In this document: positions 1-64,000 of the stretch, piece after piece | Layout of the letters: each line of letters begins with the position of its first letter | Position numbering within the stretch: position 1 is the first letter of the stretch | Source: Minisyncoccia bacterium | GTDB lineage: Bacteria > Patescibacteriota > Minisyncoccia > Phycocordibacterales > UBA9973 | Length of the DNA: 64,000 nt | Assembly (NCBI GenBank): GCA_049303835.1 | Contig: JBAQNN010000002.1 | Span: forward strand, 161,978 to 225,977 | Reading direction: 5' to 3' | Notes under the pieces: generated by a model | The model's input: only the letters and a program-made list of their open reading frames with translations | Told to the model about the DNA's origin: nothing | Database searches by the model: none | Program-made: the position numbers and the translations under genes

Positions 1-46
1 GTATCGTTAAAAAATAATGAGTAACAATAAGTGATATAATATTTTT

Positions 47-493
47 ATGGAAAAAGATAAAAAAATTGTCGTGCGAACGAGAGGAATAATTGTTCATGAT
101 GGCAAGCTTTTGGCTGTGAAACATCCCCACGATACTAGTTTTTGTGCTTTGCCTGGTGGGCATCTTGAATGGGGAGAAGGTGTCAAAGAATGTTTGACCA
201 GAGAAATAGTTGAAGAACTTGGGGTTGTTCCACAAGTAGGCAGGCTACTTTATATAAATAATTTTATTGGTGGAGACATAAGACAATCCATAGAATTTTT
301 CTTTGAAATTACCAATTCGCAAGATTACTTAAATATTGAACATCTAGAAAAAACACATGCTCACGAAATAGCAGAAGTGTGTTGGATAAAACCGGAAGAC
401 AATATTCCACTCAAGCCAAATAAACTATGGGAAGATTTTAGAAAAGGAGAGATGCTTTCTGGTGTGACCAGGTATATTTTAAACCACCGGTAG
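47..493 (+). CDS. NUDIX hydrolase
   Basis: Nudix box GGHLEWGEGVKECLTREIVEELGV fits GX5EX7REUXEEXGU; 148 aa. Confidence 0.8.
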   Translation: MEKDKKIVVRTRGIIVHDGKLLAVKHPHDTSFCALPGGHLEWGEGVKECLTREIVEELGVVPQVGRLLYINNFIGGDIRQSIEFFFEITNSQDYLNIEHLEKTHAHEIAEVCWIKPEDNIPLKPNKLWEDFRKGEMLSGVTRYILNHR

Positions 494-2122
494 TTCTACA
501 AGGAAAGTAGAACCTTTGCCGGGGCCTTCGGACTGCGCAGAGACTGTGCCTTTGTGAGCATCTACTATTAGTTTAACCGTGTAGAGTCCGTAGCCGGTAC
601 TGTCTACATTTACTTTTACAGAATCTTTACCTCGTCCACCTTCGGTGAACAAATTCTTTTTATCTTCTTCGGTGATGCCGAGGCCGGTGTCTTTTATTGA
701 AAGTAAAATTTTGTTTTCTTTATTTTCCAGTTCCACTGTTATTTTTCCTTCTTTCGTATATTTAATTGAGTTATCAATCAAATTATTTACTACTTCTTTG
801 AGCCAGAAAGTGTCACCAATAGTTTGGTAAGAACCATCTTTTATTTCTGTTTCTATCTTCAGTCCTTTATTTTCTGCTGCCAATTTTTTTTCTTCTGCTA
901 TCCCCATGACGATATCTTTAAAATTAATTTGCTTCATGTCGTATTTGATAAGCCCATTTTGTATGTTGGCCACATTCAAGACTAAGTCCACTGTCTGTAT
1001 TCCTCCATTATCAAAATCTAGACCTTGCTCTGCCACCTTCTTAATTTCAGGCGATATTTCACCAAAAGTACCATCCAATATGCCGGCAAAAATGAATTTC
1101 GTGCGAGTAAACGAACCCTTCACTTTGTGGGTGACGAGGTGTACCAAACTCTCTCGCTGTTTGATGAGCGTTCGGAGATTGATGGTGAGTTTTATCAATT
1201 CTTCTTTTTGTAATATCTCTTTTTTAACACTACGGATTAAGAAGTAGCCGAGGATTATTGAAGCCATGAAAGTGAAACCATTTAAAACCATATTGATGGG
1301 AACCTGAATGAAGAAAAATTGTGAGCCGATAAGTATTACAAGACCCCAAATCAATGCTTGAGTAGCTAGGAGTTTTATATTAAAAGCGTTAAAGCGCACC
1401 ATCAGGATACTGATATAGATCATAAATATCACCATGCCAAACAAGCCATATAGTTCAAGTGCAGAGTCTGTGAATATACCTATCCTTGTAAAATAGGTTG
1501 CTAGAAACTCCATTCCAAAGAAAGAAAATAAAAATAACTCAATTCCTGTTCCCATGAGAACTATTTGTCTTCTAAAATCGTATGTTGAGACACGATATTG
1601 GCGAATAATCAAGACGAGAATCCAAACCATGGCTAATATTCCAAGGAATGTGCCGTAGATTTTGAATGGAAACCATTCAAAATCAAATGCATCACAATTG
1701 GTTATATTAAAACCACTTAAATTAAGATAGGTTGGTGCGAGAAGAAGGATGGGAGTAATCAAAGCGAGAAGAATCATTTTAATCTTGGCTGTAATATCTT
1801 TCTTATTTAAAAATACATAGATAAAATAAATACAAAATATTGAAATCAGCCCCAAGATTAAGCTAAAGAAAGACCAAACAAATGCTATAAAATGTCCATG
1901 GATATTGGTCCAGGCAATAAGAGTTGATATTGTCCACAAGGAAAAAAGAATAGAGATTACAAACAGAAGTTTATTAAGTAGAAATTGCCTGCCATTCCAG
2001 AAAGCATAGAAACTAACGAGAAGTGCCACTATTGTGGCTGGAATTTGTGCATAGTACAGTAATGACGGAACATCGGGGGAGAAGAAAAAATATGTAGGTT
2101 CTGAAAACAAGTAGCAGATCAT
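479..2122 (-). CDS. Sensor histidine kinase, multi-TM N-terminal sensor, HATPase_c C-terminus; no receiver domain and no cognate response regulator visible nearby
   Basis: About 8 predicted TM helices, then an H-box-like LVHLVTHKVKG and G1/G2 boxes DTGLGI and GYGLYTVKLIV. 3' end overlaps the convergent NUDIX gene by 15 bp. Confidence 0.8.
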   Translation of the reverse strand: MICYLFSEPTYFFFSPDVPSLLYYAQIPATIVALLVSFYAFWNGRQFLLNKLLFVISILFSLWTISTLIAWTNIHGHFIAFVWSFFSLILGLISIFCIYFIYVFLNKKDITAKIKMILLALITPILLLAPTYLNLSGFNITNCDAFDFEWFPFKIYGTFLGILAMVWILVLIIRQYRVSTYDFRRQIVLMGTGIELFLFSFFGMEFLATYFTRIGIFTDSALELYGLFGMVIFMIYISILMVRFNAFNIKLLATQALIWGLVILIGSQFFFIQVPINMVLNGFTFMASIILGYFLIRSVKKEILQKEELIKLTINLRTLIKQRESLVHLVTHKVKGSFTRTKFIFAGILDGTFGEISPEIKKVAEQGLDFDNGGIQTVDLVLNVANIQNGLIKYDMKQINFKDIVMGIAEEKKLAAENKGLKIETEIKDGSYQTIGDTFWLKEVVNNLIDNSIKYTKEGKITVELENKENKILLSIKDTGLGITEEDKKNLFTEGGRGKDSVKVNVDSTGYGLYTVKLIVDAHKGTVSAQSEGPGKGSTFLVELPVV

Positions 2123-2544
2123 ATATTAATATTATTTTTTTCGTTACCTTGTAAAGAGCTTTCTTCTGCGGGTTCGCCTTGCATATTTGGTTCCTCAGTA
2201 AATGTTTCGCAAGTAGCGCCATCCATTTCGGCATCGCAATAAGTTATGGAACAAAAACGATCTTCCGGAAGGCATATATTGGCTGTTTCACAGTCTGTAA
2301 TATCGTTACCGCATTCCTTGCGTAAATCAACCGCATATTTTTGCATTAGAGAATAATAATATTCTTCTGTACATGCGTCATCTTCACAACCCATAAAACA
2401 CTGTGCTGTCGCTGGGTCGCATTCACCTTCATATCCGACGATATAATCATGATTAACCATAAAACGGTAGTAAGTGATGACCCCGATCACTATGACAGAT
2501 ATTGATAGAATATAGAAGAGAAAATTATTGCGAAAATGTTTCAT
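2119..2544 (-). CDS. Small membrane-anchored cysteine-rich protein, translationally coupled to the histidine kinase (ATGA overlap)
   Basis: N-terminal TM FLFYILSISVIVIGVITYY followed by about 10 Cys in 100 aa (CDPATAQCFMGCEDDAC...CGNDITDCETANIC); the stop overlaps the HK start codon. Confidence 0.5.
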   Translation of the reverse strand: MKHFRNNFLFYILSISVIVIGVITYYRFMVNHDYIVGYEGECDPATAQCFMGCEDDACTEEYYYSLMQKYAVDLRKECGNDITDCETANICLPEDRFCSITYCDAEMDGATCETFTEEPNMQGEPAEESSLQGNEKNNINI

Positions 2545-2600
2545 GCTGTTTTGCTATAGTATAACAGAAATTAGATATTAGGTGAATAGTGATATATATA

Positions 2601-3518
2601 TTACGAAATAAACAAAAGATAAGTTCCAATTCCAGTTATACAAATAGCGATAATTTTTTGAGCAATGTGCTTTGCTTGTATTTTTTCTACCGATATTTTG
2701 GGAAAAAAGATAGTAAGAAATATCCCTATGCCCAAGACGAAGACAGGCTGGAAAGAGTCTGTGAGGAGTACTAATGCGATAGGTACAAGTAAATATGCGA
2801 AAGAAAATGCGAAATTTCCAAGCATAAAGAGAAATTCGTTTATAAAATTGAGGGACAAAATTGTCTTGGAATTATTCCTCATCGCTGCAAGAAAATTTAT
2901 TCTATAAGAACGCATAAATATGAAAATGCCAATACCTATTACCACCAGCATGAGATGTTCCCAAAAAAGTGATCGCCAGAGATTTTCTTCAAGGGCAACA
3001 GCTTTAAATACGACCGAACCGAGTGCCCAAAAAAAGGCTGCTGCAAGCATAGGCGGAATAGTTTTGCGGCGAAGTTTAAAATTATTTTCTGAGTCTATTT
3101 CAAAGGAAATTATTGTTGTACCCAAAATAACCATCGCCATAGCTATGAGTTGCATTTGATTCAAGGTTTCTCCAAGAATGAGATAACCCAATACATATCC
3201 GAACACAGGAACAAGTTGATAAAATACAATAGTGACAGATGCCTCTTCGTGTTGGAGGGCTATCAGATAAAACCATAATACCAATACGTTCAAAATTCCC
3301 ACGATCGCAAGTATAAAAATGCTCATACTGTCGGTTTGTAATATGGTAGGATCTGCTATAAAAAAAAGTGGTAAAGCAAAAACAGAAGCGAAAGATGAAA
3401 AGAGTAGAAGTGTGCCTACTCCGCTTTCCTTAAAATATTTTTCCAAAAGAATCTTGTCTATATGATTCGTAAGGGCGTATAAAAATGGACCAGCAAGTGC
3501 TATCAAAAACCAACTCAT
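2601..3518 (-). CDS. EamA/DMT-family transporter
   Basis: 305 aa, about 10 TM helices in a two-EamA-repeat arrangement. Confidence 0.65.
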   Translation of the reverse strand: MSWFLIALAGPFLYALTNHIDKILLEKYFKESGVGTLLLFSSFASVFALPLFFIADPTILQTDSMSIFILAIVGILNVLVLWFYLIALQHEEASVTIVFYQLVPVFGYVLGYLILGETLNQMQLIAMAMVILGTTIISFEIDSENNFKLRRKTIPPMLAAAFFWALGSVVFKAVALEENLWRSLFWEHLMLVVIGIGIFIFMRSYRINFLAAMRNNSKTILSLNFINEFLFMLGNFAFSFAYLLVPIALVLLTDSFQPVFVLGIGIFLTIFFPKISVEKIQAKHIAQKIIAICITGIGTYLLFIS

Positions 3519-3536
3519 ATAATATAAGTATATACC

Positions 3537-4493
3537 CTATCTTCTATAAACAGAAATTTTATATTTTTTAAGAAAATTAACTGGGTGGTAACTTGTTTTT
3601 GATTTTTTAATATATTCAATTCCCAAATCCTGTTCCCAATTCCAGTAGAGTATGCTTCTGCTCAAAAAATACTGAGCCAAATTTTTATTTAAAAAATCAT
3701 AAATACCTTTATATGATATATCTGCCTTGATGAAGTGAGACGTTGCATATTGGAAGGGAGATATTTCATCAACACTAAAGCCAATCATGGTGTTGTGTAA
3801 AAACACACACGATAGAATCAATTTTTCATCGTTAACTGCTTGCAACAATCTTTTTATTGCCATTTCTTCGTATTCAAAGTCGTAATTTTTTTTGTCTATT
3901 ATTTTCTTATCTTTCCAATGGCGAGACACAGAAATGATTTGCTCATGTATCTCTGCACTGTTTATCTTTTTAATCTCAAAATGTGCGTCAGGGTACTCGC
4001 GAGAGAATTTGTCTGCGGAATGTCTTTTACCTTTAAATTTTACCCCACGCAAACTTGCCAATTCGGATACATTGAATACATAATCAAAGTTGTCTCTATC
4101 TTCTTCTACTAAAAACTCTGAGCCCGATAAATTATTTACTGATTCTTCGGGAACAAGACGAAGCACGGCAGATACCCCAGATTTTTCGGCAAAATGAACA
4201 AGTTCACGCACGGTGTTTTCGGTTTCGTTGGTGCCCAAAAAGGAAAAAAATGGTTCACAAGTTTCATAATCGGTGAATCGTATAACAAGATTTTCATTCA
4301 ACTCAGAGATCATGCGTTCATTTTTGATGTCCCACGACCACAAGCTTGTAAAGTTGAAATCAGAATAAGGCTGGTATTTGTGAGTAAATGATTCAATTGC
4401 CTCTCTGTCCTCAAGGTCAATTTTTTTAAAATTAGGAAATTTGGGAATCATATAATCTATAATAAACCACACAACCAAGACCGCAAAAACCAA
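3537..4493 (-). CDS. Hypothetical protein, possibly DUF2156 (MprF C-terminal-like aminoacyl-lipid synthase domain)
   Basis: N-terminal motif YSDFNFTSLWSW resembles the DYSFANLFIW signature of LPG-synthase C-terminal domains; weak. Confidence 0.35.
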   Translation of the reverse strand: MVFAVLVVWFIIDYMIPKFPNFKKIDLEDREAIESFTHKYQPYSDFNFTSLWSWDIKNERMISELNENLVIRFTDYETCEPFFSFLGTNETENTVRELVHFAEKSGVSAVLRLVPEESVNNLSGSEFLVEEDRDNFDYVFNVSELASLRGVKFKGKRHSADKFSREYPDAHFEIKKINSAEIHEQIISVSRHWKDKKIIDKKNYDFEYEEMAIKRLLQAVNDEKLILSCVFLHNTMIGFSVDEISPFQYATSHFIKADISYKGIYDFLNKNLAQYFLSRSILYWNWEQDLGIEYIKKSKTSYHPVNFLKKYKISVYRR

Positions 4494-4563
4494 TCTATGT
4501 ATGCATATTGTACCAGTAACCGAGAAAACTTGCCATGCAAAATGGACATGTTATGATTGAGGC

Positions 4564-4920
4564 ATGTTAGACAAGAAAAAAATAAAAGAAAAGCTGGAAA
4601 AGGAGAGAGACGCTCTGCTTGAGCAGATGAAAGGTATGGGAAAGTTGAGTGGTGAAACCGGTGAGTGGGAAGCCATCCCAGAGGAGCAGGAATTTCCTGA
4701 AGCGGACGAAAACGACAAGGCGGACCGCTTTGAAGATTTTGAGGCCAGGAGCTCTATGGTAAAAACTCTAGAACCAAGATTAAAAAATATTTTGAAAGCT
4801 CTGAAGGGATTGAACAGGGAATCTTTTGGCAAGTGTGAAGTTTGCAAAAAAGATATAGAAATGACACGTCTGGAGGTAAACCCTGCGGCGAGAACTTGTA
4901 AGAAACACCTTGAAAGTTGA
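4564..4920 (+). CDS. DksA/TraR-family C4 zinc-finger protein
   Basis: Coiled-coil N-terminus plus CEVC-x17-CKKH zinc-finger at the C-terminus. Confidence 0.7.
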   Translation: MLDKKKIKEKLEKERDALLEQMKGMGKLSGETGEWEAIPEEQEFPEADENDKADRFEDFEARSSMVKTLEPRLKNILKALKGLNRESFGKCEVCKKDIEMTRLEVNPAARTCKKHLES

Positions 4921-5006
4921 AAGTAAAAAAAGTTTTAAAGTTGAAAGTAGATTTTTTTGAATTTAAACTTTAAGAACATTATGAACTTTGTAACTTTAAA
5001 CTACTA

Positions 5007-6593
5007 ATGAGTTTTGCAAAAGTTTATTCAGCACAAGTCAATTTGCTTTCCGGCGTCATTGTGACTATTGAAGTAGATCTCTCGCGGGGATTGCATACTT
5101 TTAGTATTGTCGGTCTGCCGGATAAGGCGGTAGATGAATCCAAAGATAGAGTAAGTGGTGCTATCAAAAACTCCGGGTTTCAATCTCCCAAGGCCAAAAA
5201 CCAAAAAATAATCGTTTCTCTATCACCGGCGGATTTGAAAAAAGAAGGGCCGTTTTTTGACCTCGCTATCGCTATTGCTTATATGCTCGCGGCGGGGGAT
5301 ATCAAATTTAATTCGGAGAAAAAAATTTTTCTAGGGGAGCTCGGGCTAGATGGCACCCTAAGGAGAATTCGCGGAGCCTTGCCACTCGTTCAGGAGGCAA
5401 AAAGACTCGGGTTTGAAGAAATATATTTGCCGAAAGAAAATGCGGTTGAGGCGGCTCTAGTAGAAGGGGTTACCATTTTTGGGGCAGATAGTTTACAAGA
5501 AGTAGTGGAACATATTGATGAGACAAAAATTTCCCACTTTGATAAGGAAGGGGCAGGAGGTGGTAATTTAAAAAATAAAATTCCCGCTCAACCTAAAACA
5601 AAAATTATTTATAAAAAAGAAACACGAGGCGCGGATTTTTCCGATATTCGCGGACAAGAAGGTGCCAAAAGGGGACTGGAAATTGCGGCGGCCGGTGGAC
5701 ACAATATCGCTATGTATGGACCACCAGGTACAGGCAAGACGATGCTCGCCCGTGCGTTCTCCCAACTTTTGCCGGATTTGGAGGTAGAAGAAGTTTTAGA
5801 AATTACCGGTATCCATTCGGTGGCTGGAAGCACTAAAGGAGAGCTCGTCTGTTCTCCACCATTCCGCTCTCCACATCATACCGCTTCTTATGTTTCCATT
5901 ATCGGTGGAGGTACTTATCCCAAGCCCGGGGAAGTGACTTTGGCTCATCGGGGGGTTTTGTTTCTGGATGAATTTCCGGAATTTGAAAAAAGAGTCGTAG
6001 AATCTTTGCGACAACCACTTGAAGATAATTTGGTTTCTATCTCTCGGGCCAAAGGTTCGGCCGTTTTTCCTTCCAATTTTATTTTAGTGGCGGCGATGAA
6101 CCCTTGTCCTTGCGGAAATGCCGGCAACAAACAAAAAGCTTGTGTATGCAAGCCTTCTGACTTGGATAGATACAAGAGAAAGCTCTCCGGGCCTATCGTA
6201 GATCGTATTGATTTGTGGGTGTCCGTCGGTAACGTGGATTACAAGAAATTGGGAGGGGAAGGAACGGGCGAAAAAAGTGAAAGTATAAAAAATAGAATAT
6301 TGCGTGCGCGAGAGCTTCAGAGAAATAGATTTAAAAATTTTCAAAAAGATATTGGGAGAAATATCACGACCAACAGTGATATGAGTGTAAAAGATTTGGG
6401 GCTGATGGTGCCTCTCGGTGGTAAAGTGCGGGATATGTTAGACGACAGTGCTGAACGTTTGGGTTTATCTGCTCGCGCGTATCACCGGGTCATCAAAATC
6501 GCCCGCACCATAGCAGACCTAGAAGGCTCCGAAAATGTGGAAGAAAATCACATACTGGAGGCGATACAGTATAGGCCAAAAGTGAATAGTTAA
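5007..6593 (+). CDS. comM: YifB/ComM family Mg-chelatase-like AAA+ ATPase
   Basis: N-terminal Lon-like domain (SxVxLxGxxVxIEVDLSRGLHxFxIVGLPDKAV), Walker A GPPGTGKTMLA, C-terminal ChlI domain. Confidence 0.85.
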   Translation: MSFAKVYSAQVNLLSGVIVTIEVDLSRGLHTFSIVGLPDKAVDESKDRVSGAIKNSGFQSPKAKNQKIIVSLSPADLKKEGPFFDLAIAIAYMLAAGDIKFNSEKKIFLGELGLDGTLRRIRGALPLVQEAKRLGFEEIYLPKENAVEAALVEGVTIFGADSLQEVVEHIDETKISHFDKEGAGGGNLKNKIPAQPKTKIIYKKETRGADFSDIRGQEGAKRGLEIAAAGGHNIAMYGPPGTGKTMLARAFSQLLPDLEVEEVLEITGIHSVAGSTKGELVCSPPFRSPHHTASYVSIIGGGTYPKPGEVTLAHRGVLFLDEFPEFEKRVVESLRQPLEDNLVSISRAKGSAVFPSNFILVAAMNPCPCGNAGNKQKACVCKPSDLDRYKRKLSGPIVDRIDLWVSVGNVDYKKLGGEGTGEKSESIKNRILRARELQRNRFKNFQKDIGRNITTNSDMSVKDLGLMVPLGGKVRDMLDDSAERLGLSARAYHRVIKIARTIADLEGSENVEENHILEAIQYRPKVNS

Positions 6594-6964
6594 AAACCAC
6601 CGAGACCGCAAGCGGCATTTTTTGTTTGCATAAGAACTTCCCAAGAGCACCACTGGTGCCAAAGAAGCATGTCTACTAAGAAAGTTATGATGACTAAAGA
6701 CACGAGGGCCGCAAAGATTCTTATTGTTCCTTCAATTTCAGACCTTCTTATTAAATAACCAGCCAAACCGATGCTGCCTATACCTACAATTAAAGACAAT
6801 GGTTGCGAAAGGGAAGCTATCGTGTTCCAAATACCAAATGGCACAAAAAGACCCACAAACATTACCAAAGGTCTCAAGGGGTCTACACGAAGAAAAAACA
6901 TTAATAAATATAATAGGGTAGACCCAATCCATATACTCCAAATGCTAGTAAAAAACTTTTTCAT
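6590..6964 (-). CDS. Small integral membrane protein
   Basis: 124 aa with 3-4 hydrophobic helices; 4-bp overlap with comM. Confidence 0.4.
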   Translation of the reverse strand: MKKFFTSIWSIWIGSTLLYLLMFFLRVDPLRPLVMFVGLFVPFGIWNTIASLSQPLSLIVGIGSIGLAGYLIRRSEIEGTIRIFAALVSLVIITFLVDMLLWHQWCSWEVLMQTKNAACGLGGF

Positions 6965-7023
6965 AATTTGATTATATCAAACAAGGCTATTTCAGCTGTC
7001 AGAAGTTATCCACAGAGGGCAAG

Positions 7024-7052
7024 TTGACAGTGAACGAGCGTTCACCTATACT
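7024..7052 (+). promoter_or_regulatory. Sigma70-type promoter TTGACA-17-TATACT with an SOS (Cheo-type) box GAACGAGCGTTC in the spacer
   Basis: TTGACA at 7024-7029, palindrome GTGAACGAGCGTTCAC at 7030-7045, TATACT at 7047-7052; lies upstream of a small ORF and lexA. Confidence 0.6.
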
Positions 7053-7104
7053 ATACACATAGGTTGTTTGAGGTCGTTTTATAAAAAATAAATAGTATAA
7101 ATTT

Positions 7105-7311
7105 ATGTCACAAACACAATATCTAAAAATGCTAGAAAGAGAGATACAGAGAGTCAACAGGAAAATTGACTTGAAGATCTTGGAAGGAAGAAATTATATG
7201 AAAGAGGCGAGAGAGCACAAACTCCTCTTGAAGAAAGTTCGTTATCACTCCCGAAGGAATTTCTTTAGCAAGTTTTTCCCGACTCTTTTTAATTCCAGGT
7301 TTCAGTTCTAA
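7105..7311 (+). CDS. Small coiled-coil protein, first gene of the putative SOS-box-controlled lexA operon
   Basis: 68-aa ORF between the LexA box and lexA, 3 bp from the lexA start; charged heptad-like sequence. Confidence 0.35.
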   Translation: MSQTQYLKMLEREIQRVNRKIDLKILEGRNYMKEAREHKLLLKKVRYHSRRNFFSKFFPTLFNSRFQF

Positions 7312-7314
7312 CTC

Positions 7315-7881
7315 ATGAAAAATTCTCATCAAATTAAATTAGAATCTTTCTACACGGAAAACAAAAGGATGCCTACGTATTCGGAGATGATGAAACTTTT
7401 TGGTTTCAAATCTAAAAATGCTGTTTTCAAAGTCGTGGAGAGACTGATAGAGGCGGGAATGGTGGCCAAGGATCATTTGGGTAGACTAATTCCTGCAAAA
7501 TCTTTTGGTGAAATTCAGATGGCAGGGTTTGTGACGGCAGGACTTCCAGCTAATGTAGAAGAGGAATTGGTAGACACGGTAAACCTGGATGACCTTCTGA
7601 TTAAAAACAAGCCCCTTACTTATATGCTAGAAGTGGATGGAGACTCCATGATAGATGCGCATATAGAGAAAGGGGATATGGTGCTAGTAGAGAAGACGAA
7701 TACCGCCAAAGACGGACAGATAATTATTGCCGAAGTGGATGGGGAATTTACGATGAAATATTTTAAGCAAGAAGGGAACAAAGTCTGGCTGGAGCCGGCC
7801 AACAAAAACTATAAACCGATTTATCCGGGGCATTCGCTAAATATAAATGCCGTGGTAAAAGCGGTGATTAGAAAATACTAG
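7315..7881 (+). CDS. lexA: LexA repressor (S24 peptidase)
   Basis: N-terminal wHTH; Ala-Gly cleavage site (QMAGFVTAG); catalytic Ser/Lys region DGDSM...KTNTAKDGQIIIA. Confidence 0.9.
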   Translation: MKNSHQIKLESFYTENKRMPTYSEMMKLFGFKSKNAVFKVVERLIEAGMVAKDHLGRLIPAKSFGEIQMAGFVTAGLPANVEEELVDTVNLDDLLIKNKPLTYMLEVDGDSMIDAHIEKGDMVLVEKTNTAKDGQIIIAEVDGEFTMKYFKQEGNKVWLEPANKNYKPIYPGHSLNINAVVKAVIRKY

Positions 7882-7893
7882 AATAACCAAAAC

Positions 7894-7920
7894 AAAAAAC
7901 CCCCTAACGGGGATTTTTTG
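7894..7920. terminator. Bidirectional rho-independent terminator between lexA and hup
   Basis: AAAAAACCCC-taac-GGGGATTTTTT. Confidence 0.6.
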
Positions 7921-7940
7921 TTTTATCTCGAGATAAAATA

Positions 7941-8213
7941 TTAAGCAACCATATCCTTCAAACCTTTTGCAGGTCGGAATTTAGGTACTTTCTTGGCAGC
8001 TACTTTTACTTGCTCTCCAGTCTTTGGATTGCGAGCCATGCGGGCTGCACGTGTCTTTACGGAAAAGATTCCGAAGCCGGCGATTGAAACTTCTCCTCCT
8101 TTTTTCAAGGTTTGGATGATAGCATCAAACATTCCGTCTACGACTTCTTCAGCTTGTACTTTTGTACCGCCTAATTTTCCATGTACCCATTCTGCTAATG
8201 CTTGTTTATTCAT
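7941..8213 (-). CDS. hup: HU/IHF-family DNA-binding protein
   Basis: 90 aa; GFGIFSVKTRAARMARNPKTGE arm motif. Confidence 0.9.
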   Translation of the reverse strand: MNKQALAEWVHGKLGGTKVQAEEVVDGMFDAIIQTLKKGGEVSIAGFGIFSVKTRAARMARNPKTGEQVKVAAKKVPKFRPAKGLKDMVA

Positions 8214-8376
8214 ATAAATTATTCAAACAACATTAATAATTTTTCGACCTTGGCCCTGACGCTACGGTCAAAAGGGCTGTTTCTCCTTACAATTACTAAC
8301 CATGTACTCTAGTACCATTATATATCAAGGGTTTTTTAAGGCAAGGGTTTGCCCTAAGTCAGATTTTGGGGAAATT

Positions 8377-9903
8377 TTAGCGAGCGTATTCGGTGATTCG
8401 TGTTTCCCGAATCAAAGTGACTTTGATTTCGCCAGGATATTTGAGTTCTTGTTCTATTTTAATGGCAATATCTCGGGCCATGAGCTTTGCTTCAGCATCT
8501 GAAATTTTTTCAGGAGTGACAAATATGCGTATTTCTCGTCCTGCTTGCAGAGCATAGGATTTTTCCACAGAAGGGAAGGCGTTTACCAGGGCTTCAAGTT
8601 CTTGCAGTCTCTTTAAGTAGTTTTCTACCGAGTCACGTCTTGCTCCAGGGCGTCCACCGGAGATGGCATCGGCTGTCTGGACGATGATGGATTCAACGGT
8701 TTCGTAAGGGTAATCTTCGTGGTGACTCTTCATAGCGGTGATAATCTTCTCATCTGCCCCGAATTTCTGCAAAATGCGCATACCTATCTCAATGTGGGTG
8801 CCCTGTACTTCATGGTCCAGTGCTTTTCCGATGTCGTGTACCAGAGCTCCGGCTTTAGCGACTGCTACATCTGCTCCCAGTTCTTCGGCGATCATGCCAG
8901 CGATATGTGCCATCTCTACTGAGTGTTGGAGAACGTTTTGTCCATAACTCGTTCGGAAATATAATCGCCCCAAGATAGCCACGATGCGTGGATCAAAATT
9001 GAATATTCCACACTCATATACAGCTTGTTCACCTTTTTCTTTTATTATTTTATTTATTTCTTCTTTGGCTTTTTCCACCAATTCCTCAATCTTGGCAGGC
9101 TGAATTCGTCCATCTAAAATCAAGTTTTCAAGTGCCAAGCGGGCCACTTGTCTCCTGATGGGATCAAAGGAAGAGATGACAATAGAACCTGGAGTGTCAT
9201 CTACGATGAGTTCCACTCCGGCAGCTCGTTCAAAGGCGCGAATATTTCTACCTTCCTTTCCTATTATTTTCCCCTTGATTTCATTGTTTGGAATGGATAC
9301 GACTGTCGTCATAAGTTCTGACGCCGTACTGGAAGCCAAACGTTGGATGGAAGTGGCTAGGATATCTTTGGCTCTTCTATCCAATTTTTCTTCGTTACTG
9401 TTTTCCAGTTTTTGTATTTTTACCAGAATATCTTCTTCGTATTTTCTCTCCACATCTCGGAGAAGTTCGTTTTTTGCTTCTTCCTCCGTCAGCCTGGCTG
9501 TCCTTTCCAGCTCTTGTATCTTCTCCGCCTCTATTCTCAGGATCTTTTCCTGAACCTTCTTTACTTCTTCCACCCGAAGCTTTATTTCTTCTGCTTCTTT
9601 ATTTACCTCTACTTGGCGCACATCCAAAAACTCATCTTTTTTGATAAGTCTTTTCTCTGTCTCTCTATATTCTTGTTCTTTTTTCTTCTCCTCCTCTTTT
9701 AAATTCGCTAGTTGTTCCTCATATTTCTTCTTTGCTTCATCTGTAATCTTTTGGGCCTCTTCTTTGGCTCCGATTAGCATCTGTTTAATGTCTATCTCTA
9801 TAGATCTCCTTTTTCCAAGAGCGACTAAAAGACGCAAATAGTATCCTACCCCGATGCCCAAAAGGAGTACTCCGACTCCGATTAGAATTATTAGTATGCT
9901 CAT
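8377..9903 (-). CDS. rny: Ribonuclease Y
   Basis: N-terminal TM, coiled coil, KH domain, HD domain (HDIGK...H). Confidence 0.9.
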   Translation of the reverse strand: MSILIILIGVGVLLLGIGVGYYLRLLVALGKRRSIEIDIKQMLIGAKEEAQKITDEAKKKYEEQLANLKEEEKKKEQEYRETEKRLIKKDEFLDVRQVEVNKEAEEIKLRVEEVKKVQEKILRIEAEKIQELERTARLTEEEAKNELLRDVERKYEEDILVKIQKLENSNEEKLDRRAKDILATSIQRLASSTASELMTTVVSIPNNEIKGKIIGKEGRNIRAFERAAGVELIVDDTPGSIVISSFDPIRRQVARLALENLILDGRIQPAKIEELVEKAKEEINKIIKEKGEQAVYECGIFNFDPRIVAILGRLYFRTSYGQNVLQHSVEMAHIAGMIAEELGADVAVAKAGALVHDIGKALDHEVQGTHIEIGMRILQKFGADEKIITAMKSHHEDYPYETVESIIVQTADAISGGRPGARRDSVENYLKRLQELEALVNAFPSVEKSYALQAGREIRIFVTPEKISDAEAKLMARDIAIKIEQELKYPGEIKVTLIRETRITEYAR

Positions 9904-10110
9904 AAGCTTGTATCAGCTTACAAGAACAAGCCATTATATTGCCAGTTTCATTTCTGCTTTTGCGGAAACGTGCTTTAAGATTTTAGAATTTTCTCTTACA
10001 AACTTCATAATATATGGAATATTCCTGTGAACCAACCTAAATTAAGTGAAATAAATTTTTAAAATTCAACACACTCAATATACCAAATTAAAAGGAATAT
10101 GTCCAATTTT

Positions 10111-10707
10111 CTATTTAGAAGAGGAGTTTTTTGATTTAGTTATTATTTCATCAACGATGCCGTACTTTTTCGCTTCTTCTGCATCCATAAAAAAGTCTCT
10201 TTCCACGTCTTTTTCTATTTGGGGGAGAGATTTGCCGGTATTTTTAGCCAATAATTTATTTAAATTATCTCTGGTTTTCAAAATATGCTTGGCGGTGATA
10301 GCTATGTCTGTAGCCTGGCCTTCTACCCCGCCTAATGGTTGGTGGATCATGACTTCAGCGTTCGGTAGGATAAATCTTTTTCCTTTCTTGCCCGCAGATA
10401 AAATAATCGCTGCACCGGAAGCGGCGAGACCGACACAAAAAGTGGAAATATCCGGACAGACGTGATTCATCGTGTCTACGATAGCCATCGTAGAGGTGAC
10501 AGAACCCCCAGGGGAATTTACATAAAGATAGATATCTTTTTTTGCATCTTCGGACTCAAGAAATAAAAGCTGGGCGATGACGATGTTTGCCACATTGTCA
10601 TCAATCGGTCCAGCCAAAAATACTATTCTCTCCCTCAAAAGGCGGGAATATATATCATAAGCTCTTTCCCCGAATTGGGATTTTTCAATAACGGTTGGGA
10701 TTAACAT
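10111..10707 (-). CDS. clpP: ATP-dependent Clp protease proteolytic subunit
   Basis: Strong ClpP signature across 198 aa, including the active-site Ser region [10 protein letters not shown]. Confidence 0.9.
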
Positions 10708-10742
10708 AACGCTATTGTAGCAAAAATTTTACTTTTTTCAAA

Positions 10743-11813
10743 CTAAAGACTCTCCAAAAATTGGAAGATTTTTTCGTTGGTGAGGACGTTTTCAGCGTGA
10801 ATACGAGCACGTTCTGGATCAGCATCTTTGTAGTGTTCCAAAATGGCAGCGACTTCTCGTGCCAGCTGTTCTTCGTCTGCGACTATTTTTTCTATCTTGG
10901 CGATTTCATTTAAGATGAGAGAGAGCTTGGCTTTTTTCTCTGCATCACCTTTAAATTCTTTTCTCAAATCTTCGGTCGTTTTGTTTAAGTGTTTGAGATA
11001 GTCTTCAAATTTTAGACCCATCTGAGTAATGTCGGATTCCATTTTGTATAAGATTTTATCCAATTCAAGATTGACTAAGATTTCGGGGATGTCCATTTTG
11101 CTATCATCAATGATTTTTTCAATAATTGTTAGGCGAGTTTTTTCTTTTTGTTGGTTTTCCTTTTCCAGTTTAATATTCGCCTTCAATTTATCTTTGAAAT
11201 CAGCCACATCTTTGAAGGGTCCGAGCGCCTGCACGAATTCATCATTAAACTCAGGCAACTCCGGTTCCGGGTGAACTTCGCCCTCTTTGTGTTCATGTCC
11301 CTCCTCGGCGGGCAAGTCTGCCATATGTATTTTGGGTGCACGGGATTTGCGGATATCCATGATTGTGTTTTCCAAATCTTCTTCGGACACCACTATATTT
11401 TTCTCGGCCTCAGTAACTTTGGAAAGTATTTTTTTAGCGATATCTTTATAATCCGGTAATTTTATTTCCGGTAAAATCGCGGTTTTTATTTTAAAGGCAA
11501 GGGGATTGTTGCGGGCGAGTTTGAGGATGGAGATCTCCGGTCGGCTGATGGCGTCAATTTTCTCGTCCTCAAGTATTTTCGGGTAGTGTTCATTTAAAGC
11601 CATCTCCGCCATCTCTTCTAGAATTTGCATTTCGGGAATATTCGCAAGCAAAACATTCTCCGGAACTTTTCCTTCTCTAAAACCATCCAGTTTTACTTTT
11701 TCCCCGAGTTTTTTTAGAGCTTTTTTAAAATAAGCCTCAAAAGCCTCACTCTGGAGTTCTCCCTCAATCTCTACCTCGCTTTTTGGTAATTTTTTTACTG
11801 TTATTTTGAGCAT
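10743..11813 (-). CDS. tig: Trigger factor (short form, apparently lacking a canonical PPIase domain)
   Basis: Ribosome-binding N-terminal domain; conserved tig-clpP synteny; 356 aa. Confidence 0.75.
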   Translation of the reverse strand: MLKITVKKLPKSEVEIEGELQSEAFEAYFKKALKKLGEKVKLDGFREGKVPENVLLANIPEMQILEEMAEMALNEHYPKILEDEKIDAISRPEISILKLARNNPLAFKIKTAILPEIKLPDYKDIAKKILSKVTEAEKNIVVSEEDLENTIMDIRKSRAPKIHMADLPAEEGHEHKEGEVHPEPELPEFNDEFVQALGPFKDVADFKDKLKANIKLEKENQQKEKTRLTIIEKIIDDSKMDIPEILVNLELDKILYKMESDITQMGLKFEDYLKHLNKTTEDLRKEFKGDAEKKAKLSLILNEIAKIEKIVADEEQLAREVAAILEHYKDADPERARIHAENVLTNEKIFQFLESL

Positions 11814-11846
11814 ATGACTATACTATATTTATAAGTATTTTTTGTC

Positions 11847-11886
11847 AAAAATCCCCACCCTGATGGTAATCAGGGTGGGGATTTTG
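11847..11886. terminator. Bidirectional hairpin terminator
   Basis: CCCCACCCTGA-tggtaa-TCAGGGTGGGG flanked by A/T runs. Confidence 0.6.
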
Positions 11887-11903
11887 GGGAGTGTGTTTGT
11901 TTT

Positions 11904-12125
11904 TTATTCTACCTCGTTTACATCAACACCGATATTAGTATCGGTAGTTTCCAGGCTTGCCTCAAGTGTTTCCAGCTCGGTAGAGTCTTCTTCTGTGACG
12001 ACGGGAGATTCCTCTTGTAGAGCGTCTCTGTTAGACTGCCATACATATATGCCACCCACCACTAAGAGGAGGATTATTATTATTAAGCCTATTAATGCTC
12101 CGTTTGATTTTTTTTCTGGTTCCAT
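11904..12125 (-). CDS. Small single-TM protein with acidic tail
   Basis: 73 aa; TM LIGLIIIILLLVVGGIY; downstream of and co-oriented with the acidic protein gene. Confidence 0.4.
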   Translation of the reverse strand: MEPEKKSNGALIGLIIIILLLVVGGIYVWQSNRDALQEESPVVTEEDSTELETLEASLETTDTNIGVDVNEVE

Positions 12126-12158
12126 AAATTAATTTTTGTTTTATAGATTTATAAAGTT

Positions 12159-12983
12159 TTATTCATCATCGTCACTATCATCATCTGTTTCCACTTCCAG
12201 TTCTGCTTTTATTTTCACTTTAACTTCATCTTTTAGCGACTTGATGGCATCTCTCAAGGCTTTGTGTGCTTCTACTATCAAGGTCTGTGTCTCTTGTGCA
12301 AGAGTTCTCAATTTCGTCTTATTCTCTATTGTCAATTTTTCTATAGAAACTGCCAACACTGCGTTTATTTCAGCTACTTTCTTTTCTGCCGCATCTAATT
12401 TCTCCTCAGAAGTCTTGAGAAAACCTTTTGCTGCAGTGACGGACACACCTTTTGCTTCTAGCTCTGTTATTTTTGCTTCAACCTTGATTTGCCATTCAGA
12501 GATTCTCTCTATCGCATTATCAAATCTTTCCAAAGCTTTTTCTCGTCCTACTATTCTCGTCTCTTTTACCTGTGCTTTTATTTTGTCTGTCTCTTCTCGG
12601 ACTTTTTCTCTCAAGGCTTCCATCTTTTGTTTTGCTTCTTCTCGGATCGCCTCTATTTGTTTCTTTACTTCTTCTCTTTTAGCTTCCATTAATTTTTTTA
12701 ACGCGCTGTCGTCATCGTCTGCATCATTGTCTTCATCATTGTCTTCATCCTCACTATCGCTATCATCATCACTATCTTCATCACTGTCTTCATCTTCATC
12801 ATCTGATAAAGATTCATCCTCGTCGTCGCCATCATCGTCTGACGTTCTAGCTTCTGCTTTGACTGATGCTTCTATTCTGATATCTTCAGATGAATCATCG
12901 TCACCATCTTTCGCTTGTGCCAATGTGTTTCCTAGGACGAAAACCATCAAAAAAACAATCAACAAACTTAAATATTTTTTCAT
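12159..12983 (-). CDS. Secreted, highly acidic (poly-Asp/Glu/Ser) coiled-coil protein
   Basis: Signal peptide MKKYLSLLIVFLMVFVLGNTLAQA, long D/E/S tracts at both ends, central heptad-repeat coiled coil. The opposite-strand Ser-rich ORF is taken as a shadow. Confidence 0.55.
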   Translation of the reverse strand: MKKYLSLLIVFLMVFVLGNTLAQAKDGDDDSSEDIRIEASVKAEARTSDDDGDDEDESLSDDEDEDSDEDSDDDSDSEDEDNDEDNDADDDDSALKKLMEAKREEVKKQIEAIREEAKQKMEALREKVREETDKIKAQVKETRIVGREKALERFDNAIERISEWQIKVEAKITELEAKGVSVTAAKGFLKTSEEKLDAAEKKVAEINAVLAVSIEKLTIENKTKLRTLAQETQTLIVEAHKALRDAIKSLKDEVKVKIKAELEVETDDDSDDDE

Positions 12984-13200
12984 ATATATTTTTTAACTGA
13001 TAATTAATAAAGTTTTAATAAATAAATTCGACACTTATCTATTATACACCACATATGTGTGACGTTCTAGGGGTGGAAAAGTTACATATTTTGGTTGCTT
13101 TTTGGCCCAATATTGGATATAGTCTTTTACAGCAAGTGTATTATAGAAAGTCGAGATTCTATAATCTTTTTTATTATTTATTAGCTTATTTTAAAAATTT

Positions 13201-15231
13201 ATGTTATTAACTTCGTTTGTTATTTCCGTTCTGTCTCTGCTTTTTGTCGGTTATCTTGTTTTTTGGATTAAAAAACAAGATATGGGAACAGAAAAAATGC
13301 AGGGAATTTATGAAGCTATCAAGTCTGGAGCCAATGCCTTTCTAAAAAGACAATATGCCACCATAGGTATCATGGCAGTCGCTTTAGCTTTGGTACTTTA
13401 CGGTGTATATGCTCTAAATGATAAACCGGAAGCTGGAATCCAAGTCGCCCTGGCATTTCTTTTGGGTGCTTTTCTCTCGGGATTTTCCGGTCTTGTCGGT
13501 ATGTGGATTTCCGTTCGTTCAAACATCAGGACAGCCTCTGCTGCCCAGACGAGTTTTAGTAAAGCTTTGACGATAGCCCTTCGCGCCGGAGCTGTTTCCG
13601 GTATCACCATCGTCGCTTTGAGTTTGATCGGTATCACTGGACTCTACTATATGTATGGCGTGCTTGGATACACAGCTATTGAAATCCCGGCCTTACTCGT
13701 CGGCTTCGGATTTGGAGCCAGCCTAGTCGCACTCTTTGCCCAACTCGGGGGAGGAATATATACAAAAGCGGCCGATGTCGGCGCTGATCTCGTGGGTAAA
13801 GTAGAAGCAGGAATTCCAGAAGATGATGCTAGAAATCCAGCAGTAGTCGCTGACCTGGTAGGAGACAATGTAGGAGATTGTGCCGGAAGAGGAGCGGATT
13901 TATTTGAATCAACTGCGGCTGAAAATATAGGAGCCATGATTCTGGGCGTTGCCCTTTTCCCTCATTTCGGAATAAACGGAATTATTTTCCCATTGGTAAT
14001 TAGAGGTTTTGGCTTGTTGGCGGCTGTCGTCGGAGTACTATTTGCAAGGGCAAAAGAATCCGATGAACCATTGAAAGCTTTGAACAAGGGATATTTTGTC
14101 ACTTCTGCTTTGGCTACAATTGCATTTTATTTTGTAACGATGGAAATGCTGGATAGTATCCTGATGTTCTACGCAGGGTTGGTGGGAATCGTGGCCAGTA
14201 TCGCTTTCGTATTTATCACTCAATACTACACAGAACACAAATACAGACCCGTGCAAGATATTGCAAACGCTTCAAAGACCGGCCACGCTACAAATATAAT
14301 CGCCGGACTTTCTATCGGATTTGAATGTACTGCAGCTACTGTCATCACAATTTCGGCAGCTTTGCTCGCTTCATTTAAATTGGGAGCAATGACGGGTTTT
14401 GCTCACGGAGGACTCTACGGTACGGCTGTCGCTACCATGGGGATGCTTTCTACCGCAGCTTATATTTTAGCCATGGATACATTCGGACCGATTACGGATA
14501 ATGCTGGAGGAATAGCAGAGATGTCCGGCGCTTCAAAAGAAGCCAGAGAGAGAACAGACAAACTGGACGCCGCAGGTAATACTACCAAGGCATTGACGAA
14601 AGGATATGCCATGGGCAGTGCGGCTCTCGCAGCCTTTTTGCTCTTCTCCGCTTTCTTACAAGAAGCGGGAATTGTCAGTGTGGATTTGGCGAAAGTGGAA
14701 GTTTTCGTAGCTGCCTTGATAGGTGCAACTCTCATCTTTTTCTTCTCCGGTCTTACTATGAGAGCGGTGGGAAAAGCAGCTGGAAAAATTGTGGAAGAAG
14801 TCAGACGTCAGTTTAAAGCTGACCCAGGACTAATGGCCGGAACCAGCAAGCCCGACTATGCAGCTTGTGTGGACATAACCACCAAAGCAGCTCTAAGAGA
14901 AATGATCCTTCCTGGATTACTCGCTGTTATCGTGCCGATCCTCGTAGGAGTATTCATGAAAGCGGAAGCGGAAGCCGGGCTTATCATGGTGGGAACAATT
15001 GCGGGGATACTGCTCGCTACTCTCATGAACAATGCCGGTGGAGCTTGGGATAATGCCAAGAAATATATTGAAATGGGTAATTTGGGTGGAAAGGGTAGCG
15101 AAGCGCACAAGGCGGCCGTAACCGGAGACACTGTTGGTGATCCATTCAAAGACACTGTCGGTCCGTCACTCCATGTGTTGGTAAAATTACTTGGAACCCT
15201 GTCGCTCGCTTTGGTCGCTTTGTTTATATAG
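13201..15231 (+). CDS. hppA: Membrane-bound proton/sodium-translocating pyrophosphatase
   Basis: GDNVGDCAGRGADLFES and DTVGDPFKDTVGPS motifs; 676 aa polytopic. Confidence 0.9.
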   Translation: MLLTSFVISVLSLLFVGYLVFWIKKQDMGTEKMQGIYEAIKSGANAFLKRQYATIGIMAVALALVLYGVYALNDKPEAGIQVALAFLLGAFLSGFSGLVGMWISVRSNIRTASAAQTSFSKALTIALRAGAVSGITIVALSLIGITGLYYMYGVLGYTAIEIPALLVGFGFGASLVALFAQLGGGIYTKAADVGADLVGKVEAGIPEDDARNPAVVADLVGDNVGDCAGRGADLFESTAAENIGAMILGVALFPHFGINGIIFPLVIRGFGLLAAVVGVLFARAKESDEPLKALNKGYFVTSALATIAFYFVTMEMLDSILMFYAGLVGIVASIAFVFITQYYTEHKYRPVQDIANASKTGHATNIIAGLSIGFECTAATVITISAALLASFKLGAMTGFAHGGLYGTAVATMGMLSTAAYILAMDTFGPITDNAGGIAEMSGASKEARERTDKLDAAGNTTKALTKGYAMGSAALAAFLLFSAFLQEAGIVSVDLAKVEVFVAALIGATLIFFFSGLTMRAVGKAAGKIVEEVRRQFKADPGLMAGTSKPDYAACVDITTKAALREMILPGLLAVIVPILVGVFMKAEAEAGLIMVGTIAGILLATLMNNAGGAWDNAKKYIEMGNLGGKGSEAHKAAVTGDTVGDPFKDTVGPSLHVLVKLLGTLSLALVALFI

Positions 15232-15245
15232 TTTTAAAACTAAAA

Positions 15246-15282
15246 AGGACGAACATCATTTTGTGATGTTCGTCCTTTTTCT
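15246..15282 (+). terminator. Rho-independent terminator after hppA
   Basis: AGGACGAACATCA-tttt-GTGATGTTCGTCCT followed by a T-run. Confidence 0.65.
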
Positions 15283-15296
15283 GTTATACTTTATAT

Positions 15297-15632
15297 ATGG
15301 TTTATAAAATGCAATTAGCAACTGAATATTTTAATAAAATTAGAAACGGTATTAAAACTATCGAATGTCGTCTTTTTGATGAAAAACGTAAATTATTAAA
15401 AATTGGTGATGTTATTGAGTTTGTAAATGCAGGGAATGAAGAGGAAAAAATTAAAAGTGAAATAGTGGCATTGCATAAATTTTCTAATTTTTCAGAATTA
15501 TTAGATTGTTTTCCAATAACAATATTTGGAGGTGAAAATAAAGAACAATTTCTTTCTGTATTAAAAAAATTTTACTCTGATGAAGATGAAAAAAAATATG
15601 GAGTAGTTGGAATTGAAATAAAACTTATTTAA
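15297..15632 (+). CDS. ASCH-domain protein, YqfB-like (N4-acetylcytidine amidohydrolase family)
   Basis: IRNGIKTIECR ... GDVIEFV ... LKKFYSDEDEKKYGVVGIEI parallels E. coli YqfB (ILAGRKTITIR ... GDVLRV ... LKKVIADIYP...FYVIEF). Confidence 0.6.
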   Translation: MVYKMQLATEYFNKIRNGIKTIECRLFDEKRKLLKIGDVIEFVNAGNEEEKIKSEIVALHKFSNFSELLDCFPITIFGGENKEQFLSVLKKFYSDEDEKKYGVVGIEIKLI

Positions 15633-15637
15633 AAAAA

Positions 15638-15682
15638 ATGGGCACCCGGGAGTTTTTCTCCTGGGCACCCGATGGGCTTTTG
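15638..15682. terminator. Bidirectional hairpin between convergent ASCH and GNAT-ASCH genes
   Basis: GGGCACCCGGGAG-ttttt-CTCCTGGGCACCC. Confidence 0.55.
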
Positions 15683-15695
15683 TTGATTGGTGGAA

Positions 15696-17036
15696 CTAGA
15701 CGGGAACGATCTCGAAGACGACGATTCCGAGTTTTTCTTTCTCCGGCGGATAAATCCGCTTGAGAAGCTGGAGCACTTCTTCCTTGGAAGAGAGGTCTGG
15801 GGCGATCTGTTCCCAGGATTCGTTGTCAAGAAGTGCTTCGATGGACAAGTGTCTTCGTACGGCGTTGATTCGTACGTCGATCGTGTTCTCGTGTGAGATG
15901 AGGCGGATCCGTTCACCAGCCTGGATGCGGTTGATGTTGTCGTATCCGACTCTCACTTCCAGGTTCTTTCGACCTGCACGGATGAGGTTGATGAAACGAG
16001 GTTTGACTCTCATGTTTCTCATTGTGCTAGCTCCTATCTCCAGACTCCACTGGTAGGTTGTGATGCCGGGTCGGTAAGCGGATGGCATGGCTGCATCGAG
16101 CTTCCAGCCAAAACGCTGCATTGACATTACTTCGTTAGCTGTCGGGTTGATATGGATGTAGAGCTTTCGACCATAACGCACGAGCTGGTGGGGAAGGTCG
16201 ACGAGCAATGCTTCGAAGGATGCTCTGTTGGTTGCTACAAGTGGCATCACCTTGATTGGTTCACCTTTTTTGGGAGTCATTCCTGCGACACCGAGTACTT
16301 GTCCGGAGCTGTCTACGGCGACGTAAACCAGCTTAAACTTGGAGTTGATGTCGCCACTGGCTCGTCTTCTATAACCACCGTAAAGAGCCCTGACCCAGTT
16401 CTCGTCGACACCACCAAACGAGTTGGGAAGTGTTTCGAGGAGAAGTTTGGTCACCTGCTTTTCGTACTTGTCTTCGAAGGGTAACACAGAAATCTGGATC
16501 TTGTCATACTCTGCTACTTCTTCAGCGAGATGGAAAGTCTTATAGATCATACTTTCGACCATGCCCGCTTTGTAGTGGCTATCTGAACTTCCAGCCCTGA
16601 TGTAACCCTTCTTGAGGAAAAACTGCATGGCTGCAATGTTCTGTTCGGCCACTGTGGCGTATATCTGTCGTGCCCCGTGAAGCTTCGCGTACTCTTCTGC
16701 GTGTTTGAGAAGAATGCTTCCTATACCACGCTGTCCTCGAACACTGGGTTCGAGAATGAGTGGGCTTAGTTTGTAAGTACCTTGTCTTTTACCAACAAGA
16801 TGAACCATTCCGACAGAAGCGCCATTGTACTCAGCGATGAACATTTTCTGTTCGAACGAAAAGAATCCGACCAGATCATGTCCTCCAGTGAGGTGAGCGT
16901 TGAGGATACGTTTAGCGTGAGCTCGATGATCTCCGCCATAGTAAGGCTCGAGAGCTTCTTGCATGAGGTTTGACACCCATGATGAGTCTTCTTCGACTGC
17001 TTCTCGAATTACTAAGACCGTTTCTTCATTTGTCAT
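15696..17036 (-). CDS. Tandem GNAT acetyltransferase fused to a C-terminal YqfB-like ASCH domain; GC-rich relative to flanks
   Basis: Two acetyl-CoA-binding GNAT cores (e.g. RGQRGIGSILLKHAEEYA). The C-terminal 100 aa (RFINLIRAGRKNLEVR ... LKRIYPPEKEKLGIVVFEI) is homologous to the adjacent stand-alone ASCH ORF. Visibly higher GC than neighbours. Confidence 0.65.
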   Translation of the reverse strand: MTNEETVLVIREAVEEDSSWVSNLMQEALEPYYGGDHRAHAKRILNAHLTGGHDLVGFFSFEQKMFIAEYNGASVGMVHLVGKRQGTYKLSPLILEPSVRGQRGIGSILLKHAEEYAKLHGARQIYATVAEQNIAAMQFFLKKGYIRAGSSDSHYKAGMVESMIYKTFHLAEEVAEYDKIQISVLPFEDKYEKQVTKLLLETLPNSFGGVDENWVRALYGGYRRRASGDINSKFKLVYVAVDSSGQVLGVAGMTPKKGEPIKVMPLVATNRASFEALLVDLPHQLVRYGRKLYIHINPTANEVMSMQRFGWKLDAAMPSAYRPGITTYQWSLEIGASTMRNMRVKPRFINLIRAGRKNLEVRVGYDNINRIQAGERIRLISHENTIDVRINAVRRHLSIEALLDNESWEQIAPDLSSKEEVLQLLKRIYPPEKEKLGIVVFEIVPV

Positions 17037-17050
17037 AGAACCTCCTTCTG

Positions 17051-17084
17051 AGGATCACAACACTTGATGTGTTTGAGTGATCCT
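17051..17084. promoter_or_regulatory. 8-bp inverted repeat AGGATCAC-N18-GTGATCCT immediately upstream of the GNAT-ASCH RBS; candidate operator
   Basis: Perfect IR at 17051-17058 and 17077-17084, just 5' of the AGGAGG RBS on the minus strand. Confidence 0.3.
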
Positions 17085-17170
17085 TAACTCATGTTATTAA
17101 TAACACAAAAAATAGGAATAGTCAATTTTATTTTAAAAAATTAATTGGTTCATGTATGGTTTTAATATAC

Positions 17171-17206
17171 AAAAAAGCCCCACCACATCTGTGGCGGGGC
17201 TTTTTA
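17171..17206 (-). terminator. Terminator downstream of nusA
   Basis: GCCCCACCACA-tc-TGTGGCGGGGC plus a T-run. Confidence 0.55.
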
Positions 17207-17215
17207 AATTATTTT

Positions 17216-18391
17216 TTATTCTTCCTTACTATCTTCTTCTAATATTTCTACTTTCTCACCGTCTGTCTTTGCGACTTCTTTATTGTCACCTTTTATATCT
17301 ATCCTCCAACCTGTGAGCTTTGCTGCGAGGCGTACGTTTTGTCCTCCTTTACCGATAGCGAGTGAAAGCTGATCGTCTGCTACTTCCACTGTGGCCTTGT
17401 GCTCCTTTTCATCTATTTCAATAGAAAGGACTTTCGCCGGAGAGAGGGAATTGGAAACGAATTGAGTAGGGTTCTCGGACCAAGGGATGATGTCAATTTT
17501 TTCTCCAGATAATTCTCCAGTAATGGTGTTTACCCTGGTTCCTTTCTGCCCGACGCATGAACCCACTGCGTCAATATGTTCGTCGTTTGAATATACCGAA
17601 ATCTTGGAGCGAGCTCCTGCTTCACGAGCAACGGACTTGATCTCAACTATACCACTCTCTATCTCTGGGGCTTCCATCGCGAAAAGCCTCTCTATAAATT
17701 TCGGATGAGTGCGGGACAGGCGCAAGTTTATGCCTCTTGGGGTATCTTCTACATTGTATAGATAAGCGCGAATACGTTGGCCTCTCTCCCAATACTCTCC
17801 CGGAATTTGTTCTTCAGTCGGAAGGACGCCCGTGGCCCTGTTGAAATCAACATAGATATTGCCTCTCTCTACTTTCTGCACTACTCCGGAGATGACTTCT
17901 CCTTCTTTTGTTCCGTATTCGTCTATGATGGAAGTACGTTCTGCTTCACGAATTTTCTGGATGATGACTTGCTTGGCTGTCTGAGCGGCGATGCGTCCGT
18001 AATCATCCTTAGCCTCCAACGGAAAAACTACTTCATCATTTAATTCCACCCCTTTTTTTATTTTCTTCGCGTCTTCCAAGAGGATATGGTGCTCTTCATT
18101 GAAATGTACCCGTTCATCTCCTTCTTCTTTTATAGAATACTCTCCCTCGTGTTTTTTATCGCTGTCTAAGATGGCGATGCTTTCGTCCACGACTATTTTG
18201 ACTTGGAAAAAATCTGTCTTGCCGGTTTCCATATCAAATTTAGCGCGGATTATTTGTCCTTTTTTGCCGTAATCTTTTTTGTAAGCGGCCGCCATCGCTT
18301 GTTCTATGGCTTCCAATATTTTTTCTTTTGGAATTTTTCTTTCTTCCTCCAATTGTTCAAGCGCTGATTTGAATGTTTTTATATCTAACAT
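17216..18391 (-). CDS. nusA: Transcription termination/antitermination factor NusA
   Basis: NTD, S1 and two KH domains; 391 aa. Confidence 0.9.
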   Translation of the reverse strand: MLDIKTFKSALEQLEEERKIPKEKILEAIEQAMAAAYKKDYGKKGQIIRAKFDMETGKTDFFQVKIVVDESIAILDSDKKHEGEYSIKEEGDERVHFNEEHHILLEDAKKIKKGVELNDEVVFPLEAKDDYGRIAAQTAKQVIIQKIREAERTSIIDEYGTKEGEVISGVVQKVERGNIYVDFNRATGVLPTEEQIPGEYWERGQRIRAYLYNVEDTPRGINLRLSRTHPKFIERLFAMEAPEIESGIVEIKSVAREAGARSKISVYSNDEHIDAVGSCVGQKGTRVNTITGELSGEKIDIIPWSENPTQFVSNSLSPAKVLSIEIDEKEHKATVEVADDQLSLAIGKGGQNVRLAAKLTGWRIDIKGDNKEVAKTDGEKVEILEEDSKEE

Positions 18392-18430
18392 GTTGATTTT
18401 TAAGGAATGTAATGACTATAAAAATCATCA

Positions 18431-18487
18431 CCCTGTGAAATTCCTGCTTTGCAGGAAGCTCAAGCTGTGCTTGAGTATTTCACGGGG
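18431..18487 (-). other. Compound stem-loop: outer stem enclosing two hairpins, between the GIY-YIG gene and nusA
   Basis: CCCTGTGAAAT ... ATTTCACGGGG outer stem around TTCCTGC-tt-GCAGGAA and CTCAAGC-tgt-GCTTGAG. Confidence 0.4.
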
Positions 18488-18531
18488 TTGTGAATTTATA
18501 TTCACTTCCTCGTTAATTTATAAACAAATTA

Positions 18532-18810
18532 CTACCCCATTAAATATGATTTGAGCCGACTTCGCAAAAATTGTTTTCCGTATGCTGTCTTTAGATATTT
18601 TTCACGATGCATTGCATCATGTTTATCTAAACAAGCTTCGGAATAAATCAGTTCAAACGGCCTTCTGTCTTTTGTTGAACTGACTTGACCTTTGCGATGT
18701 TGCTCAAATCGGGATTTCAAATCATTTGTATATCCCACATACAGCTTTTTGTCTTTTTGGGACTTAAGAACGTATATGTAATAAAACTTTTTTACTTGAT
18801 TTGAAATCAT
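18532..18810 (-). CDS. GIY-YIG nuclease family protein
   Basis: YIYVLKS ... LYVGYTNDLKSRFEQH motif. Confidence 0.8.
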   Translation of the reverse strand: MISNQVKKFYYIYVLKSQKDKKLYVGYTNDLKSRFEQHRKGQVSSTKDRRPFELIYSEACLDKHDAMHREKYLKTAYGKQFLRSRLKSYLMG

Positions 18811-18835
18811 TTAACGGGGTTTTAAAAAATATAGT

Positions 18836-18892
18836 CGCTTTGCTTCTTATTTTTTAAAAAAATAAAGCCCTGTTGCGACAGGACTCCTATGC
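18836..18892 (-). terminator. Twin-hairpin terminator after the hypothetical gene
   Basis: CCTGT-tgcg-ACAGG and CTATGC-gagaa-GCATAG followed by a T-run on the minus strand. Confidence 0.4.
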
Positions 18893-18936
18893 GAGAAGCA
18901 TAGCACAATATCTATTTTAGTCAAATGAGATTTGTT

Positions 18937-19725
18937 TTATGCTTCCTCTTCTTCATCAAAAAATAATTCTCTTGTTTCGTCTAGAATTATATGATTATAA
19001 TCTTTTTCGGGTAGTTCTCCTGCAAATTCCACAAACTTTTTTTCAAAAATAGGAAATGCTGTTTCCAAATGTTCTTTCAATGCTTTGAACATGAGATACA
19101 GATAGCGAAGTTCTTTTATGAGCAGGTCGTGTTCTTTTGAAGGGTATGCCTCTATGTCCACCATATAAACGTGTGGAGATTCGTCGCCTTTTTTTGTACC
19201 ATACATGAATTGTCTGACTCTGGCTATATCCATAAGAAATTCACTCTTGTCTTCATATTTATTTTTAAAATATTCAAGCAAAGAGAGTAATTCTTTTTCC
19301 ATTTGAGCCGCTATTTCAGCCTTTTCTTCCTCATTCCAATCTTTTTCTATAATATTTTCTCCATGGATTTTTTCAACGATAGTATAGACGACAATTTTTC
19401 CTTCTTGATCTTTTCCTATTATTCTTAAGAATTTTGGTACCGTGAGTCCATATTTGTTTCGGAGCTCTTCTACCATGCTGTTTGATTTTGCCGCCAAAGC
19501 GACAGCTTCTTTGGAAAAATTAGCAATTTCATTTTCACTGGCTGGTAGATGTTTGGTCGGATGTACGCCGTGTATTTTGTGGAGGAAATACAAGATATTA
19601 TCTTTTCTAAGCAATACGTCATCGTTGTCAGGGATAGATTCAAATGTATTGATTACTCCCGCTATTTTTTCCTCTTGAGGTTTTTTGTGGAAAGGGGAGT
19701 TACTTTTCTCTTGGGAATTAAACAT
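18937..19725 (-). CDS. Hypothetical protein
   Basis: 262-aa ORF with coherent composition; no motif recognised. Confidence 0.45.
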   Translation of the reverse strand: MFNSQEKSNSPFHKKPQEEKIAGVINTFESIPDNDDVLLRKDNILYFLHKIHGVHPTKHLPASENEIANFSKEAVALAAKSNSMVEELRNKYGLTVPKFLRIIGKDQEGKIVVYTIVEKIHGENIIEKDWNEEEKAEIAAQMEKELLSLLEYFKNKYEDKSEFLMDIARVRQFMYGTKKGDESPHVYMVDIEAYPSKEHDLLIKELRYLYLMFKALKEHLETAFPIFEKKFVEFAGELPEKDYNHIILDETRELFFDEEEEA

Positions 19726-19862
19726 AATGATGAATTGTATATTACTTTTCTATTTTTGTAAAACAAAAAGTCTTTAAATCTATACCCTAAAACAACTTTC
19801 TTTTTGACTTTTTGGAAAAAATATTTCGTAAAGATGGACTGTGGATAACTGCTCTTGCAACT

Positions 19863-19897
19863 TGCTTTTTATCACTTTTTGTGGTATATACAGAGAA
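19863..19897 (+). promoter_or_regulatory. Candidate promoter for the GC-rich secreted-protein gene
   Basis: TTGCTT-17-TATATA with a TG extended -10 (tgGTATATA); GGAGG RBS 8 nt before the ATG at 19982. Confidence 0.4.
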
Positions 19898-19981
19898 AGA
19901 GTCAAAGTTCTTCGTCAGAAGAAAAAGACTAACAGCACAACAGGTCTCGTCCTAAAAAGGCGGGGCCGGAAGGAGGACGTC

Positions 19982-20758
19982 ATGCGTCTCATCGTTGTCA
20001 CCCTCGTTTCCTTCGTACTGGCGTTCTCCGCGAACGCTCAGCCTCTCAACATCGACCCCGAGGTGCGTAGCACGTCGGCGATGTCGGAAAGCTCGGCGCG
20101 TCTGCCTCGGATGGCTCGCGCTCCGCAGATGGAGCCCACACTGTGGACTCCGTGGGAAGCCGCGGTCGTCGTCCGGTCCTCTGGACAGGTGGGGACCAAC
20201 GACATCTTCTCGGTGTCGTGTCACATTTTTACCCCCCTGCCGAAATGGGCAATGACCGAATCTTGGATCCGAAAGCCTGATGGGGAGGTTTATCTTCCCT
20301 CAGTACTTAGGGAGGACATCACTGTTCCCGATCTTTCGGGATGGCAGTGGTGGATCTGGAACGAACCTCTCCCGGCAGACTGGCCGGCTGGAGTGACCAC
20401 CTTTGAACTCATCGTTACCATCGGCTGGGGGACTCCGGACGAGAGGAAATACACCGCTGTCGCTAGGGTGGCGACGGGGGGGGTATATCCCGCCGGGGAT
20501 CCTCCTCGATTCGGACCTCTGGAAGATGCCATCGTGGACTCATCTGGAGGAGTGATTCTCCGTGGGGTCTTTAACACCCCTCCGGTCGTGGTTGCTCCCG
20601 ACTGGGTCGTCAGGAAGATTGAACTGGAGGGCGACTACTACGTCCCTCCTGGTTCCATCGGTGCTGGAAACAGACCTCTCGGTGTGTGCTCCGGCGTCAA
20701 TGGTGACCCCAACCACCTGGAGTGCTCCACTCAGATCGTATCAATCCCTGTTTTCTAG
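19982..20758 (+). CDS. Secreted protein of unknown function encoded in a GC-rich island (about 60% GC by eye)
   Basis: Signal peptide MRLIVVTLVSFVLAFSANA-QP; strong GGAGG RBS; abrupt GC shift near 19925; Trp/Pro-rich mature protein. Confidence 0.6.
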   Translation: MRLIVVTLVSFVLAFSANAQPLNIDPEVRSTSAMSESSARLPRMARAPQMEPTLWTPWEAAVVVRSSGQVGTNDIFSVSCHIFTPLPKWAMTESWIRKPDGEVYLPSVLREDITVPDLSGWQWWIWNEPLPADWPAGVTTFELIVTIGWGTPDERKYTAVARVATGGVYPAGDPPRFGPLEDAIVDSSGGVILRGVFNTPPVVVAPDWVVRKIELEGDYYVPPGSIGAGNRPLGVCSGVNGDPNHLECSTQIVSIPVF

Positions 20759-20782
20759 AGTCGCAAGACTCATCTCTCGGGT

Positions 20783-20822
20783 TCCTCGCGCGTTCGCGCG
20801 CGGGGGACCCACTTTGTTTTTA
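20783..20822 (+). terminator. GC-rich hairpin terminator ending the island
   Basis: CGCGCG-ttcg-CGCGCG followed by GGGGGACCCACTTTGTTTTT. Confidence 0.55.
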
Positions 20823-20833
20823 GTAGTAATTAT

Positions 20834-20860
20834 GTGGATAAAACTTATCCACTTTTTTTT
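20834..20860 (+). terminator. Second, AT-type terminator: perfect 8-bp IR plus T8
   Basis: GTGGATAA-aac-TTATCCAC-TTTTTTTT. Confidence 0.5.
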
Positions 20861-20909
20861 ATTTGTAGTATAATTTGTATATTATAAAAGAATTAAGGAG
20901 TAGATAAAT

Positions 20910-23705
20910 ATGAATTATAAATTTTCAAATTTTTTTGTTTTATTTGTTTTAATAATTGGATCTTTTTTATTTGTTAATAATATAGTTTCTGCCCAAACAT
21001 CATGCCAAGGTGTCGCACTTCGTGAAGCTGTGTGGGTTCCTGATCATTCTTATGCATACCAAGCATGCGGAACTGCCATCACTAATTGTTCTAGTGGTCA
21101 ACAATGTGTCCCCAACACGGGTAGAGATGAGAATTCTATAAATACAAAAATAGGACCATCGGGGGAAGAACCGAGTCTGGGGAGTAGCGTCTATTGTGGA
21201 AAGAGAGCTACTTGCGTCACTCCTAGCTTTGATGTAACCACAAGTAAAACAGGTGATCTTGCAAGCACGGCTACAGTCACTCCCAACCTTAAGACAGTTT
21301 CATCTGGTAGCACAGCTTCATTCACTTTGAGTCCTGGTTTCAGTACACAGGTTGTAGGATGTTCATTAGGTTCATTTTCTGGTAATGTTTATACCACTGG
21401 TCCAATTAGTGGAAATTGTAATGTACAGTTCAATTTCCCCGCTCCTCCTCTCTCCTGTGCCGTAGATACTGCCGCTACCCCTGCTCCTCATCTTATAAAT
21501 AATACGGTAAAATTTTTAGCGACCGGTGGAACAGGTACATGGTCTTGGACCAATACTGATGGTGGTACTCCTTCAACTGGAACAGGAAATCAAATCTGGC
21601 CTGCTTGGAGCACTACCGGGACAAAGACAGTGACTGTCACGAGTGGAACACAGACAAAAACTTGTACCGTTAACATAACAAATCCACCCACCCCTCCTCT
21701 CTCTTGTGCTCACGACACAAATCAAGCAGAGCCGATTTATACAGGTGCCGGAGCTAAATTCCGAGCGACCGGTGGAACGGGAACATATTCATGGACATAT
21801 AGCGCTACTCCATCAGCTGGGAATCCAACTTCCGGAATTGAAGTCTGGCCTGCTTGGACCAACTCGGGGACAAAGACTGCGACAGTGACAAGCGGATCAC
21901 TGACAGCGAATTGCACTGTGTATATAACACCACTTCCAGCCACTCCCATTAATGGTGTTTGTGCGACTACACACTATGCCTGTGGTAGTCCTGCGGCCAG
22001 TACAAATAATAGTAGTTTGAATCCCAGTCTTTGGACTTGGACTTGCCCCGGTTCAAATGGCGGAACAAATGCATCTTGTTCAGAATTAAAGCCAGCGATG
22101 AATGGCACCCTCAATGCCACCAACTGTATTATTAACGGAAACGCAAGTAGTTGTACTTCTACAGTGACTTGGAGCACAGTAAGTCCTGTCGGCACATCCA
22201 ATGTCACTTCCAATACTCCGAGCGCTAACACTGTAATCGGCACCGGAATTTCCGGTTCTACTACGGCGATTATCTCTTACAACTCTAGAAATTTTTATCT
22301 AAACAATAATGGAGTTCAACTCGCGTCTGATATAGCCACCGCTACTTGTGCCACTGGCACCAGTTGGAATGGAAGTATCTGCGCGGTCGTAGCAGTTGTA
22401 GGCCCAGACCTGACCGCTTCCGCTCCAGTTCCTGGATTGGCGACAGTGAATGTGCCTCGTACTTTCTCTGCAAATATTTCAAACATCGGAAGTTCATCTA
22501 CGGCAGTTTCCTTCCAAAATCAATTTCAGGTAGCAAGCCTGGCAAACGGTGGAGGTACTATTACCAATCTTACTCCTACCGTCCCCACGACTGCTCTCGG
22601 AGGTGGGGTAGCAAGGGATATCACTTCTCCTCCTCACACTTTTACGGCTATTGGAACCCAATCTATCAGAGTTTGTGCTGATATACCTCCGCAACCAAAT
22701 GGTGTGGTGGTTGAAGCAAACGAAAGCAACAACTGTAGTCCTTGGACAAATGTAACCGTCGATACCACTGTTTGTACAATAACCGGGTATCACGATGCTG
22801 CCAGTGGAACTGTCCCCGCCTCTCAATGTCAAGCCAATGGCTGGGCCGCTTGTTCTAATGATAAGGCGCTTGACTTAAATATCCGAGTTTTGAGTGATGG
22901 GGTACAGGTAACGACAGGAACAGCCGGGACCTACCGAGGTGATCTTGAAGCTGCGGGTGTCTGTACTGGGGGCACTTGTTCATACTGGACAAATTTATCA
23001 GGTCTCATCACTCCAGGAGTAAACCACACGATAACCGCTCAGGCCCAAAATCCAGGAAATGGAGTATGGACTACTTTGACATCAAGTCCCAGAATTATAA
23101 ATTGTGGGGCGCCTACGACGGGCACTCTCACTGCTTCTGATTGTACTATTGCTCAAAACGCAAGTAGTTGTAGTTCTACTGTAGGTTGGAGTACTACAAA
23201 TCCTGTCGGTACATCAAATGTTACTTCCAATACTCCTACCCCTAATTTTCTAATTGCGAACGGCAATTCAGGAGCGCTTTCAGTTACTGTTCCATATAAT
23301 TCTAGAACTTTTTTCCTTAATAATAATTCTGTGACAATAGCCACAGACACAGCGAACGCCACTTGTGTCTCGGGTACGGTTTGGGATGGTAGTAAGTGTT
23401 ATGCAGCTCCTCCTTCAGTCTGTGGAAATGGTGTGAGAGAGGGAGCTGAATCATGTGACCTGGGTGGTGGCAATGGTGCTTGTCCTTCTTTGTGTAGTAC
23501 CTCCTGCACCATCAATTCGTGTGCGGTACCGACCAATGGTTCTTGTGGAACTCCGGCAGCACATTACAACTGTGCATCTCCTCAACCAAGCATCAATCAA
23601 GTGAATGGTATAAGTTCTTGGACTTGGACATGTCCTGGAGCAGATGGAGGAGCGAGTGTCTCATGTGAGGAGCTCAAAAAGAAACCGATAATCATAGAAG
23701 ACTAA
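20910..23705 (+). CDS. Large secreted Cys/Thr/Ser-rich repeat protein; probable adhesin
   Basis: Signal peptide. Two tandem repeats of about 85 aa (PPLSCAxDT...ATGGTGTxSWT...TKTxTVTSG...CTVxIT). Two repeats of about 100 aa (C...NASSC.STV.WST..PVGTSNVTSNTP...YNSR.F.LNNN). Three CxSPxxSxNxxxxxxxWTWTCPGxxGGxxxSCxELK modules. One CGNGVREGAESCDLGGGNGAC motif resembling the Myxococcus cysteine-rich repeat. Confidence 0.75.
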   Translation: MNYKFSNFFVLFVLIIGSFLFVNNIVSAQTSCQGVALREAVWVPDHSYAYQACGTAITNCSSGQQCVPNTGRDENSINTKIGPSGEEPSLGSSVYCGKRATCVTPSFDVTTSKTGDLASTATVTPNLKTVSSGSTASFTLSPGFSTQVVGCSLGSFSGNVYTTGPISGNCNVQFNFPAPPLSCAVDTAATPAPHLINNTVKFLATGGTGTWSWTNTDGGTPSTGTGNQIWPAWSTTGTKTVTVTSGTQTKTCTVNITNPPTPPLSCAHDTNQAEPIYTGAGAKFRATGGTGTYSWTYSATPSAGNPTSGIEVWPAWTNSGTKTATVTSGSLTANCTVYITPLPATPINGVCATTHYACGSPAASTNNSSLNPSLWTWTCPGSNGGTNASCSELKPAMNGTLNATNCIINGNASSCTSTVTWSTVSPVGTSNVTSNTPSANTVIGTGISGSTTAIISYNSRNFYLNNNGVQLASDIATATCATGTSWNGSICAVVAVVGPDLTASAPVPGLATVNVPRTFSANISNIGSSSTAVSFQNQFQVASLANGGGTITNLTPTVPTTALGGGVARDITSPPHTFTAIGTQSIRVCADIPPQPNGVVVEANESNNCSPWTNVTVDTTVCTITGYHDAASGTVPASQCQANGWAACSNDKALDLNIRVLSDGVQVTTGTAGTYRGDLEAAGVCTGGTCSYWTNLSGLITPGVNHTITAQAQNPGNGVWTTLTSSPRIINCGAPTTGTLTASDCTIAQNASSCSSTVGWSTTNPVGTSNVTSNTPTPNFLIANGNSGALSVTVPYNSRTFFLNNNSVTIATDTANATCVSGTVWDGSKCYAAPPSVCGNGVREGAESCDLGGGNGACPSLCSTSCTINSCAVPTNGSCGTPAAHYNCASPQPSINQVNGISSWTWTCPGADGGASVSCEELKKKPIIIED
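21451..21950 (+). repeat. Intragenic tandem duplication of about 250 bp encoding the Ig-like Thr-rich module
   Basis: Protein-level repeat PPLSCAVDTAATP... / PPLSCAHDTNQAEP... is mirrored at the DNA level. Confidence 0.5.
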
Positions 23706-23770
23706 ATAACAACAAACAAAAAAATCCCTCAGTATTTTTATTGGGGGATTTTTTTGTTATAATATATGTA

Positions 23771-25531
23771 ATGCAAATCAATGAAGAACAGTTGAAGAAA
23801 TTTATTTTGGATTCAGGTTTGGTGAAAAGTTCTCAGTTGGAAGAAGCGGAGGAAAAAGCAAAAAAAACGAAACAAAAAATCGGAGATATTTTGCTTTCTG
23901 ATGGGAAAATTTCTGAAACGGATTTGAAACGGATGGAGGCTTTTGTGCTGGGGATACCATTTATCAGTCTGGCCAATCAAAAGATAGAATTCTCTGTTCT
24001 TTCTCTCATTCCCGAACCTATCGCACGCAACTACAACATAGTCGCTTACAAAAAAAATGAAAGCACCTTGGAGGTGGCGATGCTAGATGTGGATGATTTA
24101 CCAGTAATTGATTTTATCAAGAAGCGTTCAGGGTTAAAAATATTACCGAGACTCACCGATACGGTTTCCATCAGGTATGTGCTCGTACAATATAGGCAGA
24201 GTCTAGAAACGGAATTTCAAGATATTATCCAAAAAGAATCTTTGTCTCTCAATGTTTCTGCTTCGGAAGACGGGAAAAAATCAGGAGAAAAATCGGAGTC
24301 CGAATTAAAAGATTTGGCAGAAGATTTACCGGTGGTAAAAATTGTAGATTCTCTCATTTTCCATGCTATCTTGCAAAATGCATCCGACATTCATATTGAG
24401 CCCGGGGAACACGAGCTCACCGTACGCTATAGAATAGACGGTATCCTCCATGATGCGATGGTGTTGGACAAAAATGCGGGGATGGGGATAACGGCACGTA
24501 TCAAAGTGCTCTCCAATCTAAAGCTTGATGAAAAAAGATTGCCCCAAGATGGAAGATTTAAGATAGAACAAAACGGAGAAAAAATTTCTTTCCGTGTTTC
24601 TACTTTGCCGATTTTCTTTGGAGAAAAAACTGTCATCAGAATTCTTAAAGAAAATGCACACGGATTTTCTTTGGAGACACTCGGTTTTCATGGCGAAGGG
24701 CTGGAGAGAATTCATAATTCCATGAAACAAAAAACGGGCATGGTACTAGCCACTGGCCCGACAGGCTCCGGTAAGACCACCACCCTCTACACGATGCTTG
24801 ATATTTTAAATAGGCCTGAAGTCAATATCTCTACCGTAGAAGACCCTATTGAGTACCAGATGCCGAGAGTGAACCAAACCCAAGTCAAACCAGAAATAGG
24901 ACTGACCTTTGCCAACGGACTTCGTTCTCTTTTGCGCCAAGACCCTGATATCGTGATGGTAGGGGAGATTCGTGACGGAGAGACGGCAGGGTTGGCCATC
25001 AATGCCTCCCTCACTGGGCACTTGGTGCTCTCCACTATTCACACGAATTCCGCCTCTGGGGCAATTCCGAGACTGATAGACATGGGAGTAGAGCCGTTTC
25101 TGATAACAGCGACAGTCAAAACTATCATCGCGCAGAGATTGGTCCGCAGACTCACCGAGGAAAAAGAAAAATATTTTTTATCACCTACGGATATAAAAAA
25201 TTTGGAAAAGATTGTTGACCTGGACAGGGTATTGGATTTCTTGAAAAAAGAAAATATAGTAGGTGAAAAAGATACTATGGATAAAATTCCTTTTTACAAA
25301 CCAACGAAAAGTACTGAATTCAAAGATGGGTACTCTGGCCGTATCGGTATGCATGAAGTATTGAAAGTGACTCCGACGATAAGAGAAATGATCATCAAAG
25401 GCGCTTCTCAGGATGAGATAGAAATTCAAGCAAAAAAAGAAGGGATGATGACGATGATTGAAGACGGAGTATATCAAGCGGTGCTCGGAGTCACGACCTT
25501 AGAAGAAGTGTTCCGGGTGGTTTCCGAATAA
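23771..25531 (+). CDS. pilB: Type IV pilus assembly ATPase PilB (GspE family)
   Basis: GSPII_E N-domain, Walker A GPTGSGKTTTLYTML, Asp/His boxes. ATG at 23771 preferred over the upstream TTG at 23741; a TATAAT at 23757-23762 suggests a leaderless start. Confidence 0.85.
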   Translation: MQINEEQLKKFILDSGLVKSSQLEEAEEKAKKTKQKIGDILLSDGKISETDLKRMEAFVLGIPFISLANQKIEFSVLSLIPEPIARNYNIVAYKKNESTLEVAMLDVDDLPVIDFIKKRSGLKILPRLTDTVSIRYVLVQYRQSLETEFQDIIQKESLSLNVSASEDGKKSGEKSESELKDLAEDLPVVKIVDSLIFHAILQNASDIHIEPGEHELTVRYRIDGILHDAMVLDKNAGMGITARIKVLSNLKLDEKRLPQDGRFKIEQNGEKISFRVSTLPIFFGEKTVIRILKENAHGFSLETLGFHGEGLERIHNSMKQKTGMVLATGPTGSGKTTTLYTMLDILNRPEVNISTVEDPIEYQMPRVNQTQVKPEIGLTFANGLRSLLRQDPDIVMVGEIRDGETAGLAINASLTGHLVLSTIHTNSASGAIPRLIDMGVEPFLITATVKTIIAQRLVRRLTEEKEKYFLSPTDIKNLEKIVDLDRVLDFLKKENIVGEKDTMDKIPFYKPTKSTEFKDGYSGRIGMHEVLKVTPTIREMIIKGASQDEIEIQAKKEGMMTMIEDGVYQAVLGVTTLEEVFRVVSE

Positions 25532-25555
25532 GTTTTCAGGGTTGCAAAAATTAAA

Positions 25556-26773
25556 ATGCTTTTTTCATACAGCGCAAAATCAAAAGAGGGAGGAGTGGTA
25601 GAAGGCACGATGGAGGCCGTGGACCGTTTTGTTCTGTCCAGGGATTTGAGATCTAAAGGACTGCTTCCTTTGTCTATCTCGGAACAGGGAGCCACTTTGT
25701 CGGGCAGGATCAATCAGTTGTTGGATCAATTTTCAAAAGTAAGTGTTGCTGAGCAGATTATTTTTACAAAAAATTTAAGTGGAATGATAAAAGCAGGTTT
25801 GTCGCTATATCGTGCTTTGTTGGTTTTACAAAAACAGACCAAAAATCCCACCTTGAATAAAATTCTGACATCTATCTCTGCCGATATAAATGCGGGGGGA
25901 ACCCTCTCTTCTGGTCTCGCAAAATTTCCAAAAGTTTTTTCAAAACTTTTTATTTCCATGACTCGGGCCGGTGAAGAATCTGGAAATTTGGCCGGATCTC
26001 TTTCGGATATAGGATTAAATTTAGAGAAGTCTCATTCTTTGACGAAGAAAATACACGGGGCTCTCATCTACCCGGGAGTCATTATGTCGGCTATGGTCGT
26101 CATCGGAGTTTTGATGTTTGCTTTTGTGGTGCCCACTTTGGCTAGTACCTTTAAGGAGCTCGGTGTGGTTTTGCCCGCTTCCACCCGAGTGCTTATCTTT
26201 TTTGGTAATTATTTTTCCAATAATCTGGTTTTAACTTTTGTAATTTTGATTTGTGTTAGTTTCGGACTAGTCTCTCTCTTTAAAGCTCAATTTATGGCGA
26301 AATATATTGATTTTGCTGTCGTTCGGTTTCCCTTGATAAAAAACTTGGTGAAAGAATTGAATACTGCCCGTACCGCTCGTAGTATGTCTTCACTTCTGTC
26401 CTCCGGAGTCTCTATCACGCGAGCGGTTGAAATTACCGAAGATGTCGTCCAAAACATTTATTACAAAAAAGTATTGAATGAAGCGAAAATTTTGGTGGAG
26501 AAAGGTTCTCCCTTTTCTCAAGCTTTCGCGGCCAATGTAAATCTTTATCCGATAATGATGTCTGAGATGATTCAGGTCGGAGAAGAGACTGGAAAATTAT
26601 CGGATATGTTGATTCAAATAGCCTTGTTTTACGAAGAAGAGGTTGAGAATAAAACAAAAAATCTTTCTACCATCATTGAACCACTCCTCATGGTAGTCAT
26701 CGGAGCAGGGGTAGGATTTTTTGCGATCTCAATGATTTCTCCTCTATACTCAATTTTGGGTAGTATTGAGTAA
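25556..26773 (+). CDS. pilC: Type IV pilus inner-membrane platform protein PilC (GspF family)
   Basis: Two GspF repeats; 405 aa; immediately downstream of pilB. Confidence 0.85.
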   Translation: MLFSYSAKSKEGGVVEGTMEAVDRFVLSRDLRSKGLLPLSISEQGATLSGRINQLLDQFSKVSVAEQIIFTKNLSGMIKAGLSLYRALLVLQKQTKNPTLNKILTSISADINAGGTLSSGLAKFPKVFSKLFISMTRAGEESGNLAGSLSDIGLNLEKSHSLTKKIHGALIYPGVIMSAMVVIGVLMFAFVVPTLASTFKELGVVLPASTRVLIFFGNYFSNNLVLTFVILICVSFGLVSLFKAQFMAKYIDFAVVRFPLIKNLVKELNTARTARSMSSLLSSGVSITRAVEITEDVVQNIYYKKVLNEAKILVEKGSPFSQAFAANVNLYPIMMSEMIQVGEETGKLSDMLIQIALFYEEEVENKTKNLSTIIEPLLMVVIGAGVGFFAISMISPLYSILGSIE

Positions 26774-26780
26774 TAAAAAT

Positions 26781-28235
26781 TTAATTTTTTATCTCTTGCC
26801 ACGAGAGGATGACATACTGATCAGAGGTGAGAGGAAAGTTTGGGGGAGGGGCATAGAGCAAGTTTGCATCATATGTTATGTTTCTGATGGCGTATCCGGT
26901 ACTGTCTGTAAAGGCAAATCCATATCGTGCGTAGGAAGCGATCATCCCATAAAGAGAAATAATGTCACGATTTTTATAAGAACAACTCCAACCCCCATAA
27001 TAAAATCTTCCCACTTTATTATTCTGGGCGATGAGTGCTCCATCTATTTTTAAATCATCTTCACTTATCATCCCTACCAACACTCCGGCTTGTCCGATGA
27101 GCCCCAGAGAGTCCGAACCGTCGTATGAAGTATAAACAAGATCATTGTTTATTATAATATTTTTATATTTGGTGGTGTCAGATGGCACAGGTAGATCAGC
27201 TGCCGTGATAGTAAGTCGTGCCCCGTCTATTTGTCCGTTGATCACAACATGATCTTCTATAAAAATTATTCCATTTGATGGAAAACTATAATTTCCTTGC
27301 AGAGTTTGAGAGCCGACACTCCAACTTGAATTGTTTGGAGATTGAGTAGAGCAGTTATTTCCACTTATGCTAGCCCAAGAGTTGATTTTGTATAAATCAA
27401 AAGTGTCATTTGTTTTTAGGATAATATGGTATCCTACAAAACCAGTGCCAGCTGCATCTCTATAAAATCCATTCGTTTGCGCATTTGATTTTAAGATAGC
27501 CAAATCAGTGGTAAACCCAGAGAAATTTATTGTTGGTTGACTGATTAATCTTCCAGCTTCAAAAACATCTGAACGTAAAGGAAGCGGAGTAGGGTATGTG
27601 GGGTCTCTTGGAGAGATACAAGTATGTACCCCGTATGAATTGCTTCCAGTGCAGGCATCACTATCCGCATCGGTGTATGTTGTGGCTCCGCTTGATATGA
27701 CGTTGTGAGCCAATCCATCAAAACGGATTCCACCATTTACATGTACTGGCCCAAAAATTTCTGTTCCTTCTCCAAAACGCATTGCGCTATGTCCTGCTAC
27801 AGAATATTTGGCGATTGAAGGTTTTGCTACTTCTGTTTCTATTTTTCTTAGATATGTTGGGTCTGCAGAAGAAGAACCGGTGGATGTTATTTTCACCTTA
27901 GTAGAACCAATGGGTGGGGGAGTTATATCAAGAGAAAATTCTCCTATCACGTCACCATTCCTATCCTTCATGGGATGTATATATGGACCGGAAACTCCCG
28001 TTCCGTCTTGGTAATCTGTTGGTGAGTGAGCCAGATGCCATCTATAATAATCAATACCAGCTTCTGCGGACTGGAAGGACTGCTCACGGTTAAATGCTAT
28101 TCTCCCAGCTTTTACCGTAGTGGCTGTCCATCCAGAAAGTGCACCTATCAATATGACTACGACCACCGCAAACACCATTGTCTGTACGATAATTATGCCA
28201 TCTTGCGGATTTATTTTTGTTTTCTTGTATCTCAT
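26781..28235 (-). CDS. Large membrane-anchored pilus-associated protein; last gene of the minor-pilin operon
   Basis: N-terminal hydrophobic anchor; 484 aa; 4-bp overlap with the upstream pseudopilin gene. Confidence 0.45.
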   Translation of the reverse strand: MRYKKTKINPQDGIIIVQTMVFAVVVVILIGALSGWTATTVKAGRIAFNREQSFQSAEAGIDYYRWHLAHSPTDYQDGTGVSGPYIHPMKDRNGDVIGEFSLDITPPPIGSTKVKITSTGSSSADPTYLRKIETEVAKPSIAKYSVAGHSAMRFGEGTEIFGPVHVNGGIRFDGLAHNVISSGATTYTDADSDACTGSNSYGVHTCISPRDPTYPTPLPLRSDVFEAGRLISQPTINFSGFTTDLAILKSNAQTNGFYRDAAGTGFVGYHIILKTNDTFDLYKINSWASISGNNCSTQSPNNSSWSVGSQTLQGNYSFPSNGIIFIEDHVVINGQIDGARLTITAADLPVPSDTTKYKNIIINNDLVYTSYDGSDSLGLIGQAGVLVGMISEDDLKIDGALIAQNNKVGRFYYGGWSCSYKNRDIISLYGMIASYARYGFAFTDSTGYAIRNITYDANLLYAPPPNFPLTSDQYVILSWQEIKN

Positions 28236-28846
28236 AGATTATCTTTTAGGTTCCTCAAAGAAACTTGAGTAGAAAATATTGTCTCTGTCGGTGGACGATT
28301 CGGGTCTTGATCTATGGTAATTGTTATTTTGACTAAGCGGACACTGGGGATGTTTACCGGAAAAGGTAAAGGTGCAGTAGTTCCATCATAATCTTCATCA
28401 AAATATTCAAAGATTGAAGTGTTTCGTACATTTTCTGCCAGAGTTGAAATTTTTTCATTAAGAGAATTATAAGAAAGTGGGCTGCCTGTCGGTTTGGTTA
28501 TTCCTTTTTGTAGAGTAGTTCCGGACAAGAAATATCTGACTTTTTCTTTTAAAATATCAGAGTCTATGTTTGAATAAAAAGTAAAAGAAGACGCTCCTGC
28601 TTGGCCGATGACATAAGTGCCAGTGTCGGAAGTGGAGGCAGTCCGTATTTCAGATATCATCGTTTTTAAAATTTTTCTCCCCTCATTGGTATCTACCAAA
28701 CCAGCTGATATGAAAGAATTGTAAGTCCAAACATTTCTTGAAAATAAAGTGAGTGCTCCCACTATCAATATAAAAATTGCTATTCCAAAAAGTGTTTCTA
28801 TTAAAGCAAAACCGGGAGTGTTTTTGTTTTTGTAGTTTTTCTTCAT
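28232..28846 (-). CDS. Prepilin-type (class III signal) pseudopilin or minor pilin
   Basis: MKKNYKNKNTPG-FALIETLFGIAIFILIV cleavage/methylation motif. Confidence 0.65.
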   Translation of the reverse strand: MKKNYKNKNTPGFALIETLFGIAIFILIVGALTLFSRNVWTYNSFISAGLVDTNEGRKILKTMISEIRTASTSDTGTYVIGQAGASSFTFYSNIDSDILKEKVRYFLSGTTLQKGITKPTGSPLSYNSLNEKISTLAENVRNTSIFEYFDEDYDGTTAPLPFPVNIPSVRLVKITITIDQDPNRPPTETIFSTQVSLRNLKDNL

Positions 28847-28848
28847 AT

Positions 28849-30174
28849 TTAAGGTGTAAGGGTTATATTTTCTTCCTGTCGTGGGGCGGAAATATCCACT
28901 GAACTAACGGAAGTGGTGTACCCAGTTTTAGAAATAGTAAGTGTATAGGTACCACTAACGAGACCATTCCAAAAAACTTGGCCCGGAGTAGAACACGGGA
29001 GAGAGTTTGTTGTCTTGTTTTGATTAAACTCATCTTTTTGTAGTTGTACGGTTGCTCCATCAATAGGATTACCCAGGGAATCTTCTACGGAAATTAGCAG
29101 AGCGTTGTCTAAATGAGGCACGACTACCATTTGTAAGTTTTTATTTTCTCCCGGATTTATTGTAAAACTAGGGAGTAGTGTTGAACCGGCAAAATCATAA
29201 GCAGTAGTGTCCAGTAGTAAATGGTAAGTGTCCCATTCTAAATTGGAAATTGTCTCTTCTCCCGAAGAATCAGTGGAGAAATTTTCAGTGGGGTATTTTA
29301 GAACGGAAGGTGTCCCTATAAGCTTGGTCCCAGTTAGAGAAAAATCAATATTTGGAATCATTATGCAGGATGCATCTACAGAAGAAACATTGAGAGAACT
29401 AACTCTATCTATCAAAAGACTGGTTTGAGTGACTTGTTGCAGTACGACAGTCGCGTCTTCATTGATGGGATTTTCTCCCGCAATTCCAGATTTGGGGTAT
29501 GTTTGGTCTTCGGTGTATCCAGATTTGGTGGCGATGATATTGTAAGTATTTATTCCCGGGGGTACATCCACTATTTTTACCCAACCAGTATTGTCAGTTA
29601 TTTCATTTATAATTATGTCCGGATTAGTTGCAGTATTTAAAATACTGACTGAAGTATTTGGTACAGGAATACCAGCGGTGTCAAAGACTTGGATAAAAAG
29701 AGCTCCGTTTGAAGAAGCAGTTTCAAGTGCGTGAGGAGCTACTAGCGTAGTAAATTTTAGGGGTGAAAAAACTTTACAACTTATACAAGTGAGGTCTAAA
29801 TCAACTGATTTATAATCTGCCGGGGAAGTATCTGATGGACTTCCTCCGATTGTTCCATCAAAAGTGTCGTCTATATTTCTTATGGTAGTTTGAACATCAA
29901 AAGAATAGTTATCTTTTGTTATTGTTTCATTTCTTACGATTTTTCCTGCCGGAATACCATTTTCTATACCGATATCATCGTAAGGTAAGTTACGTATAAT
30001 TTCAAATTTTTCATTAGCCAGTGTAGTAGCGGCAAGTTTTGCTTGTGAGATAGAAACTGCGTCCATCAGTACACCAAAAGCCCTATAAGCCGACAATGCT
30101 AGTATGACAAATACCGCACTACCGACTAAAGTTTCTATGAGAGTGAATCCCTTTTTGGTTGTAAGTGAATTCAT
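28849..30174 (-). CDS. Large prepilin-type pilin-like protein (441 aa)
   Basis: MNSLTTKKG-FTLIETLVGSAVFVIL class III signal peptide. Confidence 0.65.
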   Translation of the reverse strand: MNSLTTKKGFTLIETLVGSAVFVILALSAYRAFGVLMDAVSISQAKLAATTLANEKFEIIRNLPYDDIGIENGIPAGKIVRNETITKDNYSFDVQTTIRNIDDTFDGTIGGSPSDTSPADYKSVDLDLTCISCKVFSPLKFTTLVAPHALETASSNGALFIQVFDTAGIPVPNTSVSILNTATNPDIIINEITDNTGWVKIVDVPPGINTYNIIATKSGYTEDQTYPKSGIAGENPINEDATVVLQQVTQTSLLIDRVSSLNVSSVDASCIMIPNIDFSLTGTKLIGTPSVLKYPTENFSTDSSGEETISNLEWDTYHLLLDTTAYDFAGSTLLPSFTINPGENKNLQMVVVPHLDNALLISVEDSLGNPIDGATVQLQKDEFNQNKTTNSLPCSTPGQVFWNGLVSGTYTLTISKTGYTTSVSSVDISAPRQEENITLTP

Positions 30175-30211
30175 TATATATATATTAACGTATTATGATA
30201 TAATTTGCTAT

Positions 30212-30979
30212 ATGGAAAAGAGGAAAATTATAGTTGGTAACTGGAAAATGAATCCCTCCACATTAAAAGAGGCGGAAAAGTTACTTAAAGATATGGTAAA
30301 AAATCTTCCAGCCATCAAAAAGACGGAAATTGTCATTTGCCCGCCATTTTTATATTTGGAAAAGTTAAAGAAAATTTCTCGTAAAATAATCATCGGTGCC
30401 CAAGATGCATTTTATGAAGACGTGGGTGCTTTTACTGGAGAAGTTTCTGCCGAGATGCTTTGTGGTGTTGGCGCCAGGTATGTTATTTTAGGTCATTCTG
30501 AGCGACGGGAAATGGGTGAAAATAATAATGATATAAATAAAAAAATAAAAAGTGCACTCGTAGCCGGGCTTCATCCCATATTATGTGTAGGAGAAAGTGT
30601 CCGAGACCCTGATCATGGTTATTTCAACCTAGTGAAAACACAATTAGAGGGATGTTTGCTTGGTATCTCTAAAAATTCAGTGGCAAAGATAATTATCGCT
30701 TACGAACCTATTTGGGCGATCTCCAGCACTCTCAATCGTGTAGATGCCACTCCTGAAGATTCTATGGAAATGGCTATTTTTATCCGAAAAGTTCTGGCTG
30801 ATAAATTCGGGAAGGATGCGTCTGGTGTGAGAATTATTTATGGGGGTTCTGTGAATGGAAAAAATGCTGAAGATTTTTTAAAAAATGGCGGAGTGGACGG
30901 GCTACTTCCCGGACGCGCTTCCCTGGATGCGAAAAAATTTATAGAGATAATAAAAATATGCGAGACCTCAAGCCGATAA
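30212..30979 (+). CDS. tpiA: Triosephosphate isomerase
   Basis: IVGNWKMN, AYEPIWAI and GGS motifs. The true start is the internal ATG of the track ORF 30104..30979. Confidence 0.9.
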   Translation: MEKRKIIVGNWKMNPSTLKEAEKLLKDMVKNLPAIKKTEIVICPPFLYLEKLKKISRKIIIGAQDAFYEDVGAFTGEVSAEMLCGVGARYVILGHSERREMGENNNDINKKIKSALVAGLHPILCVGESVRDPDHGYFNLVKTQLEGCLLGISKNSVAKIIIAYEPIWAISSTLNRVDATPEDSMEMAIFIRKVLADKFGKDASGVRIIYGGSVNGKNAEDFLKNGGVDGLLPGRASLDAKKFIEIIKICETSSR

Positions 30980-31989
30980 AATCTATAAGCAAAAATTTAA
31001 AAGGTAAAACCGTGCTAGTGCGGGTAGATTTTAATGTTCCCATAAGGGCTGGTGTCGTAGAAGACGACTTTCGCATAAAAGCAGCTTTGCCGACAATTAA
31101 TTTTTTGTTGAAAAAAGGAGCAAAAATAATTTTGGTTACCCACCTGGGTGAAGATGGTACAGCGAGTTTGGGTCCGGTGATAAAACGTTTTTTTGATATT
31201 TCTAAAATAGATCCAGATAGGGTTGAGTTTTTTGACAATATCAGAAAATTTCCGGGTGAGATGAAAAACGATAAAATCTTTGCCAAAAAACTCTCCGAAA
31301 TGGGGGACCTATATGTAAATGATGCGTTTTCAGTTTCTCACCGTGAACACGCTTCAATAGTATCACTTCCAAAATATTTGCCCCATTTTGCTGGTCTACA
31401 ATTGGAAAAAGAGATTAAAAATCTATCTCATGTGCTAAAAAAGCCGAAACGTCCATTTTTGTTTATTTTAAGTGGAGCAAAATTTTCCACTAAAATTCCT
31501 TTAATAGAGAAGTATCTAAAATTAGCGGATTATGTATTTGTCGGCGGAGCATTGGCAAACTATCTTTTGAAAGCTAAAGGTTGTGAGATAGGAAAATCTT
31601 TGGTTGATGAAAATAAATATGATGTCACAAAAATTTTGAATAGCTCCAAATTGATTTTGCCCACTGACTTTGTCGTAGAGAATGATGCCATTGTAGATAT
31701 TGGAGACGAGTCGGTGAAAAATTTAGCAGCAATAATTAAAAAATCTAAACTCATTCTTTTAAATGGCCCACTTGGGAAGTATGAAGAAGGAGAGACCAAA
31801 GCCACAAAAAAAGTTTTAAAATTGATAGCAAGTTCAAAGGCTGAAAGCATCATTGGGGGAGGAGATACAGTCACCATGGTTTCAAAAATGAAAATGGCAA
31901 ATAAATTTTCATTTGTCTCTACTGGCGGCGGCGCCACACTAGATTTCTTGGTGAATGGAACCCTGCCCGGGATCAAAGCTCTGAAATAA
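30958..31989 (+). CDS. pgk: Phosphoglycerate kinase (compact, 343 aa)
   Basis: VLVRVDFNVP N-terminal motif; C-terminal GGGATLDFL. Confidence 0.9.
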   Translation: MRDLKPIKSISKNLKGKTVLVRVDFNVPIRAGVVEDDFRIKAALPTINFLLKKGAKIILVTHLGEDGTASLGPVIKRFFDISKIDPDRVEFFDNIRKFPGEMKNDKIFAKKLSEMGDLYVNDAFSVSHREHASIVSLPKYLPHFAGLQLEKEIKNLSHVLKKPKRPFLFILSGAKFSTKIPLIEKYLKLADYVFVGGALANYLLKAKGCEIGKSLVDENKYDVTKILNSSKLILPTDFVVENDAIVDIGDESVKNLAAIIKKSKLILLNGPLGKYEEGETKATKKVLKLIASSKAESIIGGGDTVTMVSKMKMANKFSFVSTGGGATLDFLVNGTLPGIKALK

Positions 31990-32380
31990 TTTTATTTAAA
32001 ATTTCTTCTTTTTCTCCCTCTTTATATTCTATCGTTTTTTCCGGATTTGGTCCGTGGGGATGTTGGTCTCCTTCAAATTTTGGAATTAAGTGAATGTGTG
32101 CATGAGGAACTCCTAATCCATAGACAACATAAGAGACCACGACAGGATTGAGTGCTTTTTGGATCGCGATAGATATTTTTCTTGCGACTTCCCAATATTT
32201 TCCAAAGGGCTCATATTCGTTTACCCATTTAACATGTTTTTTGGGAATCAAAAGAGTATGTCCTTGGTTTAATGGTTTTATGTCTAAAAATGCAAAGAAA
32301 TCAGAATCCTCATAAATCTTTGAGCTTGGTATTTCTCCTTTTGAAATTTTACAAAAAATACAAGGGTCATTATTTTCCAT
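31973..32380 (-). CDS. HIT-family (histidine triad) protein
   Basis: CIFCKI ... HAHIHLIP. The upstream part of track ORF 31973..32749 is judged a spurious extension. Confidence 0.8.
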   Translation of the reverse strand: MENNDPCIFCKISKGEIPSSKIYEDSDFFAFLDIKPLNQGHTLLIPKKHVKWVNEYEPFGKYWEVARKISIAIQKALNPVVVSYVVYGLGVPHAHIHLIPKFEGDQHPHGPNPEKTIEYKEGEKEEILNKIISEL

Positions 32381-32416
32381 AATATTTATTTTATCATATG
32401 TGTTAAAATATGTCTT

Positions 32417-34069
32417 ATGCAGAAATACCATGAATTGCTGAGAGCTCTCTTGGAAAAAAGGGGAATCACAGACGAGAAACAAGCTGAAATTTTTTTGAAT
32501 CCGAATTACGAACGGGATTTGCATGACCCATTTCTGATGAAGGATATGGAAAAGGCCTGTGTCAGATTGTTTGAAGCGATAGAAGCAAAAGAAAAGATAA
32601 TTATTTATGCGGACTATGACTGTGATGGCATCCCCGGGGCGGTTATTTTGAATGATTTGTTTAATTTGCTCGGATACAAAAACTATGAAGTTTATATTCC
32701 ACAGAGAAATTCCGAAGGGTATGGGCTCAATATGGAAGCGATAAAACAATTTGTAGAATCAGGAGTGAAGCTGATAATCACTATTGACCTCGGCATCACG
32801 GCAGTAGCAGAAGTAGCTCAAGCGGAAGTAGGTGGTATAGAGGTGATAATTACCGACCACCATCTTCCAAAAGAAATGTTGCCACGAGCTTTTGCTATTT
32901 TAAATCCAAAAGTAGATGATTATCCGGAGAAAATGTTGTGCGGAGCGGGTGTTATGTTTAAATTTATACAAGGATTTATAAAAAAATATAGTGAATTTTT
33001 TAAGATAAAAGTCGGACAGGAAAAATGGATGCTAGACATGGCAGGACTAGCTACGCTTTCCGACATGGTTCCGCTCTCGGGGGAAAACAGAGCCATTGCA
33101 TATTTCGGTATGAAAGTTTTAAGAAAATCTCCACGACCCGGATTACAAAAGCTATTGGCTAAAATGAATATTGTTCAAAAATACCTGGGAGAAGATGATA
33201 TCGGTTTTATGGTTACTCCTCGTCTAAACGCTGCCTCACGCATGGATGATCCAATGCGAGCATACGAACTTCTCTCAACAGAAGATGAAAAAGAGGCTGG
33301 TGTTTTGGCGGATCATTTGTCAAAAATAAATGATGACAGAAAGACGATTGTCACGAGCATCATGCGTGAAGCAAATAAAAAACTGGAAACGCATGACCAT
33401 AAAGAGGTGATAGTCATAGGAAAACCAGAATGGCGAGTAGGAATTTTGGGGCTTGTAGCTGGAAAAATTTCGGATGAATATAAAAAACCTGTTTTTGTTT
33501 GGGGTAAAGATGAAAACGATTTGATTAAAGGTTCTTGTCGGAGTGATGGATCTGTCTCTGTCGTGGAATTGATGACCGAAACCCGGGAATCTTTTTTGGA
33601 GTTTGGTGGACATGAACTTGCTGGGGGATTTACTGTTCACAGCGATAAAATACACTTCTTGGAAGACGCTTTATCTTTGTCTTTTCATAAAGTAAAGCGA
33701 GATAAATCGGCAAACGAGGTGGCCTATGACGTAAAATCAGATTTGGCCGTAGTCAATATGAAAAACTGGAAAGAGATAGCGAAGTTGTCTCCTTTTGGAT
33801 TTGGAAATACAAAACCCGTTTTTCTTTTTGAAAATGTAAAAATAGAAAAGATAAAAAAATTTGGGAAAAATGGTTCGGGAGAACATTTAGAGATTGTCTT
33901 TTCTGATACAAACAAATATAAAGCTGTGGCGATTTCTTTTTTTTCCAGTCAGGATTCTTTTGCAGTTCCTGTTGCGGAAGGCGGGAGGGTCAATCTGCTG
34001 GCCACTTTTGATTTATCTAGGTTTCGGGGGAAAGAAGAGTTAAGATTGAGGATAGAAGATATAATATAA
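32417..34069 (+). CDS. recJ: Single-stranded-DNA-specific exonuclease RecJ
   Basis: DHH (IYADYDCDG, ITDHH) and DHHA1 domains. Confidence 0.85.
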   Translation: MQKYHELLRALLEKRGITDEKQAEIFLNPNYERDLHDPFLMKDMEKACVRLFEAIEAKEKIIIYADYDCDGIPGAVILNDLFNLLGYKNYEVYIPQRNSEGYGLNMEAIKQFVESGVKLIITIDLGITAVAEVAQAEVGGIEVIITDHHLPKEMLPRAFAILNPKVDDYPEKMLCGAGVMFKFIQGFIKKYSEFFKIKVGQEKWMLDMAGLATLSDMVPLSGENRAIAYFGMKVLRKSPRPGLQKLLAKMNIVQKYLGEDDIGFMVTPRLNAASRMDDPMRAYELLSTEDEKEAGVLADHLSKINDDRKTIVTSIMREANKKLETHDHKEVIVIGKPEWRVGILGLVAGKISDEYKKPVFVWGKDENDLIKGSCRSDGSVSVVELMTETRESFLEFGGHELAGGFTVHSDKIHFLEDALSLSFHKVKRDKSANEVAYDVKSDLAVVNMKNWKEIAKLSPFGFGNTKPVFLFENVKIEKIKKFGKNGSGEHLEIVFSDTNKYKAVAISFFSSQDSFAVPVAEGGRVNLLATFDLSRFRGKEELRLRIEDII

Positions 34070-34071
34070 AT

Positions 34072-34551
34072 ATGATAGAAGATACGATTAAAATTTATAC
34101 CGACGGGGCGGCCAGAGGGAACCCTGGACGTGCAGGTTGGGGGAGTGTCTTTATTTATGGAAAAGATATTTTTGAAATTGGAGGAAGGTCAGACCACGCG
34201 ACAAACAATCAAATGGAGCTTACTGCCCCAATAGAAGCACTCAAATATCTAAAAAATAACATACCCAAAACGGTCTTTGATATTGAGATTGTGTCGGACT
34301 CAAAGTATGTGATTCTGGGAATTACCGAGTGGATTTTCAATTGGCAAAAAAATAATTGGCGCAATGCCGGGAAGAAGCCTGTTTTGAACCGCGAACTCTG
34401 GGAAGAACTTTATAAGCTTACAGAAGAATTCAAGCCCAAATGGACTTATGTGAAAGGGCATAGTGGAGACAAATACAATGACAGGGTAGATGAGATAGCT
34501 ACAAGCTTCGCGGATGACAATCCGACAGATTTGAAGAATAAAATATTTTAA
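34072..34551 (+). CDS. rnhA: Ribonuclease HI
   Basis: YTDGAARGNPG ... NNQMEL ... DSKYV ... HSG..N..D DEDD-type active site. Confidence 0.85.
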   Translation: MIEDTIKIYTDGAARGNPGRAGWGSVFIYGKDIFEIGGRSDHATNNQMELTAPIEALKYLKNNIPKTVFDIEIVSDSKYVILGITEWIFNWQKNNWRNAGKKPVLNRELWEELYKLTEEFKPKWTYVKGHSGDKYNDRVDEIATSFADDNPTDLKNKIF

Positions 34552-36042
34552 ATGCGAGATAAAATTTTTTATGTGGTATGTTTTGGTTTCCTGTTTGGGG
34601 TGCTTTGGCGTTCTTTTGTTGTTTTGGATTTATATTTTGTTGTTTTGTTTACAGTAATTTCGGTAGCACTTTTTTTATTTTTTACTTTAATTAGCAAGAA
34701 TAAATGGGGAATATTATTTTCTATTTTTATTTTTGTATTTTCTTTAGGGATTTTTAGATTTAGCATGGTTGATGTTGTTAATCCTGTTGTTTTTGAATCG
34801 CAGGTGGGGCAGAAAGTGAATTTATATGGAGAGATTATAGACGAACCAAACATCAAAGAAAACAGCCAACAGCTGGTAGTAGAGATAAAAATTGAAGAAA
34901 ATACAACTAAAATTTTATTGTCTGTTAATTTAGGTGAATATTATAGATATGGAGACGAGGTAAATTTTATTGGGATTCTAAAAAAACCCGAAAATTTTAT
35001 TACGGATACGGGTAAAGAATTTGACTATGTAAATTACTTGCGCAAAGATGGAATTTTGTATGTGATGAGCTACCCAAAAATTGAAGTTCTATCCCGGGGT
35101 AATGGCAATATGGTGAGGAGTGCCCTTTTTTCTACCAAAGAAAAATTCTTAGAAAAAGTGAATTTTGCCATTTCTGCTCCAGAAAATTTACTCATGGGAG
35201 GGCTCATTTTGGGAGAAAAGGCATCTTTTGATGAGTCCATGCGTCAGAGTTTTGTAGATACGGGTACGATACATATCGTAGCGCTCTCTGGGTACAACAT
35301 AACTATCGTGGCTGAATGGGTTATGAAATTATTTAATTTCTTGCCCCAAAATCTGGGGATTGGTGCGGGTATTTTTGCAATTTTGCTTTTTGTTTTGATG
35401 ACTGGAGGAGGTTCCACTGCAGTTCGGGCGGGGATAATGGCTACCTTAGCGCTTGTCGCCCGTGCGACCGGTAGAAATTATGATGTCGCGCGGGCACTGG
35501 CTCTGGCTGGAGTTTTTATGGTTCTTTTAAATCCCTTTTTGCTTGTATTTGATGTTTCTTTTCAGCTTTCTTTTATTGCTACGATGGCCGTGATATTTTT
35601 GGCTCCAAAGATTGAAAAATATTTTATGTGGGCACCTGTGCGTTTTGGTTTACGGGACATTTTCTCGGTCACTACCGCTGCCTATCTCTTTGTTCTTCCT
35701 TTTATTCTTTACAAAATGGGTAATTTTTCTTTAGTCGCTCTGCCTGCAAACATTTTGATACTTCCTTTTATTCCATTTACGATGATGTTAGGTTTCTTGA
35801 CCGGCCTGGCGGGAATAATTTGGTACGTTTTAGCTGTTCCCTTTGGCTTTTTCTCGTATTTATTTTTGCATTATGAGCTTGGAGTTATAAGTTTCTTTTC
35901 TAAATTGCCGTTTGCGGCTTTTTCCTTTCCAAATTTTCCATTTTTCCTGACCATTGCTGTATACGCCTATTTTATTTATAGACTTTTTGGAAGAAGTATA
36001 AAAGAATTCTTTATTGAGCCTCCAGAAAGTTCTTCTCAATAA
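34552..36042 (+). CDS. comEC: ComEC/Rec2 competence channel: DUF4131 plus polytopic competence domain, lacking the MBL domain
   Basis: Membrane topology and conserved competence-domain region (ALSGYNITIV, GGGSTAVRAG); ends where sodA begins on the opposite strand. Confidence 0.75.
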   Translation: MRDKIFYVVCFGFLFGVLWRSFVVLDLYFVVLFTVISVALFLFFTLISKNKWGILFSIFIFVFSLGIFRFSMVDVVNPVVFESQVGQKVNLYGEIIDEPNIKENSQQLVVEIKIEENTTKILLSVNLGEYYRYGDEVNFIGILKKPENFITDTGKEFDYVNYLRKDGILYVMSYPKIEVLSRGNGNMVRSALFSTKEKFLEKVNFAISAPENLLMGGLILGEKASFDESMRQSFVDTGTIHIVALSGYNITIVAEWVMKLFNFLPQNLGIGAGIFAILLFVLMTGGGSTAVRAGIMATLALVARATGRNYDVARALALAGVFMVLLNPFLLVFDVSFQLSFIATMAVIFLAPKIEKYFMWAPVRFGLRDIFSVTTAAYLFVLPFILYKMGNFSLVALPANILILPFIPFTMMLGFLTGLAGIIWYVLAVPFGFFSYLFLHYELGVISFFSKLPFAAFSFPNFPFFLTIAVYAYFIYRLFGRSIKEFFIEPPESSSQ

Positions 36043-36613
36043 CTTCCCAATTTAGATTTTCAAAAAACGCTTCTATATATTTTTTCTTTTCCGAGGTGGC
36101 GTAATCATATACATAAGCATGTTCCCACATATCTATGCCAAGTATCCAATTGAGTCCATTTAATTGACCCATGTGTTGTTCATCTATCCAAACAGAGATG
36201 AGCTCATTCGTTTGTTTATCATAATAAAGTACTGCCCAGCCTACTCCGCGGGTCATAGCGAGAGTCTTAAAGCCGGAGAGCCAAATATCAAAAGATGGCA
36301 TTTGCTTCTCTATGGCTATTTTTAGTTTTGAACCTTCGGGTAACATTCTTGCTCCTCCTTCCAGAGATTTAAAGTAATATTCATGATTGCGCATCCCGTT
36401 CCACTCAAAACTAAATCTACGATGAAGCTCACTTACGACGTAGGGCGCGAAAACGTCTTCTTTGGCGTATCCTTCATATTCTGGAATTTTTTCTAAAATA
36501 GAATTGGTGTTTTTAACATAGCCCGCGTAGAGCTTCAAATGCTCTTCAATATTCTTCTTTGAAATTCCTTTTAATTCTCCTATATTAAATTTTATTTCTT
36601 CGTATTTTTTCAT
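36011..36613 (-). CDS. sodA: Fe/Mn superoxide dismutase
   Basis: DMWEHAYY, HH...NG and FEWNG motifs; 200 aa. Confidence 0.9.
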   Translation of the reverse strand: MKKYEEIKFNIGELKGISKKNIEEHLKLYAGYVKNTNSILEKIPEYEGYAKEDVFAPYVVSELHRRFSFEWNGMRNHEYYFKSLEGGARMLPEGSKLKIAIEKQMPSFDIWLSGFKTLAMTRGVGWAVLYYDKQTNELISVWIDEQHMGQLNGLNWILGIDMWEHAYVYDYATSEKKKYIEAFFENLNWEVIEKNFLEAQ

Positions 36614-36627
36614 GTTAATATTATAAC

Positions 36628-37491
36628 ATGCTTGAAAAAAGCAAAAAGTATTATCTATTAGTAAGTATTTTTATACTTTTTGCAACAAACATCTTTCTTT
36701 TTCATTTGGATCGGCAGAATTCTCACCGGATGCTGACCTTTGCGATGTTGGATGTGGGGCAGGGGGATGCCATTTTTATAGAGTCTCCGACTGGTACACA
36801 GGTTATGTTTGATATTGGAGGAGCGCGTAAAATTTTAGGACCGTTTTCCAAATTGATGTCTCCCTTTGATAGGACGATAGATGCAGTCTTTATCACCAAT
36901 CCAGACGCTGACCACATCGGTGGGTTTCCTGATATTTTCAAAAATTATAAAGTAGGGGTGGTTTTTGAGTCTGGCACCTTAAATGATTCCAAGACTTTCC
37001 AAAACTTAAAAACAGAAATTAAGAATCAAAATATTCCAAATATTTTAGCCCAAAAAGGGATGAGGATTCACATCGGTGGCGGGGCCCTTATTGATATTTT
37101 ATTTCCTGATCGTGATGTTTCGTCATGGACGACGAATGACGGATCTATCGTGGCGCGTCTGACTTATGGCGATAACTCAATAATGCTCACCGGTGACAGT
37201 ACTACTAAAACTGAAAAAGTCATTCTCTCAGAAAACAGCAAAGAGCAACTACAGAGTACTTTTTTGAAAGTCGGGCATCATGGCTCACGTACCTCTACCT
37301 CCTTTTCATTCGTAAAAACGGTTTCCCCGAAGTATGCGTTGATTTCTGTGGGTAAAGAAAACAAATATGGACACCCGCATACTGATACACTTGCCACCCT
37401 GACGCAATCCGGGGCGAAAATTTTACGTACGGATCTGCTTGGAACAATAATTATAAAATGTGTTAGAATGGGCGTATGCGAGACAAACTAG
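36628..37491 (+). CDS. ComEC C-terminal metallo-beta-lactamase domain as a separate ORF with its own TM anchor
   Basis: LDVGQGDAIFIE, NPDADHIGG and VGHHGS motifs. Confidence 0.75.
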   Translation: MLEKSKKYYLLVSIFILFATNIFLFHLDRQNSHRMLTFAMLDVGQGDAIFIESPTGTQVMFDIGGARKILGPFSKLMSPFDRTIDAVFITNPDADHIGGFPDIFKNYKVGVVFESGTLNDSKTFQNLKTEIKNQNIPNILAQKGMRIHIGGGALIDILFPDRDVSSWTTNDGSIVARLTYGDNSIMLTGDSTTKTEKVILSENSKEQLQSTFLKVGHHGSRTSTSFSFVKTVSPKYALISVGKENKYGHPHTDTLATLTQSGAKILRTDLLGTIIIKCVRMGVCETN

Positions 37492-38720
37492 TAGAGAAAT
37501 TTATTAAAAATGAAGAAAAAAGACAGAGAGAAGGGCTGGAACTGATCCCTTCCGAAAACTATGTTTCCGAAGATGTTTTAAGGGCCAATGGTTCTGTCTT
37601 TACCAATAAATACTCCGAAGGTTATCCTGGGCGCAGATATTATGGAGGGCAGGATTTTACCGATGCGGTGGAGAGGTTGGCGATAGAACGCGCTTGTAAA
37701 TTATTCAAATGTAAATTCGCGAATGTTCAACCTCATTCTGGTGCTCCGGCAAACCTCGCTGTGTATGCTGCACTTCTAAATCCTGGAGATACCGTGCTTG
37801 GCATGGATTTGTCTCACGGAGGGCATCTTACTCATGGACATCCGATGACCCTTCCGGCTAAGATTTACAAATTCGTCACCTATAAAATGAAAGACCCGGA
37901 TACGGGTGAAATTGATTACGAAGATTTACGGAAAGTGGCGTTGGAACACAACCCAAAAATAATTTTAGCGGGATTTTCCGCTTATCCACGCACTTTAAAC
38001 TATAAAAAGTTTGTAGAGATTGCTCGTGAAGTCGGGGCAGTGACTGTGGCGGATATGGCGCATATCGCCGGGCTCATCGCCGCCGGGGTACTTCGTAATC
38101 CTTTTGATGACGGATTTGACGTCATCACTTCCACGACCCACAAGACTCTTCGTGGTCCGCGTGGGGGAATTATTTTGACTCGCGAGAACGAAGAAATAGC
38201 CAAGAAAATTGATAAATCTGTTTTTCCCGGCATTCAAGGTGGTCCTCATATGCACACCATTGCCGCGAAAGCAGTAGCCTTTGGAGAAGCGATGAAGCCG
38301 GCCTATAAAAAGTATGCCAAGCAAATTTTGAAAAATGCGAAAGCGATGGAAGAAGTTTTCCGTAAAAATAAAATCAGGATGATAGGAGGTGGAACAGACA
38401 ATCACCTCATCCTCGCTGATGTCTATGGTTCGCTGGGAGTCACAGGTAAAGAAGCGCAGACGGTATTGGACGAAGTGGGCATAACTCTTAATATGAACTC
38501 TATCGCGGGGGATACTAGAAAACCGCTTGATCCTTCCGGTATTAGATTTGGCACTCCGGCCATAACCACGAGAGGATTTAAGGAGAAAGAATGCAAAAAG
38601 GTCGCAGAGTTGATGATTGAAGTGCTTAAAAATAAAGATAATAAAAAAATAAAAGAATTTGCGCATAAAGAAATTAAAAATTTAGCCAAAAAATTTCCCA
38701 TACCAAAGAAATTTGTCTAG
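37476..38720 (+). CDS. glyA: Serine hydroxymethyltransferase
   Basis: LELIPSENYVS...YSEGYPGRRYYGG; PLP Lys region TTHKTLRGPRGG. Confidence 0.9.
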   Translation: MRDKLVEKFIKNEEKRQREGLELIPSENYVSEDVLRANGSVFTNKYSEGYPGRRYYGGQDFTDAVERLAIERACKLFKCKFANVQPHSGAPANLAVYAALLNPGDTVLGMDLSHGGHLTHGHPMTLPAKIYKFVTYKMKDPDTGEIDYEDLRKVALEHNPKIILAGFSAYPRTLNYKKFVEIAREVGAVTVADMAHIAGLIAAGVLRNPFDDGFDVITSTTHKTLRGPRGGIILTRENEEIAKKIDKSVFPGIQGGPHMHTIAAKAVAFGEAMKPAYKKYAKQILKNAKAMEEVFRKNKIRMIGGGTDNHLILADVYGSLGVTGKEAQTVLDEVGITLNMNSIAGDTRKPLDPSGIRFGTPAITTRGFKEKECKKVAELMIEVLKNKDNKKIKEFAHKEIKNLAKKFPIPKKFV

Positions 38721-38732
38721 AAAATTAAAATT

Positions 38733-39416
38733 ATGAATTTAAAAAATAAAGTTGTAGTTATAACTGGTGGAGCTGGTGGTCTAGGGAAAGCTTTAGCCTC
38801 CGAATTTATCAGTGAACAAGCAAAAGTCATTATAAACGGACATTCGGTGAAAAAACTAGAGGAAGTAAGCGAAGAGATAGGAGCGGTAGCCTGTGTCGGT
38901 GATGTGACAAAAGAAAGTGATATGCAAAAGCTTGCGAATTTTGCCGTAAAGAAATTTGGGAAGATAGATATTTGGATAAATAACGCGGGTGCCAATATGC
39001 CGCATTCGTCAATTGAAAAAATTGATTCAGAGCTAGCTCACAGAGTAATGGAGGTTAATTTTTTTGGAACTTTCTTTGGTTCCCGCTCGGCGATGAAGCA
39101 CATGAAGAGGCAAAAGAGTGGGACGATTATGAATATTATTTCTATCAGGTCTCTCGTCCCGAGCCCTATCTCTGTCGCTTATTCTTCTAGTAAATGGGCA
39201 GTACGAGGTCTCACAGAGGCACTACGCATGATTCTAAAGCCCGATCATATTTCTGTCATTGCAGTACATCCTACGGGCATGAAAACAAATTTATTCGGCA
39301 AAACTAAACCGACAGGATATAAAAATTATATGGAACCTTCTTATGCTGCCAGAAAAATAATAGAGAATTTAAAACTTCAAAAACCAAAAGAAGAAATTGT
39401 TGTAAAAAAGAAATAA
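38733..39416 (+). CDS. Short-chain dehydrogenase/reductase (SDR)
   Basis: VVVITGGAGGLGKALA Rossmann motif; YSSSK catalytic motif. Confidence 0.75.
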   Translation: MNLKNKVVVITGGAGGLGKALASEFISEQAKVIINGHSVKKLEEVSEEIGAVACVGDVTKESDMQKLANFAVKKFGKIDIWINNAGANMPHSSIEKIDSELAHRVMEVNFFGTFFGSRSAMKHMKRQKSGTIMNIISIRSLVPSPISVAYSSSKWAVRGLTEALRMILKPDHISVIAVHPTGMKTNLFGKTKPTGYKNYMEPSYAARKIIENLKLQKPKEEIVVKKK

Positions 39417-39417
39417 T

Positions 39418-40113
39418 ATGGCTAAAAAAGGTAAACTCATTGTAATAGATGGTACGGATGGGAGTGGAAAAGCGACCCAGGTCGCCCTCTTGGTAAAAAG
39501 ATTAAAAAAAGAAGGGAAAAATGTGAAGGTGGTGGATTTTCCTGAATACTATAAGAATTTCTTTGGTGCTTTTGTTGGGCATTGTTTGAGTGAGCAATAT
39601 TATAATTTCTTGAATGTTCATCCGAAAATTGCTTCTGTTTTGTATGCTGCAGATCGGCTTGAATCAAGTAAAGAAATACAAAATTGGTTAAAGAAAGGAC
39701 ATATAGTTGTGGCGAATCGATATGTTTCAGCAAATCAGATTCACCAAGGAGGGAAAATAAAAAACGCTAAAAAGAGGAATGATTTTATAAAATGGTTGGA
39801 CAAGATGGAGTACGAAGTTTTTGGTATTCCTCGTCCGGATGTTACTCTCTATTTGAGTTTGCCGATAAATATTGTTTTACAGCTTTTAAAAGAACGTGAC
39901 AGCAGTAAAATGAAGAGGGAATATTTAAAAAAGAAGAAAGATGTACACGAAGCGGATGTGAATTTTCTGATAAATTCCCGCAAGAGTGCCCAAAAACTAG
40001 TGAAAGAAATTCCAAATTTTATAAAAATAGAATGCGCCTCCAAAGGAGAAATTTTATCGCGGGAAACAATTCATGAAGAAGTTTATAAAAAAGTTAAACA
40101 AGTTATTCGCTAA
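39418..40113 (+). CDS. tmk: Thymidylate kinase
   Basis: P-loop IVIDGTDGSGKATQ; DRY-like VANRYVSAN. Confidence 0.8.
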   Translation: MAKKGKLIVIDGTDGSGKATQVALLVKRLKKEGKNVKVVDFPEYYKNFFGAFVGHCLSEQYYNFLNVHPKIASVLYAADRLESSKEIQNWLKKGHIVVANRYVSANQIHQGGKIKNAKKRNDFIKWLDKMEYEVFGIPRPDVTLYLSLPINIVLQLLKERDSSKMKREYLKKKKDVHEADVNFLINSRKSAQKLVKEIPNFIKIECASKGEILSRETIHEEVYKKVKQVIR

Positions 40114-40118
40114 TCCAT

Positions 40119-40544
40119 ATGCAAATTAAAGTTAAAAAACTTAAAGAAGATGCGAAGTTGCCGACACACGGACATCCGGGAGATGCGGCGATGGATTTCT
40201 ATGTGGTAGAGGATACGGTATTTCCACCTGGAAAACAGACTAGGGCCCTTACAGGAGTGGCTGTTGAAATTCCAGAAGGGTACGTGGGTCTTATTTGGGA
40301 CAAATCAAGTATTTCCTTTAATTTTGGATTAAAGATAATGGGCGGAGTCATTGATTCGGGTTATCGTGGAGAAATTATAATGAATTTATTAAATGTGGGA
40401 GACAAAGAAGTTTTTCTTGAAAAAGGACATAAAATAGCTTCAATGATTATTCAAAAGTTTGAACATTGTGATATCCTAGAGGTAGACGAACTTTCAGAAA
40501 CAGTGCGAGGAGAAAAGCGTGAGGGGAGTACTGGCTTAAAATAA
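40119..40544 (+). CDS. dut: dUTP diphosphatase
   Basis: GVIDSGYRGEI motif 3; 141 aa. Confidence 0.8.
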   Translation: MQIKVKKLKEDAKLPTHGHPGDAAMDFYVVEDTVFPPGKQTRALTGVAVEIPEGYVGLIWDKSSISFNFGLKIMGGVIDSGYRGEIIMNLLNVGDKEVFLEKGHKIASMIIQKFEHCDILEVDELSETVRGEKREGSTGLK

Positions 40545-40545
40545 T

Positions 40546-42273
40546 ATGGAACGAGAAATAAAAAATTTAATTAAAGATGCTTTAAAAAATCTCACCATAG
40601 ATGTGAGTGATATTGTGCTTGAGCATCCGGAAGATTTGAAAAACGGAGACTATTCTACGAATGTCGCTCTAGCTATAGCAAAGAGTATTGAAAGAAACCC
40701 AAAAGAGTTGGCGGAAGAAATAATTACGGAAATAAAAAGATTGAATGTGGATAAAAATATAGAAAAAGTGGAAGTGGCTGGTAATGGCTTTATAAATTTT
40801 TATTTAGCACGTGAATTCTTTAGTAAAAGTATTGAGGAAATTTTGAACAAAGCGGGAGATTTTGGGAAAAGTAATTTGTTGGAGGGAAAGAAAATAATGG
40901 TTGAGTATACAGATCCGAATCCTTTTAAGCCTATCCACATAGGTCATTTGATGACAAATGCAATAGGGGAATCAATCGCTAGAATCTTGGAGCATTCTGG
41001 GGCTGATATATATAGAGCAAATTACCAGGGAGATTTGGGATTGCATATAGCCAAATCCATTTATGGTCTTTTGAAAGATACCAATCTGCAAGACAAATCA
41101 GGGACTCACAATGAGCAGGCAAAGAATATCGGGAAAGCATATGTCTTGGGTGCCGGGGCTTATGAGGTTGATGAAAATGCCAAAAAAGAAATTGACGAGA
41201 TAAATAAAAAAATTTACGGGAGAAGCGATGAAGAGATAAATAAAATATATGATTGGGGCTTTAAGGTCACTATGGATGCTTTTGAAGATTTGTATAAAAT
41301 TCTCGGTACGAAATTTCAGTTTTATTTTTTGGAAAGTGTGATGGCGCCTATTGGAGAAGAGATAGTTCGTGCCAATTTAGGTGACATCTTTGAAGAGTCG
41401 GATGGAGCTATCGTTTTTAAGGCGGAAAAGTATAACCAAGAAAATCAACCCAAACTCCATACCAGAGTATTTATCACTTCCCAAGGGTTGCCTACTTACG
41501 AGACCAAGGAACTTGGGCTAACGGTGGAAAAGTTTAAAACTTTGCCCCAGATGGACTTGTCTATAGTTATCACTGCCAATGAGCAGATGGATTATATGCG
41601 AGTAGTGGCGAAAGCCTTGTCTTTGATTCATCCGGATTATGAAAGTAGAATGAAACATATTACTCACGGGATGATGCGCTTTGCTTCTGGCAAGATGGGC
41701 TCCAGAAAAGGGAATGTCGTTACCGGTGAATCTCTGTTAAATGATACTCGGGCAGATGTGTCAGAGAGGATGACAGGTAGAGATTTTTCAAAAGAAGAAC
41801 ACGAAAAAATAGCGACAGACGTGGGTGTGGCTGCTATAAAATACTCAATATTAAAACAAGGGATTGGGGGGGATATTATTTATGATTTTGAAAAATCAAT
41901 TTCTTTTGAGGGAGATTCGGGACCGTATCTGCAGTATTCTTATGCGCGGGCGAATTCTATTTTAGAAAAAGCAAAGATAGAAAATATCTTGCCGGATTTT
42001 GATACGATGCCGGATGAAACTTTTGAAATAGAAAAATTACTGTATAAATTCCCCGAAGTTGTATCTCGTTCTGCTTCTTTTTATGAACCGCATCATATTG
42101 CAAATTACTTGATAGAAGTGGCCCGATCGTTTAATAGCTTTTATGGAAATACAATTATCGTGAATACAGAAGATAAAACTTCTTCTTATAAAATAGCTCT
42201 TACTTATGCATTTACTTTTGTGATGAAAACCGGGCTACATCTCTTGGGTATCGTAGCTCCGAAAAAGATGTAA
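40546..42273 (+). CDS. argS: Arginyl-tRNA synthetase
   Basis: HIGH variant PIHIGHLMTNAIGES; ArgRS N-terminal add-on and DALR anticodon-binding C-terminus. Confidence 0.9.
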   Translation: MEREIKNLIKDALKNLTIDVSDIVLEHPEDLKNGDYSTNVALAIAKSIERNPKELAEEIITEIKRLNVDKNIEKVEVAGNGFINFYLAREFFSKSIEEILNKAGDFGKSNLLEGKKIMVEYTDPNPFKPIHIGHLMTNAIGESIARILEHSGADIYRANYQGDLGLHIAKSIYGLLKDTNLQDKSGTHNEQAKNIGKAYVLGAGAYEVDENAKKEIDEINKKIYGRSDEEINKIYDWGFKVTMDAFEDLYKILGTKFQFYFLESVMAPIGEEIVRANLGDIFEESDGAIVFKAEKYNQENQPKLHTRVFITSQGLPTYETKELGLTVEKFKTLPQMDLSIVITANEQMDYMRVVAKALSLIHPDYESRMKHITHGMMRFASGKMGSRKGNVVTGESLLNDTRADVSERMTGRDFSKEEHEKIATDVGVAAIKYSILKQGIGGDIIYDFEKSISFEGDSGPYLQYSYARANSILEKAKIENILPDFDTMPDETFEIEKLLYKFPEVVSRSASFYEPHHIANYLIEVARSFNSFYGNTIIVNTEDKTSSYKIALTYAFTFVMKTGLHLLGIVAPKKM

Positions 42274-42306
42274 AAACAGAAACTTTGTGTTAAAATCAGC
42301 CAATAT

Positions 42307-45300
42307 ATGGCTGAAGAAAAAAATGTAAATAAAAAATCCGAATCGGCTCTTCGCGAAGAGCGAATACTAGAATTTTGGCGAGAAAATAAAACTTTTGAAA
42401 AATCATTGAAGCAATCAGAGGGTAAAAGGGAGTTTATCTTTTACGAAGGTCCTCCGACCGCCAATGGAAAACCTGGGATTCACCACTTGGAAGCAAGAGC
42501 GTTTAAAGATGTGATTCCGCGATACAAAACAATGCGGGGATATCATGTGCGCAGAAAAGGAGGATGGGATACACATGGACTACCGGTAGAACTTCAGGTG
42601 GAAAAAAAACTAGGGTTAGATTCCAAAAAAGCGATTGAAGAATATGGTATTGCTAAATTTAATCAGGAATGCAAAGAAAGCGTCTGGGAATATTTGGATG
42701 TTTGGAATAAATTTACAAAACGTATCGGGTATTGGGTAGATCAAGAAGATGCGTATGTCACTTACCACAATCAATTCATTGAATCTGTTTGGAATATAAC
42801 TAAAAAAATAAACGAACAAGATTTGCTTTATAAAGATTATAAAGTTGTGCCTTGGTGCCCGAGGTGTGGCACTGCCTTATCTTCTCATGAGCTTGCGCAG
42901 GGATATGAAGACATAAAAGATTTATCTGTTTATGTAAAATTTAAAGTTGTTGGGCAAGAAAATACCTTCGTTCTTGCTTGGACGACGACGCCATGGACCC
43001 TGCCGGGGAATGTAGCCTTGGCCGTGGGGAAGGATATTGAATATGTAAAAATTAAACAAGAAAATGAATTTTTCATTTTAGCCAAAGCCCGACTTTCAAT
43101 TATTGAGGGCAGTTATGAAGTTGTTGAAGAAATTGAGGGCAAAAAATTGGAGGGGCTGAAGTACGAGCCACTTTATCCATATCTTACAAATACTATTTCC
43201 GAAAGCGAAAAACCAAAATTAGAGAAATCTTTTCAGGTTTATGGTGCGGATTTTGTAACCACTGAAGATGGAACAGGAGTGGTACATACTGCAGTCATGT
43301 ATGGTCAGGACGACTTTGAGCTTGGTACAAAAATTGGTTTACCGAAACACCATTTGGTTGGTTTGGACGGCAAATTTTTACCAGGTACGGGAATTTTTGA
43401 AGGAAGATTTGTCAGAGATGAAGATGTCGCAGTCGATGTAATAAAAGATTTGGCTGGACGAGGGCTTCTTTTAAAGAAAGAAAAATATGAGCACTCATAT
43501 CCTCATTGTTGGCGTTGTCACACTGCGCTCATTTATTACGCACGAGATTCTTGGTACGTGAAAGTTTCTGATTTGAAAATTAAAGAAAAAATGATAGCTG
43601 AAAACAAAGAAATAAACTGGGAACCGTCACATATCCGTGATGGGCGCTTTGGAGAATGGTTGAGAGAGATAAAAGATTGGGCCGTGTCTCGTGAACGATA
43701 CTGGGGAACTCCTTTTCCGGTTTGGATTTGTGAAGCTTGTAAAAAGGTTGAAGTTGTTGGAAGTGTAGAAGACTTAAAAGACAAAACCAAAAAATCCGGG
43801 AATAAATATTTTGTGATGCGCCACGGAGAAGCGGACAATAATATTGATAACGGTCTCCGTAAATATAAAGATTTAGAGGAAAATGCCAAATTGACAGACA
43901 AGGGGAAAGAGCAGGTTCTGGAAAGATCCAAGGACTTCAAAGAAAAAATAGATGTAGTCATCTCTTCTCCTTATAGCAGAGCAAAAGAAACAGCAGAGAT
44001 AATTTGTAAGCAGATTGGTTTTCCACCAGAGAAAATTGTTGTTGATGAACGTATCCATGAATGGGAGATTAGTTCTTTTTTTGAGGGGAAAGAAAGGGAT
44101 TTATTTAGTAAATATTATGATTCTGGTTATCTCGATAACCCCTTTGAAGTTTTGCCAAACGGAGAAAGTTTTGTGCAGGTTGTAAAACGAGTAGGAGATT
44201 TCATTTATGATATAGAAAAAAAATATTCCGGTAAAAATATTCTTATCGTTGGTCATCAAGGGGCGACTTGTGCATTAAGTTTTTTGACGAAAGGTTTTAT
44301 GTTTAGTGATTTATCAAGTATAAATAATCCTCTGATCTCTCTTCAAAATGCCGAAATAAAAGAATTTGATTTTACCCCTCTCCCACACAACAAAGATTAT
44401 GAATTGGATTTGCATCGGCCATATATAGATGAGGTGTCTCTCGTCTGTGAATGTGGTGGAAAATTAACACGTACCAAAGAAGTGATGGACGTGTGGTTTG
44501 ATTCAGGGTGTATGCCTTTTGCGCAAGATCACTATCCGTTTGAGAATAAAAAATGGGTAGATGGTACTGGTTACCCTGCTGATTTTATTTCTGAGGCGGT
44601 AGATCAGACTCGTGGGTGGTTCTATACTTTACATGCTATTGGGATTTTAATGGGTCGTGGCAAAGCATATAAAAATGTTATCTGCTTGGGTCACTTACTT
44701 GATGCTAAAGGTAAAAAAATGTCCAAATCCCTTGGAAATATTGTTGACCCATGGGATGCTATGGAAAAATACGGAGTGGACACCTTGCGTCTTTGGATGT
44801 ATTCGGTAAATCAGCCAGGTGAATCTAAAAATTTTGACGAGAAGACGGTTGCCTTGCTTCATCAGCAAGTTTTCGGGTTACTTTACAACGTTCTTGCTTT
44901 CCATGAGCTCTACAGAAATAAGGAGATAGAAATTTTAGAAAATAAAAAATCAGATAATATTTTAGATGCTTGGATTTTAGAAAGGATGAATGTCTTGGTG
45001 GAATTAATTACCAAAAATCTTGATGGGTATAAATTACTTGAGCCAGTTAGAGCTATAAGAGATTTTATAGGAGACCTTTCCACCTGGTACTTGCGTCGTT
45101 CTCGCGACCGAATCAAAGATGGGGGCCAAGAAGCAAAGCAAACTCTATACTATATATTAAAAACCTTGGCGAAAGTCATCGCTCCGTTTGCTCCATTTAC
45201 CGCTGAGGATATCTGGTTGAAATTACGAAATGAAAAAGATGAAGAAAGTGTACACCTCACAGAGTGGCCGAAAGAAGGATTCAAACTTTTCTCTTTTGGG

Positions 45301-45795
45301 CTAAACAATAAGTCAAAAGTTCTAGAAAATATGGAGACGACTAGAAAGATAGTGACCTTGGGCCTTGAAGCCAGACAAAAAGCCGGATTAAAAGTTCGTC
45401 AGCCACTTAATCAATTACGAATTAAGAATTACGAATTAGGAATTGAATATACAGAATTAATAAAAGACGAGTTGAACGTAAAAGAAGTAATAGAAAATAA
45501 AAATATTGAAAATGAAGTGGAATTAGATATACAGATAACTCCAGAGTTAAAGGAAGAAGGGGATTACAGGGAGCTTGCTCGTGCTTTGCAAGATATGAGG
45601 AAAAAGACGGGCCTTACTCCGAGTGATGTTGTAATGCTTACTATCGAAACGGATGATGTAGGCAAAAAATTAATTCAAAAATTTGAGCCGGATATGAAAA
45701 AAACCGTATTGGCGTCCGAAATAAAATTTCAAACAAATGATGGTGAAGAAATAAAAATAGATAATTTAATTTTCAAAGTTAAAATTGAGAAATAA
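42307..45795 (+). CDS. ileS: Isoleucyl-tRNA synthetase carrying an inserted histidine-phosphatase (PGAM-like) domain
   Basis: PPTANGKPGIHH, WCPRCGTAL editing/Zn region, HRPYID, DVWFDSG, KMSKSLGN. Residues about 490-692 (FVMRHGEADNN ... VISSPYSRAKETA ... ILIVGHQGATCAL) match histidine phosphatase superfamily branch 1. Confidence 0.85.
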   Translation: MAEEKNVNKKSESALREERILEFWRENKTFEKSLKQSEGKREFIFYEGPPTANGKPGIHHLEARAFKDVIPRYKTMRGYHVRRKGGWDTHGLPVELQVEKKLGLDSKKAIEEYGIAKFNQECKESVWEYLDVWNKFTKRIGYWVDQEDAYVTYHNQFIESVWNITKKINEQDLLYKDYKVVPWCPRCGTALSSHELAQGYEDIKDLSVYVKFKVVGQENTFVLAWTTTPWTLPGNVALAVGKDIEYVKIKQENEFFILAKARLSIIEGSYEVVEEIEGKKLEGLKYEPLYPYLTNTISESEKPKLEKSFQVYGADFVTTEDGTGVVHTAVMYGQDDFELGTKIGLPKHHLVGLDGKFLPGTGIFEGRFVRDEDVAVDVIKDLAGRGLLLKKEKYEHSYPHCWRCHTALIYYARDSWYVKVSDLKIKEKMIAENKEINWEPSHIRDGRFGEWLREIKDWAVSRERYWGTPFPVWICEACKKVEVVGSVEDLKDKTKKSGNKYFVMRHGEADNNIDNGLRKYKDLEENAKLTDKGKEQVLERSKDFKEKIDVVISSPYSRAKETAEIICKQIGFPPEKIVVDERIHEWEISSFFEGKERDLFSKYYDSGYLDNPFEVLPNGESFVQVVKRVGDFIYDIEKKYSGKNILIVGHQGATCALSFLTKGFMFSDLSSINNPLISLQNAEIKEFDFTPLPHNKDYELDLHRPYIDEVSLVCECGGKLTRTKEVMDVWFDSGCMPFAQDHYPFENKKWVDGTGYPADFISEAVDQTRGWFYTLHAIGILMGRGKAYKNVICLGHLLDAKGKKMSKSLGNIVDPWDAMEKYGVDTLRLWMYSVNQPGESKNFDEKTVALLHQQVFGLLYNVLAFHELYRNKEIEILENKKSDNILDAWILERMNVLVELITKNLDGYKLLEPVRAIRDFIGDLSTWYLRRSRDRIKDGGQEAKQTLYYILKTLAKVIAPFAPFTAEDIWLKLRNEKDEESVHLTEWPKEGFKLFSFGLNNKSKVLENMETTRKIVTLGLEARQKAGLKVRQPLNQLRIKNYELGIEYTELIKDELNVKEVIENKNIENEVELDIQITPELKEEGDYRELARALQDMRKKTGLTPSDVVMLTIETDDVGKKLIQKFEPDMKKTVLASEIKFQTNDGEEIKIDNLIFKVKIEK

Positions 45796-45848
45796 GTAGT
45801 TGATATTTTTTCTTGTTAGTGTATATAATATATTTGGAGGTGTTTGTT

Positions 45849-46058
45849 ATGGTGAAGTGCGGGTTGTCATCCACCCCCGAAGAAGTCGTGTTGGAGAAAA
45901 CGGCGAATCGGATCCTTCACCGGGCGGGGTATCGTCTGGACGGCACCCCGGAGCGGCCGGAACGCCGGCACCAGGTCCACACCGTCAACCTGACGGCGGA
46001 GATGATCCAAGCGCTCGACACCTGTCGTTTCGCCAAGAAGATCTCCGGGGCTCAGTAG
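45849..46058 (+). CDS. Small GC-rich orphan ORF (69 aa), possibly ribbon-helix-helix/antitoxin-like
   Basis: GGAGG RBS then ATG; GC-rich coding segment; C-terminal HTVNLTAEMIQALD resembles an RHH beta-strand/helix; followed by its own hairpin terminator. Confidence 0.35.
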   Translation: MVKCGLSSTPEEVVLEKTANRILHRAGYRLDGTPERPERRHQVHTVNLTAEMIQALDTCRFAKKISGAQ

Positions 46059-46084
46059 AGCCCACAACATCCAAGGAAACCCAG

Positions 46085-46120
46085 CCGGTGACTCGTAAGA
46101 GTCACCGGCGTTTCTTATTT
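46085..46120 (+). terminator. Hairpin terminator after the GC-rich mini-cassette
   Basis: CCGGTGACTC-gtaa-GAGTCACCGG followed by CGTTTCTTATTT. Confidence 0.55.
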
Positions 46121-46141
46121 CGTGATAAAATAAACAAACGG

Positions 46142-46720
46142 ATGCATCACATTTATCATACTGAAGGAATAATATTGGGGAGCAAGAATTACGGCGAGAC
46201 TGGGAAGTATTATTATATTTTCACTCGTGACTTGGGGATGATTTATGCTTCAGCGCAGGGAGTGCGCAAACTTTCATCCAAACTGCGTTTTGTTTTGCAG
46301 GATTTTTCTTATGTCAAAATTGATCTGGTGCAGGGCAAGGATTTTTGGCGGGTGACCAGTGCTTCAAAAACCAACAAACTAGAACAACTTTCAAAAAATT
46401 ATGAAACCTTTTTGGTTGTCTCTAATATCGGAAAATTATTAAAAAGATTGTTGGCCGGAATAGAGCCCAACCAGGCTTTGTTTTCCGACTTGATAAACGG
46501 TTTGTCTGTTTTGGAAAAATCTGGGAAAGATGGGTTGCGAGACGTTGAAATCATCCTTGTTTTGCGTATTTTAAATAACTTGGGATATATCGGTGACGAC
46601 AAGGTCCTAGAAAGGCTTATCAAGTCTCCATTTGAAGAAAATCTAATATTTGAAGTTTCAAAATCAAAATCTCAAGTATTGAATCAAATCAACAAGGCTC
46701 TCAAGGAGACACATTTGTAA
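46142..46720 (+). CDS. recO: DNA repair protein RecO (short form)
   Basis: N-terminal OB-fold TEGIILGSKNYGETGKYYYIFTRDLGMI. The track ORF 45800..46720 reads through the upstream GC cassette in-frame and is treated as an artefactual extension. Confidence 0.6.
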   Translation: MHHIYHTEGIILGSKNYGETGKYYYIFTRDLGMIYASAQGVRKLSSKLRFVLQDFSYVKIDLVQGKDFWRVTSASKTNKLEQLSKNYETFLVVSNIGKLLKRLLAGIEPNQALFSDLINGLSVLEKSGKDGLRDVEIILVLRILNNLGYIGDDKVLERLIKSPFEENLIFEVSKSKSQVLNQINKALKETHL

Positions 46721-46777
46721 AATACCTGCCCCGTTGAAAATTTTCCAAATTTCCTTCGGGGTGTTACAATTCTCTAT

Positions 46778-48709
46778 ATGTCCACGAATGACAAGAATAA
46801 GCTAAACAGGCTTGAAGAATTGAAAGGTAAACTTTTTAGTAAAAGTTATCAAACCAAGATAGAACACCGAGATAATTTTTCTTCTTTAAATAAGAAAGAT
46901 GTTTCAGATTCTTGGAAGACCAAAGGGAAGGCCGAGCTTGACGCCACAGAGAAGTTCTTTATGAAGACCTCTATGTTCAAGAAGTTTTTTATCTTTTCAG
47001 TCAGTTTTTTTGTTTTGACTTTAGGATACGCGGCTTACGTTTTTTTAGCTGGCAGCAATACTGTTTCCAACAACAACATAGACATCTCAATCATCGGTAA
47101 CAATTTTACCGCTGGTGGAGAAGAGCTTCCTCTCATTATCGGCATTACCAATAGAAATAATTCTCCGCTTGATTTGGTTGACCTGGTGGTGGAATACCCC
47201 AAAGGTTCGGCTTCGGATTTATCTTCCGATACTGAACGTTTCCGAGAGTCGCTTGGTACTATTCCGGCAGGAGCTGTTCGTAATGAAAATTTAAAATTAA
47301 CGCTCTTTGGGGAGCAGGGAAGTATTCGTCCGGTAAAAATCACTCTGGAATACAGGGTTTCTGGCTCCAATGCTATTTTCGTAAAAGAAAAATTGTATGA
47401 AGTAAATATAAATTCTACGCCGATAAATCTTACCGTTGATGCTCCCACTACTATTAGTCCCAACCAAGACATCGTCTTAAATATAAAGGCTTCTTTAAAC
47501 GCCACCACTCCCGCTCCCAAAGTGCTTGTCCGGCTTGATTATCCGGTGGGGTTTTCTTTTATAAAATCCACCCCGGCACCGTCATTTGGCAACAATGTCT
47601 GGAATTTGGGAGACCTTGCCCCCGGTGGTGAGCACGAGATTTCCATCTTAGGTAAAATGATTGATGTTTTTGACGGAGAAGAAAAAACCTTCACAGTTTC
47701 CAGCGGTTCACAATCCGCTACAGACAAATCCGTCATCGGGGTTGTTTTTAACTCCGTAAAAAATACTATCCTAGTGGAGAAGCCTTTTATTGAAGCGGAT
47801 CTTTATATCAACGGAGTACACCAGAGAGAATATGCTACAGATACAAAGACTACGGTAAATGCCGAGATACGTTTTGTAAATAATTCCGATACCAAGATAA
47901 ACGACCTTGAGATTAGTGCGAAAATTTTAGGCAATGCTTTCAATGATAGAACCGTAATTGTGCAAGGAGGATTTTATGATTCGTCAAAAGATACGATAAC
48001 TTGGAACAAAAATTCTCAGAATCGGTTAAGGGAAATTGACCCGGGGGAGACAGGTTCTGTCACTTTTTCTGTCGCTCCGCTCTCGCTCTTCTCGGCTACA
48101 GGAGGTATTCTTGTAAGTCCTTCTATCAACATAGAGGTGGATGTCTCCGGTAAACAATCCATAGAAGGTTTTGCCACGAGCGAACTCAATAACTCCTCTT
48201 CTGCGACCATCAAGATTATTTCAGATGTTGGATTTTCCACTAAGGCACTTTACTACTCGGGGCCTTTTGCCAATACGGGTTCTATCCCACCTCAAGCCGA
48301 AAAACCCACTACTTATACCGTTGTCTGGAGCCTGTCCAACACAGCCAACAGTATTTCTAAAGTACGAATAAATTCTACTATCCCACCGTGGATGACTTTT
48401 ATGGGAACGGTTTCTCCAGCAGGAGAGGATATAAAATACAATTCTTCCACCAGAGAAATAGTCTGGAATGCGGACAGGATAGCGAGGGGCGCGGGCATAA
48501 GTGGGCCTGTGCGTTCGGTGTCGTTCCAGCTCGCCTTCAAGCCTTCAGTCTCTCAGGTAGGAACGAATCCGATTATTATAAATGACGCGATTTTGACTGG
48601 CCATGACGATTTTGCTAATGTAGATGTGAAGGTCAATAAGGCTGGTCTTACTACAAAACTTGATGGAGACGAAGCCTTTCCTCAAAATGGAGGTACGGTA
48701 ATTCCATAA
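46778..48709 (+). CDS. Single-pass membrane-anchored large surface protein with beta-rich repeated domains
   Basis: 70-aa cytoplasmic N-terminus, TM FFIFSVSFFVLTLGYAAYVFLAG, then about 550 aa of Thr/Ser/Asn-rich extracellular sequence. Confidence 0.5.
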   Translation: MSTNDKNKLNRLEELKGKLFSKSYQTKIEHRDNFSSLNKKDVSDSWKTKGKAELDATEKFFMKTSMFKKFFIFSVSFFVLTLGYAAYVFLAGSNTVSNNNIDISIIGNNFTAGGEELPLIIGITNRNNSPLDLVDLVVEYPKGSASDLSSDTERFRESLGTIPAGAVRNENLKLTLFGEQGSIRPVKITLEYRVSGSNAIFVKEKLYEVNINSTPINLTVDAPTTISPNQDIVLNIKASLNATTPAPKVLVRLDYPVGFSFIKSTPAPSFGNNVWNLGDLAPGGEHEISILGKMIDVFDGEEKTFTVSSGSQSATDKSVIGVVFNSVKNTILVEKPFIEADLYINGVHQREYATDTKTTVNAEIRFVNNSDTKINDLEISAKILGNAFNDRTVIVQGGFYDSSKDTITWNKNSQNRLREIDPGETGSVTFSVAPLSLFSATGGILVSPSINIEVDVSGKQSIEGFATSELNNSSSATIKIISDVGFSTKALYYSGPFANTGSIPPQAEKPTTYTVVWSLSNTANSISKVRINSTIPPWMTFMGTVSPAGEDIKYNSSTREIVWNADRIARGAGISGPVRSVSFQLAFKPSVSQVGTNPIIINDAILTGHDDFANVDVKVNKAGLTTKLDGDEAFPQNGGTVIP

Positions 48710-48725
48710 AATAAATTAAAAATCT

Positions 48726-50036
48726 ATGTCAGAAAAAAATAAAAAAGAGGACACAACCAATGACCTGATGGAGAAAATAGTTTCTCTCTGCAAAAGGCGT
48801 GGGTTTATTTTTCAGGGTTCGGAGATATACGGCGGATTGGCAGGGACTTGGGACCTGGGCCATTTTGGAGTCGCCTTGAGAAACAACATTCAACAATTCT
48901 GGTGGAAAAAGTTTGTGGATGGCCGTCGGGATATGTACGGCATAGATGCGGCACTATTGATGAATTCAAAAGTATGGGAAGCTTCCGGACACGTAGCGGG
49001 TTTTGCCGATCCGATGGTGGAATGTAAGAAATGTCATCATAAGTTTCGTGCTGATCAGGTGGATGGGAAATGTCCTGATTGCGGAGGGGAATTTGGAGAT
49101 ATTCAACAGTTCAATATGATGTTCAAAACACATATCGGTGCGAGCGAAGACAGTAGCTCAGTAGTTTATCTTCGCCCGGAGACGGCCCAGGGTATGTTTG
49201 TAAATTTTAAAAATACCGTGGACGCTTTTCACCCCAAACTTCCTTTCGGGATGGCACAAATCGGCAAAGCTTTTAGAAACGAAATTGCACCGAGAGATTT
49301 TATTTTTCGCGTACGCGAATTTGAACAAATGGAAATAGAATACTTTATTCGTCCGACTGATTGGGAAAGGTATTTTGAATATTGGAGAGGAGAGATGCTT
49401 GAATGGATGGAAGAAGTGGGTATAGATATGGCCAAAGTGCACGAATTGGAAGTGTTAAAAGAAGACAGAGCGCATTATTCCAGCCGGACTATAGATTTTG
49501 AGTTTGATTTTCCTTTCGGGAAGAAAGAGCTTTTTGGTTTAGCTTACAGAGCAGATTTTGATTTAAAAAGTCATGGGCTTGATTATATTGACGAAGAAAA
49601 AGGAGAAAAAACTGTCCCTCATGTGATAGAGCCGACCTTTGGTGTAGGGCGGGCGCTTTTGGCAGTCTTGCTCTCTGCTTACTCTGAAGATGAAAAAGAT
49701 GGAGAAGTGCGTTCATATTTGAAATTTAAACCAAACATCGCGCCGGTCATCTGTGCTGTTTCTCCGCTTTTGAAAAATAAACCCGAACTGGTGGAATATG
49801 CCAACATAAAAGTTTTTGCTCCACTTAAAGAAGAATTTGGTAGGGTAGCTTGGGATGACAACGGCAACATCGGCAAACGATATCGTAGACAAGATGAGAT
49901 AGGCACACCGTTTTGTATCGTGGTGGACTTTGATACTCTCACCGACGACACAGTTACCGTCCGCGACCGCGATACCGGGGAGCAGGAGAGAATAAAGGTG
50001 GCTGATTTGAAAGATTATATAAAGGAAAGAATCTAA
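48726..50036 (+). CDS. glyQS: Glycyl-tRNA synthetase (alpha2 type)
   Basis: GFIFQGSEIYGGLAGTWDLG N-terminus; class II motifs. Confidence 0.9.
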   Translation: MSEKNKKEDTTNDLMEKIVSLCKRRGFIFQGSEIYGGLAGTWDLGHFGVALRNNIQQFWWKKFVDGRRDMYGIDAALLMNSKVWEASGHVAGFADPMVECKKCHHKFRADQVDGKCPDCGGEFGDIQQFNMMFKTHIGASEDSSSVVYLRPETAQGMFVNFKNTVDAFHPKLPFGMAQIGKAFRNEIAPRDFIFRVREFEQMEIEYFIRPTDWERYFEYWRGEMLEWMEEVGIDMAKVHELEVLKEDRAHYSSRTIDFEFDFPFGKKELFGLAYRADFDLKSHGLDYIDEEKGEKTVPHVIEPTFGVGRALLAVLLSAYSEDEKDGEVRSYLKFKPNIAPVICAVSPLLKNKPELVEYANIKVFAPLKEEFGRVAWDDNGNIGKRYRRQDEIGTPFCIVVDFDTLTDDTVTVRDRDTGEQERIKVADLKDYIKERI

Positions 50037-51304
50037 TGAAATTCTCAAAAAAAGTTTTAAAAAATGGACTGCGGGTTGTTACTATTCCGATGAAAGAGAA
50101 TCCCACGGTGACCGTGCTCGTCTTGGTGGAGGCCGGGTCCAAATATGAAGAGAAAAGAAATAACGGAATTTCTCACTTTTTGGAGCATATGTGTTTTAAG
50201 GGCACAGTGAAGAGGCCCAAGGCTATTGATATATCCAAAGAACTAGATAGCCTGGGGAGCCAGTATAATGCTTTCACCGCCCAAGAATACACGGGATATT
50301 ATGCCAAGTCCGATGCCAAACACTTCAGCCAGATATTTGAAATTGTCTCGGATATTTATCTAAATTCAACTTTTCCGGAAGCAGAGATGCAGAAAGAGAA
50401 AGGCGTGATCATAGAAGAGATAAATATGTATGAAGACTTGCCAAATAGACACGTGCAGGACTTGATGATGGAATTGCTCTACGGAGATACCCCGGCCGGG
50501 TGGAATATAGCCGGTACCAAGAAAAATATTATAAAGATGAAACGGGATGATTTTGTTGCTTACAAAAAAGCGCACTATCTGCCGGAAGCCACAGTGCTCG
50601 TCGTAGCAGGATCCGTGACCGAAAAAGAAGTACTGCGCGAGGCAAAAAAGATTTTTGGGCACATAAAACGAGGCAAAAAAATGAGCAAGGTGAAAGTGAA
50701 AGAGACTCAAAATAAACCTGAAGTGCTGGTAAATTTCAAAAAGACGGATCAGACACATTTTGTTTTGGGGGCGCGTACTTACGATTTATTTAATAAAAAT
50801 AATGCAGTACTCGCGGTGTTGGGTGGAGTCTTGGGTGGAGGGATGAGCTCTAGACTCTTTCAAAAACTTCGCGAAGAGATGGGTGTCGGTTATTATGTGC
50901 GAGCTTATAACGATACTTATACTGATCATGGATTTTTTCAAATTTCCGCCGGAGTGGACAATAAAAGGATAAACGAAGTTCTGTTGGCGGTCTTGGAAGA
51001 ATGTAAAAAATTAAAAAATGAAAAAGTAGGGGAAGAGGAGTTGAATAAAGTCAAAGAATGTCTGATAGGCAATATGAAGCTCTCCTTGGAATCAAGCGAT
51101 GACATAGCCAATTTTTATGGCGGGCAAGAGCTTTTGAAACGAAAGTCTCAGAATCTAGAAGAAAAAGCATCGGCCATCCGCAAGGTTACTGCGGAACAAA
51201 TCAAAAATTTAGCCGGAGAAATTTTTCAAAACAAGAAGCTGAATTTGGCGCTTATTGGGCCATTTAAAGAAAAGACCTCATTCCTGAAAATCCTTAAATT
51301 CTAG
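50036..51304 (+). CDS. M16-family zinc peptidase (pitrilysin-like)
   Basis: Inverted zinc motif HFLEH ... E. Confidence 0.8.
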   Translation: MKFSKKVLKNGLRVVTIPMKENPTVTVLVLVEAGSKYEEKRNNGISHFLEHMCFKGTVKRPKAIDISKELDSLGSQYNAFTAQEYTGYYAKSDAKHFSQIFEIVSDIYLNSTFPEAEMQKEKGVIIEEINMYEDLPNRHVQDLMMELLYGDTPAGWNIAGTKKNIIKMKRDDFVAYKKAHYLPEATVLVVAGSVTEKEVLREAKKIFGHIKRGKKMSKVKVKETQNKPEVLVNFKKTDQTHFVLGARTYDLFNKNNAVLAVLGGVLGGGMSSRLFQKLREEMGVGYYVRAYNDTYTDHGFFQISAGVDNKRINEVLLAVLEECKKLKNEKVGEEELNKVKECLIGNMKLSLESSDDIANFYGGQELLKRKSQNLEEKASAIRKVTAEQIKNLAGEIFQNKKLNLALIGPFKEKTSFLKILKF

Positions 51305-51324
51305 TCTTTTTAGTTTGTTGTTTT

Positions 51325-52422
51325 TTGTGGTATTATATTTTTATGTCTGGAAAAGAAAGTGTTACTTCTGTCTCAGTGTCTACCGGTACTATCGTCCGGG
51401 CTGTTTTGGTTCTTGTCTTTGTGTTTTTGTTTTGGTTTTTACGAGACTTGGTTTTGGTAGTTTTGACTGCCATTGTGATTGCTTCCTTCGTGGAGTCATC
51501 CGTGCCCCATTTCCAAAAAATAGGGATCAATAGAGTCTTTGGCATCATCATTACGTATGGCTTATCCTTGTCTATTTTGTCTGGAATGTTTTATCTTTTT
51601 GCTCCACTTTTGATAACTGAAATTTATAATTTTTCAAATTTTTTGACTTCTTACGCTCCCGATGTTTCCATTTTGAACTTTTTCAAAAACGAAGCATTTT
51701 CTGGAGCGAAAGATGTAGTCAGTAGTTTGGGGGGAGACTTTTCTGTTTCATCGCTTCTGTCTGTGTCCAAGACCTTCATCTTAAATCTATCCGGAGGATT
51801 TTTCACCACCATCTCCGTAGCTTTCGGAAGCATCTTCAACTTTTTCTTGATTATCGTTTTGTCGTTCTATCTTTCAATTCAAGAAAAGGGGATAGAGAAC
51901 TTTCTTCGCATCATTATTCCTATCTCCTATGAAAATTACGTAGTGGACCTATGGGCGCGTTCCAGTCGCAAGATAGGCCTCTGGGTCAAAGGGCAGATGC
52001 TCCTAGGCATCGTCGTCGGTATTTTGATTTATTTGATACTTTCTCTCCTTGGTATAGAGTATGCGCTTCTATTGGCCATCATCACTGGAATCATGGAGAT
52101 GGTTCCTTATGGTATTTTGGTTGCCTTGGTCCCGACTTTTTTCTTCTCTTATATTTCCGACGGAATAGGGAGTGCTATCATGGTCACTGGGGCTTATGTG
52201 ATCGTCCATCAATTTGAAGTTTTTCTTTTTGCTCCGCTTATCATAAAGAAGATAGTGGGCCTTTCTCCGATTGTCATTATCTTGGCTGTGGTGATAGGTT
52301 TTGAGCTAGGTGGAGTTTGGGGGGCTATTCTTTCCATTCCGATGTCCGTAATTTTAATGGAATTTTTGAACGATATTGAAAAAGATAAATCTCTTTTGAA
52401 AACAAGTGATGAAAAAAACTAG
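51325..52422 (+). CDS. AI-2E family (UPF0118/PerM-like) transporter
   Basis: 8 TM helices with the conserved C-terminal region; alternative start at 51343. Confidence 0.7.
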   Translation: MWYYIFMSGKESVTSVSVSTGTIVRAVLVLVFVFLFWFLRDLVLVVLTAIVIASFVESSVPHFQKIGINRVFGIIITYGLSLSILSGMFYLFAPLLITEIYNFSNFLTSYAPDVSILNFFKNEAFSGAKDVVSSLGGDFSVSSLLSVSKTFILNLSGGFFTTISVAFGSIFNFFLIIVLSFYLSIQEKGIENFLRIIIPISYENYVVDLWARSSRKIGLWVKGQMLLGIVVGILIYLILSLLGIEYALLLAIITGIMEMVPYGILVALVPTFFFSYISDGIGSAIMVTGAYVIVHQFEVFLFAPLIIKKIVGLSPIVIILAVVIGFELGGVWGAILSIPMSVILMEFLNDIEKDKSLLKTSDEKN

Positions 52423-53854
52423 TTTCTACATTACAACGACCTTACCATACGTAAATGCGGATCTGCATATGGGGCATGCGCTTGAGTTTGTACGAGCGGA
52501 TGTTATCGCTAGATATAAAAAACTACAGGGTTTTGATGTATTTTTCAATACTGGTACGGACGAGCATGGAATGAAAATTTATGAGAAAGCCCTGTCTCAG
52601 GGCAAAAAACCACAGGAATTTGTGGATGAAAGTTTTTTAAATTTTAAAGAATCGGTGAAAATTTTTGGGATGGATGAAGAAATTTTGCATTTTGTCCGTA
52701 CTACCGATTTGCACCACATAAAAGCCGCCCAAGAATTTTGGAAAAAAGTAAACGACAATGGGTACATTTACAAAAAAAATTATGAGGCCAAATATTGTGT
52801 CGGTTGCGAAGAGACAAAAAGCGATTCCGAACTTGTAAATGGTGAGTGCCCAGTGCATCCTGGCCGTCCGCTTGAAATCATAGAAGAAGAAAATTACTTC
52901 TTCAAATATAGTGAATTTGGAGAGAAACTTTTAAAATTTTATGAAGAAAATCCAAATTTTGTCATACCGGACTTTCGCTATAATGAGATGAAGGCTTTTG
53001 TGTCTCGTGGGCTTCAGGATTTTTCTATCTCACGTTTGAAATCCAAAATGTCATGGGGCATACCGGTGCCGGGGGATCTTGAGCATGTGATGTATGTGTG
53101 GTTTGATGCGCTCGTGAATTATATTTCTACTTTGGGTTGGCCGGATCAGATGGAAAATTTTGAAAAATATTGGGTGCATGGAACTCCTGTTCAATATTGT
53201 GGAAAGGATAATACTCGTTTCCAGTCTGCTATGTGGCAAGCGATGCTGATGGCTGCCGGTATAAAAAATACGGACCAGCTAGTGGTGAATGGATTTATCA
53301 CTGCAGAAGGGGGAGTAAAAATGTCCAAGACCTTGGGCAATGTCGCGGATCCGAAAGAGCTGGTCGCGGAATATGGCACCGACGCTCTCCGCTATTTCCT
53401 TTTGCGAGAAGTATCTTCTTTTGAAGATAGTCCCTTCACCATGGAACGATTCAAAGAAGCTTACAATTCAGGATTGGCAAACGGGTTGGGGAATCTGACT
53501 TCACGTGTTCTCACTTTATCGGAAAAATATTTGGATGGTTGTCCAGAATTGACTGATGCCATAACAGATCCAGACCCTAGAATTTTATTGGAAAGTTTTC
53601 ACATTCATGAGTACAGCAGTGCTGTATGGTTAAAAATACAAAGTTTAGATAAAAAAATTCAAGAGACAGAACCATTTAAGGTTGTAAAAGTTGATGAGAA
53701 AAAAGGAAAAGAATTAATAAAAGAAAATGTTCTAAGACTTTATGAAATTTCAGAAATGCTTATTCCATTACTTCCGGAAACCGCCAAAACGATTCAAGCA
53801 TTAATCAAAGCCAACAAAAAACCCGAAAAACCGCTATTTTTAAGGAAAGAATAA
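52406..53854 (+). CDS. metG: Methionyl-tRNA synthetase (short form)
   Basis: HMGHALEFVRADVIARY HIGH region; CxxC zinc knuckle; KMSKTLGN. Confidence 0.9.
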   Translation: MMKKTSFYITTTLPYVNADLHMGHALEFVRADVIARYKKLQGFDVFFNTGTDEHGMKIYEKALSQGKKPQEFVDESFLNFKESVKIFGMDEEILHFVRTTDLHHIKAAQEFWKKVNDNGYIYKKNYEAKYCVGCEETKSDSELVNGECPVHPGRPLEIIEEENYFFKYSEFGEKLLKFYEENPNFVIPDFRYNEMKAFVSRGLQDFSISRLKSKMSWGIPVPGDLEHVMYVWFDALVNYISTLGWPDQMENFEKYWVHGTPVQYCGKDNTRFQSAMWQAMLMAAGIKNTDQLVVNGFITAEGGVKMSKTLGNVADPKELVAEYGTDALRYFLLREVSSFEDSPFTMERFKEAYNSGLANGLGNLTSRVLTLSEKYLDGCPELTDAITDPDPRILLESFHIHEYSSAVWLKIQSLDKKIQETEPFKVVKVDEKKGKELIKENVLRLYEISEMLIPLLPETAKTIQALIKANKKPEKPLFLRKE

Positions 53855-53855
53855 A

Positions 53856-54698
53856 ATGACTCCAAAATACATAGACATCCATAGTCATGTCAATTTTACC
53901 GCTTTTGATACGGACAGAGATGAGGTCATTGATCGTGCGCTTAGTGATGACACTTGGGTGATAAACGTCGGTACCCAGATAGATACTTCTAAGAGCGCTG
54001 TTATTTTGGCCAATAAATATAAAGAAGGCGTGTATGCGGTCATCGGATTGCATCCTATTCATACCGGAGCGTCATATCATGACGAAAAAGAGCTTGGAGA
54101 AGGGAATAAAGAGTTCACTTCTCGTGGGGAAATTTTTGATAAAGATGCTTACAGAGAGCTTTTGCGGGATCCCAAGGTCGTAGCGATAGGGGAATGTGGT
54201 TTGGATTATTATAGATGTGACGAGGAATCCATCACCAAACAAAAACAAGCTTTTATGGCCCAAGTAGAGCTGGCAGATGAATTTGGTAAGCCCTTGATGC
54301 TTCATATCCGCAATAACCCAAAAGATAAAAAATTAAATGCATATTCTGATGTGCTAGATTTACTCAAAAAATTTCCGAACATAAAAGGAGACGTTCATTT
54401 TTTTGCGGGGACCTGGGAAGATGCGAAAAAATTTCTGGACATAGGTTTTACTCTTTCTTTTACCGGGGTGGTCACTTTCACCAAAGATTATGATGAAGTC
54501 ATCAGAAATACCCCATTAGATAGGATCATGTCTGAGACGGATGCTCCATATGTCGCGCCTGTGCCACACAGGGGCAAGCGCAATGAGCCTGTTTATGTGA
54601 AAGAAACTGTCAAAAAAATCGCTGAGATTAAAAATCTCCCCGAAGCAGAAGTAGCGGAGGCCCTCATCGCGAACGCCAAACGACTTTTCAAGATTTAG
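53856..54698 (+). CDS. tatD: TatD-family metal-dependent DNase
   Basis: IDIHSH and GECGLDYY motifs; DAPY near the C-terminus. Confidence 0.85.
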   Translation: MTPKYIDIHSHVNFTAFDTDRDEVIDRALSDDTWVINVGTQIDTSKSAVILANKYKEGVYAVIGLHPIHTGASYHDEKELGEGNKEFTSRGEIFDKDAYRELLRDPKVVAIGECGLDYYRCDEESITKQKQAFMAQVELADEFGKPLMLHIRNNPKDKKLNAYSDVLDLLKKFPNIKGDVHFFAGTWEDAKKFLDIGFTLSFTGVVTFTKDYDEVIRNTPLDRIMSETDAPYVAPVPHRGKRNEPVYVKETVKKIAEIKNLPEAEVAEALIANAKRLFKI

Positions 54699-54705
54699 CC
54701 CTTCG

Positions 54706-54742
54706 CCCCTATCCCTGGGATAGGGGAACCCTTTACTTTTTA
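54706..54742 (+). terminator. Rho-independent terminator after tatD
   Basis: CCCCTATCC-ctg-GGATAGGGG plus T-run. Confidence 0.6.
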
Positions 54743-54758
54743 AGGTCTCTTTGGTAGT

Positions 54759-55295
54759 ATGACATTTATGCAAGCAAGTGAACAAAATAACGAAATTATA
54801 GAAGAAATTACTTCAGATAATGTGGACACAGGAGCAAACCAGAGAGTTTACGAGCTCGGTTATCTTTTGGTGCCTACTATCGCTGAAGAAAATTTGCCCG
54901 CAATGTATGGCAATATTAAAGAACTCGTTTCTTCTTTTAAGGGTGAGATTATTTCCGACGAAATGCCAAAAATGATACCGCTTGCTTACTCTATGACCAA
55001 AGTCATCACCAACATCCGCAACAAATTTGATAATGCCTACTTTGGTTGGATCAAGTTTGTCATGGATTCCGATAAAGTTTTGGAATTGAAAAAGAAGCTT
55101 GATTTGGATCCCAATTTCATCAGATTTTTGATTTTAAAGACAGTCAAAGAAAATACTATCGCCTCCAAAAGATTTGTCCGTGGAGAGATGCACGGCCGAA
55201 AGCCAAAGACAGAAAAGGGCGACAATGGTGAGCCAGCTGCTCCTATAAACAAAGAAGAGATAGATAAAGAAATAGACGCGATGATTGCGGTCTAA
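54759..55295 (+). CDS. rpsF: 30S ribosomal protein S6 with long acidic/basic C-terminal extension
   Basis: S6 fold signature YELGYLLVP...; conserved rpsF-ssb-rpsR synteny. Confidence 0.75.
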   Translation: MTFMQASEQNNEIIEEITSDNVDTGANQRVYELGYLLVPTIAEENLPAMYGNIKELVSSFKGEIISDEMPKMIPLAYSMTKVITNIRNKFDNAYFGWIKFVMDSDKVLELKKKLDLDPNFIRFLILKTVKENTIASKRFVRGEMHGRKPKTEKGDNGEPAAPINKEEIDKEIDAMIAV

Positions 55296-55320
55296 AGCTT
55301 TTATAAAATAACATAAAAAT

Positions 55321-55773
55321 ATGTATTTAAACAAAGCAATTTTAATAGGAAATCTAACTCGCGACCCGGAATTACGTTCTCTTCCTTCAGGTATAAAAGT
55401 CTGCACTTTTTCTTTAGCCACCAATCGGGTTTGGAAAGATAAAAATGGTGCTCGTCAAGAATCTACCGATTATCACAATGTAGTGGTCTTCGGACGCCAA
55501 GCGGAGACAGTGGCGCAATATATGAAGAAAGGGAGCTCCATTTTAGTAGAAGGCAGGATGCAGACCAGGAGTTGGGATGACAAGAATAGCGGAGAAAAGA
55601 AATATCGTACCGAAGTAGTCGCTGATCGCACTCAGTTTGGTCCCAAAGGGGGAGGCACGGGAGCTAGTGGAGGGACCAATAGTGTAGGTTCCAAAGCCCC
55701 AGCTAGTGAAGGAGAAGTGGATGCTATAGAGTACCCTGAAGAAGACATTAATTCCGAAGACATTCCGTTCTAA
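55321..55773 (+). CDS. ssb: Single-stranded DNA-binding protein
   Basis: OB-fold ILIGNLTRDPELR; Gly-rich linker; C-terminal acidic tip DIPF. Confidence 0.9.
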   Translation: MYLNKAILIGNLTRDPELRSLPSGIKVCTFSLATNRVWKDKNGARQESTDYHNVVVFGRQAETVAQYMKKGSSILVEGRMQTRSWDDKNSGEKKYRTEVVADRTQFGPKGGGTGASGGTNSVGSKAPASEGEVDAIEYPEEDINSEDIPF

Positions 55774-55818
55774 CTTTACGAACTTTATAACTTTTAACTT
55801 TATAACTAGTCAAAGACC

Positions 55819-56019
55819 ATGAAACAAGATTATTTTTCAGCCAACAATATAAAATACATAGACTACAAGGATATTGAAATTCTAAAGAAATTTTTGAATC
55901 CAAACGGCAAGATTGTGAGCCACAAGAAGACAGGTGTCACTTCCAAGAATCAACGCGCTCTTACTTCTGCTATCAAGCATGCCAGATTTTTGGGCTTGCT
56001 TCCTTTTGTAGTTAAATAA
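55819..56019 (+). CDS. rpsR: 30S ribosomal protein S18
   Basis: IDYKDIEILKKF....R.TG....QR.L..AIK.AR.L.LLP. Confidence 0.85.
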   Translation: MKQDYFSANNIKYIDYKDIEILKKFLNPNGKIVSHKKTGVTSKNQRALTSAIKHARFLGLLPFVVK

Positions 56020-56030
56020 TAACTTGGTTA

Positions 56031-56064
56031 AATACGAAGGTTCAACCTTCGTATTTTTGTTTTG
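56031..56064 (+). terminator. Terminator after rpsR
   Basis: AATACGAAGG-ttcaa-CCTTCGTATT plus T-run. Confidence 0.6.
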
Positions 56065-56090
56065 ATTATTTTTTTTTAAATATAAATTTT

Positions 56091-56672
56091 ATGTCACAAC
56101 TTCAATACAACGAAATACGAGAAAAGAAAATAATTATTCACGATGATGAGCCGTGTGAAGTGGTGGAGTCTCATGTCGCTCGTACGCAACAGCGAAAACC
56201 GCAAAACCAAGTAAAACTGCGAAGTTTGATTTCCGGTAAAGTTTTCCCCGCTACCTATCACGTGTCTGATTCTGCGGATGAAGCAGATATCACCAAACGC
56301 GATGTTACTTTTTTATATTCAAACAAAGGCGAATTTTGGTTTTGTGATCCATCCGACAAGAGCAATAGATTTAAACTAGACGAGGCCCTCTTGGGTGATT
56401 CATCCAAATTTTTAAAACAAGACGGCAATGTCACAGCATTAGTCTGGACCGATGATGAAGATGAAGAAAAAATCATAAAAATCAGTTTGCCTATTAAAAT
56501 GGAATTCAAAATCAAAGAAGCCCCTCCGGCGGTGAGAGGGGATACTTCCAAGGGTGGTAACAAGATTATTACTCTTGAAAACGGCACTACTTTAAATGCT
56601 CCTATGTTTATAAATGAAGGAGATGTAATTCGCGTAAATACCGAGACCGGAGAATACGTAGAGCGTGTCTAG
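56091..56672 (+). CDS. efp: Elongation factor P
   Basis: Three-domain EF-P; conserved loop region around KPQ..VKLRS. Confidence 0.9.
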
Positions 56673-57709
56673 ACTTCCTCCGCGAATTTCTTTCTAATCT
56701 CTTTTAGAATTTCTTTGGAGATTTTTTCGTTCTCTTTCAAGAAGGTGCGAGTGGAATCATACCCCACGCCGAGTTTTACTTTTTCTGCTTTTTCGCCGGT
56801 TGGCATATAGAAATATGAATTTCCGCTTTTTTCTATAATTTTGAATTTTTCTCCTAGGGCCATGATCTCTCCCTCTTTGGATATTCCTTCGTTGTAGATG
56901 ATATCAAATTCCGTCTGCTTGAACGGAGCAGCCACTTTATTTTTCACTACTTTTACTCTCGTGCGAGAACCCACGATTTCCTCACCTTTTTTGATCTGGG
57001 CGATTTTGCGGATGTCTAGCCTGACTGAAGTATAAAACTTCAAGGCCTTGCCTCCTGGAGTCGTTTCTGGGTTACCGAACATCACTCCGATTTGCATACG
57101 AATCTGATTGATAAAGATGACGCAAGTCTTGGAGCGGGCGACGATGGCAGTCAGTTTACGAAGCGCTTGAGACATCAGACGGGCTTGTTTACCTACGTGG
57201 TAAGCTCCCATGTCTCCTTCAATTTCATCTTTGGGGGTAAGGGCGGCGACAGAGTCCACTACCACGACATCAATTTTCCCCGTACGTACGAGACTCTCCA
57301 CTATTTCTAGTGCCTGTTCTCCATTGTCCGGTTGAGAGATAAGCAAATCATTTATATTTACTCCGAGTTTCTTGGTGTACTCTGGGTCCATTGCATGTTC
57401 TGCATCTATATACGCGCAGACTCCGCCGAGCTTTTGGGCTTCAGCTACAATGTGTAGTGAGAGGGTAGTCTTTCCGGAAGATTCCGGTCCAAATATCTCA
57501 ATGATTCTCCCTCGCGGTATGCCTCCGACGCCGAGCGCCATATCTAGTCCGATAGAGCCAGTCGGTATCGTGTTTATGTTTACCTTTGGGGTATCACCCA
57601 ATTTCATTATGGAACCTTCTCCGAATTTCGTTTGGATAGCTTTCAGAGTGTCACTAAGTACGGATTCTCCTACAGTCTTATCTTCTTTTTTTTCTTTTTT
57701 CTTTTGCAT
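56669..57709 (-). CDS. recA: Recombinase RecA
   Basis: Walker [10 protein letters not shown]; L1/L2 loops. The internal ATG at 57709 gives a canonical N-terminus ([38 protein letters not shown]); the track start at 57799 would include an inverted-repeat element. Confidence 0.85.
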
Positions 57710-57720
57710 AGTTTTCTGTT

Positions 57721-57810
57721 TGTTCCCAATAGGAATTGCTTTTACGAATGGTCTGGCCGGGATAGGGACCCGGAGGACCGAGGACCTGAGTAAGAGCAAT
57801 TCCTATTGGG
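57721..57810. repeat. Perfect 17-bp inverted repeat (TTCCCAATAGGAATTGC / GCAATTCCTATTGGGAA) flanking a 56-bp GC-rich spacer, directly upstream of recA
   Basis: Arms at 57721-57737 and 57794-57810; the spacer contains a nested CCGGG-N7-CCCGG. Confidence 0.6.
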
Positions 57811-58159
57811 AATATATTAATTTATAATTTTTTTCATCCACGTAGCCGAACTTGTCTTCTGCTTTGATGGTGACTATATTATACCCTGGCAGGAGGGCGA
57901 TTGTCTCGCCAAAGTTTCCTTCCTGGTCTATTGAAATTTCCCGTCCATTTAAGGTCAATTTTATGGCATTTTTGGCATTACCGGTTAGTTTTACTATATT
58001 TTCTGTAAAGACAGTGCCATCGGACAAATTCACTTCTCTGATTTTTATCCCAAAGATTAAATCTTTAGAAATAAAAATAGCATAAAGAATAATCAAAATA
58101 AAAAAGACAGAGAAGCCGGCTATTTTGACTATTTTTTTTCCATCTTCTATCATTCCCAT
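57803..58159 (-). CDS. Small N-terminally anchored membrane protein
   Basis: 118 aa; TM IAGFSVFFILIILYAIFI, then a beta-rich domain; between ftsK and recA. Confidence 0.4.
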   Translation of the reverse strand: MGMIEDGKKIVKIAGFSVFFILIILYAIFISKDLIFGIKIREVNLSDGTVFTENIVKLTGNAKNAIKLTLNGREISIDQEGNFGETIALLPGYNIVTIKAEDKFGYVDEKNYKLIYSQ

Positions 58160-58162
58160 TTT

Positions 58163-60349
58163 TTAAATCACATTAGTTCCGTCTTCCGTCCTTTCTATCT
58201 TTTCCAGTACTTCTCTAGGCTTGGCGCCATCACCGGGGCCTATCACTCCGCGTTCTTCTAGTTTATCCATCAGTCGTGCGGCGCGCGCGTATCCGAGTTT
58301 TAATTTTCTTTGTAGATAAGAAGTAGAAGCTTTCCCGGCTTCCATCACACAGGCTCTCGCTTCTTCATACATTTCATCGTCATCATCCATATCATCCTCT
58401 TCCAAAGAGCTTTCAAAGATGCTCTTGTCGGCGGAGATAGAGCCTGCGGTCAGAGTGATCTCTTCTGTCACTTCATCCGCATAAGCGTCCGCCAAATATT
58501 TTACCACTTTCTTCACCTCTACTTCGGAGATAAAAGCACTCTGCAGACGCTCCGGCTGTGCTTCACCCGAAGAGTAGAGCATATCGCCGGCACCCAAGAG
58601 CTTTTCTGCTCCTCCTGCATCCAATATCGTGCGGGAGTCTATTTGTGAAGAAACCTTGAGTGCTATACGAGCAGGGATGTTTGCTTTGATGAGTCCGGTG
58701 ATGACATTTACTTCCGGACGTTGAGTGGAGAGTATGAGGTGTATGCCGACTGCGCGAGACATCTGGGCGAGTCGCACGATAGCCGCTTCCAGTTCTCTCG
58801 GGTAAGTGCTCATGATATCTGCGAGTTCGTCTATGATGATGACGATATATGGCAAACGGTCTGCTCCGGTCTCTTCATCTACTCCATCACCATTTTTGGT
58901 TGTTTTTCTAGGATTTTTACTCCAAACGTTGTTGTGATAAGACTCTATGTCTCGTACAGATTCTGCTTCCAAGATATCATAACGGCGATCCATCTCTTTT
59001 GCTGCCCATTTGAGCGCCAAGATAGTCTTTTTCGCTTCGGTGATGACAGGGGTGAGCAAATGAGGAATGTTTTTATAGAGAGTGAGTTCTACTCGTTTTG
59101 GATCTATCAAGATGAGCTTCAGATCTTCCGGCCCGTTTCTATACAAGAGGGAAGTGATGATTGAATGGATGGTGACTGATTTTCCGGAGCCAGTAGTGCC
59201 GGCCACGAGGGCGTGTGGCATTTTGGCCAAGTTACCAAAGACGGCTTTGCCGGAGATGTTGCGTCCGAGGGCGATAGTAAGTGGCTTTGGAGAATTTTGG
59301 AACTTGTCGTCTCCTAGGAGGGTGGCGAGTCCGACTATTGATTTGGATTTATTCGGAATCTCAATACCGACTAAAGATTTGCCGGGGATAGGGGCTTCTA
59401 TGCGGATAGGGTGTGCGGCGAGAGAGAGGGCGAGGTCATTTTGCAGTCCTACGATGCGCGAGAGCTTTACTCCTTCGGCTGGTTTGAGGGCGTAGCGAGT
59501 GACGGTCGGTCCGATAGTAATCTCATCCATTTCCACTTCAATGCCGAAGTTTGCGAGAGTGCGTTTGATGATATTGGCGTTAGCTTTGATGTCTCCGGTG
59601 TTTGGTTTACCTTTGTCTTCTTCCAAGAGACCAAGCGGCGGGGGTACATAAGTAGAGGCAGGACCCACTTTTCTTTTTTTGATAGGGATCTCTTCTTCCT
59701 CTTCTTCTACCACCTTGTTTTTCCCGACCCCCAAAGCATTCTTGATTTTTTCGCTCGTAGTTTCTTTCGTTATTTCTTCTTTCTCTTCTGGTTCTTCCTC
59801 TTCTTCGGGGAGTTCTTCGGGTGTTTCATCTGCAGTTTCTTTTTTCTTGGTGAACTTCTCCTTGATTCTCATGAGTAGTGGCATGAGGTCTAGTTTTGCA
59901 TCAAACATTATCAAAACCGAAATTATTAAAATCGCTCCCAAGAAAGCGAGACTAGCATATACATCAAAAAGTGAGACAAATGGTTTAGCTAAAATTTCTC
60001 CGAAAAATCCTCCGGCATGTTCGCCTGAAGCGATGTCTATCATCCCTAGTCCTGAGAGTAAGAACAAAATTCCGGAGATGACCCGCGCCCAGCCGATGTC
60101 CGGCACTTCTGATTTTATAAATGAAGAACCGAGCAAGACTAGTAGGGTAGGCAAGAGGATATATCCGACACCGAGTAAGTATTCCAGTTTTTCAAAAACA
60201 AATACACCCGCCACTCCGGCGATATCAAAATAAGTCAACAAGAAAAATAAGGCGAGAACAAAAAATACGACTGCGATGATTCCGTGTTTAGTTTGAGTTT
60301 TCAATCCACTTGGTTTACTTTCATACTTGTCACTTCTTTTTTTGGCCAT
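58163..60349 (-). CDS. ftsK: DNA translocase FtsK/SpoIIIE
   Basis: 4 N-terminal TM helices, acidic linker, motor domain with Walker A GTTGSGKSV, C-terminal gamma winged helix. Confidence 0.9.
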   Translation of the reverse strand: MAKKRSDKYESKPSGLKTQTKHGIIAVVFFVLALFFLLTYFDIAGVAGVFVFEKLEYLLGVGYILLPTLLVLLGSSFIKSEVPDIGWARVISGILFLLSGLGMIDIASGEHAGGFFGEILAKPFVSLFDVYASLAFLGAILIISVLIMFDAKLDLMPLLMRIKEKFTKKKETADETPEELPEEEEEPEEKEEITKETTSEKIKNALGVGKNKVVEEEEEEIPIKKRKVGPASTYVPPPLGLLEEDKGKPNTGDIKANANIIKRTLANFGIEVEMDEITIGPTVTRYALKPAEGVKLSRIVGLQNDLALSLAAHPIRIEAPIPGKSLVGIEIPNKSKSIVGLATLLGDDKFQNSPKPLTIALGRNISGKAVFGNLAKMPHALVAGTTGSGKSVTIHSIITSLLYRNGPEDLKLILIDPKRVELTLYKNIPHLLTPVITEAKKTILALKWAAKEMDRRYDILEAESVRDIESYHNNVWSKNPRKTTKNGDGVDEETGADRLPYIVIIIDELADIMSTYPRELEAAIVRLAQMSRAVGIHLILSTQRPEVNVITGLIKANIPARIALKVSSQIDSRTILDAGGAEKLLGAGDMLYSSGEAQPERLQSAFISEVEVKKVVKYLADAYADEVTEEITLTAGSISADKSIFESSLEEDDMDDDDEMYEEARACVMEAGKASTSYLQRKLKLGYARAARLMDKLEERGVIGPGDGAKPREVLEKIERTEDGTNVI

Positions 60350-60369
60350 ATAAAACTATTTTACCACGC

Positions 60370-60462
60370 ACTAGCCATTAGGCGCTAGGCATTAGGCTTT
60401 AGCTTTTTATTTTTTTGTATTGTATTTTGCTAGAGCCTAGTGCCTAAAGCCTAGGGCCTGAG
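60370..60462. repeat. Two inverted arrays of a 7-bp repeat (GCCTARN x4) flanking an AT-rich spacer, in the ftsK/ORF60506 divergent region
   Basis: CTAGCCATTAGGCGCTAGGCATTAGGCTTTAGC ... AT-rich ... CTAGAGCCTAGTGCCTAAAGCCTAGGGCCTGAG. Confidence 0.5.
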
Positions 60463-60505
60463 AAAATGCTCTTGCATTTTTCCTTGTCCCATATATAATG
60501 GACAA

Positions 60506-61324
60506 ATGTTGGGAGAAGAAAAAAATCTCAAAGACTCCAAAAAAGACGCCATAAAAGACACCTCCTCTGTTTCTGTTTCCTATGGGGACACAGGGGCTTC
60601 TTCTGGTCTTTACTCCAAGACCGACAAACTCATTACTGCCCTTTATATGGTTACGGACATTATTGAAAGAGATGAACCCCTCCGAAATAAGTTAAGGACA
60701 CTAGGCACCGAAATCGTATCGGACATGCGCTCCTTGGAACAAAGCATGGCAGGGAATATGGCGTCCGTTATCCTTGGAAAAGTGGAGGAAATTGTGTCCT
60801 TCTTAGATCTCGCCAGGACGATGAGCATCGTCTCTGTTATGAATTCCGATATCTTGAAAAAAGAATTTTTCAAATTAAAACAAAGCATTACAGGCTCTGT
60901 CGGAAAGATTGAAATCTTAAACAACAAAGTAGACTTGTCGGAATTTTTTGGAGAGGCTCCGAAGGTCGGGTTGTTTTCCGAAAAAATAATTTCTAAAGGA
61001 CATCTACCTATCCGTACGGGTCCTAGCCTCGGGGTGCAAAAGGCGGACACTCTCCTCAAGGCCATCAAAGGTATCTCCGGGGTTCACAACTTTGACGAAC
61101 AAAAAAAACAAAGACGAAACGATATATTAAACATCATAAAGATTTTAGGTGGCAGTGCTACCATAAAGGACATAAAGGACAAGGTACATACTTTGCCGGG
61201 GCAGGTGGGGTCGCTGGACTCTCACAGTGAAAAGACACTCCAAAGGGAGCTCGTATCTATGGTCTCAGGTGGTGTCCTTAAGAAAGAAGGATCCAAACGT
61301 TGGAGCAGATATTTCATAAAATAA
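60506..61324 (+). CDS. Hypothetical protein with possible C-terminal winged-helix
   Basis: 272 aa; C-terminal RRNDILNIIKILGGSATIKDIKDKV ... LQRELVSMVSGGVLKKEG resembles a wHTH. Confidence 0.4.
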   Translation: MLGEEKNLKDSKKDAIKDTSSVSVSYGDTGASSGLYSKTDKLITALYMVTDIIERDEPLRNKLRTLGTEIVSDMRSLEQSMAGNMASVILGKVEEIVSFLDLARTMSIVSVMNSDILKKEFFKLKQSITGSVGKIEILNNKVDLSEFFGEAPKVGLFSEKIISKGHLPIRTGPSLGVQKADTLLKAIKGISGVHNFDEQKKQRRNDILNIIKILGGSATIKDIKDKVHTLPGQVGSLDSHSEKTLQRELVSMVSGGVLKKEGSKRWSRYFIK

Positions 61325-61756
61325 ACATCCATAAAATTTTTCTCTTCTCTTTGCATCTTGTATGAAATTGTGTTAAGATACGTCTATGGATATAGGCATA
61401 AAATGCCAAGTTATCCACATAATATATTGCTCTATTTAAGAGCTGTATTATAATGTGATTGTGTTTATGGAGTGCACGTCTGTGTATTCTGTATTCACAA
61501 ATTGTATTTATTTTCACTTCATAAAAATTCACTTCTGATTTCGTCGAAAAAATCAAAAGAGAATAAAGTGAAAATAAGGAAGGATCATTGAAAACTTAAT
61601 AGCTATGTTTTCAATGTAGTTTATATCTGGTCGTTGTTTCGCAATCCGCTACATTATTAAAATTTATTAGTTATAAGCGGAGTAGGGATAACGATAAGAA
61701 AAATACGCCTTTAGTTTTGTCGAAACTTATTAATGGCGTAAAAATTAGAAAAATAT

Positions 61757-63718
61757 ATGAGTAAATTATTAAAATCAAAATTTCTTTTAGGAGTTTTGGT
61801 TGTAGCAACTTTGTTCGTTGGTTTTGCCTTTAATGCAAACTCAGCAGCAGCTGATTGTTCAATCACTACTACTTTGAGAGCAGGTTCAGTAGGCACAGAA
61901 GTTCAATGCTTACAGACAATAATCGGTGCTACAGCTGATGGTAAGTTTGGTCCTATGACCAAGGCTGCTGTTATGGCTTGGCAAGCAGGTCATGGTCTAG
62001 TTGCTGACGGAGTTGTCGGTGCTATGACTCGTGCCGCTTTGATGGGTGCACCTACAGGAAACTTTCCAGCAGGATGTACTTCAGCTTCCGGCTACAGTGC
62101 AACCACAGGAGTAAAGTGTGATACTGGTGCTTCAGCAGGACTTCCAGCAGGATGTTCCTCAACTGTAGGCTACAGCCAGACAACAGGAGTAAAGTGTGAT
62201 GGATCACAAGGTGGTTCTTCATCCGGTCCTTTGTCCGGTGGAGCAGGAGATGTAACAATCACTTCTACTACTTCAGATGTTGAAGACACAGTAAAAGAAG
62301 ATGATACAGAAGTGAAAGTTCTTGGTTTCCAAGTAGAAGCTGAGGATTCTGATGTTGAAATCAACAACGTTAAAGTTCTTTTGAAGAATACTGGTTTCGG
62401 ACCTTCTTCAGAAAATCTTTTGAAGTATGTTGATGAAGTTTCCATCATGATGGGAGATGAAGTTGTTGGTTCAGCTGACACTTCTGACTTCTCAAAGGAT
62501 TCAGGTTCTCCTGATGAATTTACTAAATCAATTTCTCTTGATAACGCAGTTGTCAGAGAAGGTGATAAAGTGAAGTTTTATGTAGCAGTTACAACCAGTT
62601 CAACTATTGACACTGCAGACATGACCGATGCTGATTGGTACGTACTTGCTGACACTCTTCGCTTTGAAGATGGATCAGGAGTTGTTTCCACAACAGATAT
62701 TACCAAAAACAACACCTTTGACTTTGAGGATGCATCCTCTGATGATAGCCTTGAAGTAAAATCTTCAACTGCTAACCCAGAAGATGGAACTGTTAAAGTT
62801 GATGAGAATAACACTACTGATGATGTCCTAGCTCTTCAATTCAAATTGGATGTAGACGAGGATTCAGCAGATGCTTCTGTTACTTCTGCAACTGTTAAAG
62901 TTGCTGTATCAAACTTTGACTATGATAAAAGTGGAGTTGTTGATGCAGGCGATCTTCTAGCCGTTGCTAACGGAGATGCTATAGCTTGGGCAGACAGAAT
63001 CGTTGATTCTCTAATGGTAGAAATTGACGGTGAAGAATTTGAAGCTGACTTAGACAATTCAGATGGTACTTCAGGAGATCTAGCAGCTGGTGCTGGTTAT
63101 GTTTACTACACAGTTGATTTTGATGACGATGAAATGGTCATCTCTTCCGGTGATGTTGTAGACGTAAAAGTACTCATCAACTTCAATGATCAAGGTGATG
63201 ATACTGTTCCAGCAAATAGTAATTACAACGAAGGTGTTGTCGTAACAGCTTCTTTGGCTGCTACAACTGACATCTCAGCTGAGACAGAAAACGATGAAAT
63301 CACAGTAGACGGTTCTTCAAAGACCGGTGCTGATCTTACATTGAATTTGTCCGAAGCTACTCTTTCTAGTCTATCTTGGGTACCGCTTGAAGGTGGTGCT
63401 GGAGTAGAATTGAGGTTTACAGTTGAAGCAGAAGGTGATGCTGTATTGGTAACCCTTGCAGACCTTGTCGCTGCTGATACTGTTACAACAACTGGAACTG
63501 TGGCTGCACCTACTCTTACAAAGGTGTCAGGTGATGCTGTAGAAGCCCCAGCTAATACATGGACAATTGATGAAGGAGATACTGCTTCATTCAGTCTTGT
63601 GTATACAAATACTGGTGCTAACGCTACAAGTGTACGAGTAACTATGCCTACTATCGCAGGACAAGATGTCTCTGATGATAAGGAAGTTTCTCCTCTAGTT
63701 GTTAGAAACGTTAACTAG
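61757..63718 (+). CDS. Secreted surface protein: N-terminal peptidoglycan-binding domain, two Cys-bracketed short repeats, long acidic Thr/Asp/Val-rich beta region
   Basis: Signal peptide; PG_binding_1-like GSVGTEVQCLQTIIGATADGKFGPMTKAAVMAWQAGHGLVADGVVGAMTRAAL; repeats GCTSASGYSATTGVKCD and GCSSTVGYSQTTGVKCD. Confidence 0.65.
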   Translation: MSKLLKSKFLLGVLVVATLFVGFAFNANSAAADCSITTTLRAGSVGTEVQCLQTIIGATADGKFGPMTKAAVMAWQAGHGLVADGVVGAMTRAALMGAPTGNFPAGCTSASGYSATTGVKCDTGASAGLPAGCSSTVGYSQTTGVKCDGSQGGSSSGPLSGGAGDVTITSTTSDVEDTVKEDDTEVKVLGFQVEAEDSDVEINNVKVLLKNTGFGPSSENLLKYVDEVSIMMGDEVVGSADTSDFSKDSGSPDEFTKSISLDNAVVREGDKVKFYVAVTTSSTIDTADMTDADWYVLADTLRFEDGSGVVSTTDITKNNTFDFEDASSDDSLEVKSSTANPEDGTVKVDENNTTDDVLALQFKLDVDEDSADASVTSATVKVAVSNFDYDKSGVVDAGDLLAVANGDAIAWADRIVDSLMVEIDGEEFEADLDNSDGTSGDLAAGAGYVYYTVDFDDDEMVISSGDVVDVKVLINFNDQGDDTVPANSNYNEGVVVTASLAATTDISAETENDEITVDGSSKTGADLTLNLSEATLSSLSWVPLEGGAGVELRFTVEAEGDAVLVTLADLVAADTVTTTGTVAAPTLTKVSGDAVEAPANTWTIDEGDTASFSLVYTNTGANATSVRVTMPTIAGQDVSDDKEVSPLVVRNVN

Positions 63719-63766
63719 TATAAATTCTCTCTGGTCTGATACGCCTTAAAAAGTATTACAAAACAA

Positions 63767-63800
63767 CCCCCGACTCTTACGAGAGTCCGGGGTTTTTTGT
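63767..63800 (+). terminator. Terminator after the surface protein gene
   Basis: CCCCCGACTCT-tacga-GAGTCCGGGG plus TTTTTT. Confidence 0.55.
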
Positions 63801-63843
63801 TTTCCCCTCCAATTTTTTCCCTCCCCAACCCCCGACCTTACCC

Positions 63844-63946
63844 TTAAGCAAGAACCGTTCTTGCTTAACCTTACTTAACTTTTTCTTTTCTTATTCCTTT
63901 AAGCAATTTAAGCAAGAACCGTTTAAGCAAGAACCGTTCTTGCTTA
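63844..63946. repeat. Two full and one partial copy of a 23-25-bp palindrome TTAAGCAAGAAC-c-GTTCTTGCTTAA
   Basis: Full copies at 63844-63868 and about 63924-63946; half copy at 63908-63923. Confidence 0.55.
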
Positions 63947-64000
63947 TTTTTATATTAAAAATGTATAATTAAACCATGCAAAGAAAGGATCCATTTGTTA

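Follow-up and report, generated by a model that had tools for sequence, protein, structure and literature searches.

The closest described relatives of the gene arrangement investigated here are the (PIN)-GNAT-EVE + ASCH operons (Iyer et al. 2013; Bell et al. 2020, PMC7641849), in which a GNAT with a C-terminal PUA-superfamily domain has a separate ASCH gene alongside. Our locus shares this layout, and for both systems the predicted target is a nucleic-acid base or tRNA. It differs from these operons in that the fused domain is ASCH (PF04266) instead of EVE, that the GNAT is a tandem of an active and a degenerate copy, and that PIN, AAA_17, restriction-modification and prophage genes are missing among its neighbours. 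The described operons are patchy and linked to defence, whereas the pair presented here is slow-evolving, distributed throughout the CPR and usually convergent.

A second related group are the ASCH ac4C amidohydrolases or erasers, such as E. coli YqfB, T. thermophilus TthASCH, human EOLA1 and TRIP4-ASCH. For these proteins a semi-conserved octapeptide GxKxx[E/T]xR with catalytic Lys and Glu/Thr has been defined, Lys and Glu are essential in the GKER-type ac4C deacetylases, and removal of ac4C from tRNA was observed for 19 of 19 ASCH proteins assayed (bioRxiv 10.64898/2026.02.27.708502). Both ASCH domains of our locus belong to PF04266 and carry GxKxxExR ('GKER') with its catalytic Lys and Glu. 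Unlike the known erasers, one of the two is joined to an acetyltransferase, and the literature searched does not describe such a fusion. Among the Pyrococcus ASCH proteins PF0455, PH0355 and PF0469, both domains are closest to PF0455/PH0355 (E 1e-10 to 1e-15), and their PDB relatives are structural-genomics 'hypothetical proteins'.

TmcA, NAT10 and Kre33 likewise combine a GNAT with an RNA-binding module and make ac4C, the product proposed for our system, but no helicase/ATPase (DUF1726) is present here, where Pfam finds only GNAT and ASCH, and no sequence relationship beyond the GNAT fold could be detected. Since the encoded protein lacks the helicase/ATPase domain that precedes the GNAT in the TmcA/NAT10 family, whose members also have a tRNA-binding C-terminal domain, we rejected its placement there. 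Two GNAT folds, of which one keeps the acetyl-CoA loop, are also found in the tandem-GNAT enzymes (clavulanate-pathway 2wpw, GlmA 5kf1, histidine acetyltransferase 9en3, VipF, Eis), which gave the best Foldseek matches (E 1e-13 to 1e-10) at an identity of 10-16%. In contrast to our protein they all lack an ASCH domain, and they act on small molecules, sugars or proteins. At the RNA level, a conserved hairpin immediately 5' of the Shine-Dalgarno (SD) sequence is shared with SD-sequestering leaders, namely ribosomal-protein autoregulatory leaders, translational riboswitches and RNA thermometers.

Here we describe a gene pair located in a window of 64 kb, the whole stretch of DNA analysed. The coordinates of its features are collected in Table 1.

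Table 1. Positions of genes, protein domains and regulatory features of the locus within the 64-kb window.
Feature	Position	Strand	Basis
GNAT-ASCH gene (GNAT / GNAT-like / ASCH protein)	15696..17036	-	ORF list, Pfam
Domain 1, GNAT acetyltransferase, aa 1-170	16527..17036	-	Pfam, Foldseek, AF2
Domain 2, degenerate GNAT-like fold, aa 180-335	16032..16499	-	Foldseek, secondary structure
Domain 3, ASCH, aa 340-446	15699..16019	-	Pfam PF04266, motif, invariant residues
Partner gene, stand-alone 111-aa ASCH protein	15297..15632	+	Pfam ASCH 3.5e-11
Promoter-like site TTGTGA-18-TATACT before partner gene	15261..15296	+	predicted only
Shine-Dalgarno sequence AGGAGG, 4 nt before ATG (17034-17036)	17041..17046	-	read from sequence
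5'-leader hairpin (inverted repeat)	17051..17084	-	fold, covariance model
Predicted sigma-70-type promoter	17097..17125	-	predicted, not mapped
nusA intrinsic terminator	17172..17205	-	15-bp stem and T-run; -26.4 kcal/mol, z = -7.0
Bidirectional terminator between convergent genes	15633..15682	both strands	folds

Domain structure of the encoded protein

The larger gene encodes 446 amino acids, with the stop codon at 15696-15698. A previous sequence-only reading had called it a GNAT-ASCH gene preceded by an AGGAGG ribosome binding site, and both assignments were confirmed: Pfam detected GNAT (7e-15) and ASCH (3e-6), and the SD sequence is positioned as given in Table 1. The AF2 model of the protein has a pLDDT of 88. 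Domain 1 matches Acetyltransf_1 (PF00583) over residues 59-145 with 55.8 bits against a cutoff of 20.7 and retains the acetyl-CoA pyrophosphate loop ..RGIGS.., in which G104 and G106 are invariant in the family alignment and which the model places between strand 87-95 and helix 105-119, the beta4-alpha3 position of this loop in GNATs. Foldseek comparison of the model with solved single GNATs yielded TM scores of 0.7-0.86. Domain 2 shows a weak match to Acetyltransf_18 in Pfam and has no G-x-G loop; it contains an invariant T254-P-K-K-G258, and its best Foldseek matches are the tandem-GNAT proteins 2wpw, 5kf1 and 9en3. Domain 3 reaches 28.2 bits in Pfam ASCH (cutoff 21.2), and its octapeptide GRKNLEVR (G355-R-K357-N-L-E360-V-R362) fits GxKxxExR, with K357, E360 and R362 invariant in the family. 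The nearest solved chains are PF0455 (1s04) and PH0355 (2z0t) with E about 1e-10. NCBIfam returned sub-threshold GNAT equivalogs only, the best being RimI (1e-8).

We found 592 homologs of the protein, and full-length matches show 58-77% identity across Patescibacteria. An identical copy is present in an NCBI Minisyncoccia MAG. The mean column identity over 30 proteins from many CPR lineages is 72%, and the protein evolves very slowly. In a GC-richer related locus (L001) NusA is 46% identical to that of the window and the GNAT-ASCH protein 75%, but the latter family is simply slow-evolving. A second copy of the gene was not found in any stretch examined.

The partner gene and conservation of the pair

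The gene convergent with the GNAT-ASCH gene in the window encodes a stand-alone, paralogous ASCH protein (44.1 bits, cutoff 21.2; PF04266) with the octapeptide GIKTIECR (G18-I-K-T-I-E-C-R25). Its nearest solved chains are PH0355 and PF0455 (E 1e-15), and GxKxx[E/T]xR is present in 43 of 49 partner proteins. The -10 element of the promoter-like site ends 6 nt before the ATG and no SD sequence is visible, for which reason the partner mRNA may be leaderless.

For the conservation of the pair we retrieved 80 loci with the GNAT-ASCH gene from GTDB genomes. The partner adjoins the larger gene in 48 loci according to tblastn and in 59 according to clustering, either convergently or in tandem; most often they converge and each has its own promoter. 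Distance matrices computed for the two proteins are correlated (Mantel r 0.51, none of 2000 permutations as high), and the proteins co-evolve. Across 81 loci no other conserved neighbour was found, the next cluster being present in only 6 loci. Only nusA, in two related loci, and ClpP, in one, are syntenic with the window, and on a 483-kb contig (P0007) the pair stands in yet another context. Outside the CPR, homologs are patchy (Asgard archaea, Acidobacteria, Planctomycetes and other lineages) and persist without the partner gene.

Base composition and origin of the pair

The larger gene had been taken for a GC-rich single-gene cassette (mid-50s % GC by eye) acquired horizontally. When computed, its GC content is 49.4% with a maximum of 52.7% in 300-bp windows, so the estimate was too high, although the gene is indeed an outlier against the mean of 40.1% for the 64-kb window. 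With a GC3 of 0.539 it ranks second of 54 ORFs and above 98% of 48 other ORFs (median 0.37), the codon index NNC/(NNC+NNU) of 0.72 is also the second highest of 54, and the distance in dinucleotide signature ranks third of 36. The immediate flanks have only 23-37% GC, since they consist of intergenic DNA and the partner gene, whose 23.5% GC (GC3 0.089) is the lowest value of any gene in the window. Neighbouring genes lie above the window mean too, with 46.5% GC for the H+-PPase gene and 43.2% for nusA. GC is non-uniform and the dinucleotides are atypical, but the joint shift of G3 and C3 expected of a donor is absent: C3 is 0.349 compared to a background of 0.184, whereas G3 is 0.190 and equals the background of 0.188. 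The ORF at 19841-20758 is truly GC-rich, with both C3 and G3 raised, unlike the GNAT-ASCH gene.

The same pattern was found in related genomes. GC3 of the larger gene exceeds that of its partner in 47 of 47 loci; it falls into the local top decile in 25 of 45, and the partner into the bottom decile in 22 of 45. Over the whole family C3 of the larger gene is raised by 0.069, with an increase in 36 of 45 loci, and among 35 hosts with low NNC it has the highest NNC index of all neighbours in 15. The opposite third-position composition of the two genes is thus a gene-specific trait that recurs across genomes. Because the same contrast is present in all 47 loci, it is a trait of the gene pair and does not indicate a recent transfer; the reading as a single-gene cassette had left out the oppositely biased partner. 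Selection for C-ending codons, possibly linked to expression, would account for the elevated GC rather than a foreign mutational background. Ribosomal-protein genes are absent from the 64-kb window, and an attempt to calibrate the NNC index for expression on related loci gave inconsistent values (bL21 0.60 and 0.26, L15e 0.55, aminoacyl-tRNA synthetases 0.49-0.67).

An acquired cassette whose GC still reflects a GC-richer donor would explain why the gene stands out in all measures of composition. In addition, the genomes that carry its closest relatives (73-75% identity) have 49-55% GC, GC of the gene regressed on GC of its flanks gives a slope of only 0.5, the genomic context differs between genomes, and the family reaches into the lineages outside the CPR named above. 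However, the excess concerns C3 only, with G3 at the level of the host. Decay from a donor like L001 cannot result in a C3 of 0.35 with a G3 of 0.19, because in L001 both are high (C3 0.33, G3 0.32). The same bias also occurs in most low-GC CPR hosts, the co-inherited partner is the AT-richest gene of the window, and promoter and SD sequence resemble those of relatives. A homology search for a donor lineage led back to the host's own phylum: all of the top 120 homologs carrying a source name are Patescibacteria, and in a search of 5.8 billion proteins the nearest homolog reached no more than 77% identity.

We also looked for traces of mobility. No integrase or transposase was found among the genes scanned within about 5 kb on either side of the pair; the genes with a family match there are RNase Y, ClpP, trigger factor, H+-PPase, NusA and a small GIY-YIG protein, the remaining ones having no significant family match. 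Border repeats were not found at the pair in the window, and no tRNA gene is present in the whole 64 kb. No family member was detected in IMG/VR viral contigs, INPHARED phages or PLSDB plasmids, where isolated ASCH proteins and one tandem-GNAT-MazG homolog were the only matches. In related loci a tRNA gene lies within 600 bp of the pair more often than expected (22 of 60, 4.8 expected, p 4.5e-10), as might be expected of an acquired element, and in one of them (L010) a perfect direct repeat of 98 bp from tRNA-Leu brackets it. Because of this repeat, lateral movement of the pair at some time in its history is likely, although it does not explain the GC content. On balance we consider it unlikely that the gene is an acquired cassette with the composition of a donor.

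A chimeric misassembly joining DNA of two organisms could produce an abrupt change of GC at both gene ends in a metagenome-assembled contig. The changes fall exactly on gene boundaries and terminators, though, the same convergent pair with the same contrast is found in dozens of independent assemblies, and leader, promoter and terminators are contiguous and look functional; an assembly artefact is extremely improbable. In terms of structure and evolution, the region 15297-17125 is very probably a native, strongly conserved two-gene module of Patescibacteria and not an acquired island.

The 5' leader and the flanking terminators

An exact inverted repeat is located upstream of the SD sequence, where AGGATCAC (17051-17058) is followed after an 18-nt spacer by GTGATCCT (17077-17084). 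The repeat continues inward via AACAC/GTGTT, giving a 13-bp hairpin in which the two arms form the outer stem, 17059-17063/17069-17073 the inner stem, 17064-17068 the loop and 17074-17076 a bulge, with a fold energy of -16.5 kcal/mol. A lone 8-bp repeat is unremarkable, because the window contains 139 of them, compared to 48 +/- 8 in shuffled sequence. We assessed the structure on a structure-blind MAFFT alignment of 30 orthologous leaders. Paired cells amounted to 86.4% as opposed to 38-50% in slid controls, and cells with double changes numbered 104 as opposed to 24-36, with none of 500 shuffles as high. The hairpin of the window is homologous to helices 2 and 3 of this conserved leader, where compensatory changes were observed in 14 of 14 stem pairs. 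Arm sequences vary while pairing is kept, and the loop ranges from about 4 to 24 nt; in the closest relative (L084) pairing is maintained with a different inner stem, and loci of the tandem type possess an analogous covarying leader.

A covariance model of the leader matches 17033-17114 on the minus strand with 47.7 bits (E 4e-8), and in 1.22 Mb it matched only the site directly upstream of the GNAT-ASCH gene. Rfam 15 showed no overlap with 17037-17125 even at E <= 10, and in 8 related loci searched at the gathering threshold nothing but tRNAs was found, with no match to the leader. In most relatives a CCUU anti-SD pairs with AAGG of the SD sequence, as in the SD-sequestering leaders, and a 5'-terminal hairpin further upstream was recognized by eye; unlike those leaders the window copy lacks both the anti-SD helix and the 5'-terminal hairpin. 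RNAalifold gave no consensus for the region of the upstream hairpin, which MAFFT could not align.

The predicted promoter consists of TTGACT (17125-17120), a 17-nt spacer and TGtTATTAA (17105-17097). It was not called by the promoter scan because its -10 element ends in A. TTGACx-17-TATAAx is likewise found directly before the hairpin in four related loci (L001, L002, L082, L084). With the promoter at this position, the inverted repeat falls inside the transcript.

The sequence-only reading had recognized the repeat and its regulatory appearance and had proposed a binding site for a regulator. Such an operator for a dimeric transcription factor would lie in the classical position of a repressor, just downstream of the predicted -10, and 8-bp arms with an 18-bp spacer could suit a dimer. 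What is conserved among orthologs, though, is the pairing and not the sequence of the arms; the spacer forms a further stem, the loop length varies and 8-bp repeats of this kind are common in the window. Furthermore, no gene for a DNA-binding regulator adjoins the pair in any locus. We regard an operator as very unlikely. Since the arms change with pairing kept and the loop varies in length, the repeat is better explained as a stem within a folded, conserved leader of the mRNA than as a DNA site bound by a protein. Acting in the mRNA beside the SD sequence, the hairpin would control translation or stability.

Both hairpins flanking the larger gene, noticed before as terminators, fold strongly and are ordinary intrinsic terminators. 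The one at 17172-17205 does not mark a boundary of the GNAT-ASCH gene as claimed; it belongs to nusA (17216-18391) and insulates the GNAT-ASCH gene from read-through. The other is common to the convergent pair: on the minus strand a hairpin (15640-15670) is followed by a U6 tract (15633-15639) with -22.1 kcal/mol (z = -4.1), and on the plus strand the fold reaches -24.1 kcal/mol (z = -2.1).

Possible function of the pair

The tandem-GNAT core defines a small family with 432 representatives among 1.84 billion proteins. It was fused independently to a PF0455-type ASCH (13 representatives) and, at either end, to an ASCH of the ZmASCH type (13 representatives; PDB 5y6b, E 9e-5). Further fusions are to MazG-like and Ham1-like domains, and one fusion to an NTP-pyrophosphatase-like domain is located within a nucleoside-sugar gene cluster. 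PF0455-type ASCH, ZmASCH, MazG-like and Ham1-like domains all handle nucleosides or nucleotides. Nucleotide substrates are suggested by the fusions to MazG-like and Ham1-like NTP pyrophosphatases. The frequent presence of tRNA genes close to the pair is a further argument for the substrates proposed below.

Tentatively, we propose that cytosine is the common target of the two proteins: the GNAT would attach an N4-acyl group, which ASCH would read or erase, either in tRNA or in free cytidine nucleotides. This chemistry seems possible but somewhat short of probable. Writing and erasing of cytidine N4-acyl groups would then stand under translational control by the leader. A more specific version, which we consider rather doubtful, would make the larger protein a compact cytidine N4-acetyltransferase that needs neither helicase nor ATP and works on tRNA or the pool of free cytidine nucleotides. 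With a built-in ASCH of the ac4C-eraser type, a stand-alone eraser and a leader that senses the proteins or a metabolite and sets their level, it would form a self-contained core ac4C system of Patescibacteria. The literature searched contained no described GNAT-ASCH module in CPR and nothing usable on amicetin AmiF as an analogous cytosine N4-acyltransferase.

Several properties of the two domain families speak against cytosine chemistry. ASCH domains are also RNA or DNA binders or, in the case of ZmASCH, a nuclease, GNATs acetylate proteins and small molecules, and it is mechanistically odd for a writer and an eraser-type domain to be fused.

The larger protein could also be an N-acetyltransferase for proteins of the translation apparatus resembling RimI, RimJ or RimL, in which ASCH only docks to rRNA or tRNA and the small ASCH protein is an unrelated RNA-binding factor. 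RimI is the best curated family, homologs are named 'ribosomal protein S18 acetylase RimI-like enzyme' by JGI, ASCH and PUA domains bind RNA (PMC7641849), and the family is conserved at a housekeeping level. At 35 bits, however, the match to RimI falls far short of the 86-bit cutoff, the invariant catalytic octapeptide would be unneeded for mere docking, and the fusions of the core to NTP pyrophosphatases do not suit this role. We judge a Rim-like function to be improbable.

The pair could further be read as one of the toxin-antitoxin or defence modules represented by (PIN)-GNAT-EVE + ASCH. In that case the GNAT fusion would be the toxin, with aminoacyl-tRNA or a nucleic-acid base as the target of acetylation, and the small ASCH protein would reverse or neutralise its action. 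The shared layout of a GNAT with a C-terminal PUA-like domain and a separate ASCH gene alongside (PMC7641849) is in line with such a module, an eraser-type partner would suit a reversal mechanism, and the pair is self-contained, occurs in variable contexts and is patchy outside the CPR. On the other hand, the very slow evolution across CPR classes (72% mean column identity) and the single copy in the stretches examined are not what a toxin-antitoxin system would suggest. PADLOC returned no significant match, and neighbours of the PIN, AAA_17, restriction-modification or prophage type were not found. The genes are mostly convergent with separate promoters rather than an autoregulated bicistron, homologs outside the CPR persist without the partner, and the codon bias suggests constitutive high expression. 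This explanation appears quite unlikely to us. We consider it fairly likely that the best explanation as a whole, made up of a conserved module, GC from codon choice, an mRNA leader and writing and erasing of N4-acyl cytosine, is correct.

Conclusions

In a genome of low GC, an abrupt change of GC at the ends of a gene does not necessarily point to horizontal transfer. In the present case the step would arise from gene-specific choice of C-ending codons across a phylum-level radiation, with a partner gene biased the opposite way. CPR bacteria are ultra-small, with minimal genomes and a dependence on salvaged nucleotides. With its conserved, covarying structure the leader may represent a new cis-regulatory RNA in this group, for which, to our knowledge, almost no regulatory RNAs have been described. 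It was only in 2026 that ASCH proteins were reported to erase ac4C from tRNA (bioRxiv 10.64898/2026.02.27.708502). An acetyltransferase-ASCH fusion with about 60% identity across CPR classes, together with its stand-alone ASCH partner, represents a testable candidate for a new writer/eraser pair of ac4C or, more generally, N4-acyl-cytosine.

A slowly evolving GNAT-ASCH protein and its small ASCH partner

The large gene is a real ORF encoding 446 aa, and its sequence-only assignment as GNAT-ASCH holds: the protein matches the Pfam GNAT (7e-15) and ASCH (3e-6) families, and an identical protein is on record at NCBI from a Minisyncoccia (CPR/Patescibacteria) MAG. Database labels are limited to 'GNAT family N-acetyltransferase' or 'ASC-1-like/RimI-like'. 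An AF2 model (pLDDT 88) and Foldseek place two GNAT domains in tandem before the ASCH domain. The acetyl-CoA loop is kept in the first GNAT only, with G104 and G106 invariant. The GxKxxExR octapeptide is present in the ASCH domains of both the large protein and the small ASCH protein encoded next to it, and K357, E360 and R362 of the large protein are invariant in the family. The nearest relatives of both ASCH domains are the Pyrococcus proteins PF0455 and PH0355. The large protein evolves very slowly, with a mean column identity of 72% (n = 30) across Paceibacterota, Moranbacteria, Wildermuthbacteria, Andersenbacteria, Jacksonbacteria and other lineages.

We collected 80 loci encoding relatives of the large protein from GTDB contigs, one genome per species. 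The small ASCH gene adjoins the large gene in 48 of these by tblastn and in 59 by clustering; clustering found no other conserved neighbor, the next cluster comprising only 6 loci. Two arrangements occur. Among relatives of at least 56% identity the small gene lies downstream in convergent orientation, 27–83 bp away; in more distant relatives it lies upstream in tandem, with a gap of 94–152 bp. Distance matrices of the two proteins are correlated (Mantel r 0.51, 0/2000 permutations as high), and in both the same two loci, L001 and L002, are nearest to the window.

The two hairpins described as flanking the large gene are both exact as folds, the upstream one being the terminator of nusA. nusA is followed by this strong terminator, not by infB. 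The terminator of the H+-PPase gene overlaps the -35 element of a promoter-like site for the small ASCH gene. The small gene apparently lacks a Shine-Dalgarno (SD) sequence and a -10-like TATACT ends 6 nt before its ATG, so that its mRNA may be leaderless.

Features of the window around the module and further genes of interest
Feature	Position	Strand	Remarks
H+-PPase gene terminator	15246-15276		perfect 13-bp hairpin and T-run
Small ASCH gene	15297-15632	+	convergent to large gene; stand-alone 111-aa ASCH protein, Pfam 3.5e-11
Large gene terminator	15640-15670 and U6	-	complementary + strand fold also serves small ASCH gene
Large gene	15696-17036	-	GNAT, degenerate GNAT, ASCH
Leader, covariance-model match	17033-17114		47.7 bits
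Inverted repeat	17051-17084		AGGATCAC-N18-GTGATCCT
Predicted sigma-70-like promoter	TTGACT 17125-17120, 17 nt, TGtTATTAA 17105-17097	- (coding strand of large gene)	precedes the repeat
nusA intrinsic terminator	17172-17205	-	15-bp stem and T-run, z = -7
nusA region	17216-18810
GIY-YIG protein gene	18532-18810		92 aa, upstream of nusA; similar genes <10 kb from the module in about 5 other loci
ORF	19841-20758	+	305 aa
ORF	20910-23705	+	931 aa, unusual GC2 of 0.61; no Pfam or NCBIfam match
Class-I aminoacyl-tRNA synthetase	42307-45795	+	1162 aa; His_Phos_1 (histidine-phosphatase) domain at residues 502-686, inserted between the catalytic-domain halves

Composition of the pair and possible lateral movement

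The large gene had been read by eye as a horizontally acquired island with a GC content in the mid-50s % between flanks of 35–40%. Both estimates were too high. We measured 49.4% for the gene, 52.7% for its highest 300-bp window and 23–37% for the flanks, which consist of intergenic DNA and the 23.5% GC small ASCH gene; the whole-window mean is 40.1%, a value also exceeded by the neighboring H+-PPase gene (46.5%) and nusA (43.2%). The large gene is a true compositional outlier: its GC3 of 0.539 is the second of 54 ORFs and above 98% of 48 other ORFs, and its dinucleotide-signature distance ranks 3rd of 36. The excess lies entirely in C-ending codons (AAC, GAC, TTC, TAC, ATC and CTC are strongly preferred), with C3 at 0.349 versus 0.184 in 50 other window genes and G3 at 0.190 versus 0.188. 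The NNC index, NNC/(NNC+NNU), is graded across the window, from 0.72 for the large gene over RecA (0.55), FtsK (0.53), NusA (0.51) and trigger factor (0.45) to the aminoacyl-tRNA synthetases (0.20–0.25).

No gene in the window is richer in AT or lower in GC3 than the small ASCH gene (GC3 0.089; C3 0.027, G3 0.062), and most related genomes show the same AT bias of this gene against the host. GC3 is higher in the large than in the small gene in all 47 loci compared. The large gene falls into the local top GC3 decile in 25/45 loci and the small gene into the bottom decile in 22/45. C3 of the large gene is raised in 36/45 loci, by 0.069 on average and by 0.089 in low-GC hosts, and in 15 of 35 low-NNC hosts no neighbor exceeds the large gene in NNC index. 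Since the pair is co-inherited and its members have opposite compositions, one donor cannot be the source of both. In the GC-richer relative L001 C3 and G3 are both near 0.32–0.33, so that decay from a donor of this kind would not leave a higher C3 together with a host-level G3. Because the donor readings fail on C3/G3 and on the contrast within the pair, we infer that the GC step reflects gene-specific codon selection. The contrast belongs to the gene pair itself and does not mark a donor.

All named close homologs of the large protein are from Patescibacteria, the best being only 77% identical. A scan of genes up to about 5 kb to either side of the module found no integrase or transposase, the whole window has no tRNA gene, and IMG/VR, the INPHARED phages and the PLSDB plasmids yielded no family member. 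The C3-only excess, the recurring contrast within the pair, the Patescibacteria homologs and the lack of an integrase or transposase among the nearby genes scanned leave the island reading unsupported. Foreign origin is more plausible for the ORF at 19841-20758, another of the proposed islands, than for the large gene; C3 (0.34) and G3 (0.30) are both raised in this ORF (GC 56.9%, GC3 0.64), and Pfam, NCBIfam and PADLOC gave no match to it.

The module may occasionally have moved laterally at some time in the history of the family. Its genomic context differs in nearly every genome, and about 20 homologs of about 50% identity, lacking the partner gene, occur in non-CPR bins (Asgard, Acidobacteria, Planctomycetes and others), some with a GC content well below their flanks, e.g. 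0.42 vs 0.67 at L039. These loci (L039, L047, L050, L041, L042 and others, in bins labeled Proteobacteria, Thiosymbion, Planctomycetia, Promethearchaeota and Blastocatellia) point either to transfer from CPR into other lineages or to contigs placed in the wrong bin. Further, tRNA genes lie within 600 bp of the module more often than expected (22/60 vs 4.8, p 4.5e-10), and in the related locus L010 the 2.1-kb module stands between two copies of a perfect 98-bp direct repeat that includes an entire tRNA-Leu(GAG) gene. The repeat copies (9764-9861 and 11893-11990 of that locus; the tRNA plus 12 nt) enclose leader, large gene and small ASCH gene, suggesting that the module was duplicated or inserted as a unit. 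Such occasional movement does not, however, account for the GC contrast in the window. The enrichment near the module, which includes tmRNA genes, is about 4.6-fold (48 related loci, L001-L079), and the anticodons vary. Read from coordinates, the adjacent tRNA gene is co-oriented and just upstream of the small ASCH gene in 13 of the 16 loci that have one.

The inverted repeat belongs to a conserved RNA leader

Both the inverted repeat and the AGGAGG site upstream of the large gene are exactly as first reported. Inverted repeats of 8 bp are not rare, 139 being present in the window vs 48 ± 8 in shuffled sequence. Counted from the predicted promoter, the repeat would span about +6 to +40 of the transcript and stop 4 nt short of the SD. 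The spacer holds a second stem, AACAC/GUGUU, giving a 13-bp hairpin in all. Upstream regions of 30 relatives fit the pattern ..AACCUUyGAGyUAC-GCA-(variable stem-loop)-GUGRyUC-GGCAAAGGAGG..AUG.

We tested a three-helix structure on a structure-blind alignment of these upstream regions. In the helices 86.4% of cells were paired vs 38–50% when the 3' partners were slid, and 104 cells showed changes on both sides vs 24–36 in the slid controls. The covariation score was 0.587 vs at most 0.18 in controls and was reached in 0/500 shuffles. Compensatory changes were found in 14/14 pairs of the two hairpin helices; the third helix, CCUU with AAGG of the SD, is 86% paired but conserved in sequence. The window leader has the two hairpin helices and lacks the anti-SD pairing. 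In its closest relative, L084 (77% protein identity), the outer stem is kept through G·U to Watson-Crick changes and the inner stem is different. A covariance model built from the alignment found 32 sites in 1.22 Mb, all directly upstream of the large gene, of which 30 are training sequences and two, L007 and L051, independent, the L051 leader being a duplicate of training sequence L008. No Rfam family matched the leader. A different but analogous leader, also covarying, lies between the two genes in tandem-type loci.

The repeat had been taken for a regulator binding site. This operator reading is disfavored because pairing is conserved without conservation of sequence and no regulator gene accompanies the module; by its covariation the repeat is best read as an RNA hairpin in a conserved leader. 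By eye, most convergent-type relatives show a canonical TTGACT-17-TGnTAATAT promoter further upstream and a 5'-terminal hairpin, both missing from the subclade of the window. This hairpin (L004, L008, L010, L015, L022, L070 and others) lies about 60–125 nt upstream of the large gene, e.g. CCUUGAGA...UCUCAAGG, and its arms vary in a complementary way. In most convergent-type relatives a conserved linker, GUUCUUUAAC, separates it from the SD-proximal hairpin. Its 3' arm could alternatively pair with CCUUUGAG at the base of the main hairpin.

Relation to known systems and possible function

In layout the module resembles the (PIN)-GNAT-EVE + ASCH operons, for which a toxin-antitoxin role has been predicted (PMC7641849). 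It departs from them in several defining features, having no EVE domain, no defense context and no fast evolution. A TmcA/NAT10 homolog was ruled out because the large protein has no helicase. A literature search found no paper describing the module or the leader.

The tandem-GNAT core defines a small family with 432 representatives among 1.84 billion proteins, in which it has been fused independently to several domains: a PF0455-type ASCH as in the large protein (13 representatives), a ZmASCH-type ASCH at either terminus (13; PDB 5y6b, E 9e-5), MazG-like domains (4) and a Ham1-like NTP pyrophosphatase. A 448-aa core homolog of 30% identity, encoded at 3941-5287 of locus L081 (Rhodococcus sp. 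2G plasmid p1, NZ_CP018064.1 46056-47402), has a MazG-like domain in place of ASCH. Clustered with it are genes that encode a nucleoside 2-deoxyribosyltransferase, a DegT aminotransferase, a GT4 glycosyltransferase, a methyltransferase and a dTDP-glucose dehydratase, and the cluster resembles a natural-product pathway for a cytosine nucleoside.

In GKER-type ASCH proteins the Lys and Glu of GxKxxExR are essential for ac4C deacetylation, and 19/19 ASCH proteins assayed removed ac4C from tRNA (bioRxiv 10.64898/2026.02.27.708502). The recurrent core fusions point to a nucleoside or nucleotide as the probable substrate, rather than a protein, and the ASCH chemistry would point to N4-acyl-cytosine specifically; the co-oriented tRNA genes upstream of the small ASCH gene keep tRNA in play as a substrate. 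We tentatively propose, with less than even confidence, that the module writes an N4-acyl group onto cytidine, has domains that read or erase it, and is controlled by the leader.

Follow-up and report, generated by a model that had tools for sequence, protein, structure and literature searches.

A GC-rich secreted-protein gene with a predicted structured leader RNA at an adhesin/type IV pilus locus of Minisyncoccia

How a single gene of about 59% GC came to lie in an AT-rich stretch of a Minisyncoccia genome, and what holds it at that composition, is the question raised by this locus. Compositional islands are routinely taken as recent horizontal transfer, and the original prediction interpreted this one as a gene captured from a GC-rich organism, possibly an actinobacterial-type host. 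The evidence presented here points instead to an old resident of the clade.

Composition and boundaries of the transcription unit

The window, i.e., the whole stretch of 64,000 nucleotides that was analyzed, has a GC content of 40.1%, and the island (positions 19940-20812) has one of approximately 59-60% with one gene inside. The sole long run of 200-nt windows above 53% GC extends from 19881 to 20840 and peaks at 66%. By segment, GC is 56% in the 5' segment (19925-19981), 59.2% in the coding sequence (19982-20758), 68.5% in the 3' segment (20759-20812), and 18.6% directly after it (20813-20909). Both measures bear out the predicted abrupt switch from AT-rich DNA to about 60% GC. The gene is also deviant in codon usage: its GC3 is 0.66 vs 0.37 ± 0.07 in 54 other ORFs of the window (approximately 4 SD), and the GARP amino acid composition of its product is 0.31 vs 0.22 in the window proteins. 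No tRNA gene was found within the 64-kb window, and no integrase is among the neighbors of the gene.

The composition jump is the sole support for an assembly or binning artefact, in which GC-rich foreign DNA would have been chimerically joined into a CPR contig. This reading, the probability of which is negligible, is refuted by more than 12 independent assemblies (ENA, JGI, Logan, and NCBI) in which the architecture is identical. Because the same AT-rich/GC-rich junctions recur in all of these assemblies, and the junctions are located within conserved promoter and terminator sequence, the island is not an assembly chimera, in agreement with the earlier view that it does not represent contamination.

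All features of the transcription unit and of the locus that follows it lie on the forward strand. The promoter (19862..19890) is composed of the -35 element TTGCTT (19862-19867), a 14-nt gap, and the extended -10 element TGgTATATA (19882-19890), and transcription is inferred to start at approximately 19897. The promoter is kept base for base in all close relatives and is also kept in the more distant loci L014, L018, and L022 (numbers with L denote loci of relatives). The sigma70 promoter with an extended -10 that had been proposed is therefore conserved, although it scored under the threshold of a consensus scanner and was read from the sequence instead. An upstream box, TGTGGATAA (19840..19848), which is the reverse complement of the DnaA-box consensus TTATCCACA, is located 13 nt 5' of the -35 element. 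An exact copy is found approximately 130-140 nt 5' of the start codon in most relatives, and similar boxes are located immediately 5' of the -35 element at two other promoters in the window. The Shine-Dalgarno region, GGAAGGAGGAC to the A of the AUG (19968..19982), is invariant across relatives, and its GGAGG core (19972-19976) and the ATG at 19982 are those originally proposed.

A conserved mini-hairpin with a GNRA loop, GAGUC-GCAA-GACUC (20758..20771), follows the stop codon and shows compensatory changes in relatives (UA:5 and CG:3 at one pair). The two tandem terminators of the original prediction were both confirmed. The first (20779..20821), conserved in relatives, is a 14-bp GC-rich stem with a UUCG loop, GGGTTCCTCGCGCG-TTCG-CGCGCGGGGGACCC (20779-20810), followed by a T-run; together with the GNRA mini-hairpin, it forms the predicted end of the transcript. 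The second (20833..20860) is the inverted repeat GTGGATAA-AAC-TTATCCAC (20834-20852) followed by T8, i.e., a palindromic box TGTGGATAA-aac-TTATCCAC. This box is a terminator-like hairpin and, at the same time, an operator-like site that takes the -35 position of the adhesin promoter, the -10 element of which (TATAAT) is at 20869-20874. The exact box is found 66-85 nt past the stop codon in 19/19 loci of a first set, including those with 25-35% protein identity, and it is missing at the post-stop position in L022/L023, which were added to this set later. An interpretation of the flanking TGTGGATAA 9-mers as a transposon target-site duplication was rejected, as the box is also present at other promoters and genes in relatives.

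Homologues, synteny, and compositional equilibrium

The protein searches covered 5.8 billion and 1.84 billion proteins. Ten close homologues were obtained by a word-indexed search, and 34 cluster representatives were obtained by an exhaustive HMMER search of the 1.84 billion proteins. All homologues found belong to AT-rich relatives (Minisyncoccia/Nomurabacteria-like), the named sources being one Minisyncoccia MAG and one Candidatus Nomurabacteria MAG, and no homologue from a GC-rich lineage was found among the proteins of either search. A scan of the GTDB species-representative genomes did not find the locus, and a metagenome scan added just one further locus; the wider homologue alignment is too diverse for pattern scanning. 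Horizontal transfer in Patescibacteria is mostly within the phylum (PMC12455944). Literature searches returned no description of the protein family, of the leader motif described below, or of a comparable maintained-GC phenomenon.

Every relative that was recovered carries the gene at this site, with no patchy absence, and the synteny H+-PPase/NusA ... gene ... giant adhesin, PilB, PilC is present on all contigs long enough to show it. The giant surface protein or adhesin (20910..23705; 931 aa, secreted, and rich in Cys, Thr, Ser, and Gly), the copies of which in relatives have CARDB/Flg_new_2 matches, is always immediately 3' of the gene in these relatives, and it is followed by pilB (23741-25531) and pilC (25556-26773). 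The gene has thus been passed on at one constant position, heading an adhesin-pilB-pilC locus, and its predicted placement directly upstream of an adhesin/type IV pilus locus proved to be a conserved association. The copies have a GC content of 55-61% and a GC3 of 0.53-0.70, with flanks at a GC fraction of 0.16-0.49 and genomes at 33-50% GC; the contrast persists in L014, at 31% protein identity, and in L017, where the genome has 50% GC and the gene a GC3 of 0.70.

This composition has withstood extensive synonymous turnover. Measured against the closest relatives, dS amounts to 0.74-1.2 for the body of the gene and to 0.6-1.0 for neighboring genes, and synonymous sites are saturated or nearly so. 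Polarized synonymous changes, a small and parsimony-based set of 37 events, comprise 21 S>W and 16 W>S, vs a ratio of 3.3:1 expected under decay to the genomic GC3 (binomial p=0.01). A neighboring gene 250 bp away gave 21:21 at a GC3 of 0.30, and the per-site W>S rate is approximately 3 times higher in the GC-rich gene. Since the two directions are balanced, the gene is not drifting toward the host composition, and since its homologues are all GC-rich at nearly saturated synonymous sites, high GC is a maintained family trait, conserved at substitutional equilibrium.

These results weigh directly on a recent horizontal capture from a GC-rich organism, e.g., the host, with later domestication under a native promoter. 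Such a capture would account for the abrupt composition switch, the self-contained transcription unit, the GC-type amino acids, and the toxin-antitoxin or Abi genes that adjoin the gene in some relatives. It is extremely improbable because two very large protein searches gave no homologue from beyond the clade, because every relative, even at 25-35% identity, shares the position and the GC contrast, and because GC3 is unchanged at a dS of 0.6 to more than 1, with W>S balancing S>W. In addition, the conservation of the coding sequence extends to its leader, promoter, and terminator, and signatures of mobility are lacking, the TGTGGATAA 9-mers being promoter-associated boxes. What stands of the original prediction is a real, expressed-looking gene for a secreted protein, equipped with a promoter, a ribosome-binding site, and terminators of native type; what falls is its recent acquisition, as the closest homologues are all relatives of this genome in conserved synteny, a finding that the prediction itself had listed as adverse. 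The locus resembles a horizontally acquired genomic islet in its sharp contrast of GC, GC3, and codon usage, its single accessory-looking secreted protein, and the toxin-antitoxin genes nearby in some relatives. Unlike such an islet, it has a fixed syntenic position clade-wide, no donor homologues, a composition at equilibrium rather than ameliorating, and a regulatory RNA and promoter that are conserved together with the gene. A textbook-looking island is in this case an old resident with a maintained composition, which advises caution in island-based calls of horizontal transfer in Patescibacteria.

It is unlikely that an unsampled GC-rich donor passed the gene to the ancestor of the clade long ago and that selection froze the composition thereafter. 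Such a transfer is consistent with the GC-type bias that the whole family shows in its amino acids and at each of the three codon positions, and with at least two other unrelated GC-rich genes that persist in the clade and could form with this one a cohort of old imports. No donor appears among the 34 family representatives from 1.84 billion proteins, and an ancient transfer would still need an active force holding GC, so it explains nothing beyond the maintenance model. It concerns origin only and is compatible with an explanation by maintenance. The upstream GC-rich gene of L005/L002 was considered as a paralogue and rejected, as it has no similarity to the family.

Within the clade, inheritance was not strictly vertical, because the L014 gene is far more divergent than its housekeeping neighbors predict: NusA and PilB are 93% identical to those of the window, and the GC-rich protein is just 31% identical. 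The corresponding values in L001 are 88% for NusA and 57% for the GC-rich gene. Such incongruence between alleles would be expected from GC-biased gene conversion at a recombination hotspot, where divergent alleles are frequently swapped between strains via conserved 5' and 3' handles and a bias in repair raises GC, as would the raised per-site rate of W>S fixation and the mosaic of a conserved leader, signal peptide, and terminator around a divergent body. However, the adhesin next to it matches both its evolutionary rate and its incongruence at a normal GC3 (0.22-0.38; 0.32 here, normal for the genome). Moreover, only a few bases beyond the transcript ends, as well as in the gaps separating tandem GC-rich genes, GC is down to 18-30%, and gene conversion does not predict folding better than codon shuffles. 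Recombination-linked GC bias is a quite unlikely explanation.

The encoded secreted protein

The coding sequence (19982..20758) encodes 258 aa, one fewer than originally given. The NCBI annotation has 298 aa from a more upstream start, which is without support in the relatives. The clean signal peptide that had been noted is conserved among the homologues: the Sec signal (19982-20038) reads MRLIVVTLVSFVLAFSANA and is followed by QP, with cleavage between ANA and QP. In the AlphaFold2 (AF2) model built from a 37-sequence alignment (pLDDT 86, pTM 0.75), which superseded a poor model from only 10 sequences (pLDDT 58), the signal peptide is followed by a low-confidence linker of approximately 35 aa and then by two Ig-like β-sandwich domains with a C236-C248 pair. 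The Cys pair, as well as the signal peptide, is conserved in the family.

In line with the earlier remark that the mature domain has no recognizable motif, the protein had no match in Pfam, NCBIfam, or PDB sequence profiles, and a Foldseek search against the PDB returned only generic Ig/FnIII sandwiches (TM approximately 0.24-0.35, RMSD above 12 Å). Vibrio cholerae RbmA and the PapD/FimC-type chaperones are likewise secreted proteins of approximately 200-260 aa with two Ig/FnIII-like domains, and their genes are located beside an adhesin or pilus locus; however, the fold match to them is equally generic (TM approximately 0.3, RMSD 13-19 Å), and there is no sequence similarity. Chaperone-usher assembly plays no part in type IV pili. 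A copied domain of the adjoining adhesin was ruled out for this protein. A type IV pilin or minor pilin was also rejected, as the protein begins with a Sec type I signal (MR, a hydrophobic core, and ANA before Q) and not with a class III signal, which would have a methylation motif (G|F/M-x-x-x-E) and a hydrophobic alpha-1 helix; the protein has no Pfam N_methyl match and differs in this from the pilin-like gene at 28849-30174.

Substitutions are ordered p3 > p1 > p2 by codon position, with a third-position excess in 28/28 pairs, and the dN/dS is approximately 0.17-0.19, similar to that of the adhesin. The locus does code for a protein and belongs to a small orphan family restricted to Nomurabacteria-like Minisyncoccia (Patescibacteria), and its product is predicted to be a Sec-secreted, fast-evolving protein of two Ig-like β-sandwich domains. 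The possibility that the island is a large structured non-coding or dual-function RNA with an incidental ORF is very improbable. The rRNA and tRNA genes of AT-rich genomes are likewise GC-rich, and strong folding z-scores and the UUCG and GNRA tetraloops would suit an RNA gene, but the codon-position pattern and the purifying selection on the protein are clear. The conserved signal peptide and Cys pair, the confident two-domain fold, and the lack of an Rfam match even at E<=1 likewise oppose it. As the synonymous sites of the body are not conserved, there is no fixed RNA architecture beyond the leader.

A functional assignment would draw on the position of the gene, its secretion signal, and the generic fold. 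The host-interaction role that had been suggested is plausible, because the gene evolves fast, at an adhesin-like dN/dS. The adhesin/type IV pilus locus is thought to serve host attachment in ultra-small bacteria. Our best reading is a lineage-specific surface or host-contact protein with a message under selection for high GC, extensive structure, and translational gating.

The structured leader and the folding of the message

The transcript carries a conserved leader for which four helices are predicted. P1 (19908..19923), UUCUUC-GUCA-GAAGAA, is a hairpin of the 5'UTR that appears in the MFE fold, and its sequence GTTCTTCGTCAGAAGAA is conserved in close relatives. P2 (19943..19967) is a hairpin with a 10-bp helix immediately 5' of the ribosome-binding site; across 10 sequences, 6 of its pairs show compensatory double changes and 95.6% of cells are paired. 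In P3, the Shine-Dalgarno/AUG strand (19972-19982) pairs over 11 bp with an anti-Shine-Dalgarno strand, UGGCGUUCUCC (20019..20029), which lies within codons 13-16 (L-A-F-S) of the signal peptide. The two segments of P3 have 100% and 97.5% of cells paired (10 sequences). Its changes are only one-sided (G.U/G-C/A-U) and without a double compensatory change because both strands are nearly invariant, including the synonymous positions of UGGCGUUCUCC. P4 (20052..20088; codons 24-36) is a hairpin with a 12-bp helix, in which 3 pairs have double changes and 98% of cells are paired.

The whole leader has 97.4% of cells paired vs 39-56% for slid controls, and 11 pairs with double changes vs 0-3; none of 500 shuffles reached the observed values. 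G.U pairs fix the strand, and the leader RNA is therefore sense. Synonymous sites are frozen over codons ~10-45, where codon identity is 0.8-0.9 vs 0.47 overall and dS is 0.13-0.23 vs 0.74-1.2 in the rest of the gene. In single-sequence ensembles, the Shine-Dalgarno sequence is predicted to be mostly paired in 11/11 genes (ten family members and the unrelated L005 gene), with a probability of being unpaired of 0.11-0.43; its partner varies among sequences, so that the choice is not unique. Searched with a covariance model of this leader, each locus gave a single match, which was at the GC-rich gene in every case, with no extra copies elsewhere in the window or loci, and no Rfam family matched the window at the gathering threshold, matches at E<=1 being at chance level only.

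Folding is not confined to the leader. In all 12 GC-rich genes tested at this locus (11 family members and the unrelated L005 gene), the coding region folds far more stably than its synonymous-codon shuffles, with z-scores of -2.5 to -6.9 and 0/40 shuffles as stable. The 17 control genes of 35-56% GC gave z-scores of +1.6 to -3.4 (mean -0.3; Mann-Whitney p=3e-5), two of them reaching approximately -3. After the removal of the first 180 nt, z remains below -2 in 9/11 genes, the weak body scores being those of L005 (-0.8) and L001 (-1.7). The dinucleotide-shuffle z-score is -3.6. An initial whole-transcript z-score of -7 was discounted because terminator hairpins inflate it, and it was replaced by the controlled tests on coding sequences. 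No long internal inverted or direct repeats that would explain the excess were found. The excess is just as strong on the antisense strand (z -4.6), which makes strand asymmetry uninformative, so the signal outside the leader could stem from antisense features or from the DNA level; structure and GC are linked by correlation.

On balance, we consider it somewhat probable, as a reading of the locus as a whole, that this old, clade-restricted secreted-protein gene has its high GC held actively along with a structured mRNA. That the high GC is maintained by selection on RNA, the message being built densely base-paired, is just short of an even prospect; GC-ending codons and GC-rich amino acids would be the means. 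If so, this would be a rare gene-scale case of nucleotide-level selection overriding the genomic mutation bias in a protein-coding gene. As to its purpose, a long-lived, translationally gated ("masked") mRNA is a tentative and rather unlikely suggestion. With the ribosome-binding site closed, an AT-rich untranslated message would be open to RNases and Rho, and a compact body rich in GC, its 5' and 3' ends capped, would persist until the leader was opened by a trigger or by the first pioneering ribosome. Opening would then yield a quick burst of a surface or host-contact protein working with the neighboring adhesin and type IV pilus.

Known systems share parts of this arrangement. Leaders that sequester the Shine-Dalgarno sequence (ROSE and fourU thermometers, riboswitch platforms, and MS2-type occlusion) also hide it and the start codon in a conserved helix and have flanking hairpins with covariation. 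Here, in contrast, the anti-Shine-Dalgarno strand lies 37-47 nt into the coding region, in signal-peptide codons, and the element extends into a second intragenic hairpin and matches no Rfam family; the 11-bp GC-rich duplex would also be too stable for a simple RNA thermometer. The stabilized envelope mRNAs (ompA 5' stem-loops and S-layer leaders) are similar in that a 5' hairpin lies close to the beginning of the message, the 3' hairpins are strong, and the product is secreted or belongs to the envelope, but here the whole coding body departs by 20-25 GC points in composition and is over-folded, with a ribosome-binding site predicted to be closed, not open. The rRNA and tRNA genes of AT-rich genomes also hold a GC far above the genomic level over the long term in connection with base-pairing, whereas this locus is protein-coding and only the amount of pairing is conserved outside the leader. 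The orphan secreted protein family and the newly defined leader RNA with its structure, each in close linkage with the adhesin/type IV pilus locus, provide concrete targets for the study of host-contact regulation in ultra-small bacteria.

A broader and distinctly improbable extension is that the clade has a small class of "GC-armoured" genes, the transcripts of which are selected as physical RNA objects. The set would comprise this family, the unrelated 259-aa secreted protein adjoining it in relatives, and a 69-aa ORF (45849-46058), and its transcripts would be messages kept in store, masked from translation, and resistant to nucleases and Rho; the boldest version makes them bifunctional or exported RNAs in the contact between episymbiont and host. 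If true, selection acting on RNA structure would keep the GC3 of single protein genes 20-40 points higher than that of the genome. A GAGUC hairpin similar to the post-stop mini-hairpin is found 3' of the unrelated GC-rich gene in L005.

The GC-rich gene and its secreted product

The GC-rich gene (19982-20758, plus strand) has a GGAGG core and an ATG at 19982 and is followed by two terminators, one at 20779-20810 (14-bp stem, UUCG loop) and one at 20834-20860 (GTGGATAA-AAC-TTATCCAC followed by T8), all at the positions originally predicted. The predicted GC-rich island is equally evident: the coding sequence is 59.2% GC against a window mean of 40.1%, and its GC3 is 0.66 against 0.37 ± 0.07 in the 54 other ORFs of the window. 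In 200-nt windows, 19881-20840 (peak 66%) is the sole extended stretch above 53% GC. The GC content is 56% in the final 57 nt of the 5' UTR and 68.5% in the first 54 nt 3' of the stop codon, and it falls to 18.6% in the following 97 nt. The amino acids of the product are also of the GC type (GARP 0.31 and FYMINK 0.17; 0.22 and 0.31, respectively, in the window proteins), a composition seen across all 43 family sequences. The NCBI annotation of the gene (WA060_01490) is 298 aa long and starts approximately 40 codons upstream; this extension (19841-19981) would read through the promoter and the leader, and it finds no support in the relatives, the Shine-Dalgarno (SD) sequence, or the signal peptide.

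The product is a 258-aa protein with a Sec-type signal peptide (MRLIVVTLVSFVLAFSANA, followed by QP). Differences between family genes fall in the codon-position order 3 > 1 > 2 in 28 of 28 pairwise comparisons, and dN/dS of the gene body against the closest relatives is approximately 0.17-0.19. Searches of Pfam, NCBIfam, and the PDB with sequence profiles gave no match, and an exhaustive profile search found only 34 family members among 1.84 billion cluster representatives, all of about 230-300 aa with a signal peptide. The AlphaFold2 model, built from a 37-sequence alignment, is confident (pLDDT 86, pTM 0.75) and takes the shape of a signal helix, a low-confidence linker of approximately 35 residues, and two β-sandwich domains. 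Foldseek matches this model only to generic Ig/FnIII tandem sandwiches (RbmA, pilus chaperones, transglutaminase C-terminal domains, and Fabs) with a TM of about 0.3; as modeled, the protein belongs to this known fold class. The gene is thus a real protein gene of an orphan secreted family, and a pure noncoding RNA is rejected on the codon-position substitution pattern and the two-domain model.

Homologous DNA was collected from ENA, JGI, Logan, and NCBI assemblies and comprises about a dozen distinct gene versions in 24 fetched loci. All homologues with fetchable DNA lie in AT-rich contigs and share a common neighborhood, in which H+-pyrophosphatase and NusA lie to one side, in some loci accompanied by an inserted toxin-antitoxin, Abi, or radical-SAM gene, and a CARDB-type surface protein of 930-1170 aa lies directly 3', followed by PilB and PilC; one homologue is annotated as Candidatus Nomurabacteria. 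In every one, the family gene is 55-61% GC with a GC3 of 0.53-0.70 between flanks of 16-49% GC. The contrast is present even in the copies with 31-35% protein identity (loci L014 and L022) and in L017, whose genome is about 50% GC and whose gene has a GC3 of 0.70. The neighboring genes of the relatives are orthologous and AT-rich: NusA is 85-94% identical, the upstream 262-aa gene is 87% identical with a GC3 of 0.30-0.35, and the adhesin is 32-73% identical with a GC3 of 0.22-0.45. Capture from a GC-rich organism, as originally proposed, is not supported by these homologues, whereas the accompanying idea of a plausible role in host contact survives. The comparisons show that the gene has long resided in the adhesin/type IV pilus locus. 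The window derives from a Minisyncoccia MAG, and a chimeric join or assembly artifact is ruled out because identical AT-rich/GC-rich junctions recur in many independent assemblies; the original view that the island is not contamination stands.

Maintenance of the GC content

Compared with its three closest relatives, the window has a dS of 0.74-1.2 in the gene body and 0.58-1.0 in the neighboring genes, and synonymous sites are saturated against more distant relatives. When synonymous third-position singletons are counted in the four closest sequences, the ratio of S>W to W>S changes in the GC-rich gene is 21:16, which differs from the approximately 3.3:1 expected for relaxation to the genomic equilibrium (binomial p = 0.01). 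A neighboring gene 250 bp away shows 21:21 at a GC3 of 0.30, and the per-site W>S rate is approximately 3-fold higher in the GC-rich gene. These sequence comparisons show a GC content at equilibrium, which is maintained rather than residual, and the gene is very probably a resident with maintained GC and not a recent horizontal acquisition. It is evolutionarily unusual for a compositional island to remain stable at equilibrium. An ancient import into the ancestor of the clade is a possible origin that would still require a maintaining force, and no donor is visible.

The most serious alternative for this maintenance is biased gene conversion at a recombination hotspot. The L014 allele (8100-8924) is only 31% identical to the window gene (dN 0.81) despite 93% identity in NusA and PilB, with 85% in PilC and 55% in the adhesin, while L001, a less related locus (NusA 88%), retains 57%. 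This incongruence points to divergent alleles being exchanged, or perhaps retained, among members of the clade, and the conserved 5' and 3' ends of the gene could act as recombination handles. However, the adjoining adhesin (20910-23705) is equally fast and equally incongruent yet has a normal GC3, and the GC content drops sharply only a few bases from the transcript ends, as it does between GC-rich genes arranged in tandem.

Folding of the message and its leader

Folding of the coding sequence was compared with 40 shuffles for each gene, in which synonymous codons were permuted and both the protein and the codon usage were kept. All 12 GC-rich coding sequences at the locus (11 family members and an unrelated neighboring gene in locus L005) are more stable than every shuffle (z = -2.5 to -6.9), whereas the values of 17 control genes (35-56% GC, drawn from both the window and its relatives) span +1.6 to -3.4 and average -0.3 (Mann-Whitney p = 3e-5). 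The excess remains in 9 of 11 genes once the first 180 nt are removed, and dinucleotide shuffles also reveal it (z = -3.6). The predicted folding thus shows a densely pairing mRNA body; the antisense strand scores similarly, so that outside the leader the structure may matter on either strand. Gene conversion bias does not predict folding better than that of codon shuffles. Selection on RNA structure is the force that we propose to maintain the GC content, with slightly less than even confidence.

From codon 10 to 45, approximately, synonymous sites are nearly frozen (pairwise codon identity 0.8-0.9 vs 0.47 overall), and the first 50 codons have a dS of 0.13-0.23, compared with 0.74-1.2 further downstream. 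RNAalifold predicts three helices in ten sequences: the P2 hairpin (19943-19967, 10 bp) immediately 5' of the SD; the 11-bp SD helix, in which GGAGGACGUCA (19972-19982; SD, spacer, and the A of AUG) pairs with UGGCGUUCUCC (20019-20029, codons 13-16); and the P4 hairpin (20052-20088, codons 24-36, 12 bp). Standard pairs occupy 97.4% of cells, compared with 39-56% when the partners are slid, and double compensatory changes occur at 11 pairs, compared with 0-3 in the slid controls; none of 500 shuffles reached the observed values. The covariation sits in P2 and P4. Support for the SD helix comes from invariance and from single changes compatible with wobble pairing, among them an F>S codon change by which a G.U becomes a G-C pair. 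Several G.U pairs assign the leader to the sense strand of the RNA. Thermodynamic ensembles have the SD mostly paired in every member (unpaired probability 0.11-0.43), and its preferred pyrimidine-rich partner, inside the signal-peptide codons, differs between sequences. The family mRNA is thereby shown to carry a conserved leader that is predicted to occlude the SD. Searched with a covariance model of the leader, each locus yields a single copy, which is always at the family gene, and Rfam contains no match to the leader. Two structures at the 3' end are conserved and carry compensatory changes: a GNRA-capped mini-hairpin (20758-20771), whose first base is the stop-codon G, and the terminator with the UUCG loop.

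Taken together, this is an orphan gene for a secreted protein that carries a new structured leader and whose message is over-folded and persistently GC-rich; the nearest known kinds are structured or gated mRNAs and lineage-specific surface proteins. GC-richness would be the means by which selection holds the message heavily base-paired. With the SD closed, the message would be untranslated and exposed to RNases and Rho, and the compact GC-rich body and capped ends would shield it for as long as the leader stays closed; opening would then allow burst synthesis of a secreted protein acting with the neighboring adhesin and pilus. Such a long-lived, translationally gated message is the purpose that fits together most coherently, but it is speculative and rather unlikely.

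Further GC-rich genes, a shared 9-mer, and other features

The clade also retains GC-rich genes that are unrelated to the family. A 69-aa ORF between IleRS and RecO (45849-46058; terminator hairpin to about 46112) is 62% GC with a GC3 of about 0.80-0.81 and has its own AT-rich promoter, GGAGG site, and GNRA-capped terminator. Its homologues in loci L020 and L021 occupy the same position (65% GC, GC3 0.80, in contigs of 39-40% GC); its folding z is -1.5 to -2.8, and it has no match in Rfam, Pfam, or NCBIfam. In some relatives (L005, 184-963; L002, 3-617), an unrelated 259-aa secreted protein gene lies directly upstream of the family gene (57-59% GC, GC3 0.65-0.70, folding z -5 to -7), and its post-stop GAGUC hairpin and GC-rich terminator resemble the 3' module of the family gene. 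This suggests a class of GC-rich cassettes with a common expression frame, and the phenomenon may extend to a whole class of genes instead of being peculiar to one. Strong GGAGG/AGGAG sites are present at the GC-rich genes and the adhesin; in a crude check with uncurated starts, 11 of 15 window genes have no SD-like motif within 20 nt of the longest-ORF start.

Exact copies of the 9-mer TGTGGATAA/TTATCCACA, in which TGTGGATAA is the complement of the DnaA-box consensus, surround the GC-rich gene. TGTGGATAA lies 66-85 nt past the stop codon in 19 of the 19 loci first fetched (L001-L019) and, in most loci, also about 130-140 nt before the start codon; L022 and L023 retain only the upstream copy. 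The post-stop copy forms a palindrome in most close relatives, where it coincides with the -35 position of the promoter of the adhesin gene. The box is found in the window at 19840-19848, 20833-20853, 7006-7014, 61411-61419, and 40746-40754, including sites 7-9 nt upstream of the -35 of the LexA-like gene and of a peptidoglycan-binding protein gene, and in relatives it also precedes radical-SAM genes. It is probably a shared operator/activator or regulator-binding site and not merely a terminator arm. Near 13-22 kb, the gene orientation switches and the GC skew has a local minimum, which hints at a link to DnaA or the replication origin without establishing one.

In L014, which is Nomurabacteria-like, the family gene is preceded by a pair of genes (5587-7757), one for a radical-SAM/SPASM protein (50% GC, folding z -3.4) and the other AT-rich and encoding 257 aa; L015 has two copies of the pair (292-2414 and 3872-5994), duplicated along with a DUF6922/AbiEii module, and a TGTGGATAA box lies upstream of each. 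The LexA-like S24 peptidase gene (7315-7881) has a promoter (7024-7045) with a -35 TTGACA, directly followed by a Gram-positive-type SOS (Cheo) box, GAACgagcGTTC, at 7032-7043, which is consistent with autoregulation. The isoleucyl-tRNA synthetase (42307-45795, 1162 aa) has a histidine-phosphatase domain (PF00300) between its catalytic halves, as an insertion at about residues 502-686; L021 has the same architecture. The next most GC3-rich gene of the window is a GNAT acetyltransferase-ASCH fusion (15696-17036, minus strand; GC 0.49, GC3 0.54), beside which is a separate small, very AT-rich ASCH gene (15297-15632; 24% GC, GC3 0.09).

Follow-up and report, generated by a model that had tools for sequence, protein, structure and literature searches.

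Why would an isoleucyl-tRNA synthetase (IleRS) carry, within its own polypeptide, an enzyme domain of an unrelated superfamily? This question is raised by a stretch of 64,000 nucleotides from a Minisyncoccia genome, hereafter the window, in which an earlier inspection of the letters alone (the sequence-only reading) had noticed a histidine phosphatase-like segment, at positions 43774-44383, interrupting the product of ileS. Below we establish the identity of host and insert, follow both among relatives, and weigh the readings that may account for their association. All features are on the + strand.

The host synthetase and its insertion site

The host gene, ileS (42307..45795), is the sole ileS visible in the window, and its 1162-aa product has the same sequence as a database protein (P0012) named 'class I tRNA ligase family protein [Minisyncoccia bacterium]'. 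This length had been called well above typical, and it is so when compared with insert-less relatives, which have 947-977 aa. The product is a type-2 IleRS: the NCBIfam profile TIGR00392 (isoleucyl-tRNA synthetase) gave 876 bits against a cut-off of 621; the Pfam domains tRNA-synt_1, Anticodon_1 and DUF5915 were all found; and the best PDB matches were the IleRS2 enzymes of P. megaterium (8c8w) and T. thermophilus (1ile), with homology over the full length (E 1e-238 to 1e-241). In common with bacterial IleRS2, the protein has a CP1 editing domain, the type-2 C-terminal domain (DUF5915), and an intact KMSKS loop (44716..44730; aa 804-808), which is invariant in alignment A2 and in our motif table. 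It also shares with them a non-canonical version of the class I HIGH motif, GXHH, here GIHH (42475..42486; aa 57-60) in place of the canonical HXGH signature. The GXHH motif of IleRS2 has been linked to mupirocin hyper-resistance (Brkic et al., doi 10.1101/2023.01.31.526100) and, as IleRS2 is documented to function with it, GIHH is no argument against membership. Among the relatives in the motif table, the HIGH-motif variant and the presence of the insert showed no correlation. The models for the mupirocin-resistance synthetases MupA and MupB were also tried and rejected (785 and 763 bits against an exception-level cut-off of 1900).

What separates this protein from 8c8w and 1ile is an excess of ~200 residues in the CP3 subdomain, which constitute an independent enzyme domain. 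The phmmer alignment to 8c8w is interrupted by this segment (43780..44382; aa 492-692), with query residue 491 aligned to chain residue 475 and query residue 693 to chain residue 479, such that ~200 residues stand in place of ~3; the limits initially proposed, aa 490-692, were therefore right to within a few residues. In insert-less relatives, GS.KELKE.A is directly joined to DLHRP. The segment does lie where the sequence-only reading had placed it, flanked by the IleRS blocks WGTPFPVW and HRPYID/DVWFDSG, but an insertion into the catalytic core it is not, strictly speaking: the site is the tip of CP3, peripheral and structurally variable, between the two Cys pairs of this subdomain. These pairs, CEAC (C475, C478; 43729..43740) and CEC (C714, C716; 44446..44454), are the two halves of a CP3 zinc-knuckle flanking the insert, and are also present in T. 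thermophilus IleRS, whose CP3 bears a Zn motif. Unlike in IleRS2 and T. thermophilus, the CP3 cysteines are unconserved among the insert-bearing relatives, C475 and C478 included, and CEC is variable. As CP3 spans 25-77 aa across class Ia enzymes and is very short in IleRS2, the canonical linker of about 60 aa assumed at first was only approximate; a published table of insertion modules gives CP3 as a variable module and lists no function for it.

The C-terminal junction of the insert is itself conserved (PLPHNKDYELDLHRPYID; 44377..44430; aa 691-708), with residues H694, N695, E699-H703, P705 and D708 invariant in alignment A2. Its PLPHN..YE part marks insert-bearing IleRS specifically, the motif being found at 24 loci but neither in insert-less IleRS nor in the stand-alone phosphatases; such a signature hints at an attachment that is fixed rather than floppy. 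In yeast IleRS the CP2-CP3 linker, just upstream of the insertion site, lines the tRNA CCA pocket, and therefore the domain may sit nearer to the tRNA 3' end than the word peripheral suggests. A full-length AlphaFold model from a 35-sequence alignment was discarded, its quality (pLDDT 65, pTM 0.39, Rossmann core below 50) being too poor for inter-domain geometry or for placing the pocket with respect to the synthetic and editing sites.

Identity and conservation of the inserted domain

The Pfam profile His_Phos_1 (PF00300) matched aa 502-686 (43810..44364) with an E value of 6e-27 and 95 bits (cut-off 21.7), aligned over positions 2-183 of the 194 in the profile; with the excised segment 43774-44383 by itself, the E value was 2.4e-28. 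An AlphaFold model of the excised domain reached a pLDDT of 94.2 and a pTM of 0.90, and contains a small cap with a cap helix. Foldseek related this model, with a probability of 1.0 and TM values of 0.64-0.71, to the structures of PspA, Rv2419c, CobC and PhoE, that is, to the alpha/beta fold of the family.

The three motifs quoted in the sequence-only reading, FVMRHGEADNN (aa 502-512), VISSPYSRAKETA (aa 551-563) and ILIVGHQGATCAL (aa 645-657), were located in the 1162-aa ORF and comprise most of the catalytic set. First, the RHG motif (43819..43827) provides R505, H506, which is the predicted phospho-acceptor, and G507; its Arg and His occur in 151/151 scorable domain copies. Second, R558 (43978..43980; SSPYSRAKET), the second phosphate-binding Arg, is kept in 153/153 copies. 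Third, H650 (44254..44256; IVGHQG), the second His of the catalytic core, is found in 152 of the 153. These three elements are invariant in alignments A1 and A2. To them is added E585 (44059..44061; IHEWE), the predicted proton donor, which falls in the alignment at a Glu that PhoE-type enzymes conserve and is Glu in 141 and Asp in 10 of the 153 copies. The catalytic residues are invariant across 25 orthologues, and nearly so among the 153 domain copies, every tandem copy included, despite an identity of only ~25-40% between these. The domain evolves faster than its host (mean pairwise identity of 37%, versus 55-62% for the IleRS catalytic core), is acidic in 17 of 19 orthologues (pI 4.8-6.0), and in one of them, L020, has lost ~34 cap residues.

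With profile, RHG, second Arg, second His, acidic donor and fold all in place, the insert is a branch-1 histidine phosphatase, as had been proposed, and from its residues a complete and apparently active one; the conservation pattern indicates that the set R505/H506, R558, E585 and H650 is maintained by selection. Because the PF00300 match is strong and the catalytic residues are conserved, neither of the two outcomes named beforehand as fatal to the proposal, namely, the absence of a Pfam hit or an IleRS-specific insertion devoid of these residues, was encountered.

All NCBIfam equivalogs (CobC, PspA, dPGM, GpmB, SixA, RNase H/acid phosphatase) scored far under their cut-offs when compared with the insert. 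Assignment as a cofactor-dependent phosphoglycerate mutase (dPGM) was rejected by TIGR01258 (pgm_1; 32.5 bits versus 81.7) and by the archaeal dPGM model NF038349 (57.6 versus 225), and as the alpha-ribazole phosphatase CobC by TIGR03162 (65.6 versus 162.9). The likeness to PspA-type phosphoserine phosphatases was structural only (TM ~0.65; NF045917, 53.4 bits versus 350). The model of the phosphohistidine phosphatase SixA, TIGR00249, covered the N-terminal 70 residues only (34.9 bits versus 74.5), and SixA is short and cap-less whereas the insert is capped. Judged by these profiles, the domain falls outside every characterised subfamily. Nor did PADLOC defence models match the insert or its stand-alone homologues in any meaningful way.

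The closest known enzymes are the broad-specificity phosphatases of the PhoE/CobC/PspA/GpgP type, with which the insert shares fold, RHG motif, second Arg, Glu donor, second His, a size of ~190 aa and a small cap, and which provide its best sequence and structure matches (9mmh, 1h2e, 6nru, 4ij5 and 4pz9), among them PspA, the GpgP Rv2419c, the riboflavin-pathway HFP 9mmh, CobC and PhoE. It differs from them in being just 18-25% identical, in failing every curated subfamily cut-off, and in not being free, since it is found inside IleRS or encoded beside it, sometimes as 2-4 divergent copies. The best NCBIfam match of the insert, the bifunctional RNase H/acid phosphatase (Rv2228c type, NF005567), likewise joins a CobC-like histidine phosphatase to an enzyme of nucleic-acid metabolism, but the score was 71 bits against a cut-off of 326, and that fusion is end-to-end and with another partner enzyme. 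Similarly, NF040702 ('isoleucine--tRNA ligase, N-acetyltransferase domain-containing') describes an IleRS with an extra small-molecule or protein-modifying enzyme domain, although of another accessory fold, and the window protein (338 bits versus 1999) is not a member.

Distribution and stand-alone counterparts

A survey of related genomes, as the sequence-only reading had recommended, found the insert in uninterrupted ORFs of 24 GTDB species representatives, all of them Patescibacteria/Minisyncoccia-type MAGs. PF00300 is carried by 120/120 of the best database homologues, which likewise come from such MAGs, and among the best 150 cluster representatives at 50% identity, 94 have the phosphatase domain embedded in IleRS. 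By this distribution of homologues, the arrangement is an inherited feature of a large patescibacterial clade. No description of a phosphatase in IleRS was found in the open-access literature, where absence is no proof, and this agrees with the initial impression that the fusion was undescribed; public sequence databases nonetheless contain the architecture in abundance, labelled for example 'class I tRNA ligase family protein', and the fusion explains why annotation pipelines call these proteins merely that.

Relatives with an insert-less IleRS have a stand-alone phosphatase of ~190 aa that is orthologous to the insert. Its gene lies between ileS and argS, the latter being in the window (40546..42273) the upstream neighbour of ileS: the order argS-hisphos-ileS is found at loci L025, L026 and L029, with the same synteny in the window, and the genes of the stand-alone phosphatases P0010, P0007 and P0006 follow argS and immediately precede an ileS whose product lacks the insert (947-977 aa). 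In the case of P0236, the phosphatase gene also follows argS, and the insert-less ileS is convergent. As to the wider surroundings, glyA (SHMT) and a deoxynucleoside/thymidylate kinase are encoded a few kb upstream in the window, and a more distant stand-alone relative, P0008, has a ROK sugar kinase and a HAD hydrolase for neighbours. Neither the Rfam scan nor the tRNA scan gave a hit in the window, and therefore a tRNA or T-box context is absent from it.

In other lineages the phosphatase domain occupies at least four different IleRS positions (CP2, CP3, post-DSG and before the anticodon domain), with up to four old, divergent copies per IleRS, 24-35% identical, each of which has a complete catalytic set. 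Related IleRSs also bear P-loop kinase, GNAT (P0202) or HD domains; these are generic family matches, in which a polynucleotide-kinase or CCA-type HD signature is absent. NJ trees, built from the phosphatase domains and from the IleRS cores, were star-like, with the stand-alone/insert-less pairs in at least two positions, and with L026/P0007 adjoining P0216 in both. The relationship recalls the 'Rosetta-stone' pairs of operon neighbours, as the free phosphatase encoded between argS and ileS by some lineages is the counterpart of the domain embedded in the IleRS of others. In contrast with such pairs, the IleRS fusion is an internal insertion at alternative sites, and not simply a read-through of adjacent ORFs.

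Possible roles of the tethered phosphatase

Our preferred reading, which we hold with somewhat more belief than doubt, is that the insert is an autonomous phosphomonoesterase for small molecules, PhoE/CobC/PspA-like, which was captured from the neighbouring gene and is tethered to IleRS. The domain would provide a second, autonomous active site, separate from aminoacylation, where, by analogy with PhoE, CobC and PspA, phosphomonoesters would be hydrolysed via a phospho-His506 intermediate, with R505, R558 and H650 holding the phosphate and E585 protonating the leaving group. Since the small cap is of the metabolite-phosphatase type, the domain is acidic and its working attachment points are many, the substrate would most likely be a small metabolite rather than tRNA, a proposal that rests on family analogy because every characterised subfamily model scores far under its cut-off. 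A domain that works from many attachment points would not need a fixed geometry to the aminoacylation site. The histidine phosphatase family hydrolyses phosphomonoesters, and the alarmone or pyrophosphate chemistry entertained in the sequence-only reading is unsupported, as nothing in our analysis points to such substrates. The fusion probably arose by capture of the adjoining gene into permissive surface loops of IleRS, although the NJ trees would also accommodate fission as the first event; the benefit of which would be obligatory co-expression and tethering with the synthetase, and not a step of aminoacylation.

The association with IleRS, namely, adjacency in two orientations and fusion at no fewer than four sites, could equally mean functional coupling to IleRS or its tRNA. 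The phosphatase would then act on macromolecular partners of the synthetase, for instance removing a 3'-terminal (2'/3') phosphate from damaged tRNA-Ile and so enabling its charging or, by analogy with HipA/HipT, reversing an inhibitory phosphorylation of IleRS itself. In GltX and TrpS, it is the KMSKS loop that the HipA/HipT toxin kinases phosphorylate. This possibility, unlikely in our opinion, would account for a link that is exclusive to IleRS, and fits with the linker beside the insert lining the CCA pocket, as well as with attachment at many sites, which would suit a large, flexible substrate such as tRNA. The P-loop kinase, HD domain and GNAT added to related IleRSs also speak for it: RNA-end healing uses kinase, phosphatase and HD phosphoesterase, and protein modification uses kinase, phosphatase and acetyltransferase. 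Yet these accessory domains are generic and lack the specific signatures, the phosphatase is acidic in most orthologues, its pocket is capped and PhoE-like, unlike the open one of SixA and other protein phosphatases (the SixA model stays at 35 bits versus 74.5), and gene proximity alone could account for repeated insertion into ileS. To our knowledge, no member of the histidine phosphatase family heals RNA ends, and none doing so was found in the open-access literature. We find very doubtful a version of coupling in which the IleRS of these ultra-small bacteria serves as a scaffold for phosphatase modules, in some lineages also kinase, acetyltransferase and HD modules, that act on its partners, such that charging is gated or rescued by removal of a blocking phosphate from tRNA-Ile or of an inhibitory one from the synthetase; we know of no repair or regulation mechanism by dephosphorylation built into an aminoacyl-tRNA synthetase.

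It is decidedly unlikely, in turn, that ileS harbours a missing housekeeping step of central metabolism, be it a PspA-type phosphoserine phosphatase, a phosphoglycerate-related phosphatase or mutase, or a salvage nucleotidase. The top fold matches, PspA and the glucosyl-3-phosphoglycerate phosphatase of Mtb, point in this direction, as do the glyA and nucleoside kinase genes near ileS and the sugar kinase and hydrolase adjoining P0008, but the corresponding equivalog models fail widely (PspA 53 versus 350, CobC 66 versus 163, archaeal dPGM 58 versus 225, pgm_1 32 versus 82), and neither the specific tie to ileS nor the up to four divergent copies per IleRS would be explained. An inert structural or tRNA-binding insert, or a functionless neutral passenger, seems highly improbable: CP3 is variable and tolerant of insertions, the domain outpaces the IleRS core in its evolution and L020 dispenses with part of the cap, whereas Arg, His, Arg, Glu and His are kept in essentially all 153 copies, redundant copies in the same protein included, and the fold is predicted at a pLDDT of 94, so that the degenerate insert considered in the sequence-only reading is disfavoured. 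Finally, that assembly, binning or a frameshift joined a phosphatase gene to ileS has next to no chance of being true, even for a metagenome-assembled genome with several fragments among its database relatives, because the uninterrupted, in-frame architecture recurs in 24 other, independent species-level assemblies, in 120/120 best homologues and in >120 protein clusters from different projects, with IleRS sequence continuous on either side of the insert in one frame and a composition break absent from the junctions.

Aminoacyl-tRNA synthetases are textbook cases of domain accretion, but a bacterial synthetase whose catalytic domain houses a second, apparently active one, from an unrelated enzyme superfamily, seems not to have been reported before. 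Fixation across a large branch of the Patescibacteria, the several sites and old copies, and the alternation with a neighbouring stand-alone gene together suggest that the partnership is selected. These lineages offer a natural map of the sites at which IleRS tolerates insertions (CP2, CP3, post-DSG and before the anticodon domain), which may be of use in engineering, and a case in which enzyme tethering in minimal genomes can be put to the test. Were the coupled reading true, they would also connect phosphate-ester chemistry with tRNA charging in a new way.

Identity and position of the insert

The host gene, ileS, is an open reading frame of 1162 residues at 42307..45795 on the forward strand, whose product was assigned as isoleucyl-tRNA synthetase (IleRS) by TIGR00392 (876 bits; cut-off 621). 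In Pfam, the tRNA-synt_1 match is split in two, with the N-terminal piece at aa 20-500, and is accompanied by Anticodon_1 and DUF5915. The top PDB relatives are type-2 enzymes, namely, Priestia megaterium IleRS2 (8c8w; E 3e-241) and the Thermus thermophilus enzyme (1ile), and the protein is a 100% match to a database entry from a 232-kb contig, 'class I tRNA ligase family protein [Minisyncoccia bacterium]'. Its class I HIGH signature, at aa 57-60 (42475-42486, forward strand), reads GIHH, the non-canonical GXHH form that in IleRS2 has been linked to mupirocin hyper-resistance (Brkic et al.). In many insert-bearing IleRSs from Patescibacteria HxGS or HxGN replaces HxGH, such that the fourth His of the signature is substituted (genomic loci L004, L006, L011, L014, L018-L020 and L022; database homologue P0138), and a motif table of related IleRSs showed no correlation between signature variant and insert.

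Between both synthetase pieces, Pfam placed PF00300 (His_Phos_1) at aa 502-686 (E 6e-27, 95 bits, cut-off 21.7), and the segment 43774-44383 searched alone matched the same family with an E of 2.4e-28. These matches confirm the sequence-only reading, which had proposed a histidine-phosphatase insert at this segment, and the three motifs it quoted are all found in their place within the frame. When aligned to 8c8w, residues 491 and 693 of our query pair with chain residues 475 and 479, so that about 200 residues stand in place of a three-residue turn; the flanks are a stretch of 24 residues before the insert and, after it, LDLHRPYIDEVSLVCECGG followed by DVWFDSG.

In published IleRS structures the connective subdomain CP3 spans residues 473-534 in C. 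albicans and 459-526 in S. cerevisiae (PMC7191050; PMC7955072). Since residues 493-494 of the query align to chain residues 492-498 of the fungal enzymes, the insert lies inside CP3, between C475/C478 and C714/C716. These zinc-knuckle cysteines (CEAC...CEC; 43729-43740 and 44446-44454, forward strand) are kept in this protein and missing from many insert-bearing relatives (L001, L010, L011, L014 and others). A zinc motif is present in CP3 of T. thermophilus IleRS, and the topology of this module differs among all IleRSs studied (PMC7191050; PMC7955072); in a published tabulation of the insertion modules of class I enzymes it is entered as a zinc finger rich in Cys, 25-77 residues long, with no function given (PMC10810186). 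The CP2-CP3 linker, ARDWNVSRNRYWG in yeast, lines the pocket that receives the CCA end of the tRNA (PMC7955072), and its counterpart here is aa 455-467; thus CP3, though a peripheral module, begins near the active-site cavity.

Predicted fold and active site

An AlphaFold2 model of the domain, built from a 45-sequence alignment, reached a pLDDT of 94.2 and a pTM of 0.90; that of the full-length IleRS was poor (pLDDT 65, pTM 0.39). The top Foldseek matches of the domain in the PDB were the phosphoserine phosphatase PspA (4ij5/4ij6), the mycobacterial glucosyl-3-phosphoglycerate phosphatase Rv2419c, 9mmh (a riboflavin-pathway histidine-family phosphatase), CobC and PhoE, with TM scores of 0.64-0.71 and identities of 18-25%. 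The best solved matches by sequence were likewise 9mmh, PhoE and CobC.

Conservation of the catalytic residues was evaluated at two levels. First, in a 25-sequence orthologue alignment RHG, the Arg of S-x-x-x-R-[AT]-x-x-T, the Glu of 'RL.E', GE[SNT] and the second His are invariant. Second, among 153 near-complete domain copies pulled out with the family HMM, every one of the 151 that could be scored has the R and H of RHG, and the second Arg is found in 153/153 and the second His in 152/153, with the catalytic Glu position occupied by E in 141 and D in 10; the residues highlighted by the sequence-only reading are therefore near-invariant. Compared with the synthetase core, the insert is the faster-evolving part (37% mean pairwise identity versus 55-62% for the Rossmann-fold segments), and the invariance of its catalytic residues on such a background argues for purifying selection on the active site. 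Model and alignments together show that the phosphatase fold is intact and its active site conserved, and the domain appears catalytically competent. In the L020 orthologue (insert region at 5001-5708) about 34 cap residues are missing and all catalytic residues are kept; its active site may be naturally more open.

Every curated subfamily model scored far under its cut-off, namely, CobC (66 bits, cut-off 163), PspA (53, 350), archaeal dPGM (58, 225), pgm_1 (32, 82), SixA (35, 74.5) and RNase H/acid phosphatase (71, 326). By fold and catalytic set, as modelled and aligned, the domain is a bona fide superfamily member, of the small capped PhoE/CobC type, and belongs to no characterised specificity group.

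Distribution, insertion sites and genomic forms

A scan covering one genome per GTDB species yielded 24 loci encoding the entire 272-residue query, insert and both flanks, all in Patescibacteria-type metagenome-assembled genomes labelled Paceibacterota, Nomurabacteria, Kaiserbacteria, Parcubacteria or 'Saccharibacteria' (Minisyncoccia being a class within the phylum Minisyncoccota). The IleRS frame is single and unbroken at each locus, with 1130-1214 codons where the contig permits, and PF00300 was found in all 120 of the best full-length homologues (67-78% identity), which excludes an artefact. The insert is thus inherited clade-wide. The insert by itself, searched exhaustively and without a profile, matched 6625 cluster representatives at E<=1e-3, of which 472 reached E<=1e-10; among the best 150, IleRS sequence lies on one or both sides in 94, and the rest are either fragments or free proteins about 184-233 residues long.

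Mapping of multi-domain relatives onto our protein located several insertion sites: around aa 446/447 (first copy of P0134); in CP3 at 489/693 (our protein and most others); around 714/719 (first copy of P0143); around 740-757, after the DSG...PFEN segment (first copies of P0150 and P0235, second of P0143); and around 870/880, between the KMSKS region and the anticodon-binding domain (second copies of P0209, P0150, P0235 and P0262). P0134 has four copies. Copies within one protein share just 24-35% identity, and none has lost catalytic residues; many attachment points are tolerated and multiple copies are maintained long-term. That even redundant copies keep the catalytic set suggests that each is used, possibly with different specificities.

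Other modules occur in these synthetases, all with generic family matches only: a P-loop kinase (AAA_18/AAA_33-like; P0276) and a GNAT domain (P0202), both at the 740-757 site, and a C-terminal HD/HDIG domain in close relatives of 1317-1355 aa and about 70% identity (P0063, P0051, P0056, P0102, P0119, P0128). P0202, which carries both phosphatase and GNAT, also has, in frame within its CP1 editing domain (aa 340-461), a Y1 transposase domain of the IS200-like type (PF01797, E 7e-12).

The phosphatase also exists as a free gene. The free homologues P0010, P0007 and P0006, with 33-36% identity to the insert, are encoded directly 3' of argS and directly 5' of an insert-less ileS of 947-977 codons, the gap to ileS being 1-3 bases for two of them and 137 bases for the other; the P0236 gene comes after argS, with an insert-less ileS in convergent orientation on its far side, and the gene of a more distant free homologue, P0008, adjoins a ROK kinase gene rather than ileS. 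In insert-less IleRSs GS.KELKE.A runs straight into DLHRP, as in P. megaterium IleRS2. The order in relatives is smpB, argS, [phosphatase], ileS, recO, a DUF11/CLIPPER protein and a class II synthetase, and the window has argS (40546..42273), ileS, recO (from 46142), DUF11 and the class II enzyme in the same order. The partnership therefore has two genomic forms, the phosphatase alternating between embedded domain and neighbour gene. Neighbour-joining trees of phosphatase domains and IleRS cores, poorly resolved and giving no direction, distribute the free/insert-less pairs over at least two positions, with L026/P0007 beside P0216 in both, and suggest co-inheritance and more than one architecture switch.

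Between ileS and recO lies a GC-rich patch of about 270 nt (45849-46120, forward strand; GC about 0.6 versus a window mean of 0.40). It holds a 69-codon frame, MVKCGLSSTPEE... (45849..46058, forward strand), with GGAGG on its 5' side and a terminator-like hairpin, CCGGTGACTC/GAGTCACCGG, plus a T run on its 3' side; folding of the patch RNA gave z = -4.6. It had no match in Pfam, NCBIfam or Rfam and no counterpart among 33 related loci. The recO ATG is at 46142; upstream of it, a TTG frame (45800..46720) is probably spurious. A second island, 19960-20815 (forward strand; GC 0.55-0.66), without a match in Pfam or Rfam, contains a frame with a signal-peptide-like start, MRLIVVTLVSFVLAFSANA... (19982..20758, forward strand), an AAGGAGG site 5' and a GC-rich terminator-like hairpin 3'. 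By sequence, both look like foreign high-GC mini-genes within a low-GC genome.

Possible roles of the domain

On balance, we lean towards an autonomous second active site, which would use the family phospho-histidine mechanism, most probably on a small molecule, and which would have entered ileS by gene capture. The model retains the cap helix typical of metabolite phosphatases, the domain is acidic in 17/19 orthologues, and its many sites indicate that no single fixed geometry to the aminoacylation site is required, all of which favour such a substrate. The proximity of the genes would make repeated capture into permissive loops of ileS straightforward.

The main alternative, true coupling to tRNA-Ile or to phosphorylation of IleRS itself, would suit a link exclusive to IleRS, a CP2-CP3 linker near the CCA pocket (PMC7955072) and the kinase and HD companions; however, the domain is acidic and capped, our literature search found no precedent, and we regard it as unlikely. 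That the domain has a specific housekeeping role, like PspA or GpgP, seems quite doubtful, and an inert insert is very improbable.

The literature searched, including a 2026 analysis of IleRS domain evolution, contained no mention of a phosphatase-IleRS fusion; public databases have nevertheless included the architecture for years, a Nomurabacteria GW2011 entry being one example, and NCBIfam already has a GNAT-containing IleRS family. As a class, this is accessory-domain accretion by a synthetase, made unusual by an internal catalytic domain, by its multiple sites and copies, and by its counterpart in a neighbouring gene.
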